Source: an uncultured Ignavibacteria bacterium (GTDB lineage: Bacteria > Bacteroidota > Ignavibacteria > Kapaibacteriales > UBA2268). From it: a DNA stretch of 64,000 nucleotides. Positions 1 to 64,000 of this stretch are shown piece after piece. The notes beneath the pieces are model-generated. The model did not search any database. It was given only the letters and a program-made list of their open reading frames with translations, and was not told the origin of the DNA. The stretch covers positions 15,311 through 79,310 of the forward strand of contig CAIOZA010000139.1 in the NCBI GenBank assembly GCA_903862655.1, in the 5' to 3' direction. The position numbers were made by a program, and so were the translations under genes. The stretch's first letter is position 1. Every line of letters starts with the position of its first letter.

Positions 1-1388
1 GCGGCTGTGGCTAAAGCCTGAATAGTAAACAGGCTACCTCCGTCCCCAGAAAAGCCGATCACAGTCTTATCCGGATTTGCAAGTTTCATTCCGATTGCTC
101 CGGGGAAGCCTGTTCCAAGTGATCCGCCCCTAGTCTGCATGTAATGTCCCGGGTATTTTGGTGGAATGTATCTTGTAAGATCAGGTGATGCTGTTAAAGC
201 CTCATCAAAAATCATCACATCATCAGGAACATGTTTCGAAAGTTCCTTCATAAACGCAGAAGGATGTAAAGGAATTGAATTCTCAAATTGAATATCCCTT
301 TGTTTGTCGCTTATGGTTTCATCCTCTTTGAGTTTTTTCAAGCCATTGAATCTAACCGATGCTTTTTCAATCTGGTCAGCATTAGCTGAATTTTTAATCT
401 CAGTAATTAATTCTGAAAGAGCAAGCTTAGGATCTGCTGTAATACCATAATCTACTCGGTGATTTTTTGCAATTTCATAAGAATTCAGATCAATATGAAA
501 TACTCTTGCATCTGGACTGTAAATATCTCCCAAATCCGGATATACTTCTGGCACCATATATGTACCCAAAATTAAAATAGCATCACCTTTTTGGGTTATG
601 GGTTTTGATTGGAAACCGAACATATGTCCTGTACCTCCCCGATAGCAGGGATGAGAATGATCCATATTAAGCTCACCAGAATCAACATCATAAACCTCAG
701 CACCAAGCATACCAGCAACTGTTGTTAGTTCAGTTTCAGCAGATGAGTAGGCTATTCCGTCACCAATAAAAATTGTTGGATTTTTAGCATTTAATAAAGT
801 AACAGCTAATTTTTGAATAAATTCGGAATTTGGATAGACTTTTGTTGATAGGATTGAAGTTGGGAACAAACTTTCCTCATTTATTTCATCCATCACATCT
901 GCGGGCAGACAAACATAAACTGGTCCCATTGGAGGAGTTGAAGCAATTTTAATAGCCTTACGCAGAGTTCTTAGTAAATTTTTTGAGCTATAAACGCAAG
1001 TAGCAAATTTTGTTACTGGTTCCATCATAGCAATAAGGTCAGCCGACATTTGGGCATCCATATTAAAATACTTCAATCCTGCATCACCTGCAATCACTAC
1101 TAATGGAGAATGCCCTCTTTTTGCCTGATATAAAGCACCAACACCATTCCCAATTCCGGGGGAACTGTGTAACTGGACAAGAGTCGGGCTCTGTGTTGCA
1201 CGGGCATATCCGTCAGCCATCATGACAGCTATGCTTTCCTGCAAAGAAAGTATATACTTCATTTCAGGATACAAAGATAAAGCATCTAGTATCCCTTGTT
1301 CGACGGTTCCAGGACAGCCGAACATAACATTTATTCCGTCGAGCAGTAATTGCTCAATGACTTTTTGATTACCTGTTTTACCAGCCAT
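1..1388 (-). CDS. thiamine-pyrophosphate-dependent enzyme (acetolactate synthase / benzoylformate decarboxylase family); C-terminus runs off the window
   Basis: Own translation of the minus strand from ATG at 1386-1388 gives MAGKTGNQKVIEQLLLDGINVMFGCPGTVEQ... The frame stays open to position 1 and includes a TPP-binding GDGG-type motif (GFSGDGGSLF). It is absent from the ORF track because no stop lies in the window. It overlaps the stop of the upstream gene by 11 nt. Confidence 0.75.
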   Translation of the reverse strand, partial: MAGKTGNQKVIEQLLLDGINVMFGCPGTVEQGILDALSLYPEMKYILSLQESIAVMMADGYARATQSPTLVQLHSSPGIGNGVGALYQAKRGHSPLVVIAGDAGLKYFNMDAQMSADLIAMMEPVTKFATCVYSSKNLLRTLRKAIKIASTPPMGPVYVCLPADVMDEINEESLFPTSILSTKVYPNSEFIQKLAVTLLNAKNPTIFIGDGIAYSSAETELTTVAGMLGAEVYDVDSGELNMDHSHPCYRGGTGHMFGFQSKPITQKGDAILILGTYMVPEVYPDLGDIYSPDARVFHIDLNSYEIAKNHRVDYGITADPKLALSELITEIKNSANADQIEKASVRFNGLKKLKEDETISDKQRDIQFENSIPLHPSAFMKELSKHVPDDVMIFDEALTASPDLTRYIPPKYPGHYMQTRGGSLGTGFPGAIGMKLANPDKTVIGFSGDGGSLFTIQALATA

Positions 1389-2202
1389 ATCTTTTAAGCC
1401 CTTTGTCTAGAACTTCAACAAATTTATCTCCCATTTCGAAAGAGCATTGAAGTGATCGGGCTGTGATAAAGGGATAGTCAACTATAACGGAAGTTTCCTT
1501 GCCAAAATTTCCATGATACTGACCATTTGGACCTACTGCATCAGTAAGCATATACTCAAGAACATAAGGTGGAGGTCCAATATTAAAATCTGTATGAAGG
1601 AAACCAGTTCCATCATGATAATCATATTCAATACAATGACCAGTAACGTGTTTCCCATTGATTATGCTTTTTCGTTCGTTGAAATCGCGAGCAAAAACAA
1701 GGCATGCAACTCCGTAGCAAATAGCTCCGATCGGTAAGTCTGCTTTTTTAAAGCCAAGAATTAGTTCATGTAAACGCTGATTGTTTACCATGTCAACTAT
1801 CGGACCGCTGCCACCAACAAGGAACAATGCATCGTACTCATCAGTCAGTTTTGCTATGCTTTCATTAACTTTAACATAGTATGCTTCGAGCTCTCTTAGA
1901 AAGTTCTGTTTGCTGTGATACGGCCTTTCAGGGATATAGTCTGACATATTCCTGCATTCATCCAATCTGTTGGTAGCTTCGAATTCTTTAACCATTTTTT
2001 CGGCTAAAGGAGTAGTAACGCATACTCCAAGAGGTGGATCAATGTAGGTAGAGTCATAACTGGGAGGCAAAGCTTCTGATTTTTTGCCATGAGTGGTCAT
2101 AAATTCAACTTTGTGGCCAGCTGCTTCGAGTTTGGATAATGGACCAACAAGTTCAATGCCCCAATATCCATATTCGGATAGAATAGCTAATATTTTTTTC
2201 AC
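1378..2202 (-). CDS. DJ-1/PfpI-family (class I glutamine amidotransferase-like) protein
   Basis: 274-aa ORF with a nucleophile-elbow motif (PIGAICYGVACLV) and a Rossmann-like N-terminus (MKKILAILSEYGYWGIE). Overlaps the downstream TPP enzyme, so an operon is likely. Confidence 0.7.
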   Translation of the reverse strand: MKKILAILSEYGYWGIELVGPLSKLEAAGHKVEFMTTHGKKSEALPPSYDSTYIDPPLGVCVTTPLAEKMVKEFEATNRLDECRNMSDYIPERPYHSKQNFLRELEAYYVKVNESIAKLTDEYDALFLVGGSGPIVDMVNNQRLHELILGFKKADLPIGAICYGVACLVFARDFNERKSIINGKHVTGHCIEYDYHDGTGFLHTDFNIGPPPYVLEYMLTDAVGPNGQYHGNFGKETSVIVDYPFITARSLQCSFEMGDKFVEVLDKGLKRYGW

Positions 2203-2566
2203 ACAGAATCCCCTATTTATTATGAATTTATATTAATAGTAATTTTTGATCGCTTATTAGATAATATTTACATATTACATCAATAAAATTAAAACTATAA
2301 ACAGGAATGAGCACAAAAATAATCTTTTAACAAGTCATGTACTTATACCCAAATATATGCTCTTGTAATTGTATAAAGTTAGAATAGCTGTAAATATATT
2401 AACAACTACTCCCTTGTCTGCAACTTAATAATTAATTATTTTTAAACCAAGATTAATTTTTGATATTATGTATTCAAATGTTGGTAGTGCGACAATTGGG
2501 GTAACTATTGAGTGTCCCACTATTTGGGGATACTCCAAGTCGAGTTCAAATAAAACGGGTTGTGAT

Positions 2567-4591
2567 CTATTTGGGCAGGGTAAAGAAAAATGTACTTCCC
2601 TTGCCTTCTTCACTTTCTGCCAAAATCTTACCGCCATGCTTTTCGATAAACTCTTTGCAAAGTATCAGACCTAGTCCTGTGCTTGGTTCACCATCGGTTC
2701 CCAGAGAATTTACATTACCGTCTAGTTTGAATACATTCTCCAAGGTTTCCGGATTCATGCCAATTCCGTTGTCCTTAACGTAGATACTTGTAACATGGTG
2801 TGCTCCATCTTGGGTGTTGAGTTCATCTGTAGCAGCACCAATCTCAATTCTTCCACCTCGAGGAGTGAATTTAATCGCATTGGAAATTAAATTCCTAAGA
2901 ACCGTATTGATCATCTGTAAATCGGCAAATACTTCAATATCAGCCGGTAAATTAATCAATATCTCTATCTGTTTCTTATCGGCTATTTCATTTTCGACCT
3001 TGAGATTTTCCTTGAGTATGGGCAAAAGCATATATTTTTTTGGATGAAATTTCTTTACACCTCTTTGCACCAAAGACCAATCAAGAAGATTTTCGAGAAG
3101 TTTGTATAAATTAGAAGCGGAATGTTGCATTTTTTGAGCATATAACTGGATCTCAGATAATTTGAAGTTTGGAAGGTCTTCTGCCATTAATTTGGTTAGA
3201 CCAAGAAAACCGTTGAATGGCGAACGCAAGTCGTGTGCAATAATTGAGAAGAATCTGTCTTTTGTCTGGTTGAGCTCGGCTAGTTCAATCATATTTTGGT
3301 TGATTAATTCTTCAGCTTTATTGCGTTCGGTAATATCAACAGAGTTGACAAGTACCAAAGTCACTCTTCCGGTCTCATCCATAATTGGATTCGCTCTTCC
3401 CAGGAAATGAAGAGTCTTATCGGCTAAAGGAACATCAATTTCAAAAGTACTACTTTCTGAGGTTTCAAACACTCTGCTTGTAATTGCCTGACGTTTGTCG
3501 GCATCTTCTTTAGAATAAATATCCCAATATGTTTTACCGATTAAATCCTCTGGGTTTTTATTAAAACTCGAAGCAAATATTTTGTTAGTAAACTGATAAA
3601 CCCCTTGTTGGTCCACGCAGAAAATAACTTCGGAAGAGTTATCAATGAGTGAACGGTATTTCATTTCACTTTTTCGTAGTGATTCCTCAGCGTGTTTGCG
3701 TTCTGAAATATCGATCAAAATACTTGTTATAATATCGTTACTCAAGCTGGCACTTATTAAAACGACTTTTTCTTCATTCTTGGCAGTAAGTATAGTAAGT
3801 TCAATATCTTCAATTCTTTTGCCCAGTTTCATTAATTTAAGAAATTGATCTCTTTGTTCGGGATATTTATATCTTAATATTGAACTTTGCTTCATTAAGT
3901 CTTGTGCGGAATCGAAACCTATCATATTGACTAAGGCTTCATTGGCATATAAAATTTCACCATCAAGCCTACTGCACATTATTCCAACTATAGAATTATC
4001 AACAATATTCCGATATTTTTCTTCACTTTCCTTTAAATCCAATTCAGCTTGTTTGCGTTCCGAAATATCGACAATCGATAATTGGCACTGGTCACAATTC
4101 CCGGAAATTATTCCGTCAATACGCACAAATATTTGGAGTTTATCCTCAGTTTCAAGAGTAACTTCGCATGATTTTTTTGATTGACTTTCGAATACTTTAT
4201 CCAGAAATTTGCTGAATTCCGTTTTGAAATCATCGGAGACATAAATAGAAAAGTGGTTGCTAATTAAATATGAACGCTCTTTGCCGAGCATTTTAGTGGC
4301 ACTGAGATTAAGTTTGATGATGTTACCGTCTCGGGAAAGAGTAATATAGCCGTTTGGAGCGAAATCATACAATTCAACATAAAGATCTTTTGCCATCACG
4401 GCTTCTTCATTGGCCATCATGAGCTCTTCATTTTGCATTTCGAGCTCAATCTGATGCACTTCAAGTTCGTGTATTAGTTCGAGGATTTCGACTTCAGACA
4501 GTGCAGTTTCAGGTTTTGATGATTTACTATTTAAAATCTCAATCGCTTTCTGCCGAAGTTTTCCGGCTTCTGATTTGCGTTCTTTTTCCAT
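2567..4591 (-). CDS. multi-PAS sensor histidine kinase (HK paralog 1)
   Basis: N-terminal coiled-coil motif ELEVHQIELEMQNEEL, several PAS-like segments each ending in DISERK, H-box FFSIIAHDLRSPF, and an ATPase G-boxes region (DNGIGM, STGLGL). No receiver domain. Confidence 0.9.
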   Translation of the reverse strand: MEKERKSEAGKLRQKAIEILNSKSSKPETALSEVEILELIHELEVHQIELEMQNEELMMANEEAVMAKDLYVELYDFAPNGYITLSRDGNIIKLNLSATKMLGKERSYLISNHFSIYVSDDFKTEFSKFLDKVFESQSKKSCEVTLETEDKLQIFVRIDGIISGNCDQCQLSIVDISERKQAELDLKESEEKYRNIVDNSIVGIMCSRLDGEILYANEALVNMIGFDSAQDLMKQSSILRYKYPEQRDQFLKLMKLGKRIEDIELTILTAKNEEKVVLISASLSNDIITSILIDISERKHAEESLRKSEMKYRSLIDNSSEVIFCVDQQGVYQFTNKIFASSFNKNPEDLIGKTYWDIYSKEDADKRQAITSRVFETSESSTFEIDVPLADKTLHFLGRANPIMDETGRVTLVLVNSVDITERNKAEELINQNMIELAELNQTKDRFFSIIAHDLRSPFNGFLGLTKLMAEDLPNFKLSEIQLYAQKMQHSASNLYKLLENLLDWSLVQRGVKKFHPKKYMLLPILKENLKVENEIADKKQIEILINLPADIEVFADLQMINTVLRNLISNAIKFTPRGGRIEIGAATDELNTQDGAHHVTSIYVKDNGIGMNPETLENVFKLDGNVNSLGTDGEPSTGLGLILCKEFIEKHGGKILAESEEGKGSTFFFTLPK

Positions 4592-4818
4592 AGTAATATT
4601 TGCATTTCAGCCACGAATATGGTTATGAGTCTTTTTAACTCAATTAATTGTCAGCAAAAAAAACAAAATTCAAAGGCTCTACAAAATAAATACAAAATAT
4701 ATTATTCTGCTCCACAATATACAAAGTAGTGCTAAAAGATACAAACATTTTTTTTATTAAATATTTCTTCAGCTCTTTCAATTAATTAGTACAGGCTGGG
4801 TGCTGAACAAAGAAAATA

Positions 4819-4884
4819 GATTCGCTTCGCAGGTCTCCGACACCTGCATTAGCTTTGCTTTTACTGGGTGATCGCAGGAATGGA
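4819..4884. repeat. partial copy of intergenic repeat family R1 (right half)
   Basis: cctgcattagctttgcttttactgggtgatcgcaggaatgga aligns with cctgcattagcttcgcttctacttcgtggtcgcaggaatgac at 61426-61468 and with the copy at 52450-52495. Confidence 0.6.
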
Positions 4885-4913
4885 CATTCACTGCGACCAG
4901 ATATCCTGTGGGT

Positions 4914-6518
4914 TTAGCTCAGTGGGGTTGGAACCTGTTTCGGCAACGTAAAATAGAATGTTGTGCCTTTTTCGACTTCGCTCTCAGCCCAGATTCTGCC
5001 ACCATGCTTAACGATAAACTCCTTGCAAAGCAAAAGTCCCAATCCTGTGCTAAGCTCTTTCTCGGTGCCCGGACGTTTTACCTTTTCGCCGGGTTTGAAT
5101 AATTTCCCCAATCTATCGGCATCCATTCCAATGCCATTGTCCTTGACGTAGAAGCAATCTACGGATATCTCCGCATCGGCAGTTGGTTTTACCATTCCTA
5201 ACTCAATTTCTCCGCCGCGGCGTGTAAATTTAATAGCATTTAAAATTAAATTTCTTAAAATAGTATTCATCATCTGATAATCTGCAATTATTTCAATTTC
5301 CTCCGGTATGCTAATATTCAACTCAATATCCTTTTGCTTTGCCATTTCAAGCTCAATTATTAAATCTTGTTTGATAATCGATAAGAAATTTTGTGGTTTA
5401 GGCTCAAAATTTGATAAACCTCCCTGCACGAGTGACCAGGATAGTAGATTCTCCAGAAGTTTGAATGAATTTGTAGCTGAGTTAAACATTGCTTGAATAC
5501 TTAATTTTATATCTTTCATTTCCATACCGTCCAGATGGTCTGTCATCATGCCGGTAAGGCTGACGAATCCTCCGAAAGGTGAGCGTAAGTCGTGAGCTAA
5601 CAGTGAAAAGAACTTATCCTTTTCGGCATTAATTTGTGCCAATATTTGTTTGGCTTCAGTAAGTTCTTCAATAACGATACTCTTTTGAAATGAATTCACT
5701 TCTATGATTTCGTTAGCTTGCATTAATGAATCCAGCAATTTGTGCTGTTCTTCTTCGGCTTCTTCTTTGGCTAGTATATGTGCAATCATCGGCTTGTGCA
5801 CATAATAATAAGCTAACGGCATTAGAATTAACACTAATACCATTGAGTCCATCAGAATCTCTATCCATTCAACCTGGTGACCAATAAAATGAAAGAACAA
5901 CATCACCAATGACTCTGTGAAGAATATGCCTAAAGCTAAAATCAAAACTATTTGCCAGGGTGGAATTCTTTTGAATGATTTAAGTTTTTTCTCAAGATAA
6001 ATATTTTTCTTGTTAGCAAATTCTGCTTGTTCTTTTGCCAGTTTCCTTTCGGAGATATCGCGAACAATACCAACTGAATGCCATTTCTCGTTAATTCTTA
6101 CTGATGACAATGAAAGTTCAACTTCGATTTCCTGTCCACTTTTAGTTATGGCACTCACTTCAATTGTTTTTCCGATTGCAGCACCCTTACCTGTTTTTTG
6201 GAATTCAGGGAAGGCAGCATGATGAGCAGGATGAAACCGTTGTGGCACTATCAGCTCGGGTATATTTTTATTTATAGCTTCTGCCGATGAATATCCAAAT
6301 AATTTTTCGGCTGCCGGATTCCAAAAAGTAATTATACCAAGGTCATCCATCATAAGAATAGCATCCTTGGCAGAATCAGTTAAAGCACTCATCATAACTC
6401 CACTCTCACGCAATGCCATTTCTGTAAGATTGCGTTCATCTACATCATTTTGATAGGCAATTTTCAAATTCTGCAACTCTGCTAAAAGTTCTTCTTTTGA
6501 GCTTTCTATATTATTCAT
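4914..6518 (-). CDS. PAS / transmembrane sensor histidine kinase (HK paralog 2)
   Basis: N-terminal PAS domain (ILMMDDLGIITFWNPAAEKLFGY), then two hydrophobic helices (WQIVLILALGIFFTESLVMLFF, MDSMVLVLILMPLAYYYV), an H-box FFSLLAHDLRSPF and an HATPase core. Confidence 0.9.
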   Translation of the reverse strand: MNNIESSKEELLAELQNLKIAYQNDVDERNLTEMALRESGVMMSALTDSAKDAILMMDDLGIITFWNPAAEKLFGYSSAEAINKNIPELIVPQRFHPAHHAAFPEFQKTGKGAAIGKTIEVSAITKSGQEIEVELSLSSVRINEKWHSVGIVRDISERKLAKEQAEFANKKNIYLEKKLKSFKRIPPWQIVLILALGIFFTESLVMLFFHFIGHQVEWIEILMDSMVLVLILMPLAYYYVHKPMIAHILAKEEAEEEQHKLLDSLMQANEIIEVNSFQKSIVIEELTEAKQILAQINAEKDKFFSLLAHDLRSPFGGFVSLTGMMTDHLDGMEMKDIKLSIQAMFNSATNSFKLLENLLSWSLVQGGLSNFEPKPQNFLSIIKQDLIIELEMAKQKDIELNISIPEEIEIIADYQMMNTILRNLILNAIKFTRRGGEIELGMVKPTADAEISVDCFYVKDNGIGMDADRLGKLFKPGEKVKRPGTEKELSTGLGLLLCKEFIVKHGGRIWAESEVEKGTTFYFTLPKQVPTPLS

Positions 6519-6544
6519 TATATCCTTTCAAGTTTATATCTTTC

Positions 6545-7828
6545 CTAATTTTCTATTTCATTCACTTCTGGCAATGTAAAATAGAATGTACTTCCCTTGC
6601 CTTCTACGCTATCAGCCCAGATTTTACCCTTGTGCATGTCAATAAACTCTTTGCAGACCAAAAGCCCCAATCCTGTGCTAAGTTCCTTTTCGGTGCCGGG
6701 GCGCTTTACAACTTGATTAATTTGGAATAATCTTTCTAATATGTCTTCACTCATGCCTATACCGTTATCCTTTACGTAGAAACAGTGACTCTGGAGCATA
6801 CTAACATAGCCTATCTCGACTTTTTCGCCTCTGGGAGAAAACTTAATAGCATTTGTTATCAGATTCCTTAGCACGGTGTTAATCATTTGAAAATCGGCAA
6901 CAATTTCTATGTCATCCGGTATATTGATAGTAAGCTCGATATCCTTTACTTTGGCAGATTCGCCTTCGGCGATAAGACTTTCGCTAATTACTGACGATAA
7001 CTTACATGGCTTTGGGTTGAATATTATTAATCCCCGCTGCAATTGCGACCATTCGAGTAAATTCTCCAGAAGTTTGTATAAGTTAGTTGCAGAATGGAAA
7101 ATTGTTTTGGTGTAAGCTTTCAAATCTCCCATTTTCAAATGCTGAATGTTCTCAGCCATTCCTTGGGTTAAGTTGATGAACCCACCCATTGGTGATCGCA
7201 AGTCATGAGCAATAATGGAGAAGAATTTGTCTTTTGAGGCATTAAGATTAGCTAATTCGATATTTTTTTGTTTGATCAATTGCTCGGTTTCTTTGAGGTC
7301 TGTTATGTCGATTATGCTTAGCAAGCAATCCTCATTGTTGCCGGCTCTGATACCTTCTATCAAGACATATTTATCAGATTGACTGCCGGACCTGATAATA
7401 AATTCTCCTGAAGACTTGCCTGCATTCATTAGCAATCTATCGAAGTATTCCACGAAAGCAATTCGTTGTTCAGGAAGAACATACATGTTAAAATTTTGGT
7501 TGACCAAATCTGACCTGTTTTTGTCCAGCATTTTCGTAGCTTTAATGTTCAACCTTTTGATAAGACAATTAGCAGAAAGTGTAATATATGCTGTAGGAGC
7601 AAAATCATACAATTCTAAATACTCATCTCTGGCTTTTACTGCATCTTCCCGAGAATTAAGAAGCTCATGATTCTGAATATCCAATTCGATTTGGTGAACT
7701 TCAAGCTCATAAATCAACTTTAAGTTATCAGCAGGAAGCCTTTTTGAAGAATTGTGCACGAGTTCTGATAAAACTTTTTCAGCTTTTTCGCGCAAGGGAT
7801 TGTTTTCTGATTGATTGTCCTGTTTCAT
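6545..7828 (-). CDS. PAS sensor histidine kinase (HK paralog 3)
   Basis: Same architecture as paralogs 1 and 4 (YELEVHQIELDIQNHEL, FFSIIAHDLRSPM). I chose the ATG at 7826-7828 (MKQDNQSENNPLREKAEK) because it aligns with the N-termini of the paralogs. The track start at 7879 is a TTG. Confidence 0.85.
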   Translation of the reverse strand: MKQDNQSENNPLREKAEKVLSELVHNSSKRLPADNLKLIYELEVHQIELDIQNHELLNSREDAVKARDEYLELYDFAPTAYITLSANCLIKRLNIKATKMLDKNRSDLVNQNFNMYVLPEQRIAFVEYFDRLLMNAGKSSGEFIIRSGSQSDKYVLIEGIRAGNNEDCLLSIIDITDLKETEQLIKQKNIELANLNASKDKFFSIIAHDLRSPMGGFINLTQGMAENIQHLKMGDLKAYTKTIFHSATNLYKLLENLLEWSQLQRGLIIFNPKPCKLSSVISESLIAEGESAKVKDIELTINIPDDIEIVADFQMINTVLRNLITNAIKFSPRGEKVEIGYVSMLQSHCFYVKDNGIGMSEDILERLFQINQVVKRPGTEKELSTGLGLLVCKEFIDMHKGKIWADSVEGKGSTFYFTLPEVNEIEN

Positions 7829-7932
7829 AAAAATTATCTCGGAATATATTCTTGAGGGCAGATGCCCGTTGTGATTCAAATTTAGCTGCTTCGCAGCAAA
7901 GTTTCAATATGCAAGATGCTTAGAATTCGGAC

Positions 7933-9201
7933 CTATTCAGGCAAAGTAAAATAGAATGTGCTACCCTTGCCCGGTTCGCTTTCAGCCCAGATTTTACCGC
8001 CCTGTTTTTCGATAAATTCTTTGCAAAGCAGTAGCCCCAAGCCTGTACTTGACTCATTTTCGGTGCCGGGTCTTGAGACATTCCCATCAAGTTTGAATAT
8101 ATTTTCCAAAGATTCTGTGTCCATACCAATACCATTGTCTTTTATGTAGATACATTCTTCTGATGCCTTGTTAACTGTTCCAATTTCGATTCTGCCGCCT
8201 CTATTGGTAAACTTGATAGAGTTAGAAATTAAATTCCTTATTATTGTGTTAATCATTTGCAAATCGACGGTTACTTCAGTATCAGCCGAAATATTACTAA
8301 TCAGCTCTATCTCTTTTTGATTTGCAAGATCAAATTCGAATTTAAAATTGTCATCAATTATTTTACGAAGATTATATTTATCAGGATGTAATTTTGTTAA
8401 TCCGCGTTGCAATTGAGACCATTCAAGCAGATTCTCGAGAAGTTTAAATAAATTCTTTGCAGATTGATGCATTTTGCTGGCATAGGTTTGCAATTCGCAC
8501 ATTTTCAGATTTGGCATATCTTCGGACATCAATTTGCTCAAGCCAAGAAAGCCATTGAAGGGAGAACGCAGATCATGGGCAATTATACCGAAGAATTTAT
8601 CCTTGGAGGCATTGATCTTGATAAGTTCTTCGTTCTTTATCCTAATAGCTTCTTCAATCTGCTTTTGCTGCGTGATATCAACTAAAGACAATTCACACGA
8701 ATCATTCTTTCCCAGATAGATTCCTTCTATCAGCACAAATATTGCAGGAATATCATCATTTTCCAAAAAAACCTCACAGGCTTCTTTGGACTGACTTTCG
8801 AATACTCTTTCCAGAAATCTGCTGAATATAATCTTGTAATCCTTTGAAACATAAAGAGCAAAATGCTTGTTTTTTAATTGTGAACGGTCTTTGCCAAGTA
8901 TTTTAAATGCATTAATGTTCAATTCAAGAATTTTTCCATCTTTGGAGAGAGTAATATATCCTGAAGGTGCAAAGTCATACAATTCAAGATATTTATCTTT
9001 TACTAAGACAGCTTCTGCCCTGGCAAGGATGAGTTCTTCATTTTGCATTTCGAGCTCAATCTGGTGAACTTCAAGTTCGTAAACTAATTTGAATATGTCA
9101 GCTTCGGACAATTCATTGTTAAATCTAGACTGTTTCTTTGCCAAAGACTCTTCGGCTTTTTCGCGAAGTTCTTTTGCAGCGGTAATATCTTCTTGTTCCA
9201 T
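7933..9201 (-). CDS. PAS sensor histidine kinase (HK paralog 4)
   Basis: YELEVHQIELEMQNEEL, one PAS domain, H-box FFGIIAHDLRSPF and an HATPase core ending GSTFYFTLPE. Confidence 0.9.
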   Translation of the reverse strand: MEQEDITAAKELREKAEESLAKKQSRFNNELSEADIFKLVYELEVHQIELEMQNEELILARAEAVLVKDKYLELYDFAPSGYITLSKDGKILELNINAFKILGKDRSQLKNKHFALYVSKDYKIIFSRFLERVFESQSKEACEVFLENDDIPAIFVLIEGIYLGKNDSCELSLVDITQQKQIEEAIRIKNEELIKINASKDKFFGIIAHDLRSPFNGFLGLSKLMSEDMPNLKMCELQTYASKMHQSAKNLFKLLENLLEWSQLQRGLTKLHPDKYNLRKIIDDNFKFEFDLANQKEIELISNISADTEVTVDLQMINTIIRNLISNSIKFTNRGGRIEIGTVNKASEECIYIKDNGIGMDTESLENIFKLDGNVSRPGTENESSTGLGLLLCKEFIEKQGGKIWAESEPGKGSTFYFTLPE

Positions 9202-9351
9202 TAAATTGACCCTTAAATTATTTTTACTTGAGCAGATGTCCGAGATTATTCTAATTTCGTCACTTACTTTCGCTTAGAGTTCCATCCGGAAAAACTGATT
9301 ATTGTTTGACAAGCAAGGATGCATGTCCCACAAGAAAGACAATATGCTTGT

Positions 9352-12018
9352 TTAGCTAAGGCTAATGTTTAGTTTAATTAAAACTTCATTCGCTTTTATT
9401 AATTCCATTTCAAGCTTCTTAGCCACAGTAACATCATTAAATGTAATTACAAGCCCATCGATACGATCGTCATAAGTACGATAGGGCATAATACGGACAT
9501 TGTACCACCGATTATCATCAGTTGTAATTGAAGTTTCGATAGTTGAAAGAGATTTGAGCACCTGTCTCGCATCGTTGTCAATTTCGGGATACTTCAAATC
9601 GCTGACCAGGTCCGTGAAAGGTCTGCCAACGTCAGATGATCTTAACTTGAACAACTTGGTTACTGCATCAGTGAACCTGCGGATGCATAGCTCCTTATCG
9701 AGGAAGAGAGTGGCAATCTCAGTAGAGTTCAGCAGGTTTTTCATGTCATTGTTAGCCTGTACAAAATCATTAATCTTGAACTGCAGTTCGATATTAACAG
9801 TTTGGAGTTCTTCATTAAGGCTCTGCATCTCTTCCTTTGAAGTCGTTAGCTCCTCATTAGTCGATTGTAACTCTTCATTTGTGGACTGCAGCTCTTCGTT
9901 GGTCGATTTCAATTCTTCCTGCGATGTCTGCATTTCCTCGCGGGTGCTTTGCAGATCCTCATTGCTGCGTTGCAGATCATCATTACTGCGTTTAAGTTCA
10001 ATCTCCAATTCCTTCTGCATATCAGATGTTATCTGTTTGCCTGGTTTAATTTTCCCACTTTCGGTCTTTTCCACATTAAGCACATCAAAAAACACAATCA
10101 TAATCAAGCCCTTGATGGCAGAGGGATTCTCGATGCGCTGAACGGTAATATCCAAAAATTGTGTTCCGCCATTGAAACCAACTTTGATATTATTTACTTT
10201 AACCGGGTCAAAGTTTTGCATAGCCTTGCGGAAAGCACCGGGCAAAATCTGCCGCAAACCTTCGCGAGCCATGGCATGAATATTCCAGTTAGCCTTGCCA
10301 GCGACGGGTTCGAGGTATTTTCCGGTGCGACCAGTGATGTAGAGTATGTCGCCATCATTATTAACGAGGACACTAGGAGGAGCAAACTGCTGCAATAATA
10401 TTTGGTCTGCCATTGTCTGAATGTTCACAACCGTTGGTGGTTTGGTTGATTTGTCCCTTTCTGTCGATTTGGATCTGTGGAATGCACTCGGGAAATCAAT
10501 GAGCCCCGGTGTCATAGAAACTGCAGTACGCTGGAAAATTTTGAGTTTTGAATTGATCTCTTTAAATCCATCATTCTGGTGCCCCAGAGTTTCAGCAGTG
10601 CCCAGCACCAATATGCCGCCCGGGTTAAGGCTGTAATTGAAAAGAGTAATCAATTTTTTCTGAAGTTCGGGTTCCATGTATATCAGAAGATTGCGGCAAG
10701 TCAGAATGTCGAGTTTTGTAAATGGGGGATCTTTGGTAACATTATGAGGAGCAAATACTATCATCTCACGGATTGAAGTATTAACGCGGTAATAATCTCC
10801 ATCGATTGTAAAATACCTGCTTAACCTCTCGGGTATAATGTCGGCAGAGATTCCTTTAGTAAAGATCCCTTTCCGGGCTATTTCAATGGCATCAACGTCG
10901 AGATCGGTAGCAAATATCTGTAAACTTATATTCTTGTACTTTTTAATCTTTTCCATTGCTTCCTGAAAAATAATAGCAAGTGAATAGACTTCTTCACCGG
11001 TTGAACATCCAGTTACCCAGGCACGCATAACGTATCCATTGGGCAGGCTCTCAATCAGTTCTGGCAGAGAGGTATCCTTGAGCATTTCCCAGACAGCAGA
11101 ATCGCGGAAAAAGCTGGTAACGCCTATCAACAGCTCTTTGAATAGAACCTCAACCTCTTTGGGATTCTCCTGAAGGAATCGCACATAGTTTTGAATCTTT
11201 TCAATCTGATGTATCCCTTTTCGGCGTTCGATGCGACGGAATAATGTGTTCTTTTTGTACAAAGAAAAGTCATGACCGGATTGCTCGCGGAGCAGGATAA
11301 TGATTTTCTCGAGGTTGCTTATGTATTTACTGTCGATTACCGGTTCTGTGCTCATCGAAGGAGTATATTGAAGTAAATTTATAAGTTTCGATGGCAATTC
11401 GACTGCCGGAGCAACAATATCGACAACCACAGATTCAATGGCTGATCGGGGCATAGCATCGAATTTTGCGGTGGACGGCTCCTGAACAAGAACATAACCG
11501 TTCTTCTCTTTAATGGCTTTAATCCCCAAGCTGCCATCAGAACCCATACCGGAAAGAATAATGCCAATGCTCTTCTCCTGCTGGTCTTCGGCTAATGAGC
11601 GGAAGAATATATCGATGGGTAGGCGCAGACCACGTGTTTCCAAAGGATCGAACAAATGGAGAGTCCCATTGAGCAACGATAAGCTTTTATTTGGCGGAAT
11701 AACATAAACAGAGTTTGGTTTAACTTTGAGGCCGTCAGTAGCTTGCTGGACTTTCATTGAGGTAATTCTTTGCAGCAATTCGGGCATAATTCCCACATAA
11801 TGCGGATCCAAATGCTGAATAACAACGAAAGCCATACCGTTCATTTCGGGCATATTGCCAAAAAATTGTTCCAATGCTTCTAGTCCACCTGCAGAAGCTC
11901 CAATACCCACAATCGGAAAATCTTTAGTTTTAGTCGCATCAGAGTTAAGAATTATAGATGTTTGCAATAACTTATCTTGAATAGATTTGATTTGATCTGT
12001 TTTCTTTGTTGATTTCAT
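9352..12018 (-). CDS. CheB methylesterase / CheR methyltransferase fusion protein with coiled coil and C-terminal PAS domain
   Basis: N-terminal CheB-like catalytic domain (IVGIGASAGGLEALEQFF, SGMGSDGS). CheR domain (TSFFRD, RAWVTGCSTGEEVYSLAI, ILTCRNLLIY). Then ten heptads of S-T-N-E-E-L-Q type and a PAS domain. Confidence 0.9.
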   Translation of the reverse strand: MKSTKKTDQIKSIQDKLLQTSIILNSDATKTKDFPIVGIGASAGGLEALEQFFGNMPEMNGMAFVVIQHLDPHYVGIMPELLQRITSMKVQQATDGLKVKPNSVYVIPPNKSLSLLNGTLHLFDPLETRGLRLPIDIFFRSLAEDQQEKSIGIILSGMGSDGSLGIKAIKEKNGYVLVQEPSTAKFDAMPRSAIESVVVDIVAPAVELPSKLINLLQYTPSMSTEPVIDSKYISNLEKIIILLREQSGHDFSLYKKNTLFRRIERRKGIHQIEKIQNYVRFLQENPKEVEVLFKELLIGVTSFFRDSAVWEMLKDTSLPELIESLPNGYVMRAWVTGCSTGEEVYSLAIIFQEAMEKIKKYKNISLQIFATDLDVDAIEIARKGIFTKGISADIIPERLSRYFTIDGDYYRVNTSIREMIVFAPHNVTKDPPFTKLDILTCRNLLIYMEPELQKKLITLFNYSLNPGGILVLGTAETLGHQNDGFKEINSKLKIFQRTAVSMTPGLIDFPSAFHRSKSTERDKSTKPPTVVNIQTMADQILLQQFAPPSVLVNNDGDILYITGRTGKYLEPVAGKANWNIHAMAREGLRQILPGAFRKAMQNFDPVKVNNIKVGFNGGTQFLDITVQRIENPSAIKGLIMIVFFDVLNVEKTESGKIKPGKQITSDMQKELEIELKRSNDDLQRSNEDLQSTREEMQTSQEELKSTNEELQSTNEELQSTNEELTTSKEEMQSLNEELQTVNIELQFKINDFVQANNDMKNLLNSTEIATLFLDKELCIRRFTDAVTKLFKLRSSDVGRPFTDLVSDLKYPEIDNDARQVLKSLSTIETSITTDDNRWYNVRIMPYRTYDDRIDGLVITFNDVTVAKKLEMELIKANEVLIKLNISLS
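9781..9990 (-). repeat. ten consecutive in-frame 21-nt (heptad) repeats inside the CheB/CheR gene
   Basis: Encodes RSNDDLQ RSNEDLQ STREEMQ TSQEELK STNEELQ STNEELQ STNEELT TSKEEMQ SLNEELQ TVNIELQ. Confidence 0.9.
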
Positions 12019-12119
12019 GGGTATTCATATCTCTAAAGTTTTTCAAATATTAATTTCATTGTGCTAAAAATAACTCTTTATAATTGATTAATCAACACTT
12101 GTTTCAAAATTAATTTTCT

Positions 12120-12127
12120 GGGGGGGG
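12120..12127. repeat. G8 homopolymer (C8 on the coding strand) about 100 nt upstream of the CheB/CheR start
   Basis: ttttctGGGGGGGGaaaacaggg sits in an otherwise AT-rich intergenic region. Confidence 0.9.
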
Positions 12128-12379
12128 AAAACAGGGAAATAGAATATACGTAATGTATTAATTAGCGACAAATATGGGAAAAATATTTTTTCGCTCAAAT
12201 CGCGCAAATGAGTTCTTTCCATTCATTGGAAGGAGACTGTTTACAGGAAAATACAAATACATTGATTCGCTTCGCTAAGCCTACGGCACTTCACAACGTT
12301 CAGAATGACATCAAGAAATGACATTTCACACAATCTCGAGGGTGGGAATCAGAAATTATTCGTGAGAAAAGATTAGATA

Positions 12380-13933
12380 CTACCTACAATACCTCGACAT
12401 TAAAACCAGTGCATTTGTGTCACCCATTGAAACGGCTCGGTTCCAATCCTCACAAGCTTTGCTGTTTTCATTGAGCCGCATATTGATTGTTCCTCGTGTA
12501 GTGTATGCCGGAATATAACCGGGATTCAAGGAGATACACATGTTAATATCATTCAAAGCAAGATTGTATGCACCGTTACTCAAATAATTATTCGCACGGT
12601 TAAATAATGCATCCGGATAATCATTTTTAATTTCTATTGCCTTGGAGAAATACGAAAGAGCCAGATTCTTGTGACCGTTCCCAACCAAATATGCAGCATA
12701 ATTATTCAAAGCCAAGGCAGACGAGGGAGAATGTTTGATGACATTGGAATAGAATTTATCGGCATTTTTGAATTGGATAATCAGCAATGATGAGTACAAA
12801 ATGAGCAAATGAAGAAATATTACAAGAAAAAATTTTGTAATTCGATGGTATAAATATACAGGTATGAGCATGATACAAAGTCCTAACATGGGCATATACA
12901 GCCTGTTAAGCAATGTATCAAAAGCAAATTGCTTCAAATCCGGCGAGTAGAAAAGAGTCGGTAAAAACATCAGGATAAAAATTGACAAACCGGTTAGCAC
13001 AATTTCTCTGTTAGTGGTTGTGATTCTCAAACAAACAATTATTATCAGGACAAGTATAATCAATCCGATGACAATGCCGGTAATATCGACAGTTTCCATC
13101 AGTGAAATATCGAAAGGTACAAAAGCAAGAAAGACTGAGTAAGGCAAAACTTTGAAATTTCTCATCAACTCAGTGAAGCCAAAGTTATTTACAACAGACG
13201 TGCCGAATGGTATAAATAACAACCGAACGAAAAGAGAAACTATCGCCGGAATTATTAATGAAATGGAGAATTTGAAAAACTGATTCTTCTCCCATTTAAT
13301 TTTTCGGATAAAAGTCAATAAAACCGCTAGCGGCACTAGTACATAAGCCGTCTCATTGCTGAGGAGGGCTAAAAAGAGTGAAAGAGCAATCAATAGGAGG
13401 TTTTTATGACTCGATTTATGATTTAGGTGTTGAATTCCAATAAGAAACATAGTACCAAAAAGCAGAAGTAATAAATCCCCTCGTCCGGGTATCCAGGCAA
13501 TTGTCATCATAGAAAAAGGGTGTATAGCAAATACCGATGCTATAAGAAATGAAGCTGACCTTTTCTTGCTGATCAAAAACGTGTACTTCATAATCATAAG
13601 TGAGCAAATAATATGTAAAAGCAGATTTGTAAGATGATAACCAAAAGGATTAAATCCAAATAATTGAGTATCAATCCAAAAAGTCAGATTTTGAAGAGGC
13701 CTAAATGCATTAGAAGTATTCCCGAAATTGACATCACTAGTCAATACCTTAGCAAAAGCAGAAGTTTCCTGAAGCATTTTGGAATTATGGATAATTACAT
13801 TGTTATCCTCGAAATGGACATAACCAAAATTCAGAATAGAAAAGTAAAATATGAAAATTAATATAGGTAACAAAAAAAATGTCCAGTATTCTTTGAAATA
13901 GAGTTTAAATGCGGATATATTCTTAAAATTCAT
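12380..13933 (-). CDS. polytopic membrane protein with C-terminal TPR repeats (PMT/ArnT-like glycosyltransferase-type architecture)
   Basis: About 11 hydrophobic segments across the first ~390 aa, then TPR-like repeats (ALALNNYAAYLVGNGHKNLALSYFSKAIEIKNDYPDALFNRANNYL...). The glycosyltransferase assignment rests on architecture only. Confidence 0.55.
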   Translation of the reverse strand: MNFKNISAFKLYFKEYWTFFLLPILIFIFYFSILNFGYVHFEDNNVIIHNSKMLQETSAFAKVLTSDVNFGNTSNAFRPLQNLTFWIDTQLFGFNPFGYHLTNLLLHIICSLMIMKYTFLISKKRSASFLIASVFAIHPFSMMTIAWIPGRGDLLLLLFGTMFLIGIQHLNHKSSHKNLLLIALSLFLALLSNETAYVLVPLAVLLTFIRKIKWEKNQFFKFSISLIIPAIVSLFVRLLFIPFGTSVVNNFGFTELMRNFKVLPYSVFLAFVPFDISLMETVDITGIVIGLIILVLIIIVCLRITTTNREIVLTGLSIFILMFLPTLFYSPDLKQFAFDTLLNRLYMPMLGLCIMLIPVYLYHRITKFFLVIFLHLLILYSSLLIIQFKNADKFYSNVIKHSPSSALALNNYAAYLVGNGHKNLALSYFSKAIEIKNDYPDALFNRANNYLSNGAYNLALNDINMCISLNPGYIPAYTTRGTINMRLNENSKACEDWNRAVSMGDTNALVLMSRYCR

Positions 13934-14062
13934 AAAATCTGGAAATTATTCTAATAAAATCGTTCAAAAATATGCATTTAGCTTGTAACAATTCTATTAT
14001 TTTTGTGTTATAATTCATATATTTGTAACATAATTTTAAATACTATTAATCGGAGAAATATC

Positions 14063-15352
14063 ATGAAAATCCGAATCTTATCTTTAGTAATGACATTCGC
14101 AATTTTTTCTATACTTTTGGCAGGATGTTGCACAACGAGAACCGTAGATTACAAAAGCCAAGTGTATGTTCCGGTTTATAAGAATCTTACAGAAGTGAGA
14201 AATGCCGTTAAGGTAGAATCAGGAACACCTTTGAAGAATACCGGCAAGATTTATGTATATGATTCGTACATTTTTGTAGGTGAAAAAGGGGAAGGAATTC
14301 ATATTATTGACAACAGGAATCCTTCTGCACCACAGAATATAGCATTCATAAGTATTCCGGGAACAGGCGATATGGCAGTCAAGAATAACATTCTTTACGC
14401 AGACAGCTATCTCGATTTACTGGCTTTTGATATTTCGAATCCATCGAGTCCAAAACTTGTAAAGCGTGTAAATGACATATTCCCAAATCCACTTGATTTG
14501 ACGGGTTCTTATGTTGATGCAGAAAAGGGACTGTTAGTTGAATGGCTGGCAAAAGACACAGTTTACAGATATACTTATAAGGATTGTGGAGATGGCAATA
14601 GCACTGCACCAGTGGACAGAGCCTACGATGGCGGAGGTATAAAAACTACTGACGGGTCTGTCGGCAGCCCGAATACTTCTGGCAGTGGGAGCAAGACAGG
14701 TAAAGGCGGATCGATGGCCAGATTCACTATTTACAGCAACTACCTCTATGCTGTTGATAGAACCTCCTTGCAAACTTTTGATATTCAAAACCCATCAGAC
14801 CCAAAAGCATGGGCAAAGATAAATATTGGCTGGAATATTGAAACAATCTATCCATTTAAAGATAAATTGTTTATTGGTTCAACCACAGGAATGTTCATTT
14901 ATGATGCTTCAACAGCTTGGAATCCCACTTTGATAGGTCAATTTACACATGCACGTTCATGTGATCCTGTGGTAGCAGATGACAAGTATGCCTATGTTAC
15001 TTTAAGAGCAGGCACTGCCTGCGGTGGCATTCAGAATCAACTTGATATAATAGACATTACATCTCTGACAAGTCCAAAATTGATTAAAAGCTATCCAATG
15101 CAGGAACCGTACGGATTGGGTATAGACAATGGAACACTTTTTATATGCGATGGCAAAGCAGGGCTGAAAGTGTTCGATGCTACCAATCCAGGCAATATCC
15201 AGCTTCAGAGCTGGAAGAGTGATATGAACACTTATGATATCATACCACTTGGAAATATTGCAATTATGGTAGCAAAAGATGGTTTGTATGAATATGATTA
15301 CAAAGATCCAAAAAACTTGATTTTATTGAGTAAGATTCCGATACAAAACTAA
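14063..15352 (+). CDS. LVIVD-repeat lipoprotein
   Basis: GGAGA precedes the ATG at 14063. Lipobox LLAGC. Repeated motifs GIHIIDNRNPSAP, LLAFDISNPSSPK, LQTFDIQNPSDPK, LDIIDITSLTSPK and LKVFDATNPGN are typical of LVIVD beta-propeller repeats. Confidence 0.8.
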   Translation: MKIRILSLVMTFAIFSILLAGCCTTRTVDYKSQVYVPVYKNLTEVRNAVKVESGTPLKNTGKIYVYDSYIFVGEKGEGIHIIDNRNPSAPQNIAFISIPGTGDMAVKNNILYADSYLDLLAFDISNPSSPKLVKRVNDIFPNPLDLTGSYVDAEKGLLVEWLAKDTVYRYTYKDCGDGNSTAPVDRAYDGGGIKTTDGSVGSPNTSGSGSKTGKGGSMARFTIYSNYLYAVDRTSLQTFDIQNPSDPKAWAKINIGWNIETIYPFKDKLFIGSTTGMFIYDASTAWNPTLIGQFTHARSCDPVVADDKYAYVTLRAGTACGGIQNQLDIIDITSLTSPKLIKSYPMQEPYGLGIDNGTLFICDGKAGLKVFDATNPGNIQLQSWKSDMNTYDIIPLGNIAIMVAKDGLYEYDYKDPKNLILLSKIPIQN

Positions 15353-15367
15353 TTTTCTAGAACTATA

Positions 15368-15405
15368 ATGAGGTAATCGAATATCACTCGATTACCTCAT
15401 TTTTC
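15368..15405 (+). terminator. Rho-independent terminator
   Basis: Perfect 13-bp stem atgaggtaatcga / tcgattacctcat with a 7-nt loop, followed by TTTTC. Confidence 0.8.
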
Positions 15406-15475
15406 TTATGCTCATAATTGAAAAACTAAAAGAAATTAGTATATTTGCAACTCTAATTATTATTGGTTTAAGACA

Positions 15476-16627
15476 ATGAAAAGAGCATTAATAACAGGCA
15501 TAACAGGACAGGACGGATCATATCTTGCAGAGTTTCTATTATACAAAGGATATGAAGTCCATGGAATAATCCGAAGAGCCAGTACATTCAATACACACAG
15601 GATCGATCACATATATCAGGATCCACACGATAGTGGGGTAAGACTAAAGCTTCACTATGGTGATTTATCCGACCCGGGTATGTTGACTGACTTAATTTAC
15701 AACATACAGCCTGAAGAAATCTATCATCTTGGAGCCCAGAGCCACGTAAGAGTATCATTCGATATGCCTGAATATACAGGAGATATAACCGGATTAGGAA
15801 CTACACGAATTCTAGAATCAATTCGAAGAAGCGGTATAAAATCACGATTTTATCAAGCATCATCCTCAGAATTATTTGGTTCTGCTTTGCCCCCTCAGAA
15901 TGAAGCGACCATATTCCAGCCTCAGAGTCCTTATGCAATTGCTAAGCTATACGCATACTGGATGACAATAAACTATAGGAATGCTTATGGATTGTTTGCA
16001 AGTAACGGGATACTGTTCAACCATGAAAGCCCAAGACGCGGTGAAGTATTTGTTACAAGAAAAATCACAAAGGCAATATCGAATATAATAGTAGGAAAGC
16101 AGAATAAATTATATCTTGGTTATCTCGATGCAAAGCGTGACTGGGGATTTGCTCCTGAGTATGTGGAGATGATGTGGCTGATGCTTCAGCAGGATGCACC
16201 TGATGATTTTGTTGTGGGCACAGGAGAAAGCCATACTGTGAGAGATTTCATAAACACAGCTCTAGCATATACAGGAATTGAATTAGAGTGGCAAGGTGAA
16301 CATACCTCTGAAAAAGGAATTGTCAAATCAGTGTCAAGCTCTATCAGTACAGTTAAACCTGGAGATGTAATCATCGAAATTGATCCGAAATATTTCCGTC
16401 CGACCGAAGTTGATTTTCTTCAGGCAGATATAAGTAAAGCTAAGGAGAAACTTGATTGGGAGCCGATTGTCAAATTCTCTGAATTGGTCAAGATAATGAT
16501 GGATTTCGACCTAACTGCATCAGGAGTCAAATCACCGGAGGAAGGAATAAATACTATTCGGGCTAAAGGTTTCAGTTGGACTGATCATATTTTCGCTGAT
16601 TACAAAAGAATTAAAAATGAAATTTAA
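15476..16627 (+). CDS. gmd: GDP-mannose 4,6-dehydratase
   Basis: [51 protein letters not shown] is near-collinear with E. coli Gmd. Confidence 0.95.
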
Positions 16628-17681
16628 TAAAGACTCAAAGATATTTGTAGCCGGGCATACCGGATTAGTAGGATCTACAATCTATTCTTATTTGCAGAAG
16701 CTGGGTTATTCTAATTTAGTTACTGCAGATTTAAAATCAATTGATTTAAGACGGCAAGCCGAGACAGAGAATTTTTTTGAAGAAGAGAATCCTGAAATAG
16801 TTTTTTTGGCGGCTGCAAAGGTTGGCGGTATCGTTGCTAATAGCACTTACAAAGCTGAATTCATATACGACAACCTGATGATTGCCGCAAATATTATTCA
16901 TTCTTCGTACAAATTCGGTGTGACTAAGCTTTTGAATCTTGGTTCATCATGTATTTATCCTAAACTTGCACAACAACCTCTTGCTGAATCTGAACTATTG
17001 ACTGGCGCATTAGAAGAAACTAATGAACCTTATGCAATTGCTAAAATTACAGCTCTGAAACTCTGCCATTACTATAACATTCAATATGGGACGGACTTTA
17101 TTTCTTTAATGCCTACAAATTTGTATGGAACAAATGACAATTTCAATTTCGAAACTTCTCATGTTCTACCAGCATTAACCAGGAAGATTATTCTTGCGAA
17201 AGCGTTGGCTGATGATGACAGAGATTTCATTTTGAATGATTTGGCAAGCCGACCATTAGGATATACAGTTAACAATCAGGAAGCATCCTCAGACATTAAA
17301 AATGCAGTTTCTTGCCTGAATGTGATTGGTATATCTTCTACCAGTATCGATTTATGGGGAACCGGGACACCTTTACGCGAGTTTCTGCATGTTGATGATC
17401 TGGCTGATGCCTGCATTTATTTTATGCAGAATTATGATGCTCAGCAAATTGGAGAATTCATCAATATTGGCACTGGTGAAGAGATTTCAATAATGGACTT
17501 AGCTGAGAAAATCAAGGAAATTGTTGGATACAATGGATTAATTAGTTTTGATTCATCGAAACCCGATGGCACACCAAGGAAGCTCCTAGATGTAAGTAAG
17601 GCTAAGTCGTTAGGCTGGTCTTCTCAGATATCACTCGATGAGGGATTAGAAAAAGTGATAAGTAATTATTATAAAAAATAA
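16617..17681 (+). CDS. fcl: GDP-L-fucose synthase
   Basis: [31 protein letters not shown] and NEPYAIAKI motifs. Overlaps gmd by 11 nt. This is the long form with an internal insertion. Confidence 0.9.
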
Positions 17682-17769
17682 AATCTCTATGACTATTTGC
17701 AGGATTAATACCATATCTGATCCTGCCTTGCGGAAAGCAAATTTTCATTTCAAAAATTAGGCGAATTAT

Positions 17770-18969
17770 ATGTTATTTCTCCATTGCTCCGATATTCATT
17801 TAGGAAGAAAACCTACAGGATCATCAATCGATTTCACCAGAAAACGATTCAATGATTACTTCGATTCCTTTGCTAAAATCATTAAGAAAGCAATCGATTT
17901 CAAAGTTGATGCATTCATCGTTGCAGGAGATTTGTTCGATAAAAAGGAATTATCGCCTGACGTACTTGCCAGGACAGAGGCCTTATTTGAAATTCTGAAA
18001 AATGCTGAAATTCCTGCTATTGTCATTGAAGGCAATCATGACAATATTATTTTCGGAATGGAACAGGATTCATGGCTGATTTATCTGGAGAATAAGGATT
18101 TAATAAAGAGACCTACATATCGTTTTGATGACTCCGGATACCACTTTACACCGCTCGAAATTAAAGGAATTGATTTTTATGGATTGGGTTATCCTGGGAG
18201 TTTTGTGAATGAAATACTGATTTCACTGTCTGAACATCTTGCTGTGAAAGCCAGTCAAAACAATGTTGTAATTGTACATACTGCAATTGCCGGAAATAAT
18301 ATATTCCCGGGAACTGCAGACCAGTCTACGATCGACATAATAAAAGATAAATGTATGTATATAGCTGGCGGACATTATCATTATTATCACTATCATCCAA
18401 GAATTGAGCCTGTATTCTTTATTCCAGGATCCGGTGAATACTGGGATAGCAGTGAGTTTGAGCAGACAAAAGGTTTTATTATTTATAATACTGACAGTAA
18501 AACACATGAATTCAATACATCAGAGTTAAGAACCGTTCTTAATATCAGGATAACTGTAAATGATGAATTAACTTCAGTTTCAGAATTAGTTGAGAGTGAG
18601 TTAAGCAACAAAACTATTACGAATGAAGACATACTTAATGTAAAAATTACTTTTTCAGGTCCTTTCATATTTGATAGAGATGAACTTGAAACTACTCTGG
18701 ATAAGTTCAATCCGATGAAGTATTTTATCAAAATTGAATATCCTCAAAATCAATCAAACAGGGACTATACGGATCTGACATTGTCCACAGAATCAATTGA
18801 AGAGGATATAATTTCTAATTGGGAGTATTTTTCATCAGACACGACAAAAACACTTGCTACATTTGATAAATTAAAACAAATTCAGGATTCAGGTCCACCA
18901 GAGTCATTCTACGAAATGTTTGATATCCTACTAGATGAATTAACTGCAGGAGCAAGCAATGCAAATTAA
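17770..18969 (+). CDS. sbcD: SbcD/Mre11-type metallophosphoesterase nuclease
   Basis: Motifs SDIHLG, AGDLFD, GNHD and GGHYH. Overlaps the downstream SbcC-like ATPase. Confidence 0.75.
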   Translation: MLFLHCSDIHLGRKPTGSSIDFTRKRFNDYFDSFAKIIKKAIDFKVDAFIVAGDLFDKKELSPDVLARTEALFEILKNAEIPAIVIEGNHDNIIFGMEQDSWLIYLENKDLIKRPTYRFDDSGYHFTPLEIKGIDFYGLGYPGSFVNEILISLSEHLAVKASQNNVVIVHTAIAGNNIFPGTADQSTIDIIKDKCMYIAGGHYHYYHYHPRIEPVFFIPGSGEYWDSSEFEQTKGFIIYNTDSKTHEFNTSELRTVLNIRITVNDELTSVSELVESELSNKTITNEDILNVKITFSGPFIFDRDELETTLDKFNPMKYFIKIEYPQNQSNRDYTDLTLSTESIEEDIISNWEYFSSDTTKTLATFDKLKQIQDSGPPESFYEMFDILLDELTAGASNAN

Positions 18970-21820
18970 CAGAGTTCAACTAGAGAATTATCGTATTCAT
19001 AAAAACTTTGAGATTGATTTCGATAAAGGACTAAATCTTATTCTCGGTAAAAATGGATCGGGGAAGTCATCAATATTAGAAGCTTTAGGCATCGCATTGC
19101 TGGATATAGCACCACGTTCGACAAAAGAAGACACAATCAGCAACGATGCAAGGTTTGCAAAAATTGTTGTTTACTTTACTGCCAATGACGCATTAAAATA
19201 CAGAGTGGAAAAGAGAATTGGTCAGTCATCATTTTGGAAGCTGTTTGTTGATGGGGAGAATTCTCCAAGATATGCAGGGAACAAGGATGTTCCTGCAAAA
19301 ATTGCAGAGTTGATAGGGATAGAAAAAAATGCAACAAATCTCTATAAGCATGTCATTACGGCATACCAGAACAAACTGACAGAAGTGTTTCAGCAAAAGG
19401 ATACTGACAGGGCTACTATATTCAATCAGATTTTTGATACTGAAATTTATAGGAATATTTTTAATAATTACGGAAAGTATGTTGAGGACAAATACGATTT
19501 TGAGATAAGGTCGACAACTAAGTTTATTGAGGATAAATCAGCATCAGTAAAGGATAGTACTGAACTGGAGAAGCAACTCTCTGAAATGGAACTAACGCTA
19601 AAGGATTTTGGGACAAAGAAGGATGAACTTACTTTATCAATTGCTAAGAATAATTCGATTAAAACTGCTTTGGATGCTCAGAAATCTGATTTAGATAAAT
19701 TCACAGAGCTTCTGAAGCAATCCGAATCAAATGCAATCAATCAGAATGATTTCTTAAACCAGACAAACGAAAGACTTCTTAGTTCGATTGAAGCCAAATC
19801 AAAAGCTGATTCTAATAGAGAGTTTCACGATGAATATAGTGAAAAGCTTATACTGAGTAATCAGTTAACAAATGAAAAGATTAAGCTTGACAAGGTTAAT
19901 GAAGAAAAAATTGAGACTGAAAAATCTATTAGCGAAAGTAAGAATCAGATTGAAATAAATAAAAACCATGCAGTCAGCTTCAATGATAGAATAGCGAAGA
20001 ATCAAACAAAATCTATTGAATTGACGGAAAAAATTCAAAAATTGCGTGCAAAAATGAAAGATTGCGAAGAGTTGATATCCTCCAAAAGTCAGGAATTAAC
20101 AAAACAGAATAATCTTTTATCGATCGTTAAAGAAGCTATCGAGGAAATTAAGATAATCGATTCACGTATTGATCGTGCCAATACCGGAATATCTACTTTT
20201 GAAACTGGATTAACTGACGAGAAGATGCTTGAAGAGGAACTTCAATCAATACTTTCGCACATTGAAAATTTCAAAAAATTATCATTAGAAAAATCAAATC
20301 TCGAGAGGGATGCTGCTAATATTAAAAGCAGAATGAAGGACAACGAAGAAGCATCTAGCTTGTTAGGGAAAGGTTATTGTCCTTTTCTTGAAGATGAATG
20401 TGGTAATTTGAAAAAAGGTTCATCGCCCGATGAATTTTTCCGCATAAAGGATACACATTTCAATAAGGAGTTAAATAATATTCTGGCAAAAATTAAAGAG
20501 ATCGGAAACCCTGAGCAGGAGCAATCCCTATTCGAGAATGCAGTTGGCAATTTAGAGCAAAAAATTAACAAGAATAATTCTGATAGAATGAGTATAAATA
20601 AGCTTATAAATGATAGAAAAGCATTTATGTTAGAACGCGAAAATTCATTAAAAGATTTTCAAATAATTCTTCTTAAAAATAATTTCGGAATCAGCTTTGA
20701 ATCAAGTGATCAGGACATGTCAACAATTGAGATTGATACAAGGAAAATTATTGATGAATTCAATATTGAGATTAGCTCTCTAAAAGCTACTCATGTGGCT
20801 GATAAAAAAACAGAAAAAGATCTGACAACTCAAATTAATAGCTCAAATGATGAGATATTAGATTGGACAAATCAGATCAATAATTTAGATTTACAAGATA
20901 AGAGTATCGTTACAAAATTAAGTTCCTTGGAAGCGAGTCTGAATAATCTGATTGAACAACTGAAACCATATACTTCAGTCAAAGAGCAATTGGAGACATT
21001 GACAAACAGATTGATTGCTCTGAAACCAGCCTCTGATACATATCTACAGAATAAGATTTTGGCTGACGCGATTCCTTCTATTGAAAAGGAAATATCTGGG
21101 ATTAATGAACAGATGCAGAATTTGGAGAATGAGATCAAGAATTACAATGATAGAATCTTTAATCTGAATTCAACATTTTCGCAACAAGAATTAGATATAA
21201 TTAATCAAAAGATAAAAGAGCAGTCAACAGAAAATGAGAATTTCCATCTCAGGATCGGAACAATAGATGCTGATATAAAGAATTTGAAAAGAGAGATGGC
21301 TGAGAATAGTAATCTACTTATTGAAATTGATAATTTGAAGAAAAGTGTAGCTAAACTCGAGCTGAAGAAATCAATGACTATAGTTTTCAGACAGAATCTA
21401 CGGGACATGGGCAAAATGGTTGCTGCGAGAAAACTAAATGGAATTGCAGATACTGCAACAATGAATTACCAGAATATCAGTGGCAAATCTGAAATAATTC
21501 AGTGGATTAATGACGAGAGTAATACATATCAGGTAATACTGAAGGACAGGAGTCAGTTATCTAAACCCAGGAAATTTGAGATGCTATCCGGCGGGGAACA
21601 AGTTACAGTTGCAATAGCGATAAGGAGTGCAATTGCAAGCACGATGACACATTCAAATCTTGCAATATTTGATGAACCTACTATCAATCTTGACTCTGAA
21701 CGTAGATTAGCTCTGGCAGATTCGCTAAAAACAATGCTAGAAAAGCTGGAACAAGCAATAATCGTAACGCATGATGATACTTTCAGAGAAATGGCGCAAA
21801 AAACAATTGAACTATCTTAA
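18959..21820 (+). CDS. sbcC: SbcC/Rad50-type SMC-like ATPase
   Basis: Walker A GKNGSGKSS at the N-terminus, a long coiled coil, a mid-protein Cys pair, signature LSGGEQ and Walker B AIFDEPT at the C-terminus. Confidence 0.8.
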   Translation: MQINRVQLENYRIHKNFEIDFDKGLNLILGKNGSGKSSILEALGIALLDIAPRSTKEDTISNDARFAKIVVYFTANDALKYRVEKRIGQSSFWKLFVDGENSPRYAGNKDVPAKIAELIGIEKNATNLYKHVITAYQNKLTEVFQQKDTDRATIFNQIFDTEIYRNIFNNYGKYVEDKYDFEIRSTTKFIEDKSASVKDSTELEKQLSEMELTLKDFGTKKDELTLSIAKNNSIKTALDAQKSDLDKFTELLKQSESNAINQNDFLNQTNERLLSSIEAKSKADSNREFHDEYSEKLILSNQLTNEKIKLDKVNEEKIETEKSISESKNQIEINKNHAVSFNDRIAKNQTKSIELTEKIQKLRAKMKDCEELISSKSQELTKQNNLLSIVKEAIEEIKIIDSRIDRANTGISTFETGLTDEKMLEEELQSILSHIENFKKLSLEKSNLERDAANIKSRMKDNEEASSLLGKGYCPFLEDECGNLKKGSSPDEFFRIKDTHFNKELNNILAKIKEIGNPEQEQSLFENAVGNLEQKINKNNSDRMSINKLINDRKAFMLERENSLKDFQIILLKNNFGISFESSDQDMSTIEIDTRKIIDEFNIEISSLKATHVADKKTEKDLTTQINSSNDEILDWTNQINNLDLQDKSIVTKLSSLEASLNNLIEQLKPYTSVKEQLETLTNRLIALKPASDTYLQNKILADAIPSIEKEISGINEQMQNLENEIKNYNDRIFNLNSTFSQQELDIINQKIKEQSTENENFHLRIGTIDADIKNLKREMAENSNLLIEIDNLKKSVAKLELKKSMTIVFRQNLRDMGKMVAARKLNGIADTATMNYQNISGKSEIIQWINDESNTYQVILKDRSQLSKPRKFEMLSGGEQVTVAIAIRSAIASTMTHSNLAIFDEPTINLDSERRLALADSLKTMLEKLEQAIIVTHDDTFREMAQKTIELS

Positions 21821-21898
21821 CAATTTTCTTGTTTATTCGTATAATAAATTTATTGAAATACTCAAATTGTTTATCACTAAATATCAACAAGAGAAAAC

Positions 21899-24298
21899 AT
21901 GAAACAAAAATTGTTACTATTACTTATATCCATCGCAACGTTAGCATCCCTAACTCTTAATTCTTATTCTTCAGAAAAGAACATTCTGATTGGAAAAGTG
22001 TTAAGTGAATCAACATCTGAAGTGATACCCGGTGCAACAATCAGAATTGAAGGTACGAATATCGGTACTTATTCTTCATCCCGTGGCTTTTTCAAATTAA
22101 AGCTACCTTCTTTTGATAGAAAAATCAGAGTATCATCATTGGGATATGAAAGCAATCTCATTACTGTTAAACAATCTGATGATACATTGATTGTCAAGTT
22201 GAAAGAATCTTCTGTCAAAAAGAAATCTGTGACTGTTATAGGGGATATTGAACCAAATGAAGTAATAAAAAGAGCAATTGAAAGAAAGCAGGACAACCTA
22301 TCAAAACTCAAGACATTTCAGGGTACATTGTATTCTAAGCTATCTGTGGAGCTTGATGGAAGTATCATGAGCAGTATTCAGGGCAATTCAATTTCTATTT
22401 CAACCAGTTCGAATACAGACACAAATTCTAACAAAAAATATAAAATGTTTTTGTTGGAAACATTCTCGAATGTGATGCAGGACTACGAAAAGAATGTAAG
22501 GCAAACCGCGATCATTCAAAGAAGACAGACATCAAATATTAAAGCAAATGAGAATATATTGGCTATCGGAAATTTTCTGAATTTATATAATGATAAGATT
22601 AAAGTTATCAGCACAGAATTTACAACACCTTTAGCGGAAGATGCTCTTTCTTATTATAAATTCAAGATCATTGAAAAAACACTTTATGATGAAAAATATG
22701 TATATGTCATTGAAGTTATTCCTGACTCAAGGCTCTTCCCCACTTTTATTGGAACAATAAAACTACTCGAAGGAGATTACAATCTTGTAGAAGCTGATTT
22801 AAAGCCATCGGAGAATTCTGCGGTTCCATTTATGGAAAATATGACTATTCATCAGAAATTTTCTGAATCAGTAGAAAAGATCTGGTATCCATCATATCTT
22901 TATGTATCAGGAAAAGCTAAAGTAGATGTAGTCAAAGGACTTGTGGATTTAAAAGCATCAATTGAGGCAACAAGTATTTATAGCGATGTTGCAATTAATA
23001 AACCACTTCCAGATTCCATTTATGTTCAGGAGAAAAAAAGAATAACATCTGTAGCCAAAGATGCAGACTCTGCAAAGACAGAATTTTGGGAAAACAATTC
23101 TCTCAGAGAGATTAGCGAAAAAGAAAAATCAATGTATGCTCAAATAGACAGCATTGTTGTTAAGGATTCACTATTAAAAAATGATCCTCCTTTCAGTTGG
23201 AATTATAATCCATATTTGAGCTTTAATCGTGTTGGTTCAGTATCATTAGGATTGTCATTGAGTTTTTCTTACCACCGTTTATCGTTATACACAACACCCC
23301 AATTTAGTTTTGGGCTGCAGAAACCGTTGGGAACTGCAACTCTGGAGTTTCCATTGATCGATAACTTTGATAAATCTATCCTGGTAAATCTTAATATATT
23401 TTCAAAGTTGGGTAGAGTTTCACAGGATGATAGTTATATTGATCTATTGAATACAGCAATGAGTTCTCTATGCCACTATGACTACTACGATTATGCAAAG
23501 TTTGATGGATGGGGCATTAAACTTATAAATAAATTTAATGAAGTAACTTTGAATGCAGGTGTCGATTTTTTCAGAATTTTTTCTTTAGGGAATACAACCA
23601 ATACATCCATATTCTCTAAAAACATCTGGAGGAAGAATCCCGCTATAAATGCAGGTGATTATATCGAGGGAAATTTCGAGGCTTCTTATGGCTTAGCCAA
23701 CTTCATGATCATATCGCCTAGATTTGAAAATGAAATTTACATCAAATCGAATGTAGGATACAGCAAAACCGACAGTAAGAACTACTTCATGCTTCAGGGC
23801 AAGTACAAGACATCTATTCCAACTTTCAAAACGGGATACATGCCTATGAAGCTTAATTTGATTATTGAAGGAGGAATATGCTCAGTCTTCAATCCGGTTC
23901 AAAATGAGCTTAGAATGGAATCCTCAATGTTTTTCATCAATAAATTCGGGAATTTCCTTACAGCACAACCCGCAGAATATGGTGGTAAAGAATATTTTGC
24001 TTTTCATGGCGGATTTAATACTTCGGATATGTGGTGGAGATTTGCCGGATTACCATTATACGAAGGGCGTGGTATTGATCTTATATTATGCGGTTCATTC
24101 GGGAGATTTTTTTCGGATAAATCTGGATTCTATAAAGGAACAGGCAATCAGCATTATTCAGAAGTTGGATTTGGATTATCTAGAATTCCAACGTTTTTTA
24201 GTAATGTAATTTTTGCTGCTTTTGATGCCAGATGGGGCATTGGTCCTGTGTCAAATGGTAATTTCGGCTGGTCTGTGTCAGCGAGTCTGCCGTTTTAG
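21899..24298 (+). CDS. secreted protein with a carboxypeptidase-regulatory-like domain and a DUF5686-like domain
   Basis: Signal peptide, then GKVLSESTSEVIPGATIRIEGTNIGTYSSSRGFFKL (CarboxypepD_reg-like), then a beta-rich ~700-aa C-terminal region. Family name is recalled from similar Bacteroidota proteins. Confidence 0.6.
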   Translation: MKQKLLLLLISIATLASLTLNSYSSEKNILIGKVLSESTSEVIPGATIRIEGTNIGTYSSSRGFFKLKLPSFDRKIRVSSLGYESNLITVKQSDDTLIVKLKESSVKKKSVTVIGDIEPNEVIKRAIERKQDNLSKLKTFQGTLYSKLSVELDGSIMSSIQGNSISISTSSNTDTNSNKKYKMFLLETFSNVMQDYEKNVRQTAIIQRRQTSNIKANENILAIGNFLNLYNDKIKVISTEFTTPLAEDALSYYKFKIIEKTLYDEKYVYVIEVIPDSRLFPTFIGTIKLLEGDYNLVEADLKPSENSAVPFMENMTIHQKFSESVEKIWYPSYLYVSGKAKVDVVKGLVDLKASIEATSIYSDVAINKPLPDSIYVQEKKRITSVAKDADSAKTEFWENNSLREISEKEKSMYAQIDSIVVKDSLLKNDPPFSWNYNPYLSFNRVGSVSLGLSLSFSYHRLSLYTTPQFSFGLQKPLGTATLEFPLIDNFDKSILVNLNIFSKLGRVSQDDSYIDLLNTAMSSLCHYDYYDYAKFDGWGIKLINKFNEVTLNAGVDFFRIFSLGNTTNTSIFSKNIWRKNPAINAGDYIEGNFEASYGLANFMIISPRFENEIYIKSNVGYSKTDSKNYFMLQGKYKTSIPTFKTGYMPMKLNLIIEGGICSVFNPVQNELRMESSMFFINKFGNFLTAQPAEYGGKEYFAFHGGFNTSDMWWRFAGLPLYEGRGIDLILCGSFGRFFSDKSGFYKGTGNQHYSEVGFGLSRIPTFFSNVIFAAFDARWGIGPVSNGNFGWSVSASLPF

Positions 24299-24327
24299 AA
24301 AATAAATTAAAATCCAAGTACTTTATT

Positions 24328-25251
24328 ATGATCAGAAATTTCAAATTATCAATCCTGCTTTCTGTCTGTGTTTTCACATCATTAGCTATTGCTGACAATA
24401 AGAATGGGCTTATATTTATAAGCGATATACAGGAACCTTTATGGGTTGAGAGATTTACATCAAAAAATGAGTATAATGAAAAGGCATCGGACAGTTTATT
24501 TAGTAATATTAGCAGAACCAAGCCAGAAGCAGTTTTTATGCTTGGAGATCTTGTGGGCCAAGCAATAAATGATTACAACTGGATAGACTTTGACAGAAGA
24601 ATACAAGTTCTGAGAAAATCCAGAATCCCTGTTTATGCAATTCCAGGTAATCATGAATATATGTTTTTAGGTGGAGAAGGCGAAAAGAATTTCAGGAAAC
24701 GCTTTCCGAATTTACAAATTAATGGTTTTTCCAGAGTCTTTGATTCGATTGGAATCGTAATGCTTAATTCAAATTTTTCTTATTTAACACATGCGGATTT
24801 TGAATCTCAACAACAATTCTACGCTAAGTTGTTAGATTCTATGGATAATGATGTGAAAATCAGGTCAATAATTGTGTGCTGCCATCATTCTCCTTATACC
24901 AATAGCAACGTTGTGGGTTCAAGTTCAGAAGTACAGAAGAATTTTGTAAAGCTATTTCTGAAATCAAAAAAAGCTCATCTTTTTCTGTCAGGACATTCAC
25001 ACCATCTTGAGCATTTTGTGCACACCAGCAAACACTTCCTGGTTATTGGCGGAGGTGGTGGACAAAAGCAAGCTTTAAAAAAAGCAGAGTTTCGAAAGTG
25101 GAAGGATAAAATCCTGGACAATGAGAAACCCCGTTTTTTTTATATGCTAATGAATATAGAAAATAACAAGCTCATTATCAAATCAATGGGATTAAATCAG
25201 GACTTCACTAAACTAATATCCAAAGAAATATTATCATTACCACTTGATTGA
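24328..25251 (+). CDS. secreted calcineurin-like metallophosphoesterase
   Basis: Signal peptide plus motifs GDLVG, IPGNHE, CHHSPY and GHSHH. Confidence 0.75.
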   Translation: MIRNFKLSILLSVCVFTSLAIADNKNGLIFISDIQEPLWVERFTSKNEYNEKASDSLFSNISRTKPEAVFMLGDLVGQAINDYNWIDFDRRIQVLRKSRIPVYAIPGNHEYMFLGGEGEKNFRKRFPNLQINGFSRVFDSIGIVMLNSNFSYLTHADFESQQQFYAKLLDSMDNDVKIRSIIVCCHHSPYTNSNVVGSSSEVQKNFVKLFLKSKKAHLFLSGHSHHLEHFVHTSKHFLVIGGGGGQKQALKKAEFRKWKDKILDNEKPRFFYMLMNIENNKLIIKSMGLNQDFTKLISKEILSLPLD

Positions 25252-26127
25252 TTAGCTCAGATTTTGAGATTTATTCTTTTGCTTAATAAATGTACCATTT
25301 GAATACTCAAAAAATGCAATTTGAGTTTCCTCTGAAGTATTCATAACGATAGGACCACGCCATGCTATGGTTTCATTTAAGGGCAAACCTGCAAGGAAGA
25401 TCATACGCAAGCCACTTTTACCAGATTTGCAGTAAAAATCGTTACCATTATTCAAAATGGCAAGTTGATTTTCTGAAATTAATTCTATATGTTCAGAATC
25501 GAAATATCCGGATCCTTCGAAGACGAATGCCAGAATCGTATCGGAAGGATTAGATCGTATAATCAACTCGGATTCAGGCATAAGTTGAATATCCATTAGG
25601 TCGGCTTGGACAAAAAGGCCTTTTGCTGGTCCTGATATATCTTTATAGGTGCCGGATATAACTTTTACTGTAGCATTCTCATCTGTAACAACAGGTATGG
25701 TATCGCTTTTGATTCCTCTATAAACAGGATCAACCATTTTGTTAACTTTTGGTAAATTCAGCCAAATCTGAAATCCCTGAAACTTGGTTGAAGATTTTTG
25801 AGGCATCTCTTGGTGAATAATCCCGCTGCCTGCAGTCATCCATTGAACATCGCCTGATTTGATGAGTCCTGAATTTCCTAAACTATCTGAATGCTCAATT
25901 TCGCCGCTAATCATATATGTTATAGTTTCGATTCCACGGTGTGGGTGCCATGGAAAACCTTTGTTGTAATCATAAGGATTGTCAGAATTAAAGTAATCCA
26001 TCATAAGAAATGGATCAGTCATTTCTTTCTCGAAATAGCCAAATACTCTGTTAATTCTTACACCGGCACCTTCCAGAGCAGACTTTGCAGATATTATATT
26101 GCGAACGGTTTTATATTTATTTGCCAT
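25252..26127 (-). CDS. pirin family protein
   Basis: PWHPHRGIETITYMISGEIEHSDSLGNSGLIKSGDVQWMTAGSGIIHQE is the canonical pirin cupin motif. Confidence 0.9.
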   Translation of the reverse strand: MANKYKTVRNIISAKSALEGAGVRINRVFGYFEKEMTDPFLMMDYFNSDNPYDYNKGFPWHPHRGIETITYMISGEIEHSDSLGNSGLIKSGDVQWMTAGSGIIHQEMPQKSSTKFQGFQIWLNLPKVNKMVDPVYRGIKSDTIPVVTDENATVKVISGTYKDISGPAKGLFVQADLMDIQLMPESELIIRSNPSDTILAFVFEGSGYFDSEHIELISENQLAILNNGNDFYCKSGKSGLRMIFLAGLPLNETIAWRGPIVMNTSEETQIAFFEYSNGTFIKQKNKSQNLS

Positions 26128-26163
26128 TTTTGTATATTTTTTTTGTTTAACTCAATTCTAAAT

Positions 26164-26202
26164 AAAAAAAATCCTTGCAATTAGCTGATTGCAAGGATTT
26201 TA
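26164..26202 (-). terminator. Rho-independent terminator downstream of tRNA-Lys
   Basis: 11-bp perfect stem atccttgcaat / attgcaaggat (26171-26198). It is followed on the minus strand by a T7 run (A7 at 26164-26170). Confidence 0.75.
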
Positions 26203-26206
26203 AAAG

Positions 26207-26278
26207 TGATCCCGGTTGGGATTGAACCAACGGCCCTCTGATTAAAAGTCAGATGCTCTACCCCTGAGCTACGAGATC
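26207..26278 (-). tRNA. tRNA-Lys (anticodon UUU)
   Basis: Hand-folded cloverleaf. Acceptor gatctcg/cgggatc, D arm tagctcaggggtagagc, anticodon stem tctga/tcaga with loop cTTTTaa, and T arm gttgg-ttcaatc-ccaac. No encoded CCA. Confidence 0.9.
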
Positions 26279-26334
26279 ATTCTTCAAAGAATACAAAATT
26301 ACGAATTTTTTTTAATAAAAAAAAATTTTCCAAG

Positions 26335-28263
26335 TTAAGAACTCAAAACAACGTCTAATTCTCTTTTGACGATACTATTTACTTTGTCTGCAATTCCCCT
26401 TGCATTTAACTGCAGATCCGATAATAGCTCTTCTTGAGTACCGTGTTGAATAAATTTATCAGGTATTCCATGAATATAAATTTCTTTATTCATAATTGAA
26501 TTTTCTGCTATGAATTCTAAAACCGCGGATCCAAATCCACCCATTTTCTGACCATCTTCGATTGTCATTAACTTAGAATGAGTCCCTAATATTTCGAGAA
26601 GAAATTCAGAATCAAGTGGTTTGATGAATCTTGCATTTATTACTTCAGCTTCTATCCCATAATCTTTGAGGATTTCCGCAGCTCCCATAGCCTCATGAAC
26701 CATTTTGCCTACAGCTAATAAGGCAATATCTGTTCCATAAGTTAATCTTTGCCAAGAACCTAACTTTATTGACTCAAATTCCTTTGTTGCAGTACCAAAA
26801 ACCTTGCCACGCGGTATCCTGATTGCCGTTGGTCCATCAGTATAAAACAGTAGTGATGAATAAAGAAGGTTTCTGAATTCATTCTCGTCTTTTGGAGCAG
26901 CAACTTTCATGTTGGGGATAGATCTGAGATATGCAATGTCCATAACCCCATGATGAGTTGGACCATCTTCACCAACGATTCCGGCTCTATCAAGCACAAA
27001 AACAACATGCTGATTTTGAAGTGCGCAATCGTGAATAATATGGTCATAAGCTCTTTGCAGGAAAGTTGAATAAATTGCAACTACTGGTTTCATACCCTGA
27101 ATAGCCATACCTGATGCAAATGTGACAGCATGACCTTCTGCAATGCCAACATCAAATACTCTCTCGGGCATCACTTTGTCAAGGATATCAAGACCTGTTC
27201 CTTCGAGCATTGCCGCAGAAACACCGACAATTTTATCATCAATTTTGCAAAGCTCTACCATTGCATCGCCAAAAACTTTGTAGTACATTGGTGCTGAAGG
27301 TAAACTTAAATTTTTAGCTAATGATTTACCCGTAGTTTTATCAATTTTACCGATGGCATGAAGCTTATGGTAATCATTTTCAGCCGGAGCATACCCTTTG
27401 CCCTTTTCAGTCATTACATGAAGAAGTATAGGACCTTTGAGCTCTTTAGTCAATCTTAGCATTTTAACTAATTTTGCTATATTGTGACCATTGAGAGGAC
27501 CAAAATAGTTGAATCCGAAGGCTTCGAAGAGCATACCTGGAGTCATGACAGATTTAATACTGCCCTCTACTCTTGATGCAGCTTTTCTAAGTCTATCCCC
27601 TATTCCTTCAAATCGACCGGCAAGATCCCAGATATTCCCACGAATCTTGTTAACTGCCTCAGAAGCAAATAATTCATTGAAATAATTGGAAATTGCGGAT
27701 ACATTGGGATCAATAGAGATATTGTTATCATTGAGAACAACTATGATGTCCTTTTTTTGTACCCCGCAGTTATTCATTGCTTCAAAGGCCAAACCACCAG
27801 TCATAGATCCATCTCCGATTACAGCAACGACTTTATGACCCTGGTTCTGAAAATCACGGGCAGCAGCTACGCCTAATGCTGCGGAAATACTTGTACTAGC
27901 ATGACCAGCGCCGAAAACGTCGTATTCACTTTCATCAATTTTGAGAAAACCAGATAAGCCACCTTTCTGGCGGATTGTATGCAACTGATCTCTTCTACCA
28001 GTTAATATCTTGTGAGGATAGCCCTGATGACCGACATCCCAGATAATTTTATCTTTTGGGGTATTAAATGCAAAATGTAGGGCAACGGTAAGCTCAACAA
28101 CTCCCAACCCAGCACCAAAATGACCACCGGTTTGAGTTATGGTATCGACTATAAATTCCCTGACTTCTTCGCAAACATAAGGTAGAGCTTCTTGAGGAAG
28201 TTTCCTAAGATCAGACGGAGAATTGATGTTGAACAAGAATCTATAAAAATCTTTATTATGCAC
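26335..28263 (-). CDS. dxs: 1-deoxy-D-xylulose-5-phosphate synthase
   Basis: GGHFGAGLGVVELTVALH, WDVGHQGYPHKILTGRRD and GDGSMTGGLAFEAMN over a 642-aa full-length ORF. Confidence 0.95.
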   Translation of the reverse strand: MHNKDFYRFLFNINSPSDLRKLPQEALPYVCEEVREFIVDTITQTGGHFGAGLGVVELTVALHFAFNTPKDKIIWDVGHQGYPHKILTGRRDQLHTIRQKGGLSGFLKIDESEYDVFGAGHASTSISAALGVAAARDFQNQGHKVVAVIGDGSMTGGLAFEAMNNCGVQKKDIIVVLNDNNISIDPNVSAISNYFNELFASEAVNKIRGNIWDLAGRFEGIGDRLRKAASRVEGSIKSVMTPGMLFEAFGFNYFGPLNGHNIAKLVKMLRLTKELKGPILLHVMTEKGKGYAPAENDYHKLHAIGKIDKTTGKSLAKNLSLPSAPMYYKVFGDAMVELCKIDDKIVGVSAAMLEGTGLDILDKVMPERVFDVGIAEGHAVTFASGMAIQGMKPVVAIYSTFLQRAYDHIIHDCALQNQHVVFVLDRAGIVGEDGPTHHGVMDIAYLRSIPNMKVAAPKDENEFRNLLYSSLLFYTDGPTAIRIPRGKVFGTATKEFESIKLGSWQRLTYGTDIALLAVGKMVHEAMGAAEILKDYGIEAEVINARFIKPLDSEFLLEILGTHSKLMTIEDGQKMGGFGSAVLEFIAENSIMNKEIYIHGIPDKFIQHGTQEELLSDLQLNARGIADKVNSIVKRELDVVLSS

Positions 28264-28536
28264 GATTTATTCTCTTATTTCCTAATAATGTTTCATTGAC
28301 GAATCCAACTTGAATTTAATAATAATTTAACAAAATTTGTTATTAATGAAATATTAGTTTTTGTAAAACTATTATACAACAAATTTATATAATAAGTTTG
28401 AAAAATCATGCTAAATACATTTCCTAAAAATTATTTAATACAAAATTTAATTTATTTCCAATATTACCGATAATATATTCTTACCTAATATTATTTATAT
28501 CAATGTTGTTTCTTCAAATTTTGTATTTCTTGTAAA

Positions 28537-31155
28537 ATGAACATATTATCCATGTCATATTCGATATTTATTGGAGTAGTCCTTACTTCTCTAATTTTAT
28601 CAATTGTTTTATACATCAAAAAAATTGAAACCAAAGCCAATTTATCACAGATATTGATTTTTGCATTAACAATATTTTATTTCCTTATTGTAATTTCAAA
28701 ACAGAGTGTAGAGCAGGGAGAGTTGCATAATTATATTTTTTATATAAAAATGCAAAATTTTAGTGAATTACTAATTTACATGCTCTTAGTTTTTTATATC
28801 TCACAATTGACTAATCATAGAGTCTATTCAATATTTATATTAACTGAGATAGTATTACTTACTTTCATTATTATTAATTACTATTCGCCTTATGGTATAT
28901 ATATTTCACAAATAGAACATCTGCAAACTTTGGAACTGCCATGGGGCGAGAAGATAGTGACCATGATAACTCAGAAGAAAGATGTAAATTTTGTGTACTA
29001 TATAACCAGTCAGGTTTTAATATTTTACTATTTTATTAGAGCAATTACTTATGGCTTTAACCACGAAAAAAGAGATAATTCAATTTTTCTTATTAAATCA
29101 TTAGTCATTCCGGCATTTCTATTTTTATTTACCAATCTATTTTTTATGTTTTCCGCTAATGGGATTTCAATTTCAGTATTTTTGCTTGATTGTGGATATT
29201 TTATATTTTTTGCATCATTAGGTGCCAGAAATATCTCTGGTATATTCAAAACAAATGAAATCATATCTGCTCTCAAACAAAGCGAAATTAAATTCCGGAA
29301 TTTATTCGATTATTCAAATGACTCCATTCTAATAATAAATGAAAATTTCACAATTATTGATTGTAACATGCCTTGTCTGACACTTTTTTGCAGCTTACGA
29401 GGTGTTTTTGTAGGTTCACAGATCAGTAAATATGTTCCCGAATTACAGGAGGATGGAAATAATTGGAAAGACCTTATCGCCGATAAGTTTAGTCTTGCAT
29501 TCAAGGAACAACCGCAACAATTTGAATGTATATTCCAAACAGTCAATCATAACCTCTTTTATGCTGAGGTCAAATTAAATCGTTTAGCAATAGATGGTAT
29601 TCCATGTTTGCAAGCTATTATTGTAGATGTAACAAATCGGCATGATGCCGAACAGCAATTAAAAATGATTGAGAATAAGTTTAATATAATAACCAAATAC
29701 TCTAAGGATGTTATCTGGATTAGAGATTTGGATTTAAAGCTCGAATATATATCTCCAACATATTTTGATTTATTGGGATACACTCCAGAAGAAGCGTATG
29801 AATTAAGTCTTGATCATGTATTTACTCCAGAGAGCTACAAGAAGTTATTGTCATTTGTAGAGGAAGCCTGGAAAAACTTCACTAATGGAAATTCTGAATC
29901 AAATCATTTACGAACTCTTGAAACCCAGCAAATCAAGAAGGATGGAAGTTTAATTTGGACTGAGACATTATCAAGTTTAATTTACGATGGAAATAATAAT
30001 TTATCCGGCATTATTGGAGTAACAAGAGATATCACTGACAGAAAGAGAACCGATGAGCAGATAAGGGAAAAGAACATCGTTATTGAATCATCGATCACAG
30101 CTATTATCATTTGCGATATATCAGGAGCAATCAATTATTCTAATCATGCATTTGTGAAGATGCTTGGATTCAGTAATTCTGAAGATATAATCGGAAAGAA
30201 TATATTTGCATTCGCTGGCAATATGAGCAATGCAAATATTACGTTTGCCAGTTTAATAAAAAATGGATTCTACGATGGTGAATTAGAGATAGTAAAGCGT
30301 GACGGAACTCACTTCGTAGTTGATTTGCGGGCCAATTTATACGAAAATGAATTCAACGAACCTATCGCAATTATGTTTTCTTGCATTGATATAACCGACC
30401 GCAAAATCTGGGAAGAGACAATGAACGAGAAGAACATCGAGCTCGAAAGAACTAATGCAGAAAAGGATAAATTTTTCTCTATATTAGCTCATGATTTAAA
30501 AAGCCCTTTTAATGGTTTTCTTGGATTTACTAAAATGATGGCAGAAGAGACTGATGACTTTACAGGAGAGGAGCTCAAGGAAATTGCTGTAAAAATGCGG
30601 CATTCAGCGACTAACATCTACAAATTACTCGAGAATTTGCTCGATTGGTCGTTGGTACAGAGAAAAGCGATTAAATTTGACCCTGCAATAATTAATATAA
30701 GATTACTGGTAGAAGAAAATATTGAAATTATCAAACATTGGAGTACACAGAAGGAAGTCTCAATCAGTTTAATGGACTCCGAGAATATATATATATTTGC
30801 TGATACAAATATGATTAATACGGTAATAAGGAATTTTTTCTCCAATGCTGTAAAGTATTCATATCGTGGAGGTGAAATTAAAGTGAGTTTTAAGCCATCA
30901 GACGACAGAAGAATGGTTACTGTAGCCGTCAAGGATAATGGAATTGGAATGTCAAAAGAGAATTTAGTAAATTTATTCAGATTGGACATAAAATCATCAA
31001 CGTCAGGAACAGAGAACGAAGTCAGCACTGGGTTGGGATTGGTGGTCTGCAAGGAATTCATACAGAAGCATTTTGGAAAGATCTGGCTTGAGAGTCAACC
31101 TGGACTAGGAACAACGTCATATTTTACATTGCCAATATCGGAAGCTGAGAAATAA
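28537..31155 (+). CDS. sensor histidine kinase with a polytopic N-terminal membrane domain and three PAS domains (HK paralog 5)
   Basis: About 7 hydrophobic helices in the first 230 aa, PAS segments ending in DVTNRH / DITDRK / DITDRK, H-box FFSILAHDLKSPF, and the same kinase-core family as the four tandem HKs. Confidence 0.9.
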   Translation: MNILSMSYSIFIGVVLTSLILSIVLYIKKIETKANLSQILIFALTIFYFLIVISKQSVEQGELHNYIFYIKMQNFSELLIYMLLVFYISQLTNHRVYSIFILTEIVLLTFIIINYYSPYGIYISQIEHLQTLELPWGEKIVTMITQKKDVNFVYYITSQVLIFYYFIRAITYGFNHEKRDNSIFLIKSLVIPAFLFLFTNLFFMFSANGISISVFLLDCGYFIFFASLGARNISGIFKTNEIISALKQSEIKFRNLFDYSNDSILIINENFTIIDCNMPCLTLFCSLRGVFVGSQISKYVPELQEDGNNWKDLIADKFSLAFKEQPQQFECIFQTVNHNLFYAEVKLNRLAIDGIPCLQAIIVDVTNRHDAEQQLKMIENKFNIITKYSKDVIWIRDLDLKLEYISPTYFDLLGYTPEEAYELSLDHVFTPESYKKLLSFVEEAWKNFTNGNSESNHLRTLETQQIKKDGSLIWTETLSSLIYDGNNNLSGIIGVTRDITDRKRTDEQIREKNIVIESSITAIIICDISGAINYSNHAFVKMLGFSNSEDIIGKNIFAFAGNMSNANITFASLIKNGFYDGELEIVKRDGTHFVVDLRANLYENEFNEPIAIMFSCIDITDRKIWEETMNEKNIELERTNAEKDKFFSILAHDLKSPFNGFLGFTKMMAEETDDFTGEELKEIAVKMRHSATNIYKLLENLLDWSLVQRKAIKFDPAIINIRLLVEENIEIIKHWSTQKEVSISLMDSENIYIFADTNMINTVIRNFFSNAVKYSYRGGEIKVSFKPSDDRRMVTVAVKDNGIGMSKENLVNLFRLDIKSSTSGTENEVSTGLGLVVCKEFIQKHFGKIWLESQPGLGTTSYFTLPISEAEK

Positions 31156-31181
31156 TCCGATATTTGTTGGTAAAAAATTCA

Positions 31182-31216
31182 AAAGCCCTTGTAACTCTAA
31201 GAATTACAAGGGCTTT
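31182..31216. terminator. hairpin terminator between convergent HK5 (+) and the tRNA pair (-)
   Basis: 13-bp perfect stem aaagcccttgtaa / ttacaagggcttt. A T-run follows on the minus strand (rc of taaaaaatt) and TTT follows on the plus strand. Confidence 0.7.
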
Positions 31217-31230
31217 ATGCTTCCTCTTTG

Positions 31231-31315
31231 TACAGAAGGCGGGAGTCGAACCCGCACGGGTGTTGAGCCCACTGGATTTTGAGTCCAGCGCGTCTGCCAG
31301 TTCCGCCACTCCTGC
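31231..31315 (-). tRNA. tRNA-Leu (anticodon CAA), class II with a long variable arm
   Basis: Reverse complement reads gcaggagtggcggaactggcagacgcgctggaCTCAAAAtccag... with T arm gcggg-ttcgact-cccgc. Ends are accurate to within 1 nt. Confidence 0.85.
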
Positions 31316-31344
31316 TTGTGTCAAACTGATTATGTCAAATTTTG

Positions 31345-31419
31345 TAGGCGAGGAGAGGTTTGAACTCCCGACCCCCTGCTTGTAAGGCAGGTGCTCTATA
31401 CCAGCTGAGCTACTCGCCC
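31345..31419 (-). tRNA. tRNA-Val (anticodon UAC)
   Basis: Reverse complement reads gggcgagtagctcagctggtatagagcacctgcCTTACAAgcagggggtcgggagttcaaacctctcctcgccta. Confidence 0.85.
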
Positions 31420-31489
31420 TTTTTATCCTCAAAAGGGATTACAAAAATACGATTAATTTCCTTTATTTCAAAAATTATTTTTAATTAGT

Positions 31490-31738
31490 TCAATTCTTAA
31501 CTTGTTCGATCCTGTAAATCTCAGGTACTTTTGAGATAAGGTATCTTTCGATACCGGCACGAAGCGTCATTATTGATATTGGGCAGACAGCACAATTACC
31601 TGTCAACCTTACGTAAAGTATACCGGCATCGTCGTCAAAGCTCACAAATTCTACATCTCCATCGTCTTTTTGCAAATGAGGACGGATCTCGTCGAGAGCC
31701 TTTAATATTTTTTGTTCTATGATTTCAATATTATTCAT
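31490..31738 (-). CDS. NifU-like (Nfu C-terminal domain) Fe-S cluster protein
   Basis: LDEIRPHLQKDDGDVEFV...LTGNCAVCPISIMTL contains the CxxC motif typical of the NifU C-terminal domain. Confidence 0.85.
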   Translation of the reverse strand: MNNIEIIEQKILKALDEIRPHLQKDDGDVEFVSFDDDAGILYVRLTGNCAVCPISIMTLRAGIERYLISKVPEIYRIEQVKN

Positions 31739-31827
31739 ATTTTAATTTACGAAACTTGTGTAATTTTATGAATAAATTTTATTGAATTTTCAAAAAATCA
31801 TTAAAAAAGTAATTTTTGAGAATATAG

Positions 31828-32643
31828 ATGTTATTCAAAAAGAAGAATAAGATATCAGAAGTTGATAATATTGAGCAAAACCCAACCGAAGAGAAGGAAA
31901 TGGGTTTCTTCGATCACCTCGAAGAGTTTCGCAACAGGTTGATCTGGGCTTCTTTAAGTATTGTCGGTGGTTGCATAGTATCAGCTGTGTTCATACAGGA
32001 TATAATTTCGATCGTTCTGCTCAGGCCTGCTGTGATCTATGGTTTGAAGTTGCAGAACCTGAAGCCATTCGGTCAACCGATGCTTTATTTCAAAATTATA
32101 TTAATTGTTGGGATCATTGTAGCTTTCCCATTTATTCTGTATCAGTTATGGAGATTCATAGCACCGGGGCTATATATCAAAGAAAGAAGATGGGCAAGAC
32201 ATATTACTTTTTACACAACTCTTTGCTTTATGAGCGGTGTTGCGTTTTCTTATTTTGTGATGATACCATCGATGCTGAAATTTGCAGCTTCATTCGGTAG
32301 TAAGGATATTGTTAATAATATTGACGTTAATGAGTATCTTAGCTTTATCAGCATGATTGTGCTTGCTGCAGGATTATTATTTGAGATGCCTATGGTGGTG
32401 TTCGTGTTATCGAGGTTTGGAATGCTTACTCCAGGTTTTTTGCGAAAATACCGAAGACATTCCATTATTGTAATACTAATTCTTGCTGCTGTTATTACGC
32501 CTACACCTGATCCGGTGAGCCAATTAATTTTTGCTTCACCATTATTTGTTCTTTACGAAATTAGTATTTTAATATCAAAATTTGCGGCTAACAAACATCA
32601 ACGAGTTAAAGCAGAAGAAGCTGCAGAATTTGATGAGAAATAA
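31828..32643 (+). CDS. tatC: twin-arginine translocase subunit TatC
   Basis: FFDHLEEFRNRLIW and six hydrophobic helices over 271 aa. Confidence 0.9.
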   Translation: MLFKKKNKISEVDNIEQNPTEEKEMGFFDHLEEFRNRLIWASLSIVGGCIVSAVFIQDIISIVLLRPAVIYGLKLQNLKPFGQPMLYFKIILIVGIIVAFPFILYQLWRFIAPGLYIKERRWARHITFYTTLCFMSGVAFSYFVMIPSMLKFAASFGSKDIVNNIDVNEYLSFISMIVLAAGLLFEMPMVVFVLSRFGMLTPGFLRKYRRHSIIVILILAAVITPTPDPVSQLIFASPLFVLYEISILISKFAANKHQRVKAEEAAEFDEK

Positions 32644-32675
32644 ATTCAATTTAAAAATATACTAACAGGAAATAT

Positions 32676-33662
32676 ATGCAGGATTTTAACACTCAATATA
32701 ATTTTTATCTAAATCAGACTGAAATTCTGATGAACGAGCTTATCCCTTCATCAGGTATGGAAGATATCAATGAACCTTTCCGTTATATTATGTCTGGTGG
32801 AGGCAAGAAGATACGTCCGGTTCTGACATTGATGTGCTGCGGAGCCATGGGGTCGGATCCGATCAAAGCTCTACATGCAGCCTGCAGCATTGAAATTCTA
32901 CATAATTTTACCCTCGTTCATGATGATATAATGGACAAATCACCAATGCGCCGCGGGAAGCCTACAATTCACAATAAGTGGGACGAAGCAACAGCAATTC
33001 TCACTGGGGACATCATGGTAGGCTATGCTTACAAGGCTTTGGAGCATTATCATACTCACGAAAGATGCGGTGAAATCTATTCAACTCTCACAAGAGGGCT
33101 TATCGATGTCTGCGAAGGTCAGGTGATGGATATGAGATTCAATACTAACCGTAATGTTTCCATTTCGGATTATTTGATAATGATCGAAAAGAAGACTTCC
33201 AAGATTCTCGAAACATGCGCATTGATGGGAGGATTGGTAGGCTACGGTTCAGATTGGGATTTGAGCTTGCTGAGCAGTTATGCTATCAATCTGGGGCTTG
33301 CGTTCCAGATACAGGATGATGTGCTTGATCTGACTGCTGACGAGACTGAGTTTGGAAAGCATATCGGTCAGGATATCATAGAAGGCAAGAAGACATATCT
33401 GATACTCACAGCAAAAGAGCGAGTCAAGAGTGACTCCGACAGGGAATTGCTACGGAATTTCTTCTCTAATAATGGTCTGCCTGAGGAAGAAGTGCCCGCA
33501 ATGCGTGAGATGATGGTCAGACTGAATATCATTGATGAGGCAACTACTGTGGCTCAATCATACTTCGAAAAGGCAAAGGATATTATTGGGAAGCTTAACC
33601 TCAATACTCATGTGGAGATGTTGAAGATGCTAGCTGAAAGTTTGAATAAGAGGAGCAAGTAG
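32676..33662 (+). CDS. polyprenyl diphosphate synthase (short-chain, FPP/GGPP synthase type)
   Basis: First DDxxD motif LVHDDIMD and second motif FQIQDDVLD. Confidence 0.85.
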   Translation: MQDFNTQYNFYLNQTEILMNELIPSSGMEDINEPFRYIMSGGGKKIRPVLTLMCCGAMGSDPIKALHAACSIEILHNFTLVHDDIMDKSPMRRGKPTIHNKWDEATAILTGDIMVGYAYKALEHYHTHERCGEIYSTLTRGLIDVCEGQVMDMRFNTNRNVSISDYLIMIEKKTSKILETCALMGGLVGYGSDWDLSLLSSYAINLGLAFQIQDDVLDLTADETEFGKHIGQDIIEGKKTYLILTAKERVKSDSDRELLRNFFSNNGLPEEEVPAMREMMVRLNIIDEATTVAQSYFEKAKDIIGKLNLNTHVEMLKMLAESLNKRSK

Positions 33663-34044
33663 GTTTTAGTTCTTGATTCGAGAGACAGCTTTCAAAAAGT
33701 CTGCAATTCTACGAAAGTATAGTTTCATTAATTGCATCGTGTTTTTCGTTTGATCCCGTTAGGGATATGATATTGGTAGAATACATATTCAAACTGATAT
33801 TACATCGTAGATATTAGATATATAATCGCTACGCGATAAAATTTCTTTTTACCTATAATTGTGCTACCAATATTCAATCGCTACGCAATATTTTTGCATC
33901 GTTTTGCTTCCTTTCAATGAATATTTAGTTTTTTAAAATTATTTTAATCTCATTATTTTTTAATTAGATCATTTTTGAAATTGCACTTTATGCATTAATT
34001 GCATCGTATTTTTCATTTTTTCTAATTTTCTTCAAAAAGAATCC

Positions 34045-34150
34045 AATTACACAGAGAACCACAGAGTATTGAATTTCTCTGTGTAACTCTTGTATTCCTC
34101 GGTGCAACTCTGTGTAATTTCTAAAATATCTCAGAGAGATCCACTGAGAA
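34045..34150. repeat. intergenic repeat family R2 (CACAGAG element), copy 1
   Basis: Terminal inverted repeats aattacacagag (34045-34056) and ctctgtgtaatt (34108-34119), with an inner pair ccacagag / ctctgtg. About 85 percent identical to 62586-62695. Confidence 0.85.
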
Positions 34151-34436
34151 AAGCAATTGCAACGTGTTTTTTGAATTTCAAACCCTTATTCGTATTTGTC
34201 TGCATACATTAGTAAAGATCAGTACCACATTGAGTTTTGACCTTATTCGAATAAGCTAATAAGGTTTATGGTCAGTGGGGTTCTTCCTGCTTCTAAGGTT
34301 AAGCAAAAAAATAAAGTTTTAGTTATACAGAATTCTCCTCACCCTGACCCTCTCCAACAATTTGAGAGGGAATTAATGCAATTTGCGAAAATATTAGGAA
34401 TTTTTTCAAAGAAACGGTTTTAAAAGGAAATAAAAA

Positions 34437-35753
34437 TTATATTTTTATGAATTTACTGACTTTATCCCCAATCCTCACAAAAAACATACCCGGTGCCAAG
34501 CCGGAGACATCGATTCTTACTCCCTCTCCACTTGTGGATAGGGTTGGGGTGAGGTCGCAGTTCTGACCGAATACATTATATATCTTTATGCTGCTTTGTT
34601 CGGACACGGCACGCCGTGTCCCTACGGATATTTCTATGAAATCAGTGGCAGGATTCGGTGAAATATCTATTAAATTGTCACTTTTAAGTTTTTCTGGTAC
34701 CGAAGTAGTATTTATATTTGTAAACCGCCAAACACTTAGGTTAGGAGTACATGCTAATAGCTTATCCTTTGTAAGAGCTGTACACCAAATCCAATCCTGT
34801 GTATATCCTTGATAATCTTCATATTTATATAAATTTATCCAAGTTCGTCCTGTATCTTTCGACATATATGCTCTTGAAAATCCACCTGTTGTATATAATA
34901 CTCCATCTTTAAAATCTATTGACCAAAATCCTGAATAATTACTTGAATCAAATATAGCAAACCATGTTTTACCACCATCAGTAGTTTTATGTATTGTGGC
35001 ATCTCTTCTATTTTTGTGTGCTATTGTATCTGTATAGTAGTGATCAAAGCATGTAAATCCAACTGTATCATTAATGAATTTTAAATCAAATCCGGGTAAT
35101 CCTCCTTTTGAATATATATTCCATGTTTCTCCAAAATCATCTGATCGAATTGTATAATATTTAGATTTATTCCATATAAATGCAACTATGGAATTATTTG
35201 TAGGCATACATACATTAAAATCAAAGTAATAATTATTATCTAAACTATCTGGTAAAACTACCTTTTTCCAGGAAGACCAGCTATTTTTTGTCAAGAATAA
35301 TGATTTTTTTGTACCAATCACTCCAATTTCTGAATCAAACATATGAATGCGCTTTAAATTTTCGTCAGTAATGTGTGTTTTAATCCAATTTTCACCACCA
35401 TCGTTGGTTTTTAATACATTACCACTATCAATAGTTACAAAACAGTGCTTATTATCAGTATATGAAATGTGACGAGGAATTCTAGCAATAGCATCCTCAT
35501 ATATAATACCAGCACGATATTCCTGAAAACTTGGCATCCATGAATTACCTCCATCTGTAGTCTTTTTAATATATAAATCACTGCCATTAGCACCGAATAA
35601 CATGCAGTTCAATGAATCTGCTGCAGAAATACCATAATACCAGTTCGCTGTACTTTCTCTCTCAAGCACTTGCTCCCATTTACCTATTTTTTCTGAATAT
35701 GTTGTTGAAATAATTAACAAGTGAATTTGTATAATCATTAATAATTTTTTCAT
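34437..35753 (-). CDS. secreted BNR/Asp-box repeat protein with T9SS C-terminal sorting domain (BNR-A)
   Basis: Signal peptide. Asp-box motifs TTDGGNSW, TNDGGENW, SDDFGETW, TTDGGKTW and SKDTGRTW. The C-terminus ISPNPATDFIEISV...GMFFVRIGDKVSKFIKI is typical of Por_Secre_tail CTDs. Confidence 0.8.
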   Translation of the reverse strand: MKKLLMIIQIHLLIISTTYSEKIGKWEQVLERESTANWYYGISAADSLNCMLFGANGSDLYIKKTTDGGNSWMPSFQEYRAGIIYEDAIARIPRHISYTDNKHCFVTIDSGNVLKTNDGGENWIKTHITDENLKRIHMFDSEIGVIGTKKSLFLTKNSWSSWKKVVLPDSLDNNYYFDFNVCMPTNNSIVAFIWNKSKYYTIRSDDFGETWNIYSKGGLPGFDLKFINDTVGFTCFDHYYTDTIAHKNRRDATIHKTTDGGKTWFAIFDSSNYSGFWSIDFKDGVLYTTGGFSRAYMSKDTGRTWINLYKYEDYQGYTQDWIWCTALTKDKLLACTPNLSVWRFTNINTTSVPEKLKSDNLIDISPNPATDFIEISVGTRRAVSEQSSIKIYNVFGQNCDLTPTLSTSGEGVRIDVSGLAPGMFFVRIGDKVSKFIKI

Positions 35754-35772
35754 AATGTTGTCCTAATCGGAT

Positions 35773-35803
35773 TAAAAAAGGAGTCATTCAAAGCAAATGA
35801 CCC
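35773..35803 (-). terminator. Rho-independent terminator after the Cys-rich gene A
   Basis: Minus strand reads aaggggtcatt-tgctttg-aatgactcc followed by TTTTTT. The stem has one mismatch. Confidence 0.65.
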
Positions 35804-35813
35804 CTTAGATTTG

Positions 35814-36731
35814 TTAATGAATTATAATAAATTTGCCATCAGCAACTTTTTCAAGTCCAAGGAAAATGGAATAAAAATAAATTCCGTTTGGAAATACATT
35901 TGTATTTACACTAAATTTCGATTCTAAATTTTCAATAGACATTGTTTGTGAATTAATTTCAATCCCTTTCGAATCAAATATTTTCAAATTCAGATTTCCA
36001 TTGATTTTATTAACTAAACCAATGTCTATTGTGCTGTTTGCCGGGTTCGGAGAAGTAAATGAATTATTTTGAAATTGAGTATTGATTAAACTCTGTTCTT
36101 CTTCAAGATTTGCTGATTTTGCTAATACACCTACTTGTGGCAACCAATCACAAACATATAAGCATGCATTTCCACCTTCAGGAACACAGTCAACATAATT
36201 AGATGAGTTTGAAGCATAAACAATCACAAATTCTCCATTTTGATTGCAGATTTTATAATTTATTGTACAACAATTATCCGTGTTACACCAACTCATTACC
36301 CATGGTGCAGAAATGCCTGCCGTCCATTTCCAACAAGAAACATTAACTACTTCAATTCCATCAATGCAATCGCCATTATTTGCAGGAACTGCAATAGTAT
36401 TATATTTTAACATAATACCAATTGCTTTCTGGAATAAAACACCATCCGAAAAACAGAGTTTACATTGATTAGAAACTGTGAAAGATACCATTTGCAGTTG
36501 TTTCACTGTCGGATTAAAACAAGTTAATTCCCTTTCGCAAAATGTAACAGTCATAGAGCATCCATTGCAACCATTAATAATAGTTGTTATTGTGATATAA
36601 TTCCACCCATTGTTTAAAGGAACAGGAGGTGGACAAGGCCAGGATGAATTGCAGGGAGGTAAAGCAGATAACGAACTAAAAGATAAAGTTAAAAAACTTA
36701 TCATAATTATTAAATTAATTATTTTTTTCAT
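35814..36731 (-). CDS. Cys-rich secreted protein with T9SS C-terminal sorting domain (Cys-A)
   Basis: Start chosen at MKKIINLIIMISFLTLSFSSLSA (signal peptide). More than 20 Cys in the mature part (CNGCSMTVTFCERELTC, SCWKW, CCTINYKIC). CTD is SPNPANSTIDIGL...GIYFYSIFLG...KFIIIH. No recognised family. Confidence 0.7.
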   Translation of the reverse strand: MKKIINLIIMISFLTLSFSSLSALPPCNSSWPCPPPVPLNNGWNYITITTIINGCNGCSMTVTFCERELTCFNPTVKQLQMVSFTVSNQCKLCFSDGVLFQKAIGIMLKYNTIAVPANNGDCIDGIEVVNVSCWKWTAGISAPWVMSWCNTDNCCTINYKICNQNGEFVIVYASNSSNYVDCVPEGGNACLYVCDWLPQVGVLAKSANLEEEQSLINTQFQNNSFTSPNPANSTIDIGLVNKINGNLNLKIFDSKGIEINSQTMSIENLESKFSVNTNVFPNGIYFYSIFLGLEKVADGKFIIIH

Positions 36732-36975
36732 GATGTTTTTATTTGAATTATTGATAAATAGTAAATTAATGGTTAAATTTGTGCTGATAAACTGTTCCTT
36801 TTTAAACACGAGTTGCAGTTTATCTGTGTGAGTGGAGTCGGTGGGGGCATTAATTCTGTCGGCTCTACTTCTTAATTATGCCCCAATTACACAATGGTGT
36901 TCATAACATCTCCAAAAAGATATATTTGTTTTCAGGAAATTCTATGCGTTAATGATTAGAATTCCCCCTTTGATT
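36732..36975 (-). promoter_or_regulatory. conserved 5' leader / upstream region, copy A (shared with 56108-56350)
   Basis: Near base-for-base alignment with the region upstream of Cys-B. Contains mini-ORF ATGAACACCATTGTGTAA (36887-36904) preceded by GGAG, a 7-bp stem ggggcau/augcccc (36844-36884) and a 9-bp stem gauaaacug/caguuuauc (36786-36824). Confidence 0.6.
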
Positions 36976-37419
36976 ATTTACGGTGAATCATTTGATGATA
37001 AGTTATTTATTTCCGATTTCTGCTTGAATTCTTCTTAATGCTATAATTTATCTTTTCCAAAAGAATTCGATCTATATTTATATTATAATAACTTTTTTAG
37101 TTGATATTTTTGATAAATCAATTTACAAAGAAAAAAATGAACTTCAAAATTATTTGATAATAATAATTATTTTAACTAGCTAATTATTAAAAAAAAAAAA
37201 ACAATTTTCTATTGTAATGTATAATTAGTGAAAATATGCTTATTAGAATTTGTGCTTTTTCTATTATTGTATGAAATGAATACAATAGATACCTGCATGC
37301 GCAGATATGACAGCATTTTCAGTAATTGGTTTATACATAACACAACTGGATTCTTCGCTATGCTCAGAAGGACAGAAGTAGATGTATCCCCGTTTGCGCG
37401 GGGGTAACATCTGAAATAA

Positions 37420-38385
37420 TTAAATAATTACTCTTTGGAATTTTTGAAATTCCTTTTCGTTGGGCAGTCGGACTCCGACGAAATGGACAACCTCGGACTC
37501 GTGAACCAGAGCGGAGGCAAAGCCTTCTTTTGATTCGTAACGATAGTCTTCTCCCAAACCGACTGATTTATACATGTTCTCATATCCGTAGCGGATATAA
37601 TTTAGAAATTCTTTGCATTGATTGACATAATCAACTTCTTTGTATTCTTTATTGTCAAAATGTGCTGTTGAAGAATAGCTCTTTATGAGCTTTTCAGCTA
37701 CATTTGAGAATGACTCTGCATTGGACAGATACTCAATTCCTGCGATCTCTCCGTTAATGATGATAATCATTCCTTTCTGATTTTCTACTGCTTTGAATTC
37801 CTTTTGGTAATCCCCGAATTCTTTTTCATTTTTCTCATACACATCGTCCATAGCCATTGTGTTGCTTTCTACTTTTGCTCTACGGGTGAATGCAGCGACA
37901 TCTTCCCATACTTCAGACTGATCTGCACGGAACTTATTCGATACTTTTAGACTCATATTGACCGAAGCCATTCGCTTGGCACGGATTTCATAGTTCATAA
38001 GGTTATCGGAATCTGCAAAGTGTTTGTTTTTGCTGTAGTTCCATCTCCCCTGCTCCACGCAGGCAACATTGATAATGGTCGTAGTCTTTTTTTCGAGAAG
38101 AACTGTAGCATTGATTACGCGGTTTTGCTTTGCCCCGATGAACTGTTCACCATCGATAATCAGGACAAGATTATCCGAGTGGTTGATTACTTTCAATTCG
38201 GGAACATGACCTGATTCACTGACTTCAGTAATTTCAACTTCTTTTGCTTTGATTGATTCGGATAATGTTCTGTAAATTAGTTTATCACCATTATTATGAA
38301 ATAAAGGGATAACTGTCATATTCTTGTAGCTCTGGGGTGAGCCGAAGGATACGCTGTCGATTAATTTTGCAACTGAGGGATTCAT
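37420..38385 (-). CDS. ARPP-1-like (DUF6569-type) protein
   Basis: Start chosen at MNPSVAKLIDS. Motifs MTVIPLF, EVEITEVSESGHVPELKVINHSDNLVLIIDGEQFIGAKQNRVINATVLL and VACVEQGRWNY match my recollection of the ARPP-1 family signature (DGEEL-GAKQNR ... CVEQGRW). Not database verified. Confidence 0.55.
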   Translation of the reverse strand: MNPSVAKLIDSVSFGSPQSYKNMTVIPLFHNNGDKLIYRTLSESIKAKEVEITEVSESGHVPELKVINHSDNLVLIIDGEQFIGAKQNRVINATVLLEKKTTTIINVACVEQGRWNYSKNKHFADSDNLMNYEIRAKRMASVNMSLKVSNKFRADQSEVWEDVAAFTRRAKVESNTMAMDDVYEKNEKEFGDYQKEFKAVENQKGMIIIINGEIAGIEYLSNAESFSNVAEKLIKSYSSTAHFDNKEYKEVDYVNQCKEFLNYIRYGYENMYKSVGLGEDYRYESKEGFASALVHESEVVHFVGVRLPNEKEFQKFQRVII

Positions 38386-38470
38386 AAATAACTCTTTATT
38401 ATTTGGAAAATAATATTTACATTGCAAAAATAACGGGCAGTACGTCACAAAATGTCATTTATAAAAATTG

Positions 38471-39484
38471 ATGAAAAAAAATATGAAAAAAAAGTCGGGA
38501 GAAGAATCAGGGCAATCTTTGCAAGCCAGAAGAGTTGTCTGGATGCTGAAGAAGCTACAGAATGGATACAAGTTTACGGCTAAGGACTTTAAGAAGGAAA
38601 TTGATATTGAGTTTGGCGAAGTATCGCTAAGAACTGTTCAACGAGACATACAGCTACTTCAGGAATGTGAGACTCTGGTCGAGTCTTATCAGGACGGTAA
38701 GTCACCATACTATTATTTTTCAAAAGTGAGCAGAAGACCATCAATACCTAAAATTGAATCAAGTGAGTTGCTATCGTTCCATATTTTAAAGGCATATCTG
38801 AAGAATTTTAAAGGAACAGTTATTGAAGCCGAAGCAAATAAATTATCAAAGAAGCTGGATTATGTAGCACCAGAAGATGTGTTTCTCGAAGAGAGTTTGT
38901 ATTGGGATAAGAATATAGGTCAGTTTGATTATACAGATTTTGATCCATTGATAAGAAGAGTGATTTACCAGATTACTAATAAAAAATGGGCAGACATACA
39001 GTATAGACCTGTGGAATCAGAGGAGAGCCGTCTCTATACTGCGTTCTTTAGATCAATTTTTACTTATGCTGGTTATCTATATGTTGTGGCTTATCTTCCT
39101 GTGCATAATAGCCATGTAGCATTTGCCATACATAGATTAGAGGCGATAAACGAGAAGGAGAATTATAATCATGAATTACCTGATTTTGATTTGGATGAAT
39201 TCGCCAAAATAAGATTCGGAGTTTACTGGGGACAAACAGAAGAAGTTGAACTATACATACAAAGCAAGTATGCTCATTACTTTGAGAACAGGAAATGGCA
39301 TACATCGCAGAGATTCGCGACAGACAGGAATGGGAATTTGACGATAAGGATGACTGTTCCGATAGCGACTGACTTCGTAGCCTGGCTTATGAGCTGGGGT
39401 GACCTGATTACGGTCAGAAAACCACAGATACTCATAGATCAAGTAATTGACAGAGCTGATAGAATACTAAACAATTATGAATAA
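38471..39484 (+). CDS. WYL-domain transcriptional regulator (YafY/BrxR/CapW-like: HTH + WYL + WCX)
   Basis: N-terminal HTH (RRVVWMLKKLQNGYKFTAKDFKKEIDIEFGEVSLRTVQRDIQLL), a central WYL-like region (IQYRPVESEESRLYTAFFRSIFTYAGYLYVVAY) and a C-terminal extension (TVPIATDFVAWLMSWGDLITVRKPQIL). Divergent from the ARPP-1-like gene. Confidence 0.7.
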   Translation: MKKNMKKKSGEESGQSLQARRVVWMLKKLQNGYKFTAKDFKKEIDIEFGEVSLRTVQRDIQLLQECETLVESYQDGKSPYYYFSKVSRRPSIPKIESSELLSFHILKAYLKNFKGTVIEAEANKLSKKLDYVAPEDVFLEESLYWDKNIGQFDYTDFDPLIRRVIYQITNKKWADIQYRPVESEESRLYTAFFRSIFTYAGYLYVVAYLPVHNSHVAFAIHRLEAINEKENYNHELPDFDLDEFAKIRFGVYWGQTEEVELYIQSKYAHYFENRKWHTSQRFATDRNGNLTIRMTVPIATDFVAWLMSWGDLITVRKPQILIDQVIDRADRILNNYE

Positions 39485-39500
39485 TTTTCCGGAGGTTGAG

Positions 39501-40085
39501 ATGAAAAATAAAATTCTTTTATTGTCTTTGATGGTAATCATTGCTTTGACTTCTTGTTCAAAATTCAGATACAAACAAACTGAAGTAAAGGAAGAGGATA
39601 AACCTCAGGTATCAGTAACGAACACAATATCGATTCCTGTAGACAAGGATGTGGCACCAATGACTGGTGAGATACCTGCAAACAATCCCGACACTGTTCT
39701 GACAGTAACCTCAACAGATGAGAAGTTCTTCCTGAGAAACGGACAAGATGCTAACTTTATTTATGGTGGAAGAATCAATCCGGAAGATGTTTACTGGGTT
39801 TATGAGCAAACGCTTGATGGATACAATCTTTCGCTAAAGTACAAGACAGAGGTTGTTGATATTCAATTTGAAAGGTTATGCCAGAATTTTATAGTAGCCA
39901 GTCCCAGCCTTACTAATGTTAAATATCCCAAATCAATGAGATATGAGCAGATAATATGGACACCACGTGAAGACGGATATTGGGAAGTAAGGATGGGCAC
40001 GACTGAAAGAGGTTGCAAGAGCAAAGCCCTACAAGATTTGCAGAAATTACGAAACAAAGATTACGACAAAGCAGTACCAAAATAA
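39501..40085 (+). CDS. lipoprotein of unknown function
   Basis: GGAGG precedes the ATG at 39501. Lipobox ALTSC. The upstream alternative start overlaps the WYL gene end. Confidence 0.6.
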   Translation: MKNKILLLSLMVIIALTSCSKFRYKQTEVKEEDKPQVSVTNTISIPVDKDVAPMTGEIPANNPDTVLTVTSTDEKFFLRNGQDANFIYGGRINPEDVYWVYEQTLDGYNLSLKYKTEVVDIQFERLCQNFIVASPSLTNVKYPKSMRYEQIIWTPREDGYWEVRMGTTERGCKSKALQDLQKLRNKDYDKAVPK

Positions 40086-40102
40086 TTAAATAGGAGGCTG
40101 TC

Positions 40103-40555
40103 ATGTTTAAATTTAACAAAATTCTCGTCCCAACAGACTTTTCGGAACAGTTTGGCATAGCACTTAATTATGCAAAAGAGCTTGCGCAATCAACTGGTGC
40201 AGAACTGCACATAATTCATGTTAACGAACACACAGTATATCCGGCAGATGTGGGAATAGCACAAGCCAGCTTCATCGATTTGGAAATTGAGCTTAAGACA
40301 AAATCATTGAATCTACTGGAGATCCTCAAAGATGATCTGGTAAAGGAAAATATTAATGTTAAAATTGCGGTAAAATCCGGCAGACCTTCAGATCAGATAA
40401 TTGAATATGCTTTTGAAGAAAGGATTGATCTGATTTGTATAGCCACTCATGGCAGGAGCGGATTTGAGCACCTATTGTTCGGGAGTACGACAGAAAAAGT
40501 TCTGAGAAAAGCTCCCTGCCCTGTCCTTGCTGTCAGGATACCAAGCAACAGATAG
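40103..40555 (+). CDS. universal stress protein (UspA family)
   Basis: ILVPTDFSE ... IIHV ... DLICIATHGRSGFEHLLFGSTTEKVLRKAPCPVLAV. Confidence 0.9.
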   Translation: MFKFNKILVPTDFSEQFGIALNYAKELAQSTGAELHIIHVNEHTVYPADVGIAQASFIDLEIELKTKSLNLLEILKDDLVKENINVKIAVKSGRPSDQIIEYAFEERIDLICIATHGRSGFEHLLFGSTTEKVLRKAPCPVLAVRIPSNR

Positions 40556-40688
40556 GGATAAAAAAATATCATGGACAAATAACATGTTTCAATTAAATCA
40601 TATTAACAGAGATATTTAATATGATTTGTTTTTCCATGTATAATTAACTATTTTTAATGTTTTAAATTGAATTAAACAATATTTTAGT

Positions 40689-41711
40689 ATGATTAGAACT
40701 ACCCGTCTGGTGACAATCCCTTCTCATATAAAGCAGGAAGAAGAGTTACATCCTGAGGCAACAGGTACATTCTCCAGTTTGATGCAGGACTTGACCTTAG
40801 CTTTGAGAATAATCGCATGGGAAGTTCGCCGTGCCGGTTTGAATGATATTCTAGGTATAACAGATAATACAAATTACAATGGAGATATCGTAAGAAAGCT
40901 CGATGATTACTCGAATTCAGTAATTATCAGGGCTATGGATCATGGTGGGAATTTATGCGTTATGGCTTCCGAGGAGTCAGACGGATTGATATCTATACCC
41001 GAAAAATACGTGAAGGGCAAATATGTTTTGGTTTTCGATCCTTTGGACGGATCAACAAATATAGATGTTAATATTACCATAGGAACCATTTTCTCGATAT
41101 ACCAGAGGATAGATCCAGACTCAAAATCTGACGGAACCCTTGATGATATTCTTCAACCCGGTCACAAACAGGTAGCTGCAGGATATGTGTTGTACGGAAG
41201 CAGTACAACACTTGTTTATACAAGTGGGCATGGGACACATGTATTTACTTATGATCCAACTATAGGCGAATTTATTATGACATTTGAGAATCTAGAAATT
41301 CCTAAGCGAGGAAACTTGTACAGTTGCAACGAAGGAAATTTTTTTAAGTGGAATAACCAAAGAATCAGAGACTATGTAAATTACTTGAAGACACCGAGTG
41401 AAGATGGTGTAAGACCATATAATCTTAGATATATCGCAACATCTGTAGCGGACATTCACAGAACTATCTATTATGGCGGTATATATTTGTATCCTGAAGA
41501 TACATCTTCGCCTAAGGGCAAGATAAGGCTGGTATATGAGGCTAATCCACTGGCTATGATAATTGAACAGGCAGGAGGCAAAGCAATATCCGGGACACAG
41601 CGGTTGATGGATATTGTTCCGGAACACATACATCAGAGAGTGCCATTCTTCGTTGGCAGTAAAGATGATGTAACGGATCTGGAAATATTTTTAAGGAATG
41701 GTAAATTATAA
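40689..41711 (+). CDS. fbp: class 1 fructose-1,6-bisphosphatase
   Basis: VFDPLDGSTNIDVNITIGTIFSIY and LRYIATSVADIHRTIYYGGIYLYP. Confidence 0.9.
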   Translation: MIRTTRLVTIPSHIKQEEELHPEATGTFSSLMQDLTLALRIIAWEVRRAGLNDILGITDNTNYNGDIVRKLDDYSNSVIIRAMDHGGNLCVMASEESDGLISIPEKYVKGKYVLVFDPLDGSTNIDVNITIGTIFSIYQRIDPDSKSDGTLDDILQPGHKQVAAGYVLYGSSTTLVYTSGHGTHVFTYDPTIGEFIMTFENLEIPKRGNLYSCNEGNFFKWNNQRIRDYVNYLKTPSEDGVRPYNLRYIATSVADIHRTIYYGGIYLYPEDTSSPKGKIRLVYEANPLAMIIEQAGGKAISGTQRLMDIVPEHIHQRVPFFVGSKDDVTDLEIFLRNGKL

Positions 41712-41757
41712 AAAAAATAAATTGAATAATATTAAGAATGATAATAGTTACAAATTG

Positions 41758-42732
41758 ATGAATATTAAGGAAATAGCAAAACCAGTAGAAAAAAGTTTAG
41801 ATGAATTTGATGAATTTTTCAAGAATCTGATGCGTTCAAAAGTATCCCTTCTTGATCTAATTGTCAGATACATTACTAAGAAAAAGGGGAAGAGAGTTAG
41901 ACCAACCCTTGTATTCCTTAGTGCAGAAGCCTGTGGTGGAATTACCAGCCGTAGCTTTATAGCGGCTTCAATGACTGAACTTTTGCATACTGCCACACTG
42001 GTTCACGACGATATAGTTGATGAAGCCAGCGAACGGCGTGGTATTGCCTCAATCAATAGTGCTTGGAGTAATAAGATTGCCGTTCTTTTCGGAGATTATC
42101 TTTTGTCAAGAGGATTATTGGCAGCAATCGATAATGATGAATTTGAATTTTTAAAATCATTATCGACAAGTGTAAAAAGAATGAGTGAAGGCGAGCTACT
42201 TCAGATACAGAAGAGCAAGGATAACCATATTGATGAAGACACTTACTTTAAGATAATATCGGATAAAACTGCATCTCTCATTGCGTCAGCATGTCAGCTC
42301 GGTGCTCTGAGTGCTACGGACAACAAAGAATATCATCAGGCTATGTATCATTATGGTGAATATCTTGGTTTGGCTTTTCAGATAAAAGATGACCTGCTTG
42401 ATTATCAAGCAAAAAGTGCACAAATCGGAAAACCTGTGGGTAATGACATTAAGGAAAAGAAAATTACTTTGCCTTTATTATTTGCATTGACACAGGTGGA
42501 CAAAGCAAAATCCAAAGAAATAATAAAATTAATAAAGAATGGAAATCTAAGAAAAAAGAATATAAATGAAATAATTAAATTTGCATCCGAATTCGGAGGA
42601 ATTGAATATGCAATGAAAAAAGCTATTGAGCTATCATCAAAAGCAATTGCTGAACTAAGCATATTACCTGAATCAGAATCAAAGACTTCGTTGACTAATT
42701 TTGCAAATTTTGTTATTAACCGCGAACTTTAG
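41758..42732 (+). CDS. ispB: long-chain polyprenyl diphosphate synthase (IspB-like)
   Basis: LVHDDIVDEASERRG and FQIKDDLLD. I chose the ATG at 41758 (MNIKEIAKPV), which gives about 324 aa. The track start at 41698 would overlap fbp. Confidence 0.8.
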   Translation: MNIKEIAKPVEKSLDEFDEFFKNLMRSKVSLLDLIVRYITKKKGKRVRPTLVFLSAEACGGITSRSFIAASMTELLHTATLVHDDIVDEASERRGIASINSAWSNKIAVLFGDYLLSRGLLAAIDNDEFEFLKSLSTSVKRMSEGELLQIQKSKDNHIDEDTYFKIISDKTASLIASACQLGALSATDNKEYHQAMYHYGEYLGLAFQIKDDLLDYQAKSAQIGKPVGNDIKEKKITLPLLFALTQVDKAKSKEIIKLIKNGNLRKKNINEIIKFASEFGGIEYAMKKAIELSSKAIAELSILPESESKTSLTNFANFVINREL

Positions 42733-42841
42733 AATGCATTTCAAAAATATTTTTCATAGAAATCATTCTTATTAAATTGATGAACTAATTGTATACCAAA
42801 CATTAAAAACAATATTATAAATATTTAGTAAGGAAATTGAT

Positions 42842-43540
42842 ATGGATAATCAAAGTTTCGTTAGTCCTATACAAGACAACTCTGTGGTGAGGGAACAGCA
42901 GAGGTTCATGTCCAAAGTTTATGGCTGGATGGTGAGTGGATTACTTGTCACAGCTCTCACAGCGTATTTTATATCTTCAAGTGAAGAACTGTTAAGCATG
43001 ATTATTCCTGTAATGATAGTACTAATTCTCGCAGAGCTTGGATTAGTTGTTTTCTTGTCAGCAAGAATAGAAAGGATGTCCAAAACAACAGCTATCGTAT
43101 CATTTTTGCTATATTCATTCCTAAATGGGCTCACATTGTCGGTGATTCTTCTAACTTACACAGCTGAATCAATTTCGACTACATTCTTAGTAGCCGCGAC
43201 AATGTTTGGTGGGCTAAGCCTCTTTGGGTTTGTTACTAAAAAGAGCTTATCCGGAATGGGCAGTTTTATGTTTATGGGCTTGATTGGTATAATTGTTGCT
43301 TCTGTGCTCAATATGTTTATAGCTAGTTCAGCATTGCATTTTGCTATCAGCATTCTTGGCGTTATTATATTTGCAGGTTTGACTGCCTATGATACTCAAA
43401 AACTGAAGGACATGTATGAAGTTCAGTACGGAGACGAAGCAACAGCTGCAAAAGCCTCAATTATGGGTGCATTGATGCTTTACTTAGATTTTATCAATTT
43501 ATTCCTCTTCCTTCTGAGAATATTCGGAAGCAGAAGATAA
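42842..43540 (+). CDS. Bax inhibitor-1 / YccA family membrane protein
   Basis: FMSKVYGWMVSGLLVTAL, seven hydrophobic helices and a basic C-terminus. Confidence 0.85.
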   Translation: MDNQSFVSPIQDNSVVREQQRFMSKVYGWMVSGLLVTALTAYFISSSEELLSMIIPVMIVLILAELGLVVFLSARIERMSKTTAIVSFLLYSFLNGLTLSVILLTYTAESISTTFLVAATMFGGLSLFGFVTKKSLSGMGSFMFMGLIGIIVASVLNMFIASSALHFAISILGVIIFAGLTAYDTQKLKDMYEVQYGDEATAAKASIMGALMLYLDFINLFLFLLRIFGSRR

Positions 43541-43559
43541 TAATTAGTCAAGAAAATTA

Positions 43560-44735
43560 ATGGAAAACCTATCTATACTTTTTGCTATCGAGGCAGAGGA
43601 AATGTTCAACAATGGTGACTTTTTCTCTGCTATTGATTTATGTATGAGAGGAAAAGAACAGTTTCCGGATTATCAGCTTGGGTATGTAATATTAGCTAAA
43701 GCTTATTACGAAATATATGATTACGAGAATGCTAAGTTAATAATTGCAGAAGCCAGAAAGAAATTTCCGACAAACAGATTAATTAATTCACTATACGAAA
43801 CTTTCAATAATCAGACAGAGGTTGATAATGGATCATTACTTGATGTATTTGACACAACTGTTGAGCCTGAATCCTTCACTTCTGATGAACCCATTGTATT
43901 AGAAGAAATACTTAATTATTCTGAAATTGGATTGGAACCTGCTATTGAAGCCGAACCTGATGTCGATGATATATCTATTGAATCTGAGACAATTGATGAA
44001 GGAGATACTGTCGAGTTAGAGGAAACAATTAGTGTTCCTGAAATTGGATTGGAACCTGATATTGAAGCCGAATCTGATGTCGATAATATATCTAGTGAAT
44101 TTGAGACAATTGATAAGGAAGATACTTTCGAGTTAGAGGAAACAATTAGTGTTCCTGAAATTGGATTGGAATCTGATATTGAAGCCGAATCTGATGTCGA
44201 TAATATATCTATTGAATCTGAGACAATTGATGAAGAAGATACAATTGAGTTGGAGGAAACGGCTGAACATGGAATTAATGAAAATGATTCCAGGGCAGAT
44301 CAGGAAAATTTTCTTCGTTTAGTTGTTTCTTATGATGCTGGTGATATGAATATAAACTCTTTGAAATCCAGCAATCCAGCCTTAATCCCCGGATTGAATT
44401 ATACTCCGCTTCGAGCAAGAAGCCGACGTTCAACAGAAAGAAGCGATAAGCACATACCTATCTTCCCTGACTTTTCAGTGCATTTTGGTGATGAATTAAT
44501 TCAACACAGGAACTTTGATAGCTACTCAAATGATATCGACAATTATGAATCCGATGAATACGATGAACCAGTGGATAGCATTCCTATGATAGTATCCGAT
44601 ACTTACGCATCAATACTTGTTGCGCAGGGAGCATATTCAGAAGCATTGGGAACATACAAGGAACTTTGCTTGAGAAATCCTGAAAAATCAGAATTTTACA
44701 ATCAAAAGATTGAAGAACTTCAATTGATGATTTAG
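43560..44735 (+). CDS. TPR-like protein with a central acidic tandem-repeat region
   Basis: N- and C-terminal TPR-like helices (GYVILAKAYYEIYDYENAKL; AQGAYSEALGTYKELCLRNPE) flank three 39-aa acidic repeats. Confidence 0.6.
   Translation: MENLSILFAIEAEEMFNNGDFFSAIDLCMRGKEQFPDYQLGYVILAKAYYEIYDYENAKLIIAEARKKFPTNRLINSLYETFNNQTEVDNGSLLDVFDTTVEPESFTSDEPIVLEEILNYSEIGLEPAIEAEPDVDDISIESETIDEGDTVELEETISVPEIGLEPDIEAESDVDNISSEFETIDKEDTFELEETISVPEIGLESDIEAESDVDNISIESETIDEEDTIELEETAEHGINENDSRADQENFLRLVVSYDAGDMNINSLKSSNPALIPGLNYTPLRARSRRSTERSDKHIPIFPDFSVHFGDELIQHRNFDSYSNDIDNYESDEYDEPVDSIPMIVSDTYASILVAQGAYSEALGTYKELCLRNPEKSEFYNQKIEELQLMI
43923..44273 (+). repeat. three tandem 117-nt (39-aa) in-frame repeats
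   Basis: EIGLEPAIEAEPDVDDISIESETIDEGDTVELEETISVP / EIGLEPDIEAESDVDNISSEFETIDKEDTFELEETISVP / EIGLESDIEAESDVDNISIESETIDEEDTIELEETAEHG. Unit starts are at 43923, 44040 and 44157. Confidence 0.95.
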
Positions 44736-44820
44736 GTATCCTTTCCGTAATTATAATTAAGATTTCCTTTACTATTTTATATGCGACATAATAAAGCATG
44801 ATTTTATTTATTTTTGTAAT

Positions 44821-46020
44821 ATGAAAGAAAACACAATACTAACAGTTAGTGAATTAACAGGTACGATAAAGAGAGTACTTGAAAATGAGTTTGGAGATAT
44901 AACCGTAAAAGGGGAAATATCTAACCTTATTAATCATTCTTCAGGGCACAGGTACTTTACATTGAAGGATGACGGTGCCCAGATTCAGTGCACACTCTGG
45001 AAAAGTCGCCCTGTAAATTTCGTATTAACAAATGGAATGAAAGCCATTGTACGTGGTGCTCTTTCTGTTTATCCCCCACGTGGGAACTATCAGATTGACG
45101 TTACGCGAGTCACTCCGGAGGGACAAGGAGATTTCTACCTGGCTTTCGAAGCATTAAAAGCGAAACTAAGCGAAGCAGGATATTTTGATCATGACAGAAA
45201 GAAAGCTTTGCCTGAAATCGTTCTGTCAATTGGAATAATCACTTCTCCAACTGGTGCAGTTATCCAGGATATGAAGACTACAATTAACAGAAGATTCCCC
45301 GCCGCTACTATATATTTCCGACCAGCCAAAGTTCAGGGTGACGATGCATCAGCAGATATTTCTTCAGCTATAAGGGAAATGCAGAAACTGCCTCTTGATG
45401 TCATCATTGTTGGCAGGGGTGGTGGATCAATAGAAGACCTTTGGCCATTCAATACTGAAGAAGTCGCAAAAGCTATCTATTCATCAAAAATTCCTATTGT
45501 ATCTGCTGTCGGTCATGAAACCGACACTACAATTGCTGATTTTGTAGCTGACCTGAGAGCACCAACTCCAACGGCTGCAGCAGAATTGGTAACGACAAAC
45601 ACATTAGCTGACTATAATAATTATTTTTCAGATTTATCGAGAAGGATGATGGATTCTATGACATCAAGAATCGAAGCTGGAAAAGATGACATTTTTTCTT
45701 TCCTAAATTCTTATAGTGTACGGAAATTTATTAATAAAATCAGACAAAATCAGCAATTTGTCGACGAGCTGGATAGTTCATTGCAGACTACAGCATCAAG
45801 GAACATAAAATCACTGAATCAAAATCTTAGCAGGATTGAAGCACACTTGCTATCACTTAATCCAGATAATCCACTAAAGAAAGGTTTTGCTATTGTGCGA
45901 AATGAATCCGGTGCAATAATTGGGAATAATTATCAATTGAAGAATACGGATAAAATAGTTATTCAGCGTTACAAACAAAAGGTTTTAAGTCAAATACTCG
46001 ACAATCAATATTTAGGATAA
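44821..46020 (+). CDS. xseA: exodeoxyribonuclease VII large subunit
   Basis: LTVSELTGTIKRVLENEFGDITVKGEISNL...GHRYFTLKD and GRGGGSIEDLWPFN. Confidence 0.9.
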   Translation: MKENTILTVSELTGTIKRVLENEFGDITVKGEISNLINHSSGHRYFTLKDDGAQIQCTLWKSRPVNFVLTNGMKAIVRGALSVYPPRGNYQIDVTRVTPEGQGDFYLAFEALKAKLSEAGYFDHDRKKALPEIVLSIGIITSPTGAVIQDMKTTINRRFPAATIYFRPAKVQGDDASADISSAIREMQKLPLDVIIVGRGGGSIEDLWPFNTEEVAKAIYSSKIPIVSAVGHETDTTIADFVADLRAPTPTAAAELVTTNTLADYNNYFSDLSRRMMDSMTSRIEAGKDDIFSFLNSYSVRKFINKIRQNQQFVDELDSSLQTTASRNIKSLNQNLSRIEAHLLSLNPDNPLKKGFAIVRNESGAIIGNNYQLKNTDKIVIQRYKQKVLSQILDNQYLG

Positions 46021-46024
46021 AATT

Positions 46025-46249
46025 ATGAAATCTACAAAGAAAAACTTCGAAGAGCAATTGAACCGCCTGCAGGAAATCATTGATATTTTGGATAATTCGG
46101 ATACTCCACTCGAAGAGATGATGAAAGTATACGAAGAAGGCATAGAACTGACAAAAATTCTTAAGGATTACCTCAACAAAGCAGAACTAAAAGTTATTGA
46201 AATAGGCAAAGGATTAGAGAATCAGATTGAAGAACCAATATTAATTTAA
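46025..46249 (+). CDS. xseB: exodeoxyribonuclease VII small subunit
   Basis: FEEQLNRLQEIIDILDNSDTPLEEMMKVYEEGIELTK, located immediately downstream of xseA. Confidence 0.9.
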   Translation: MKSTKKNFEEQLNRLQEIIDILDNSDTPLEEMMKVYEEGIELTKILKDYLNKAELKVIEIGKGLENQIEEPILI

Positions 46250-46328
46250 TCATCAAACTTAAAAATTTGTGCATCTAATTTTCAGTTTTCGTAATTTACA
46301 AAGTTTTAAAAACTGAAACTTTAATCAG

Positions 46329-47318
46329 ATGTACAAGAAATCAAATATTATATTTTTAATATTCTTTATCCTTTTAACCGGAAAGAGTATCTCTGCTGAC
46401 ATCTACCGTGTAGCTATGCCTGATGGCAAGATGGTGAACCTTCCATATTTTTACATTAATAACCTTGAATACATATCATTAATTGATGCAACAAAGCAGG
46501 TTCTTCCTTTATCGATTCATTTGAATGAGAATCATGAGATACTATACAAGAACTGTGTTTTATATTATCAACCCGGTACATTCTTTATTTATTCTAAAAT
46601 TGATGGCGAAGAAAGAGCAGCACAACTGAGCCTGCCGGTAATTTTAAGGAATGGAAATCCTGTAATACATCTCAAGTCTTTCTTAAATGCTCTTCAGACT
46701 CTTGGGATCTATGAATGTGAATTCTACAAATACAGAGCTATTTTGAGGAACTTACTGGTTGAGAAAAAACCTGAAAAAAAGATGCTAGTACAGAAAATAC
46801 CTGAAAAAAAAATCATTCCACCCAAGAAATCCAAACAAGAAAAGATAATTCTTAGCAATGATGAATTGGCTTCGACTTTCATGGATAGTTCAGACTACCG
46901 CCAGAACAAAATAAAATATTCAGAGTCGATAAAGATACCTAAACCAACAAAACCCAAACCAATTACTGATAAAAAGACTGTGGAAAAGAAGCTGCATATG
47001 GCTGATAACTACATGTCATCGTCAACAAAGAGAATGAGTTTTTTGAAGAATTCATTTGATTCTAAGGATACAATTGAAAACACTGATGATCCACCGGTTG
47101 AACATAAATCCGATTCAAGAACAGAACCGGTGAAGAGAGAAATAAAGATAAGTAAGCCATCAGAATCAAATGCAAACGAATCTCCTGCCAATACGACCCA
47201 AGATGGAGAAAAGAGCAGTGTTGCCCCTGTAAAACAGCTTTACCCCCCATCCTATTACACAATACCCAAGAAACTGAAGCGAAAAGAAATCGACAGCAAA
47301 CTAGAGGGTCAGAAGTAA
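46329..47318 (+). CDS. secreted protein of unknown function with a Lys/Pro-rich C-terminal half
   Basis: Signal peptide IIFLIFFILLTGKSISA and a low-complexity K/P/E-rich tail. No recognised family. Confidence 0.5.
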   Translation: MYKKSNIIFLIFFILLTGKSISADIYRVAMPDGKMVNLPYFYINNLEYISLIDATKQVLPLSIHLNENHEILYKNCVLYYQPGTFFIYSKIDGEERAAQLSLPVILRNGNPVIHLKSFLNALQTLGIYECEFYKYRAILRNLLVEKKPEKKMLVQKIPEKKIIPPKKSKQEKIILSNDELASTFMDSSDYRQNKIKYSESIKIPKPTKPKPITDKKTVEKKLHMADNYMSSSTKRMSFLKNSFDSKDTIENTDDPPVEHKSDSRTEPVKREIKISKPSESNANESPANTTQDGEKSSVAPVKQLYPPSYYTIPKKLKRKEIDSKLEGQK

Positions 47319-47322
47319 ATAT

Positions 47323-48252
47323 TTATTTTGATTTTTTGGGGAGGTTCTTTTTTAAAGAATCAATTTTGCATTTTGATTTATTAATCGAGTCAGGCATTAA
47401 GGCTATTGGCTTTAGTTTATAAGTTTTATCCCTAAGAGTACATGAAAATATCCGGCTAACTAACGGCAAAAACTGCCGTGATGGAACTTTTTCATAAGAA
47501 CCAATATTGAAACCACCGGGTTTCATTAAAGTTTTGCCATCGATAAATATTTTCTCGTAATTATTTCTTAAGGCATAGCCATTGTATAGGGAGTTGATTC
47601 GATTGTTAAAAAGCTTTGAATTGAATTTATAGTTCCTTTCAAGAAGTATATCTTTTTCAGGTTTGTATTCTTTTAACGATGCAAATTTTAGAACTACAGC
47701 TGGCTCATCGTGATATACAAGAACGGGTGATCCTAATGAAACACGTTTATACAATTCTGCTCCATCTTCTCTGGATATTCTAACGCATCCATGAGAGGAT
47801 GGACGCTTGCCGAGAAGCCAGTAATATCCGGTTCCCTTCAATCCATGAAATCCTACATTGCCGTTGAAACCAATCCAATTGAAAAGTTCTGCATCATTAA
47901 ACTGCTTAGAAGTAGCGATAGGACTCTTAGACTGAACAGTATAGAGACCATCTGGCGTTACGAGACCTTCCGGTATCATATCTGTGCCGGAGGAAATTTT
48001 ATAAGTTATTGATGAGTCGGCACGTCGGAATAGAGTTGCAGTTTGATTCTTCAGAGTAATTTCGATATAGTTATTACCAAGAAGATAAACTGTATCCTTA
48101 GCGCGCAAGTATGCAAAATAATAATTGTCTGAATCATACTGATTTATTCTGCCAACATTATTGCCACAACTGAATAGTCCTGTTATTACAGGAAGTAAGA
48201 TTACACAAAGTGGAATTACAAAGAATTTATTTTTAAGAAATTGAATATTCAT
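47323..48252 (-). CDS. L,D-transpeptidase (YkuD) family lipoprotein
   Basis: Catalytic motif SSHGCVRIS and lipobox LFSCG. ATG chosen at 48252. Confidence 0.8.
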   Translation of the reverse strand: MNIQFLKNKFFVIPLCVILLPVITGLFSCGNNVGRINQYDSDNYYFAYLRAKDTVYLLGNNYIEITLKNQTATLFRRADSSITYKISSGTDMIPEGLVTPDGLYTVQSKSPIATSKQFNDAELFNWIGFNGNVGFHGLKGTGYYWLLGKRPSSHGCVRISREDGAELYKRVSLGSPVLVYHDEPAVVLKFASLKEYKPEKDILLERNYKFNSKLFNNRINSLYNGYALRNNYEKIFIDGKTLMKPGGFNIGSYEKVPSRQFLPLVSRIFSCTLRDKTYKLKPIALMPDSINKSKCKIDSLKKNLPKKSK

Positions 48253-48360
48253 TATTACTATCTTTGAAAACAAGATATGCAATTTATTAAAAAAAGTTCA
48301 TTTTTTAATTAATTTACATATCCATAATTTGAAGTTTATTTCATTGATGAATTTGATTAC

Positions 48361-49371
48361 TTGAAGAAAACTAACTATAATAATGTAAAATCAGTTGCTG
48401 TTGTCAGGACAGACCGCATAGGAGATATGGTATTGACGTTGCCTTTGTGCAAAGCAATACGTGACTACAAAAGTGATATAAAAATTACAGTAATAGCAAA
48501 ATCATATACTTCGGCACTTTTGGAAAAGAATCGATTTGTTGATGAAGCTTTTTACATTGATAATGACAATAATGGAATTATGCAGATATTTAATGAGAAT
48601 CAATTTGATGCTGTGTTCTTTCCCAGGCCTGTTTTCAAAGAAGTATTCAGTGCATTTAAAGCCGGAATTCCTATTAGGATTGGATCGGGATACAGATGGT
48701 ATTCATTTCTGTTTAATCACAAAGTTTATGACCACAGGAAGACAGGTACTCTCCACGAAGCAGAATATAATGTAAGATTATTATCGTCTATAACAGACAG
48801 AGACTTTCAAGTTAGATTAATCAAACCATCTGAAAATATAGCTGATTCACAAAAAGTAAAAGAAATTCTTAAAGAAAATGGTATTGAAACAAATACCGGT
48901 TATATGATCATTCATCCTGGCTCCAAAGGATCAGCGAGAGATTGGAGTCCATATAATTTTGGGAAATTATCGGATATGATTTCTAAAAGACATAATCTGA
49001 AAATTTTAATTACAGGAATTGATTCAGAGGAAAATCAATGTATGGAAGTATTGAAACATAACCTTGATGCTGTTAATTTGTGCGGAAGATTAACACTAGG
49101 GCAAATGATTTCTCTTATTTCCAGAGCAAGAGTTTTAGTGTCAAATTCGACTGGTGTCATTCATTTAGCCGCTGCATCAGAAATCCCTGTTGTTGGGATA
49201 TATCCAAACACTTCGCATATTGGTGAAAGAAGATGGGGACCACTAACAGATAAGAGAATAATCGTTTCACCTGACAAAAACAACAAAGATATTGATGATG
49301 TGAACACTATCAATATCAATGAGGTTTATAATGCAGTAGATAAATTATTGAGTAGATTTTCTAATCTCTAA
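48361..49371 (+). CDS. glycosyltransferase family 9 (heptosyltransferase-like)
   Basis: VVRTDRIGDMVLTLP N-terminal motif and C-terminal SNSTGVIHLAAA. TTG start. Confidence 0.8.
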   Translation: MKKTNYNNVKSVAVVRTDRIGDMVLTLPLCKAIRDYKSDIKITVIAKSYTSALLEKNRFVDEAFYIDNDNNGIMQIFNENQFDAVFFPRPVFKEVFSAFKAGIPIRIGSGYRWYSFLFNHKVYDHRKTGTLHEAEYNVRLLSSITDRDFQVRLIKPSENIADSQKVKEILKENGIETNTGYMIIHPGSKGSARDWSPYNFGKLSDMISKRHNLKILITGIDSEENQCMEVLKHNLDAVNLCGRLTLGQMISLISRARVLVSNSTGVIHLAAASEIPVVGIYPNTSHIGERRWGPLTDKRIIVSPDKNNKDIDDVNTININEVYNAVDKLLSRFSNL

Positions 49372-49374
49372 AGA

Positions 49375-49992
49375 TCAGACATTGCCTTCAACAATTTTAC
49401 TCGCAAGGACATTATTTAATGAATTTCTTATTATCTCTTCTGCTTGTTCGGTAATAGGATTATCATGCCCTGAGTATATAGTTTTGATTTTCAATCTGGC
49501 TAAACGTTTTAATACATCAACAAAATACGCAGAATATGATCCACCTGGAGATTTAATAAAAATTGGACTGTCTCCTGAGAAGAGTACTTGCTCTTCCTCA
49601 CAATAAATACATATTGAGTCGTTAGAATGACCTGGAGTATAAAGAATTACTCCATCCCTATCTCCTAATCTTACGTCCATATAATCATAAACTTTAACAT
49701 CGACATAAGGCAGCTTATTATAAGCCAAAACTGTTGATTTGTAAAGTTCTTTGAAAATCTTGGCACCACCACTATGATCGAAATGCTCGTGTGTAAGAAT
49801 TATCTGCTCTACACGCCTTTTCCCTACACCGGTCGATATACTTTCTAATTCCTCAAGAATTGAGCCATCAGTACCAGCGTCTATCAGGGTATTAATATCA
49901 TCAAGTTTGTTCCAATCCCCCCTGATAAGGTATGAATTAGCAGAATAAACAGTAGGATTACCTTTGAGAAGGCTTACTTTCATTATGGACAA
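49375..49992 (-). CDS. MBL-fold metallo-hydrolase
   Basis: HEHFDHSGG (HxHxDH motif) and GHS downstream. Confidence 0.85.
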   Translation of the reverse strand: MSIMKVSLLKGNPTVYSANSYLIRGDWNKLDDINTLIDAGTDGSILEELESISTGVGKRRVEQIILTHEHFDHSGGAKIFKELYKSTVLAYNKLPYVDVKVYDYMDVRLGDRDGVILYTPGHSNDSICIYCEEEQVLFSGDSPIFIKSPGGSYSAYFVDVLKRLARLKIKTIYSGHDNPITEQAEEIIRNSLNNVLASKIVEGNV

Positions 49993-49997
49993 TCAAC

Positions 49998-50621
49998 TTA
50001 TAGTTTTTGGAAAACATTTGCATCATTTGCTAATTGTGTGAATAAATGCTCACATTCAGCAGGCAATTTTTGCGTTTGTTCAGTCACCAACATACCGCCC
50101 GGAGCCAGAGCAGAATGATACATCTTGATTACTTCAATTCTCTGCTCCTGAGTAAAATGAAGCAGTACATTTTTACAAATGACAAGATGGTAGTTTGAAT
50201 CGATTGGATTCAAAGTAAGAATATCATTTTTAGTAAATTTCACTCTGCTTCTAATCATCTCATTTATTTGGTAATTTTCACTGTCAGCAACTCTCGAAAA
50301 ATATTTTTCTAAAATATTTGGTGGCATTCGTGCAAGTTCACCAATAGGATAGATACCCTCTTCAATTATTTTGCAAAAAGTGTCCTGCTCGTCAATATCG
50401 GTTGCATCGATTGCAACTCGTTTATATTGGAAATATCCCATTCTCTCGGCAAGTACTATTGCGAAAGTATATGGTTCAGGTCCCATTGCACAGCCTGCAT
50501 CCCAGATTTTAATTTTTGCTGCACCTTCGGCATACGGAATAAACTGACTGGCTAATTGTTCAAGCGTATGGATATCTCTGAAAAAAAATGTAAAAGCCAC
50601 TAAATCACCCTTTATAATCAA
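49998..50621 (-). CDS. CheR-type SAM-dependent methyltransferase (catalytic domain only)
   Basis: TFFFRD, KIWDAGCAMGPEPYTFAIVLAE and VICKNVLLHF. Lacks the N-terminal helical CheR domain. TTG start. Lies 5 nt upstream of the MBL hydrolase. Confidence 0.7.
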   Translation of the reverse strand: MIIKGDLVAFTFFFRDIHTLEQLASQFIPYAEGAAKIKIWDAGCAMGPEPYTFAIVLAERMGYFQYKRVAIDATDIDEQDTFCKIIEEGIYPIGELARMPPNILEKYFSRVADSENYQINEMIRSRVKFTKNDILTLNPIDSNYHLVICKNVLLHFTQEQRIEVIKMYHSALAPGGMLVTEQTQKLPAECEHLFTQLANDANVFQKL

Positions 50622-50765
50622 TAACAGATAGTATTATCGTCAGTTTTGACAATAACTTTATAGATATAACGAACATCAAACTGACTACCAATAGGCTAAC
50701 TGTTGAATTAACAGGACTTGCTATTGATGTTAATTTTTTAAAAGGAAAAGAACAGTTCAAAATTA

Positions 50766-51275
50766 TTATTCATTATCAGAATAAATACTGTTTTCAACTT
50801 CAGCTTCATAGATTTCATCAATTGCTAGATCGGCACCAGATGCGGCTTGCTTACAAAGAAAGTCGCAACGCTCATTTTCGGGAATGCCGGCATGAGCTTC
50901 GACCCATTGAAATTCAATATCAAACTGCTTCGATAGTGGAAATAATTCCTTCCACAGATCAACATTCAATACTTTATCCTTCCTTGTGCGCATCCAGCCT
51001 TTGGATTCCCATTTTGTCAGCCAGCCGTTATTGAAAGCATTAACAACATATTTAGAATCTGAGTGAAGAATGATTTTAAATTTCTTACCTGATTTTATAT
51101 TTTTTAGTGCTTCGATCACGGCAAGAATTTCCATACGATTATTTGTAGTTTTCCTAAAACCGCCTGAAATCTCTTTCCGCTTGCCACCCCACATTAAAAC
51201 TGCTGCAAAACCACCGCGTCCTGGATTCCCGAGACACGACCCGTCGGTATAAATGATAATTTTGTCTTTGTCCAT
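50766..51275 (-). CDS. rnhA: ribonuclease HI
   Basis: IYTDGSCLGNPGRGGFAAVL, TNNRMEILAVIEAL, HSDSKYV and WVEAHAGIPENERCD. Confidence 0.9.
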   Translation of the reverse strand: MDKDKIIIYTDGSCLGNPGRGGFAAVLMWGGKRKEISGGFRKTTNNRMEILAVIEALKNIKSGKKFKIILHSDSKYVVNAFNNGWLTKWESKGWMRTRKDKVLNVDLWKELFPLSKQFDIEFQWVEAHAGIPENERCDFLCKQAASGADLAIDEIYEAEVENSIYSDNE

Positions 51276-51481
51276 TTTAGAAATTTACAGAAAGCTGATG
51301 AATAAACAATTTTTTAGGTTAAATAATACAATTTTAAAAAGATGTAATTTAATGAAATGGAATAAATTAATCATTATCTTTTAGAAATAATTAGGAAAGT
51401 TTATTGCTTTGATTTATATTTGAAGTCCTACTCGTATTTTTTTTGCAGCATAATTTATATAAAATATATTTGGGGGAAGTT

Positions 51482-51907
51482 ATGGAAGTCGTTAAAATAT
51501 TCGGCTTACAGTCTCATACAATTCAAAAGATTCCTTTCTTTTCGATGTCCGTTGCGGCAGGCATTCCTGTTACAGCTGACAGCACTGTTGATTCGGAAAT
51601 TGACCTGAATGAATTCCTGATTACACATCCGGCTTCTACATTTTTCGCTCATGTCAGTGGAAACAACATGAAGCAGGTGGGTATTGAAGATGGGGATATT
51701 CTGATCGTTGACAGCTCAGTTGAGCCATCCGATTTCAAGGTTGTGATAGCAAGTTTGAACAATGAATTGTCAGTCAAGATTTATCGTGAGCTGGAAGGTG
51801 TTGTATATCTTCAGACAGATCACGAGAGATTTTTACCAATGTCGATCGATGGGCTGATGGAATTCAGAATTATCGGAGTTGTAACAAAAGTAATTCATTC
51901 GTTATAA
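51482..51907 (+). CDS. UmuD-like S24 peptidase paralog 1 (Ala-Gly site present, Ser nucleophile replaced by Asn)
   Basis: GGGGGAAG precedes the ATG at 51482. Collinear with E. coli UmuD: SVAAGIPVTAD aligns with VQCGFPSPAAD, VSGNNM with ASGDSM, and SVKIY with TVKKL. No HTH domain. Confidence 0.75.
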   Translation: MEVVKIFGLQSHTIQKIPFFSMSVAAGIPVTADSTVDSEIDLNEFLITHPASTFFAHVSGNNMKQVGIEDGDILIVDSSVEPSDFKVVIASLNNELSVKIYRELEGVVYLQTDHERFLPMSIDGLMEFRIIGVVTKVIHSL

Positions 51908-51912
51908 ATGCT

Positions 51913-52347
51913 ATGTCAACTCAGATGAGAGCAAGTAAAATTTCAATTGTAAGGACAAATTATAAGTTCGAAGCTCCAGTTCTTGGAGCTTCAGCTCCTA
52001 CGGGTGTGCCCAAACATGAATACAATCTGAATAATTTACTTGACTTAAATTCATTTCTGGCACCAATACCGGAGAATTGTTTTCTGGTCAGAGTGTCAGG
52101 GCAAAGCATGATTGATGCGAATATCAACACAGGTGACATACTGGTTGTAGATAAATCAGAAACCCCGAGAAACGGCAAAATCGTGATTGCATCTCTCAAT
52201 GGAGAGATGGCAGTTAAGTATTTTCAGCAGAATAAGGATGGGACATTTTTAGTATCTGCGAACAAGAGCTTTTTACCAATCAGGATTAGCGAATTATTTG
52301 AATTTCAGATTCAGGGAGTGGTTAAGCATGTGATTAAGGATATATAG
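51913..52347 (+). CDS. UmuD-like S24 peptidase paralog 2 (Ser-Lys dyad intact, non-canonical Thr-Gly at the cleavage position)
   Basis: VSGQSMIDANINTGDILVVD and MAVKYF are present, and APTGVPKHE occupies the cleavage-site position. Starts 5 nt after paralog 1. Confidence 0.75.
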   Translation: MSTQMRASKISIVRTNYKFEAPVLGASAPTGVPKHEYNLNNLLDLNSFLAPIPENCFLVRVSGQSMIDANINTGDILVVDKSETPRNGKIVIASLNGEMAVKYFQQNKDGTFLVSANKSFLPIRISELFEFQIQGVVKHVIKDI

Positions 52348-52397
52348 GAATTGAGAATTGAGAATTGAACGATAAATATTGTTTGAAAACACTGTAC

Positions 52398-52508
52398 ATT
52401 TATGTCATTCCTGTGCATACAGGAATCTATTATTTCCTTACCCCAAAAAGATTCCTTCATTAGCTATGCTGCTACTTCGTGGTCGCAGGAATGAAAGGCT
52501 GGGAGCGG
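52398..52508. repeat. intergenic repeat family R1, full copy
   Basis: About 85 percent identical to 61371-61481. Termini gtcattcctg (52404-52413) / caggaatga (52486-52494), inner hairpin attcctgt-gcat-acaggaat, and the pair aggaatct...agattcct. Confidence 0.85.
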
Positions 52509-52538
52509 GTTGATGACATTTTAGATTGTTTCTTATTT

Positions 52539-52892
52539 TCAAACCATGCTAATTCCATATTCCATTATTTCTTTTACAAAAGGATTATCCAGTGTGAAAT
52601 CCTCCGGACGGTATGGATGAGTTTCAATGTCTATACTTGTTCGTAACATTGCATCATTCAGCTTTTGACAATCATAGAAACTAACCCCTTCAAAATCTTT
52701 AGAAACAACGGCTAGATCAATATCACTTAAATCATTATAAGTACCTTTTGCATACGATCCAAACAAAATAGCTTGTGATATATGAATATTATCTTTTGAA
52801 GCTTCTTCAATGAATTTTTTAATTATTTCCTTTATTTTATCAGGGACTTGATCCAAGTGTAATATTCCATTTTTTTTTAATATGTTCATCAA
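52539..52892 (-). CDS. nucleotidyltransferase-domain protein (MNT-type, Pol-beta superfamily)
   Basis: LFGSYAKGTYNDLSDIDLAVV (GS-x-DxD nucleotidyltransferase motif), 117 aa. Confidence 0.8.
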   Translation of the reverse strand: MMNILKKNGILHLDQVPDKIKEIIKKFIEEASKDNIHISQAILFGSYAKGTYNDLSDIDLAVVSKDFEGVSFYDCQKLNDAMLRTSIDIETHPYRPEDFTLDNPFVKEIMEYGISMV

Positions 52893-53169
52893 TATTCATA
52901 TTTAATTTCAATGGAAAAAAATCAAAAATTAACAAAATATAAATTTATTCATCAGAATCAAATTTTCTAACACTGAAATCCCCAAGAAGGGTTTCATTAT
53001 CTTTCTCTTTGTTTATGAAACCAAGACGGTTTCTGCTTTCTGTTACATCTACTTGCTTCCTCTGAGATTCGTAGTCATACTTACCTAAAATAGCTCCTCC
53101 GTTACTTACAACAGAAAGGGTGGCGAAGCCAATGAATAATGATGTTATATTTTTTCAAATTTGTTGACT

Positions 53170-55443
53170 TTATCTCAATAATATCACAGGTACAACCTTT
53201 ACTGCATCACCGTGATTTATTTTGATATAATACGTACCAACAGGCACATCGGGCTGAGGAGTCCATGTTAAAATACCACTATATGAATTAGCTTTATTGA
53301 GAGCAAAGTCTTCTCCCACCGATACTATTGAACCATAAATATTATAAACTTTAAATATGGAAAGATCTATATCATATCGTTGATCCCAGAAAATCTGACA
53401 ACTGACATAATTCTTTGCAGGAATCGGATATGGTGGATTGGCATAAAAGGCAATTTGTACTTCAGTATTAACATCTGTTGTTGTGTCTTTGGGAATTAAT
53501 TTAAAAAGATAGGGTTTCTTGTTAAATCTTCCAGTTAGATAAGAGACATTAGAACCAGAAAATTCATTAGCAAAATTATATGAAGATTTTTCTGTTACAG
53601 ACCAATTTGATAATTCTTCAGGAAAATTTTTGTTTAAAATATTATAGTAATAACCATTAACAATATTTAGATCAATGAAATGAAAAAAACTATAAAGGGA
53701 TGAAATAGTATCGGGATAAATTGATAAATAAATGTTTTTGGTTGATAAATTTATATTATGTAGAGAATAATCATATTTATTTGATACTATAGGATTTTTA
53801 TTCGATGATATAACCAGAATATTATTATTAATGCGACTTGTAGCATTAATAAGACCAGGATACCCAAAGGATTTATCTTTTGTCCAGGATCTCCCGTAAT
53901 CATCAGAATTTATTAACCAATATTGTCTGATAGCAAAAGTATCGTCATCTAACTGCCCTGGACCAGGCAATCTACGTTCCAAACCGATTGCAATATAATT
54001 CGGACCATCTTGATGAAAAATTTCACATATTACGATCGAATCTAAAATACCATAATCAATATAATTGAAATTGTCATCCAATGAATATATAGTTGTGTAA
54101 TGATCCTTACCAATTCGCATATTATTTAAAATAGTAAAACCGCTTTCTTTTTTTATTAGCCTTGATTTAAAATTATCTGAACTGTTCATCCTTAGATTTT
54201 CAACATCCTTATATTCAAATGTTTCTCCATAATCTTTTGTAGTCATAATGTTGTACTCAGTAGAAAATCCCCAAGACTTATAAACAAAACCAGTACCAAG
54301 GCTATCAAAATAAGCTAAGTCAAAATTAGAATATTGTTTGATGCTTTCCGGATATGTTTTTTGAGGTAGCCAAGTTATACCGCCATTAGTAGTCTTACTG
54401 ACTATTCCATTGTAGGTATAATTATAACAAAGTTTATCATTTACCCAATAACTGGTTATTGAATATGGAAAATGGGACAATACTGTCCAGTTAAGACCTT
54501 CATTTGTGGATTTGAGAATTGTTTTGTTCCTCCCGACAGCAAAAAACAAATTATTATTTGTTTTAATAAAATCAATTGGCATTAAGTCCGAATACAGAAC
54601 TACTCTGTCTAAAGCACCTTGAGAAATTAATTGATTAATATTTTGGAAATCGATTTTATAAAAAACAGGCATCCCAAGCTTATTTGTTGATGAATTTAAA
54701 TAAATATAATAATAATCTGATTCAATCATTTTACCAAAACCAGTTGTACCTTTTGCTATTTGTGTCCAAGAATTACCTTCATCAGTTGATTTAATTAAAT
54801 CACCATCATCAATTGTCATTACGACTGAAGTTCCATTATATGTTAAATTGAATGGTTCAATACATTGATTACATAAACCTAAGTCCTTGAAATTAATAAT
54901 CTCAGTTTGCTTTCGATCTTTAATCTTATAGATTAATAATTGACCTGAATTGTGGGGAATAAGAATATTTTCTGTCGTTACCAGAAACTTTTTTCGACTA
55001 TTGTTGTATACAATATTGAGTGTGTCGATTAGGTTTAAATCTAAGCCATAGACCAGTACTTGGTTATCTGACAATAAATATATTTTATCCTTGGATGAAT
55101 TAATATCATAAATTATATTTCCATCAATTTTTAATTTTTTCCAGGATTTACCATTATCAATAGATTTTATCAGACCATTATCTGATAAAATTCCAAAAAA
55201 ATCTTGGTTTACATAAATAATTTTCTTGATTTCCAATGAATCTTGAGCTACCTTTATTTGTGCCCATGTGTTTCCGTCATCTGTTGTTCGAAGGATCATG
55301 CTACCAGTTCCATAAGCTAAAACGCTTGAATTATTATTGCATATCCCATTGAAATCAACATTCAATCGCTCAACATCAAATGGATATTCGAAAGCTACTA
55401 AGTTAATTGTTGAGAAAATTAAAAGTAGAAATATAGTTTTCAT
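53170..55443 (-). CDS. secreted BNR/Asp-box repeat protein with a divergent T9SS-like C-terminal domain (BNR-B)
   Basis: Signal peptide. Asp-boxes TTDDGNTW, SIDNGKSW, STDEGNSW, STNEGLNW, TTNGGITW, TKDYGETF and SDDYGRSW. C-terminal beta-rich domain ...VGTYYIKINHGDAVKVVPVILLR. Confidence 0.75.
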   Translation of the reverse strand: MKTIFLLLIFSTINLVAFEYPFDVERLNVDFNGICNNNSSVLAYGTGSMILRTTDDGNTWAQIKVAQDSLEIKKIIYVNQDFFGILSDNGLIKSIDNGKSWKKLKIDGNIIYDINSSKDKIYLLSDNQVLVYGLDLNLIDTLNIVYNNSRKKFLVTTENILIPHNSGQLLIYKIKDRKQTEIINFKDLGLCNQCIEPFNLTYNGTSVVMTIDDGDLIKSTDEGNSWTQIAKGTTGFGKMIESDYYYIYLNSSTNKLGMPVFYKIDFQNINQLISQGALDRVVLYSDLMPIDFIKTNNNLFFAVGRNKTILKSTNEGLNWTVLSHFPYSITSYWVNDKLCYNYTYNGIVSKTTNGGITWLPQKTYPESIKQYSNFDLAYFDSLGTGFVYKSWGFSTEYNIMTTKDYGETFEYKDVENLRMNSSDNFKSRLIKKESGFTILNNMRIGKDHYTTIYSLDDNFNYIDYGILDSIVICEIFHQDGPNYIAIGLERRLPGPGQLDDDTFAIRQYWLINSDDYGRSWTKDKSFGYPGLINATSRINNNILVISSNKNPIVSNKYDYSLHNINLSTKNIYLSIYPDTISSLYSFFHFIDLNIVNGYYYNILNKNFPEELSNWSVTEKSSYNFANEFSGSNVSYLTGRFNKKPYLFKLIPKDTTTDVNTEVQIAFYANPPYPIPAKNYVSCQIFWDQRYDIDLSIFKVYNIYGSIVSVGEDFALNKANSYSGILTWTPQPDVPVGTYYIKINHGDAVKVVPVILLR

Positions 55444-55501
55444 ACAAACCTCAAAATAACAGACAGGCTGATTTTCAACCTGTCATTTTTTTCTCAAATA
55501 T

Positions 55502-56107
55502 TTAATTACAACCTAAATTTCTACATTCTGTTTCCCATTCTTCATAAATTGTTTTCCCAGGTGGTGGCAATTGAGGTTGTCCTAATGGGCACATTTCGAC
55601 TCCAATAGGGATACAACCTAAAGGTGTTATTACATTATGTGGAACAAGGTGAGTAAAGTCTGTACAAATTTTATATGTACATTCACACTTGCCTTGGGAT
55701 ATACATGATACTAACTTTAAAACTCCATGATTAGGATCATTTACAAATTTCCAACAATCTACCCTTGTAAATATAGCTAAAGTAGATTGCAATGGACAAG
55801 GTGGATAAATGGGTGCAGTAAATAAATCAGATATCATAGCCATTTCTACAGCACGCCAAAAATCCAAATTTTATGTAATATCAAAAGCACATGAAATATC
55901 CATTTCTGTCCTATCATAAGTTATATGAGTGACACCCATTGGATCTATCATATAACAGTAATATATGGTTCCTTGACAAGTAGGATTTGTATATATAAAA
56001 GGGACTGATCTAGGCGTATACCCGTCAGGACATATTGCTTCTACTTCATTCGTAAATAATAGAATGAAAGATAGAATAAAAGTTACAATCAAAAGTTTAT
56101 AATACAT
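55502..56107 (-). pseudogene. Cys-rich secreted protein paralog (Cys-B) interrupted by one in-frame TAA
   Basis: ORFs 55871-56107 and 55502-55867 are in the same frame, separated only by TAA (55871-55873) and one codon. The read-through sequence ...ISCAFDIT*NLDFWRAVEMAMI... is collinear with KLCFSDGVLFQKAIGIML of Cys-A. Later matches are CWKF/CWKW and CECTYKIC/CCTINYKIC. Confidence 0.6.
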
Positions 56108-56350
56108 AATAAAACTCCATTTATATTTTATTTTAAATTTATAATGAATTAAATTTGTAGCTGATAAACTGTTCATATTTCATAGATTGTTGCAGTTTAT
56201 CTGTGTTAGTGGAGCTGGTGGGGGCATTAATTCTGTCGGCTCCGCTTCTTTTTTATGCCCCAATTATGCAATGGTGTTCATATCATCTCCAAAAAGATGT
56301 ATTTATTGGATTTTTAGGAAATTCAAACTATTTTAATTTAGAATTCCCCT
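56108..56350 (-). promoter_or_regulatory. conserved 5' leader / upstream region, copy B (shared with 36732-36975)
   Basis: Mini-ORF ATGAACACCATTGCATAA (56264-56281) preceded by GGAG, and a 9-bp stem at 56163-56201 with a loop different from copy A. Weaker similarity continues to about 56550. Confidence 0.6.
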
Positions 56351-56567
56351 GTCATTTTTATAATGTGAAAAATATAACTTTAAAGAACATGATATAAAAA
56401 TTATTCAATTTTTCTGCTGTTAAATTATAAAGAAATAAAATCAATTCAAAGCTTTATTTAATGACTAGTAGTGACTTTAGCTAGCTAATAGCAAAAAAAA
56501 GCCAATTTCCAATTGAAAAATATTATTGGAAAAGTAATGTAATTTTTTAGGATTGGTGGATATGTTT

Positions 56568-57911
56568 TTAGGTCCTATCCTTCTCCTCATTATATCTCTC
56601 ACTCCAAAACTTCTTCAGTCTTTCGTAGAAGTCTTTTTCTCTACCCATTGTGCCCGGTTTGTAGAATGTGATGGGTTTCTCGCCTTCGGGAAAATAATGT
56701 TCCTTGATGAAGTGCTGATCATAGCTGTGGGGATACTTATAGTCAGTGCCATAGCCTTCGGATTTCATATATTTTGTTGGAGCATTTCTCAGATGTAATG
56801 GAACGTTAAGGTTCATCCCGCTTTTTACTGCCTGAGTAGCTTTTTCGATACCGAAATAAGATGAATTTGATTTGGGTGCCGATGCCAGATAGGTTACTGC
56901 CTGAGCAAGATTGATCCTGCATTCGGGCATACCGATAAGCTCGACTGCCTGGAATACTGATACAGCAAGAATGATTGCCGTCGGATCGGCATTGCCGATG
57001 TCCTCACTTGCGAATATCACCATTCTTCTGGCAATGAAACGCGCATCTTCTCCTGCATCAAGCATTTTTGCAAGCCAGAGAAGAGCTGCATCGGGGTCGG
57101 AACCTCTCAAAGATTTGATAAAAGCAGAAATGGTATCGTAGTGATTCTCACCCTTTTTGTCATATTGCGCAGTTCTTTGCTGTAATGCTTTTTCGAATGT
57201 TTTCCGTTTGAGTATAATTTTTTCTTCTGTTGTCTTCTTACCGGTATATTTGAAAGCAAGATCGAGAGCATTGAGTGCTGTTCTTGCATCGCCAGCCGAA
57301 ATTGTCAGAAGGAAATCCCAGTCCTCTATTTCAATGTCAAAGGTTTTCAGAATCGGATCTTCTGCCAATGCTCTTTCCACGACATTCTTTATATCATCAT
57401 CACTCAACGGAAGTAAGCGGTAGATCTGGCATCGGCTGAGAAGAGCCGAGTTGACTTCGAAGGATGGATTTTCAGTAGTTGCACCTACAAGAGTAACGAT
57501 ACCCTTTTCAACTGCGTGGAGAAGGGCGTCCTGCTGATTTTTATTGAATCTGTGGATTTCGTCGATGAATAGCAGAACTTTTCTGCCTCTTTTACGCATT
57601 AGTCCGGCTTTTGCGATAATTTCCCGAACCTCTTTAACACCTGCATCGACCGCAGAGAGCCTTTCGAAATGATAATTGGTAATCTCGGCTATTAAAAGAG
57701 CAAACGTCGTCTTACCGACACCGGGAGGACCCCAGAACACCATCGATGGAAACTCACCTGAATCAAAAAATGCTTTGAGAGGACCATCCTCACCAATCAG
57801 ATGCTCCTGCCCCACCATTTCATTCAAATGTCTTGGACGGCATCGATCAGCCAGCGGTGCCGAAAGATTGACCGGATCAGAAGTTTCCTGAGTTTGAAAT
57901 AGCTCATCCAT
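56568..57911 (-). CDS. rarA: replication-associated recombination protein A (AAA+ ATPase)
   Basis: LADRCRPRHLNEMVGQEHLIG, Walker A GPPGVGKTT, FIDEIHRFNK and the C-terminal MgsA domain. Confidence 0.9.
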   Translation of the reverse strand: MDELFQTQETSDPVNLSAPLADRCRPRHLNEMVGQEHLIGEDGPLKAFFDSGEFPSMVFWGPPGVGKTTFALLIAEITNYHFERLSAVDAGVKEVREIIAKAGLMRKRGRKVLLFIDEIHRFNKNQQDALLHAVEKGIVTLVGATTENPSFEVNSALLSRCQIYRLLPLSDDDIKNVVERALAEDPILKTFDIEIEDWDFLLTISAGDARTALNALDLAFKYTGKKTTEEKIILKRKTFEKALQQRTAQYDKKGENHYDTISAFIKSLRGSDPDAALLWLAKMLDAGEDARFIARRMVIFASEDIGNADPTAIILAVSVFQAVELIGMPECRINLAQAVTYLASAPKSNSSYFGIEKATQAVKSGMNLNVPLHLRNAPTKYMKSEGYGTDYKYPHSYDQHFIKEHYFPEGEKPITFYKPGTMGREKDFYERLKKFWSERYNEEKDRT

Positions 57912-57926
57912 AGCGTTCTCGAAATA

Positions 57927-59042
57927 TTAAACTGATTTTAGAATTTCTGCTATTTGCTGCGATGTAGTGCCATCGCCATAAGGGTTAACGCATTCCGACA
58001 TTTCAGAATAAAGCACAGCATTATCCAAAAGAAGAGAAGTTTCATTGACAATCTTATTTTTGTCAGAGCCGACAAGCTTTGCAGTTCCGGCATCGATACC
58101 TTCAGTTCGTTCGGTAACCTCTCTCATAACAAGGACAGGCTTACCGAGAGCCGGTGCTTCTTCCTGAATTCCACCGGAATCAGTCAGCACGAGATACGAT
58201 TTCTTTAAAAGCCAGAGCATTGCAGGATAATCCAGAGGATCGATCAAATGAATATTTGAAATGTCCTTCAATATTGTTCTTACGGTATCCTGTACGTTTG
58301 GATTGAGATGAACAGGATAAACAATTTCGACATCGGGATATTTGGTTGCTATTTCTTTGAGAGCATTACAAATATTCTCGAATGGCTCACCAAAACTTTC
58401 TCTGCGATGACCTGTAACAAGTATTATTCGTTTGCTTAAATCAATTCCGCTGAATAGTTTTATGAAGTCATCATCTCCCCTACTCTCAATAATATTCAAA
58501 CCAAGCAGAAGTGCGTCGATAACAGTATTCCCAACTACAAAGACATTGTCATTTATTCCTTCGTTAGCAAGATTAATCTTGTTCTGTTCTGTTGGAGTGA
58601 AGTGCCAGTCTGCTATCCGCGTTGTCAGAGTCCTGTTGATTTCTTCGGGAAAGGGAGAATATTTATTCCAGCTTCTGAGACCTGCTTCCAGATGAGCTAC
58701 CTTTATCTGTAGATAAAAAGCGGCTAAAGCCCCGATGAATGTTGATGTAGTATCACCCTGAACAAAAATGATATCAGGTTTGAAATCTAAAAGAACAGGC
58801 TCAAGATTTGTCAATATTCTAGCGGTTAGTTTTGCCAACGTTTGGTTCGGAGTCATAAGATCCAGATCATAATCTGGAACAATACCAAAGAAATTCAGCA
58901 CCTGATCGAGCATTTCGCGATGCTGGGCTGTAACACAGATTCGAACATCAAAATCATTTGTGTGCTTTTTTAGCTCAGTATAAAGCGGAGCCATTTTGAT
59001 AGCTTCTGGTCTGGTACCGAATATCAGAAGAATTTTTTTCAT
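57927..59042 (-). CDS. wecB: UDP-N-acetylglucosamine 2-epimerase (non-hydrolysing)
   Basis: IFGTRPEAIKMAPL, VTAQHREMLDQVL and DSGGIQEEAPALGKPVLVMR. Confidence 0.85.
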   Translation of the reverse strand: MKKILLIFGTRPEAIKMAPLYTELKKHTNDFDVRICVTAQHREMLDQVLNFFGIVPDYDLDLMTPNQTLAKLTARILTNLEPVLLDFKPDIIFVQGDTTSTFIGALAAFYLQIKVAHLEAGLRSWNKYSPFPEEINRTLTTRIADWHFTPTEQNKINLANEGINDNVFVVGNTVIDALLLGLNIIESRGDDDFIKLFSGIDLSKRIILVTGHRRESFGEPFENICNALKEIATKYPDVEIVYPVHLNPNVQDTVRTILKDISNIHLIDPLDYPAMLWLLKKSYLVLTDSGGIQEEAPALGKPVLVMREVTERTEGIDAGTAKLVGSDKNKIVNETSLLLDNAVLYSEMSECVNPYGDGTTSQQIAEILKSV

Positions 59043-60142
59043 GCGAAAACCTTCTGTCTTATCACAGTTACTATTCTCTCAGCGGCTTTACCATCCCAGA
59101 GAGGTGGAATTTTCCCGATTCTGGGTTCTGACTTCAAATGAGCATCTACAGCATTGATAATATTCTCTTTTGTTGGTAGAACAAGTTTATTCGTACCCAA
59201 TGAGATTGTTATCGGTCTTTCAGTCGTTGTTCTGGCTGTGATGCAGGGAATTCCCAGAACTGTTGTTTCTTCCTGAATTCCACCTGAATCGGTAAGAACA
59301 AAATCAGAATTCATCATTAGAGAGAGAAAATTGATATAGCCTTGTGGATCGATAAATTTGATTCTATCATTTTTCAAAAATTCTTCCAAGCCAAATTTTA
59401 CGATATTCCCTCTGGTTCTTGGATGAACCGGGAATACGACAGTTCTTGCATTAGATATATGAGCAAGAACCTCGAGCATATCTTTCAGACTTTCGGGTTC
59501 GTCAACGTTGCTTGGACGATGAATCGTAATAAGCGAGTATTCCTTAGGTTTCAAACCAAGTTCAGATAATATGTTCGATTCTTTTGCTTTTGGAAGAGCA
59601 TAAAAAAGTGAATCAATCATTGTGTTGCCGACAAAGAACACTTTATCATCGGGAACACCTTCGCGTTTGAGATTGTCCAGTCCGCTTTGCTCTGTTATAA
59701 AATAATAGTCCGTAATCGCATCGGTAGCCATACGGTTGAGTTCTTCTGGCATGAATCTGTCGCCGCTTCTGAGACCTGCTTCGATGTGAGCGGTTTTGAC
59801 GGCACATTTAGCAGCAGTAAGAGTACAGGCAATTGTCGAATTTACATCACCAACGACTATTACAAGATCTGGTTTATAATCAAGAATAATTTTCTCGAAT
59901 TCGACCATGATTCTTGCAGTCTGTTCGGCATGGCTTCCGGAGCCAATACCAAGAAAGAACTTTGGCTGTGGCATATCGAGATCTGCAAAAAAAGCATCGG
60001 ACATATTTGCATCGTAATGTTGTCCTGTATGGCAGATTACATGTTCAAAATCATCTTTAAATACTTCAAAAGCTCTGTGAATAGGTGCCACTTTCATGAA
60101 ATTTGGTCTTGCACCAACAACCGATATTATTTTTTTCTTCAT
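59039..60142 (-). CDS. second UDP-N-acetylglucosamine 2-epimerase-family protein
   Basis: VVGARPNFMKVAPI, HTGQHYD and DSGGIQEETTVLGIPCITAR. Overlaps both neighbours by 1-4 nt. Confidence 0.8.
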   Translation of the reverse strand: MKKKIISVVGARPNFMKVAPIHRAFEVFKDDFEHVICHTGQHYDANMSDAFFADLDMPQPKFFLGIGSGSHAEQTARIMVEFEKIILDYKPDLVIVVGDVNSTIACTLTAAKCAVKTAHIEAGLRSGDRFMPEELNRMATDAITDYYFITEQSGLDNLKREGVPDDKVFFVGNTMIDSLFYALPKAKESNILSELGLKPKEYSLITIHRPSNVDEPESLKDMLEVLAHISNARTVVFPVHPRTRGNIVKFGLEEFLKNDRIKFIDPQGYINFLSLMMNSDFVLTDSGGIQEETTVLGIPCITARTTTERPITISLGTNKLVLPTKENIINAVDAHLKSEPRIGKIPPLWDGKAAERIVTVIRQKVFA

Positions 60143-61185
60143 TATCTGCCACTATACATTAAATCGTAATACTTCTGATATTCGCCTGAGATCACATTCT
60201 CCATCCATTCTGTGTTGCTGAGATACCAATCAATTGTTGTCCCGATTTGTTCACTAAATTGAAATTTTGGTTCCCAGTCTAATTCATTCTTAATTTTTGA
60301 CGCATCTATCGCATATCTTCTGTCATGTCCCAATCTATCGGTTACATATTTAATTAGTGAATGCGGTTTACCAAGATAATCAAGGATCATGGTAACGATA
60401 TCAATATTCTTGATTTCATTATTTCCCCCAATATTATATACATCCCCCAATTTGCCACTTTGAAGAACAGCAAGAATAGCTTCGCAATGGTCCTGAACGT
60501 ACAACCAATCGCGGATATTTTTCCCGTCACCATAGACAGGAAGCTGTTTATCATTCACAGCATTGTTAATCATCAATGGTATCAGCTTTTCAGGAAATTG
60601 ATAAGGTCCATAATTATTTGAACATCTTGTTATCAGAACAGGAAAACCGAAAGTATCGAAATAAGCCTGTGCTAATAAGTCAGCAGATGCTTTTGATGCA
60701 GAGTAAGGACTATGAGGCTGAATCGGAGTTGATTCGGTGAATTTAATCTCAGGATTATCCTCAGGAAGAGTACCGTAAACTTCGTCCGTCGAAACCTGGA
60801 GGAAACGCTTTGAATCGAATCTTTCTTTCCATGTGGTTTTGGCAACATTCAAAAGATTTGCAGAGCCAAGAACATTTGTTTCGATAAACAGATTGGGCTG
60901 AAGTATTGATCTGTCCACATGTGATTCGGCAGCGAAGTTAACGATAAAATCAATATCATGATCTGTGAAAATTTTTGTAAGAATCATCTCATCGCAGATA
61001 TCGCCATGAACAAAGACATATCTCTTCGGATATTTTTCTTCAATGCCAAGCAGATTGCCCAAATTGCCGGCATAGGTCAGCTTATCCAGGTTAATTACGA
61101 AATAGTCCGGCTCGGAATCCAGTATCAGTCTTATAAAATTACTGCCTATAAATCCGGCTCCACCGGTAACAAGAATTGTCTTCAT
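60142..61185 (-). CDS. rfbB: dTDP-glucose 4,6-dehydratase
   Basis: ILVTGGAGFIGSNF, LDKLTYAGNLGNL and YSASKASADLL. Confidence 0.9.
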   Translation of the reverse strand: MKTILVTGGAGFIGSNFIRLILDSEPDYFVINLDKLTYAGNLGNLLGIEEKYPKRYVFVHGDICDEMILTKIFTDHDIDFIVNFAAESHVDRSILQPNLFIETNVLGSANLLNVAKTTWKERFDSKRFLQVSTDEVYGTLPEDNPEIKFTESTPIQPHSPYSASKASADLLAQAYFDTFGFPVLITRCSNNYGPYQFPEKLIPLMINNAVNDKQLPVYGDGKNIRDWLYVQDHCEAILAVLQSGKLGDVYNIGGNNEIKNIDIVTMILDYLGKPHSLIKYVTDRLGHDRRYAIDASKIKNELDWEPKFQFSEQIGTTIDWYLSNTEWMENVISGEYQKYYDLMYSGR

Positions 61186-61370
61186 GTTGTAATTTAATTA
61201 TTGTCAATACGAATATGTAAATTAATAAAAAATAACGAGATTGAGAAGGAAATGGCTCGAACAAAAAATAGCATCAGACTCATAATCAAGCCTGATACTA
61301 TTTGGTTGAAATTTAAGTTATTATCCCGAATTGTGCATTAGAATATATTCAATGTTCTGATTGCCGTATA

Positions 61371-61481
61371 TTTGTGTCATTCCTGTGCATACAGGAATCT
61401 ATGATTTTCTTCGCGTAAAAAAGATTCCTGCATTAGCTTCGCTTCTACTTCGTGGTCGCAGGAATGACAGACTGTGTGCGG
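61371..61481. repeat. intergenic repeat family R1, full copy
   Basis: Perfect 10-bp termini gtcattcctg (61376-61385) / caggaatgac (61459-61468), with the same inner hairpins as the copy at 52398-52508. Confidence 0.85.
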
Positions 61482-61523
61482 TATTACATTAATTATATTT
61501 TCTTTATAACGAAGAATTCAGGA

Positions 61524-62456
61524 TTATAATTTTTTGAAATACTCTAAAGTAAGCTCAAGTCCTTTTCTGAGATCATATTCGGGACTCCATCCAAGAATTG
61601 ATTTCGATTTATCGATATTGAGACAATTTCTAGTGAGATCGCCCTGGCGCGGTGGGCCAAAACTATGCTCGACTGTCAATCCGCTGATTTCCTTGATCAT
61701 ATCAAATAATTCAAGAGTCGATGAAGGCACACCAGTTCCGACATTGAAGATATCAGTTCCCGGATAATCCTTTGCTTTAGCCAGAGCAGAGACAACATCA
61801 GCAACATAAACGTAATCGCGGTACATTCCACCTGTTTGGTGTGGATAGGAATAGATCTTTACAGGTTTTCCAGATAGAACATTCTGAACAAAGATTGTTA
61901 CAACACCGGATTCATGGGCTGACACCTGTCGAGGTCCATAAACGTTGGCAAAGCGTGTAACAACGTAATCCAAGCCATGCTGCTTTTGATAAAAACTCAA
62001 ATAGTGTTCAGATGTATATTTAGCAATTGCATAGGGAGAAAATGGCTCGGGCTGGGTTTTCTCGGTTGTAGGATATTCTTCGGATTCGCCATAGATAGCT
62101 CCGCCGCTGGAGCTGAAGACAAATTTCTTCACTTCATGTTTGACTGATGCCTGAAGTATGTTCAGCAGACCACGGATATTAATATCCATATCGAAGATTG
62201 GATTTTCGACAGAAAACGGAACGCTCATCTGAGCAGCGAGATGATAGACTATATCCGGTTTTTCGATCTCAAAGATTTTGTCAATCACTTCATCCCTGAT
62301 ATCGGCAAGGTAAAACTTAGCTTTGGGATTGATATAACTCAAACGTCCCGAATAGAGATTATCGACAATAACAATCTGTTCGCCCTGCTCAATCAGTTTA
62401 TCTGCAAGATGTGAACCAATAAATCCTGCTCCGCCTGTAATGATTATCTTAGACAT
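61524..62456 (-). CDS. NAD-dependent nucleotide-sugar epimerase/dehydratase (GalE-like SDR)
   Basis: IIITGGAGFIGSHL and YAIAKYTSE (YxxxK). Substrate is not assignable from the sequence. Confidence 0.8.
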   Translation of the reverse strand: MSKIIITGGAGFIGSHLADKLIEQGEQIVIVDNLYSGRLSYINPKAKFYLADIRDEVIDKIFEIEKPDIVYHLAAQMSVPFSVENPIFDMDINIRGLLNILQASVKHEVKKFVFSSSGGAIYGESEEYPTTEKTQPEPFSPYAIAKYTSEHYLSFYQKQHGLDYVVTRFANVYGPRQVSAHESGVVTIFVQNVLSGKPVKIYSYPHQTGGMYRDYVYVADVVSALAKAKDYPGTDIFNVGTGVPSSTLELFDMIKEISGLTVEHSFGPPRQGDLTRNCLNIDKSKSILGWSPEYDLRKGLELTLEYFKKL

Positions 62457-62585
62457 AAATTCTCAGAGATGATATTAATATTAAACTTAAAATTAAGGAA
62501 AAAAAATGAAATTGGGTTGATTATAGTTAAAGAAATTCAGGAATCCAATGGATTCTCATGATGAATATTGAAACCAGAAAAATAC

Positions 62586-62695
62586 AATTACACAGAGAGC
62601 CACAGAGGTTGGAATTTCTCTGTGTAACTCTTGTATTCCTCTGTGCAACTCTGTGTAATTTCTTTAATAACGTTTTGAGAACCACAGAGAAAACC
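62586..62695. repeat. intergenic repeat family R2 (CACAGAG element), copy 2
   Basis: aattacacagagagccacagaggttggaatttctctgtgtaactcttgtattcctctgtgcaactctgtgtaattt aligns with 34045-34120. The track ORF 62558-62812 is a translation of this repeat. Confidence 0.85.
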
Positions 62696-62749
62696 GTAAA
62701 ACTAATTTGTTTTCTACAATCAGGCCGCTACAACGTAGCTGAGTACAAA

Positions 62750-64000
62750 TTACAACTTAACAAATTTCCCAACCTTATCCCCAATCCTCACAAAATACAT
62801 TCCCGGTGCTAAGCTGGAAACTTCGACACGTAAGGGCAATTCATGAATTGCCGCTACAGACAATACCGTTTGTCCATAAACATCATATATCCTCACATCG
62901 TTTTGTAAGGGCGAACGGCCGTTCGCCCCTACGGATATTTCTATGAAATCGGAGGAGGGATTGGGAGAAATTGAAAAATCGGATTGATTATAATTTATGA
63001 ATTCATCATCTACTCCTAAAGGAATTTGTTGCTTAGCAAACCATACTACATCTGATTTGATCAGCGAATCATATGAAGATATTACGAACAAGCTGTCATT
63101 AAATGCCTTAAAATAAAATGTCGAATATCTTTGACGTGGTGTAATATTCTTCCAATCATAAGGATTTGCTTCTAAATCATCATTAGACAGCAATTCCATT
63201 TTGATACCATCAGTTAAGTAATAAATGGTATTTACAAGCGTTTTGCTTCCGATTCTGGAAACATTATTTACACTCAAATCTGTTTGTGAATACAATGAAT
63301 CAATAGTCTTATTTTTCAAATTCAGTCTATATATTGTTCCCAAGTAAGACGAATCCTGCTGGGTGCTGACATTATAAAAAACTATATTGTCACCTGACTT
63401 TTTGCCATTTGGGAGATATAGCTCTAAATCAGTAACATTAGATAGAATAGATTCTTCTTGCCATGTTAATCCAGCATCTAGAGAGCTAAGCAATGTATAA
63501 TATATTTTGTTATATTTCACAATTTTGTCAATTTCTTCTCTTTCCCTATAATTGATGACAACAGCATACATTTTTCCATTCTCAAACGTATCGATAAATA
63601 GAAAATTCAATGAATCTAGTACAGTCCTGACGATTTCATTCATTTCATTGTCAAGGCGGGAAATAATTGTATAATAATATTTGTCAAGAAAATGACCGGG
63701 TATAATTAGAAGATTGTTGTTTTTATTTTTTAAACTAAATTTCTTTGGTGCCTGAGCATATTTTAATTTAGAGTTATCTTTCAGTATAACATTCTCACCA
63801 CCATCATTTGTATAGGCGAAATTTGATCTGCCAGATATATTAATGCTAATAAATATGTAGCCGTTATTTTTATCAGAAAAAAATGTACTTCCAAAGTTAG
63901 AATAATCTGCAAAATCAGAATATCGATATTCATTTGAATAATTCTTTTGCGACAACCAAGTTGAGCCACCATTAGTTGTTCTTTCGAATTTTACATAAGG
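62750..64000 (-). CDS. BNR/Asp-box repeat protein with T9SS C-terminal sorting domain (BNR-C); N-terminus runs off the window
   Basis: The frame stays open upstream of the track start to position 64000 (PYVKFERTTNGGSTWLSQKNY...). Asp-boxes TTNGGSTW, TNDGGENV and SLDAGLTW. The CTD ISPNPSSDFIEISV...GMYFVRIGDKVGKFVKL is about 80 percent identical at nucleotide level to the BNR-A CTD. Confidence 0.8.
   Translation of the reverse strand, partial: PYVKFERTTNGGSTWLSQKNYSNEYRYSDFADYSNFGSTFFSDKNNGYIFISINISGRSNFAYTNDGGENVILKDNSKLKYAQAPKKFSLKNKNNNLLIIPGHFLDKYYYTIISRLDNEMNEIVRTVLDSLNFLFIDTFENGKMYAVVINYREREEIDKIVKYNKIYYTLLSSLDAGLTWQEESILSNVTDLELYLPNGKKSGDNIVFYNVSTQQDSSYLGTIYRLNLKNKTIDSLYSQTDLSVNNVSRIGSKTLVNTIYYLTDGIKMELLSNDDLEANPYDWKNITPRQRYSTFYFKAFNDSLFVISSYDSLIKSDVVWFAKQQIPLGVDDEFINYNQSDFSISPNPSSDFIEISVGANGRSPLQNDVRIYDVYGQTVLSVAAIHELPLRVEVSSLAPGMYFVRIGDKVGKFVKL

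Follow-up and report, generated by a model that had tools for sequence, protein, structure and literature searches.

A conserved block upstream of three secreted-protein operons in a Kapabacteria/Ignavibacteria-like bacterium is a candidate sense/antisense regulatory module

A non-coding block of ~200 nt precedes three secreted-protein operons of one type (A, B and C) in a Kapabacteria/Ignavibacteria-like host. From its sequence we propose that the block may be a sense/antisense regulatory module that resembles the DonS-like cis-antisense small RNAs (sRNAs) of Bacteroides; we put this forward tentatively, at somewhat short of even likelihood. The block is conserved, pairs in a strand-specific manner and keeps the positions of its motifs, and its layout recurs in other lineages. 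Two of the copies lie in the 64,000-nt stretch of DNA analysed here (the window), and the third comes from a JGI metagenome contig (L016) (Table 1).

Table 1 Coordinates of the block, of the features predicted within it and of hairpins in unrelated leaders.
Feature	Copy A, or contig named	Copy B	Copy C (L016)	Strand	Remarks
Block	36766-36968	56142-56350	2140-2352	- (gene strand; A and B)	A precedes Cys-A, a minus-strand gene at 35814-36731; B precedes Cys-B, a minus-strand gene at 55502-56107 (nonsense allele); A and B from alignments, nhmmer and segment identity
TAAATTTG	36774-36781	56150-56157	about 2153-2160	+ (antisense)	perfect Bacteroidetes-type -7 box; edge of block; kept in 3/3 copies
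hp9, 9-bp stem GATAAACTG/CAGTTTATC	36786-36824	56163-56201		+	loop variable: 21, 21, 19 nt
Long G·U-rich hairpin	36830-36870	56208-56246	2209-2249	+	16-17 bp, loop GCATTAA
U-rich tail after long hairpin	36871-36881	56247-56257		+	A CTTAATTATG; B TCTTTTTTAT; C CTTTTTTATG
P2	36844-36884			-	GGGGCAU (36878-36884) with AUGCCCC (36844-36850), 27-nt loop; invariant in all copies
Mini-ORF	36887-36904	56264-56281		-	A MNTIV*, ATG AAC ACC ATT GTG TAA; B MNTIA*, ATG AAC ACC ATT GCA TAA
TCTTTTTGGAG	36910-36920	56287-56297		-	contains GGAG (36910-36913), 5 nt before mini-ORF ATG
TCTTTTTG	36913-36920			-	one mismatch from -7 box consensus
P1, GGGGAAUUCUA/UAGAAUUUCCU	36934-36967	56316-56349		-	variable 12-nt loop; sense-favoured
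Hairpin in L002	438->421 (L002)			antisense-oriented	plus T7 (TTTTTTTCTT); 108 nt upstream
Hairpin in L003	235->209 (L003)			antisense-oriented	12 bp plus T5 (TTTTTAATAC); 99 nt upstream; fold z -5.0
Hairpin in L019	1172->1144 (L019)			antisense-oriented	11 bp plus U-rich tail; 167 nt upstream; z -5.4

The first-pass annotation had described two copies of a leader conserved better than the genes behind it, and both parts of that description were borne out. The copies align where they had been placed, and 26-27-nt sub-patterns of the block match the window at copies A and B only, with 0 matches expected from shuffles. Copy C, which precedes a third operon of this type that is very divergent, is independent and retains the mini-ORF, both stems named in that annotation and the block boundaries; B and C are 96% alike, and homologous copies number three in total. 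Identity among the copies is 91-96% over a 106-nt core, 96-100% over a 22-nt 3' core and 86-95% in the arms of P1, compared with 54-58% between loci over the first 300 nt of the coding sequence (CDS). It is 50-71% in the two hairpin loops, 46-66% in the 60 nt upstream of the block and 53-57% in the spacer to the start codon, whose length is constant at 41-46 nt. Because gapped global alignment of A+T-rich DNA here scores non-homologous sequence at roughly 50-58%, the loops, flanks, spacer and CDS are at background. The loops and flanks have thus diverged to background while the stems and core are 91-100% identical, which indicates purifying selection on the leader, as had been suggested, and argues that the block is not a recent duplicate. 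A weaker similarity reported to extend to about 37250 and 56550 is real, but it is low and broken by a ~70-nt indel.

We searched for the block in collections comprising 596 Gb of genomes, metagenome contigs (241 million records) and 5.8 billion proteins, and found no copies there beyond A, B and C. Copy C was recovered with a stop-free pseudo-translation of the block as query. The exact 20-mer GGGGCATTAATTCTGTCGGC gave one chance match in genome contigs (L001) and none in metagenome contigs, and three block patterns gave nothing in viral contigs save one chance match (L012). A chimeric six-frame translation of both window copies matched none of the 5.8 billion proteins, so the block has never been called as a gene. 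A coding block was rejected, every frame gathering non-synonymous changes or stops between copies; in one sense ORF, MPPP(T/A)PLTQINC, two of the three substitutions are synonymous, but it has no Shine-Dalgarno sequence (SD) and three changes in all. No Rfam 15 family matched the block on either strand, at the gathering score or up to E = 10, apart from chance snoRNA and RAGATH-27 matches at E 1.6-6.5; the first-pass annotation had recognised no known riboswitch or leader class in it either. Other samples supplied contigs of this species (L007-L010), which were 100%, 100%, 100% and 99.8% identical and added nothing new. Loci of RarA homologues yielded no leader: L004 encodes a RarA 98% identical, yet the DNA straight behind that gene is unrelated and runs into adapter sequence some 200 nt further on, and the neighbours in L005 differ. 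Locus B is in that respect strain-variable in appearance. The route through the epimerase neighbour led to short contigs only. The window also holds further short repeat families.

These data bear on the reading that the block has no regulatory function and is a recently spread, MITE-like repeat, a tract left by gene conversion or a handle through which recombination swaps variable cassettes. Its sharp boundaries, its far better conservation than the adjoining genes, the variability of locus B and the other repeat families in the window would fit such an origin, but a recent copy or conversion tract should be uniformly similar, and here the loops are at background with identical arms. The ends of the block (GGGGAATTC... 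and ...ACAAATTTAA) are not inverted repeats, no target duplications are present, and homology of the flanks continues past P1 in B and C. With just three copies across the collections searched and no plasmid, phage or viral-contig match, a MITE or known mobile DNA was rejected, and we consider the absence of any regulatory role highly improbable. An invertible promoter was likewise discarded, there being no inverted repeats flanking the block.

The antisense half is the best-supported part of the proposed module. On the + strand, opposite the operon, the long hairpin of Table 1 is a predicted strand-selective intrinsic terminator of an antisense RNA. It is the dominant structure of the block and had gone unnoticed in the first-pass annotation. 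Its folding energies in the three copies are -18.6, -19.7 and -21.0 kcal/mol on the + strand versus -5.9, -8.0 and -7.7 on the sense strand, with z of -2.8 to -3.2 and about -1, respectively. On the + strand 17/17, 16/17 and 17/17 pairs form, including 7-8 G·U, compared with 9/17 on the sense strand; for the long helix alone, 98.0% of cells are paired on + and 52.9% on sense. Four stem positions vary, all by one-sided transitions that keep pairing on the + strand only. Both-sided compensation was not seen in this hairpin among the three copies, where the changes are wobble changes only. The hairpin includes the GGGGCAU arm of P2 and most of the 27-nt loop of P2. The tract that follows it is TCTTTTTT in B and C and is interrupted and weaker in A. 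Terminator scans returned terminator-like sites inside the block on the + strand only. Like intrinsic terminators, the hairpin has a G+C-containing stem (6-7 of its 16-17 pairs are G-C) and a 7-nt loop and passes directly into a U-tract; unlike them, it has no annotated gene upstream on the + strand. The window's own terminators, canonical hairpin-plus-U structures after CDS and tRNAs, are Watson-Crick perfect and often bidirectional, whereas half of the pairs here are G·U.

Preceding the long hairpin on the + strand is hp9. The 9-bp stem and 21-nt variable loop that had been described were confirmed, and in copy C the loop differs in length as well as in sequence. G·U pairs lengthen the stem to 10-12 bp on the + strand only, and its energies are -13.0/-12.2 on + versus -9.8/-8.3 on sense. 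The box TAAATTTG lies ~50 nt before the long hairpin. TAnnTTTG is the -7 element of the Bacteroidetes sigma-A (PMC7366714), and in the window this motif stands 16-23 nt ahead of both tRNA genes and 28-45 nt ahead of several CDS; with 100 occurrences in the window, roughly one in three of them between genes, it is also common in A+T-rich intergenic DNA. At 17-23 nt upstream of the + strand box neither A nor B has a TTTG for the -33 element, which is dispensable or absent in some Bacteroidetes (PMC7366714). On the sense strand within the block, the nearest -7 box is the imperfect TCTTTTTG. An RNA starting about 7 nt past TAAATTTG would be ~95 nt long (36788-36881) and contain two hairpins. Folding of a 99-nt predicted antisense RNA gave the two hairpins in the three copies, with z of -2.8, -3.6 and -3.8, and 98.9% of cells in this two-hairpin structure are paired on the + strand versus 38-52% in slid controls. 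By prediction from sequence, the -7 box, hairpins and U-tract all fall on the + strand, 43-150 nt upstream of the Cys start, at 3/3 loci.

The same strand-specific long hairpin, with its wobble G·T pairs, could instead be a single-stranded-DNA signal on the + strand, attC-like or a site for an HUH enzyme, that serves recombination of Cys-BNR cassettes. The operons are hypervariable, and the apparent strain variability of locus B would suit such exchange. On the other hand, no integrase, HUH or transposase gene adjoins any of the three loci, the hairpin stands upstream of the genes and not at cassette 3' ends, and the U-tract and -7 box suit transcription better; of the readings weighed here we regard this one as the least probable.

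The arrangement was also seen where the leader sequence is unrelated to the block. An antisense-oriented, terminator-like hairpin lies upstream of the start in three of four testable Cys homologues with unrelated leaders (L002, L003 and L019; Table 1); in A, B and C the long hairpin is 99, 101 and 103 nt upstream. Such a hairpin was present in 2 of the 20 other upstream regions, the two Cys genes having been set aside, and these regions passed a filter of at least 150 nt upstream with lengths partly inflated by the script. The hairpin in L002 is bidirectional and could serve the upstream gene. No antisense terminator was found upstream of the L018 homologue, and L017 is too short to tell; an antisense terminator ~100 nt upstream was therefore rejected as a universal trait of the Cys family. 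The L019 leader also carries AAGGAG-N7-ATG AGA GAA ATA TAA, an SD with a 4-codon mini-ORF, abutting its hairpin.

An sRNA alone does not explain the block, because the ~90 nt past the predicted terminator (P1, GGAG and mini-ORF) are conserved to the same degree, and the sense strand gives them the better fold. P1 has energies of -11.4, -11.5 and -9.0 on sense (z -4.2, -2.2 and -2.9) versus -8.2, -4.9 and -5.6 on +. One of its pairs changes on both sides (U-A in A, A-U in C, U·U in B), another goes from A-U to G·U, and a 1-nt deletion in an arm is absorbed by wobble pairing. The TCTTTTTG/GGAG element is within a small sense-specific hairpin, AUCUU-UUUG-GAGAU (the SD hairpin), which is 100% paired on sense, with a U·G to C-G change, versus 77.8% on +; for P1 and the SD hairpin together the figures are 96.1% and 76.5% of cells. 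The putative 5-codon mini-ORF with GGAG 5 nt upstream, noted earlier for two copies, was confirmed in both, and GGAG-N5-ATG is kept in 3/3 copies; in C the peptide is MNTIV* with the last codon GTA, also Val. The TCTTTTTG-GAG sequence may be a promoter -7 element instead of an SD, and a 'TTTTG-GAG...ATG' layout is also present where Cys genes genuinely start in L002 and L003. The 7-bp stem P2 was confirmed too. It excludes no other sense-strand structure, and its loop is complementary to the long + hairpin's 3' arm together with the U-rich tail. A long-range UGGAG/CUCCA pairing is predicted on the sense strand.

The first-pass annotation had read the leader as a leader-peptide or attenuator-type RNA, or as a shared operator. 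The mini-ORF and stems on which that reading drew are kept, but scans of the block found no sense-strand hairpin followed by a U-tract (P2 is followed by CACC and hp9 by AGCACAAA), and without a sense-strand terminator classical attenuation is unsupported. The 7-bp and 9-bp stems showed no covariation; they never vary across the copies and so carry no such evidence. A purely sense-strand cis-regulatory leader, as proposed there, would be one in which the mRNA starts upstream of P1, the mini-ORF is translated and a ribosome at its stop, 2 nt before GGGGCAU, remodels P2, GGAG/CUCCA and hp9, so setting translation, stability or Rho-dependent termination of the operon. The mini-ORF in every copy with its last codon GTG, GCA or GTA, the sense preference and both-sided change of P1 with the SD hairpin, the predicted UGGAG/CUCCA pairing, the constant distance to the start codon and the mini-ORF directly before the hairpin in L019 all speak for it. 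The lack of a sense hairpin with U-tract speaks against its classical form, and the invariance of P2, hp9 and UGGAG/CUCCA leaves these pairings without covariation. Moreover, the 27-nt P2 loop and the next segment are almost invariant with no structural reason on the sense strand, and the changes that do occur keep the + hairpin paired. The peptides MNTIV, MNTIA and MNTIV contain no repeated codon or obvious regulatory codons, and the supposed SD may be the -7 element mentioned above. Taken together, we judge a purely sense-strand leader unlikely.

A further reading places control at the DNA level, the block being a promoter with operators (the inverted repeats P1 and hp9) for one transcription factor shared by paralogous operons. 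Both inverted repeats keep their arms while their spacers vary freely, the block contains a promoter-like TGGAGA-17-CATAAT or TATAAT in B and C in addition to TCTTTTTG, and it precedes co-oriented operons of the same type at 3/3 loci. However, 106 contiguous nt at 91-96% identity far exceed what a promoter and operators need, and no regulator gene common to the three loci was found. A rigid operator is weakened by the hp9 spacer of 21, 21 and 19 nt and by the 1-nt deletion in P1, which preserves wobble pairing and not half-site spacing. The arm mismatches are consistently of G·T type on one strand, the long hairpin having 7-8 of them and P1 having 2, which points to RNA pairing. We therefore consider control purely at the DNA level distinctly improbable.

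Behind each block is an operon of a Cys-rich type IX secretion (T9SS) protein followed by a BNR/Ycf48-like propeller T9SS protein; these operons encode type IX secretion cargo. The Cys-A and Cys-B proteins share a single 65-residue patch at 26% identity (E 0.012), the downstream BNR proteins share patches of 22-29% between loci, and the proteins of the three loci reach identities of at most 27-29%. The Cys-rich domain, which as a rule is accompanied by a BNR propeller, makes up 23 clusters in a set of 1.84 billion representatives.

In the sense/antisense module that we favour, the antisense half, about 36774-36881, would be an sRNA gene on the + strand opposite the operon. Its RNA would run from TAAATTTG, with a start about 7 nt on, through hp9 (an invariant stem with a locus-specific loop) and a linker to the terminator, ending after about 95 nt at the 16-17 bp G·U-rich hairpin plus U-tract. 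With about half of its pairs G·U, the long hairpin cannot form in the complementary sense RNA; antisense transcription would stop there and sense transcription would read through. The sense half, about 36885-36968, would comprise P1, GGAG (or the -7-like TCTTTTTG) and the 5-codon mini-ORF, whose stop is followed, after 2 nt, by the sequence complementary to the antisense terminator. The antisense RNA would then pair with the leader of its own operon or disturb transcription, so that the operon is tuned or repressed, and how accessible the leader is would be modulated by translation of the mini-ORF and by the sense hairpins. Transcription of either strand at the proposed sites and its regulatory outcome are predictions from the sequence, and the antisense RNA may be divergent from the sense transcript and not overlap it. 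In an extension of this model that we think quite unlikely, the 19-21-nt loop of hp9, the sole part of the antisense RNA free to vary, would allow orthogonal recognition of each RNA's own leader, and the mini-ORF and one-way G·U terminator would pick the winning strand.

Among known systems, the closest analogues are the DonS-like cis-antisense sRNAs associated with the polysaccharide utilization loci (PULs) of Bacteroides, which are 78-128 nt long as summarised in PMC7366714 from Cao et al. 2016. As far as that summary describes them, they share with the RNA predicted here a position on the opposite strand at the operon 5' end, one sRNA per paralogous surface or secreted operon, a similar length (about 95 nt here) and, as we propose from sequence, repression of the cognate operon in cis; the hosts belong to the same FCB superphylum and use TAnnTTTG promoters. 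The block differs in having no sequence or Rfam similarity to described members, in its Kapabacteria/Ignavibacteria-like host in place of Bacteroides, in its partner operon, which encodes a Cys-rich protein and a BNR propeller with T9SS sorting domains where that summary has the susC/susD of a PUL, in the added conserved sense-strand mini-ORF and P1 hairpin, and in a G·U-rich, strand-selective terminator; its RNA is a sequence prediction. The trp and his attenuators and the mgtA/mgtL leaders resemble the block in a short ORF with GGAG in a long conserved leader, an ORF stop adjoining a hairpin and possible alternative pairings. In contrast to them, the block has no sense-strand terminator, its strongest hairpin is on the other strand and its peptide is just 5 residues long with no repeated regulatory codon. 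CopA/CopT, RNAI/RNAII and hok/sok offer an antisense RNA of roughly 90 nt and two hairpins, made from its own promoter to its own terminator within the leader of the target, a variable hairpin loop that sets specificity and a short leader ORF that couples translation, but the block is chromosomal and upstream of large secreted-protein genes, encodes no toxin-like hydrophobic peptide and has a loop of 19-21 nt rather than a 6-8-nt kissing loop.

RNA-based regulation is poorly charted outside Proteobacteria and Firmicutes, and we know of no sRNA or leader described in Kapabacteria/Ignavibacteria-like bacteria. The block is a concrete candidate: its coordinates are exact, its start and end are predicted, three variants of it occur naturally and other lineages carry structural analogues. 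If the module is real, the logic of one cis-antisense RNA per paralogous operon seen in Bacteroides PULs would reach type IX secretion cargo, and, where two directions of transcription overlap, a terminator built on G·U pairs would halt just one of them. If the orthogonal-loop extension were also true, members of a variable family of surface or secreted proteins would be expressed individually or in a mutually exclusive manner in an FCB-group bacterium, and other lineages (L003 and L019) would have evolved or retained this layout with sequence unrelated to the block. The regulated proteins belong to an uncharacterised, fast-evolving and rare family, and knowing when they are expressed would be a first step towards their role.

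Two stretches of the window, approximately 36968-36766 and 56350-56142 on the gene strand, are nearly identical, and both lie upstream of minus-strand genes encoding Cys-rich T9SS proteins (Cys-A and Cys-B). This block formed one repeat family in the repeat search (D5), and its 26-27-nt sub-patterns occurred at only two sites in the window and never in shuffles. The elements recorded in the first-pass annotation were found in place: the mini-ORF (36887-36904 in copy A) with GGAG 5 nt ahead in both window copies, the 7-bp stem GGGGCAU/AUGCCCC, and the 9-bp stem GATAAACTG/CAGTTTATC with its 21-nt loop (hp9, 36786-36824). Using a stop-free pseudo-translation of the block as a 'protein' query, we found a third copy (C) at 2140-2352 of contig L016 (JGI Ga0194062_1019178), where it precedes Cys-C (299 aa, T9SS tail, 27% identity to Cys-A) and then another BNR propeller. 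Cys-A and Cys-B have only a 65-residue patch at 26% in common, and the BNR proteins are 22-29% identical, in patches; the block thus accompanies three operons of the same architecture, although divergence has left their proteins barely recognisable as related. Each window Cys gene is separated from its BNR gene by a terminator, and the two may therefore form either one attenuated operon or independent units. When genomes, metagenomes and viral contigs were scanned for exact patterns of the block, only chance matches came back; the block's six-frame translation matched none of 5.8 billion proteins, Rfam gave no match on either strand, whether at the gathering score or with E up to 10, and plasmid and phage collections held no related match, with one 34-nt chance match inside a plasmid gene.

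Table. Features of the Cys loci and their leaders (window coordinates unless a contig is named; percentages are identity to Cys-A)
Feature	Position	Strand	Description
Cys-A	35814-36731	minus	Signal peptide, Cys-rich domain, T9SS type A sorting domain; 3' of block A
BNR/Ycf48-like propeller, locus A	34437-35753		T9SS tail; after Cys-A terminator
Intrinsic terminator, Cys-A/BNR	35780-35804	minus	Canonical stem + TTTTTT
Cys-B	55502-56107	minus	3' of block B
BNR protein, locus B	53170-55443		757 aa; after Cys-B terminator
Intrinsic terminator, Cys-B/BNR	55462-55484	minus	Canonical stem + U-tract TGTTATTTTG
Long hairpin, copy A	36830-36870	+	Tail CTTAATTATG (terminator scan)
Long hairpin, copy B	56208-56246	+	Tail TCTTTTTTAT (terminator scan)
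Long hairpin, copy C	L016 2209-2249	+	Tail CTTTTTTATG (terminator scan)
Perfect -7 box TAAATTTG	36774-36781; 56150-56157; also copy C	+	3/3 copies
Start-proximal -7 boxes	44809-44823, 7877-7884, 55444-55465; L002 528-548; L003 315-336; L019 1315-1341		
L002 hairpin (61%)	438 to 421	antisense	T7 (TTTTTTTCTT); 108 nt upstream; bidirectional in form
L003 hairpin (48%)	235 to 209	antisense	12 bp + T5 (TTTTTAATAC); 99 nt upstream
L019 hairpin (29%; BNR T9SS protein next)	1172 to 1144	antisense	11 bp + U-rich tail; 167 nt upstream
L018 (40%)			No antisense-oriented hairpin upstream

Between the three copies, identity was 91, 91 and 96% in the 106-nt core, 96-100% in the 3' core and 86-95% in the arms of hairpin P1 (36934-36967). 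It was 50-67% in the P1 loop, 61-71% in the hp9 loop (21, 21 and 19 nt), 59-76% in the linker (with 4-5-nt indels), 46-66% in the flanks and 54-58% in the first 300 nt of the CDS, where the background for gapped alignment of unrelated A+T-rich DNA is about 50-58%. The contrast of core (91-96%) and CDS bears out the earlier claim that the leader is better conserved than its genes. Because the loops are at background within otherwise identical arms, a recent duplication or conversion tract was excluded as the source of the block. These data show long-term purifying selection on ~170 nt. A protein-coding function was also rejected, as in all frames on both strands the differences between copies either introduce stops or are mostly non-synonymous. 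A small sense-strand ORF, MPPP(T/A)PLTQINC... (15-25 aa; 36773-36850, 56180-56227 and L016 ~2175-2229, all minus), has its ATG in the 3' arm of the GGGGCAU/AUGCCCC stem and a variable C-terminus within the hp9 loop; two of its three substitutions are synonymous, but it has no SD and three changes are too small a sample for a verdict.

Cys-B is interrupted by an in-frame TAA (55871-55873), which leaves ORFs of 78 aa and 113/121 aa; the codon is Tyr in a related JGI strain (P0126: ...DITYNLDF...). Six contigs are on record with this nonsense allele; the readable ones represent several ENA samples, which makes it a fixed variant rather than a sequencing error. Leader B is fully conserved despite it. 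Several independent assemblies all break at 55554, inside Cys-B (ends of contigs L007/L008); in contig L004 (RarA 98% identical) the sequence directly after the RarA stop is unrelated (3419-3620), and the contig ends in Nextera adapter CTGTCTCTTATACACATCT. Locus B appears strain-variable. RarA homologues group the host with Kapabacteria/Ignavibacteria-like FCB bacteria. Directly upstream of leader A (37420-39484) is a divergent pair encoding an ARPP-1 domain protein (PF20208, E 1.7e-90) and a WYL/WCX-domain HTH regulator, a pairing typical of defence-island contexts. Two families of short intergenic repeats (34037-34152/62578-62693 and 52394-52508/61366-61481; 85-88% identity) are also present. 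One, built of TACACAGAG-like units, is found downstream of both BNR-A and a third BNR gene (62750-63955), and the other contains hairpin GTCATTCCTGTGCATACAGGAATC; contigs assembled from short reads of this species tend to break off at these repeats. Four tandem paralogous genes (2567-9201, minus) have segments 65-72% identical (D1-D3), and within gene 43560-44735 a 117-nt unit is repeated three times in tandem at 88% identity (43899-44260).

In every copy, the terminator scan revealed a + strand hairpin of 16-17 bp, which is antisense to the Cys genes. This long hairpin has 17/17, 16/17 and 17/17 pairs in copies A, B and C, including 7-8 G·U, which become C·A mismatches on the sense strand and leave 9/17 pairs. 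Its energy was -18.6, -19.7 and -21.0 kcal/mol on + (z -2.8, -2.9, -3.2) versus -5.9, -8.0 and -7.7 kcal/mol on the sense strand (z about -1). In the three-sequence alignment, 98.9% of cells were paired in the two-hairpin structure on + (slid controls, 38-52%), and the long helix alone gave 98.0% on + versus 52.9% on the sense strand. All four variable stem positions are transitions preserving the pair on + (U·G/C-G, C-G/U·G, G·U/G-C, U-A/U·G), with no two-sided compensation among them in the three copies. The hp9 stem is likewise lengthened by G·U pairs on + only (energies -13.0/-12.2 versus -9.8/-8.3). In contrast, at the opposite end of the block P1 and a small GGAG-holding hairpin fold better on the sense strand (P1, -11.4/-11.5/-9.0 with z -4.2, -2.2, -2.9, versus -8.2/-4.9/-5.6 on +; both together, 96.1% of cells paired versus 76.5%), and their changes comprise one two-sided (U-A, A-U, U·U) and two wobble. 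The attenuator suggested in the first-pass annotation fails, a sense-strand terminator being absent; the weaker claim made there, of a cis-regulatory leader that is under selection and has a conserved mini-ORF, still stands.

Elsewhere in the window, long-stem hairpins with a U-tract directly follow a CDS (15367-15401), two tRNA units (26168-26201, 31182-31216) and Cys-B; the leader B hairpin is the only comparably long-stem orphan, and a short 8-bp orphan lies at 52974-52996. The genuine terminators are Watson-Crick perfect whereas the leader hairpin is G·U-rich, as expected of a terminator confined to one strand where the other must read through. With the two Cys genes set aside, antisense-oriented terminator-like hairpins occurred in 2 of the other 20 upstream regions passing the script's filter (at least 150 nt), which over-counts at overlapping genes, so that truly valid regions are fewer; both hairpins have other explanations.

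The primary sigma factor of Bacteroidetes has TAnnTTTG as its -7 element (PMC7366714). This motif lies 16 and 23 nt ahead of the window's two tRNA genes, the second with TTTG 19 nt further upstream, and 28-45 nt before several CDS, indicating that the organism uses this promoter type. In the block, the perfect + strand box TAAATTTG lies exactly at the onset of conservation, 4-5 nt ahead of the first hairpin (hp9) and ~50 nt ahead of the long one, with no accompanying -33 TTTG. TAnnTTTG is frequent in A+T-rich spacers, and by itself the box is weak evidence of a promoter. From box to U-tract, the predicted RNA is ~95 nt (two-hairpin fold z -2.8, -3.6, -3.8). The only sense-strand near-match within the block, TCTTTTTG, directly precedes GAGATGnnATG. 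Since the 'TTTTG-GAG...ATG' layout is also found ahead of real Cys start codons in homologue contigs L002 and L003, GGAG could be a promoter part instead of, or besides, a ribosome-binding site. Several start codons have a box matching TAnnTTTG perfectly or with one mismatch just 4-12 nt ahead of them, often in the form TTTTG-GAG/AGG-N-ATG; this arrangement suggests that mRNAs in the clade are very short or leaderless, and makes 'GGAG' ambiguous between SD and promoter-proximal sequence.

The Cys-rich N-terminal domain of Cys-A (36117-36671, minus) defines a very small family lacking a Pfam or NCBIfam model. Homologues numbered 3 proteins in a word search, and 23 clusters at E <= 0.001 (5 at E <= 1e-10) when 1.84 billion representatives were searched exhaustively. 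A BNR/Ycf48-like T9SS protein follows the Cys-rich gene in A, B, C/L016 and L019, all four with the downstream gene fully visible, and also in L003. Homologue leaders have no sequence in common with the block. In copies A, B and C, the long hairpin is found upstream of the start codon at distances of 99, 101 and 103 nt. The terminator-like hairpin of L003 is preceded by one with a 19-nt loop, and that of L019 by an 11-bp hairpin that is a perfect palindrome; z is -5.0 antisense versus -2.7 in L003, and -5.4 in L019. L017 (37% to Cys-A), with 112 nt upstream, is too short to judge. Given these hairpins, the predicted layout of antisense promoter, hairpin and terminator with a sense mini-ORF beyond is one that recurs with unrelated sequence. 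The leader of L019, from a distant lineage (1117-1245), has on its sense strand AAGGAG-N7-ATG AGA GAA ATA TAA, a 4-codon mini-ORF abutting the 11-bp hairpin (antisense terminator), and then the palindromic hairpin, the same order in unrelated sequence.

Two overlapping or abutting transcription units would be the single model using all block parts: a predicted ~95-nt antisense RNA with its own promoter and one-way terminator, and a sense leader carrying the mini-ORF, P1 and the GGAG/TCTTTTTG element. Among described systems, the DonS family of Bacteroides comes closest: PMC7366714 (citing Cao et al. 2016) summarises its members as cis-antisense RNAs of 78-128 nt, with one for each PUL, that are encoded divergently to susC homologues and repress them. 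The block element would work likewise, but it is not a DonS member, having no sequence or structure homology, another partner operon and another phylum-level lineage. Speculatively, each locus could have a recognition surface of its own in the variable loop of its first hairpin, as in plasmid antisense RNAs. If the two-unit model is true, such double use of the DNA would also account for nearly every base being fixed.
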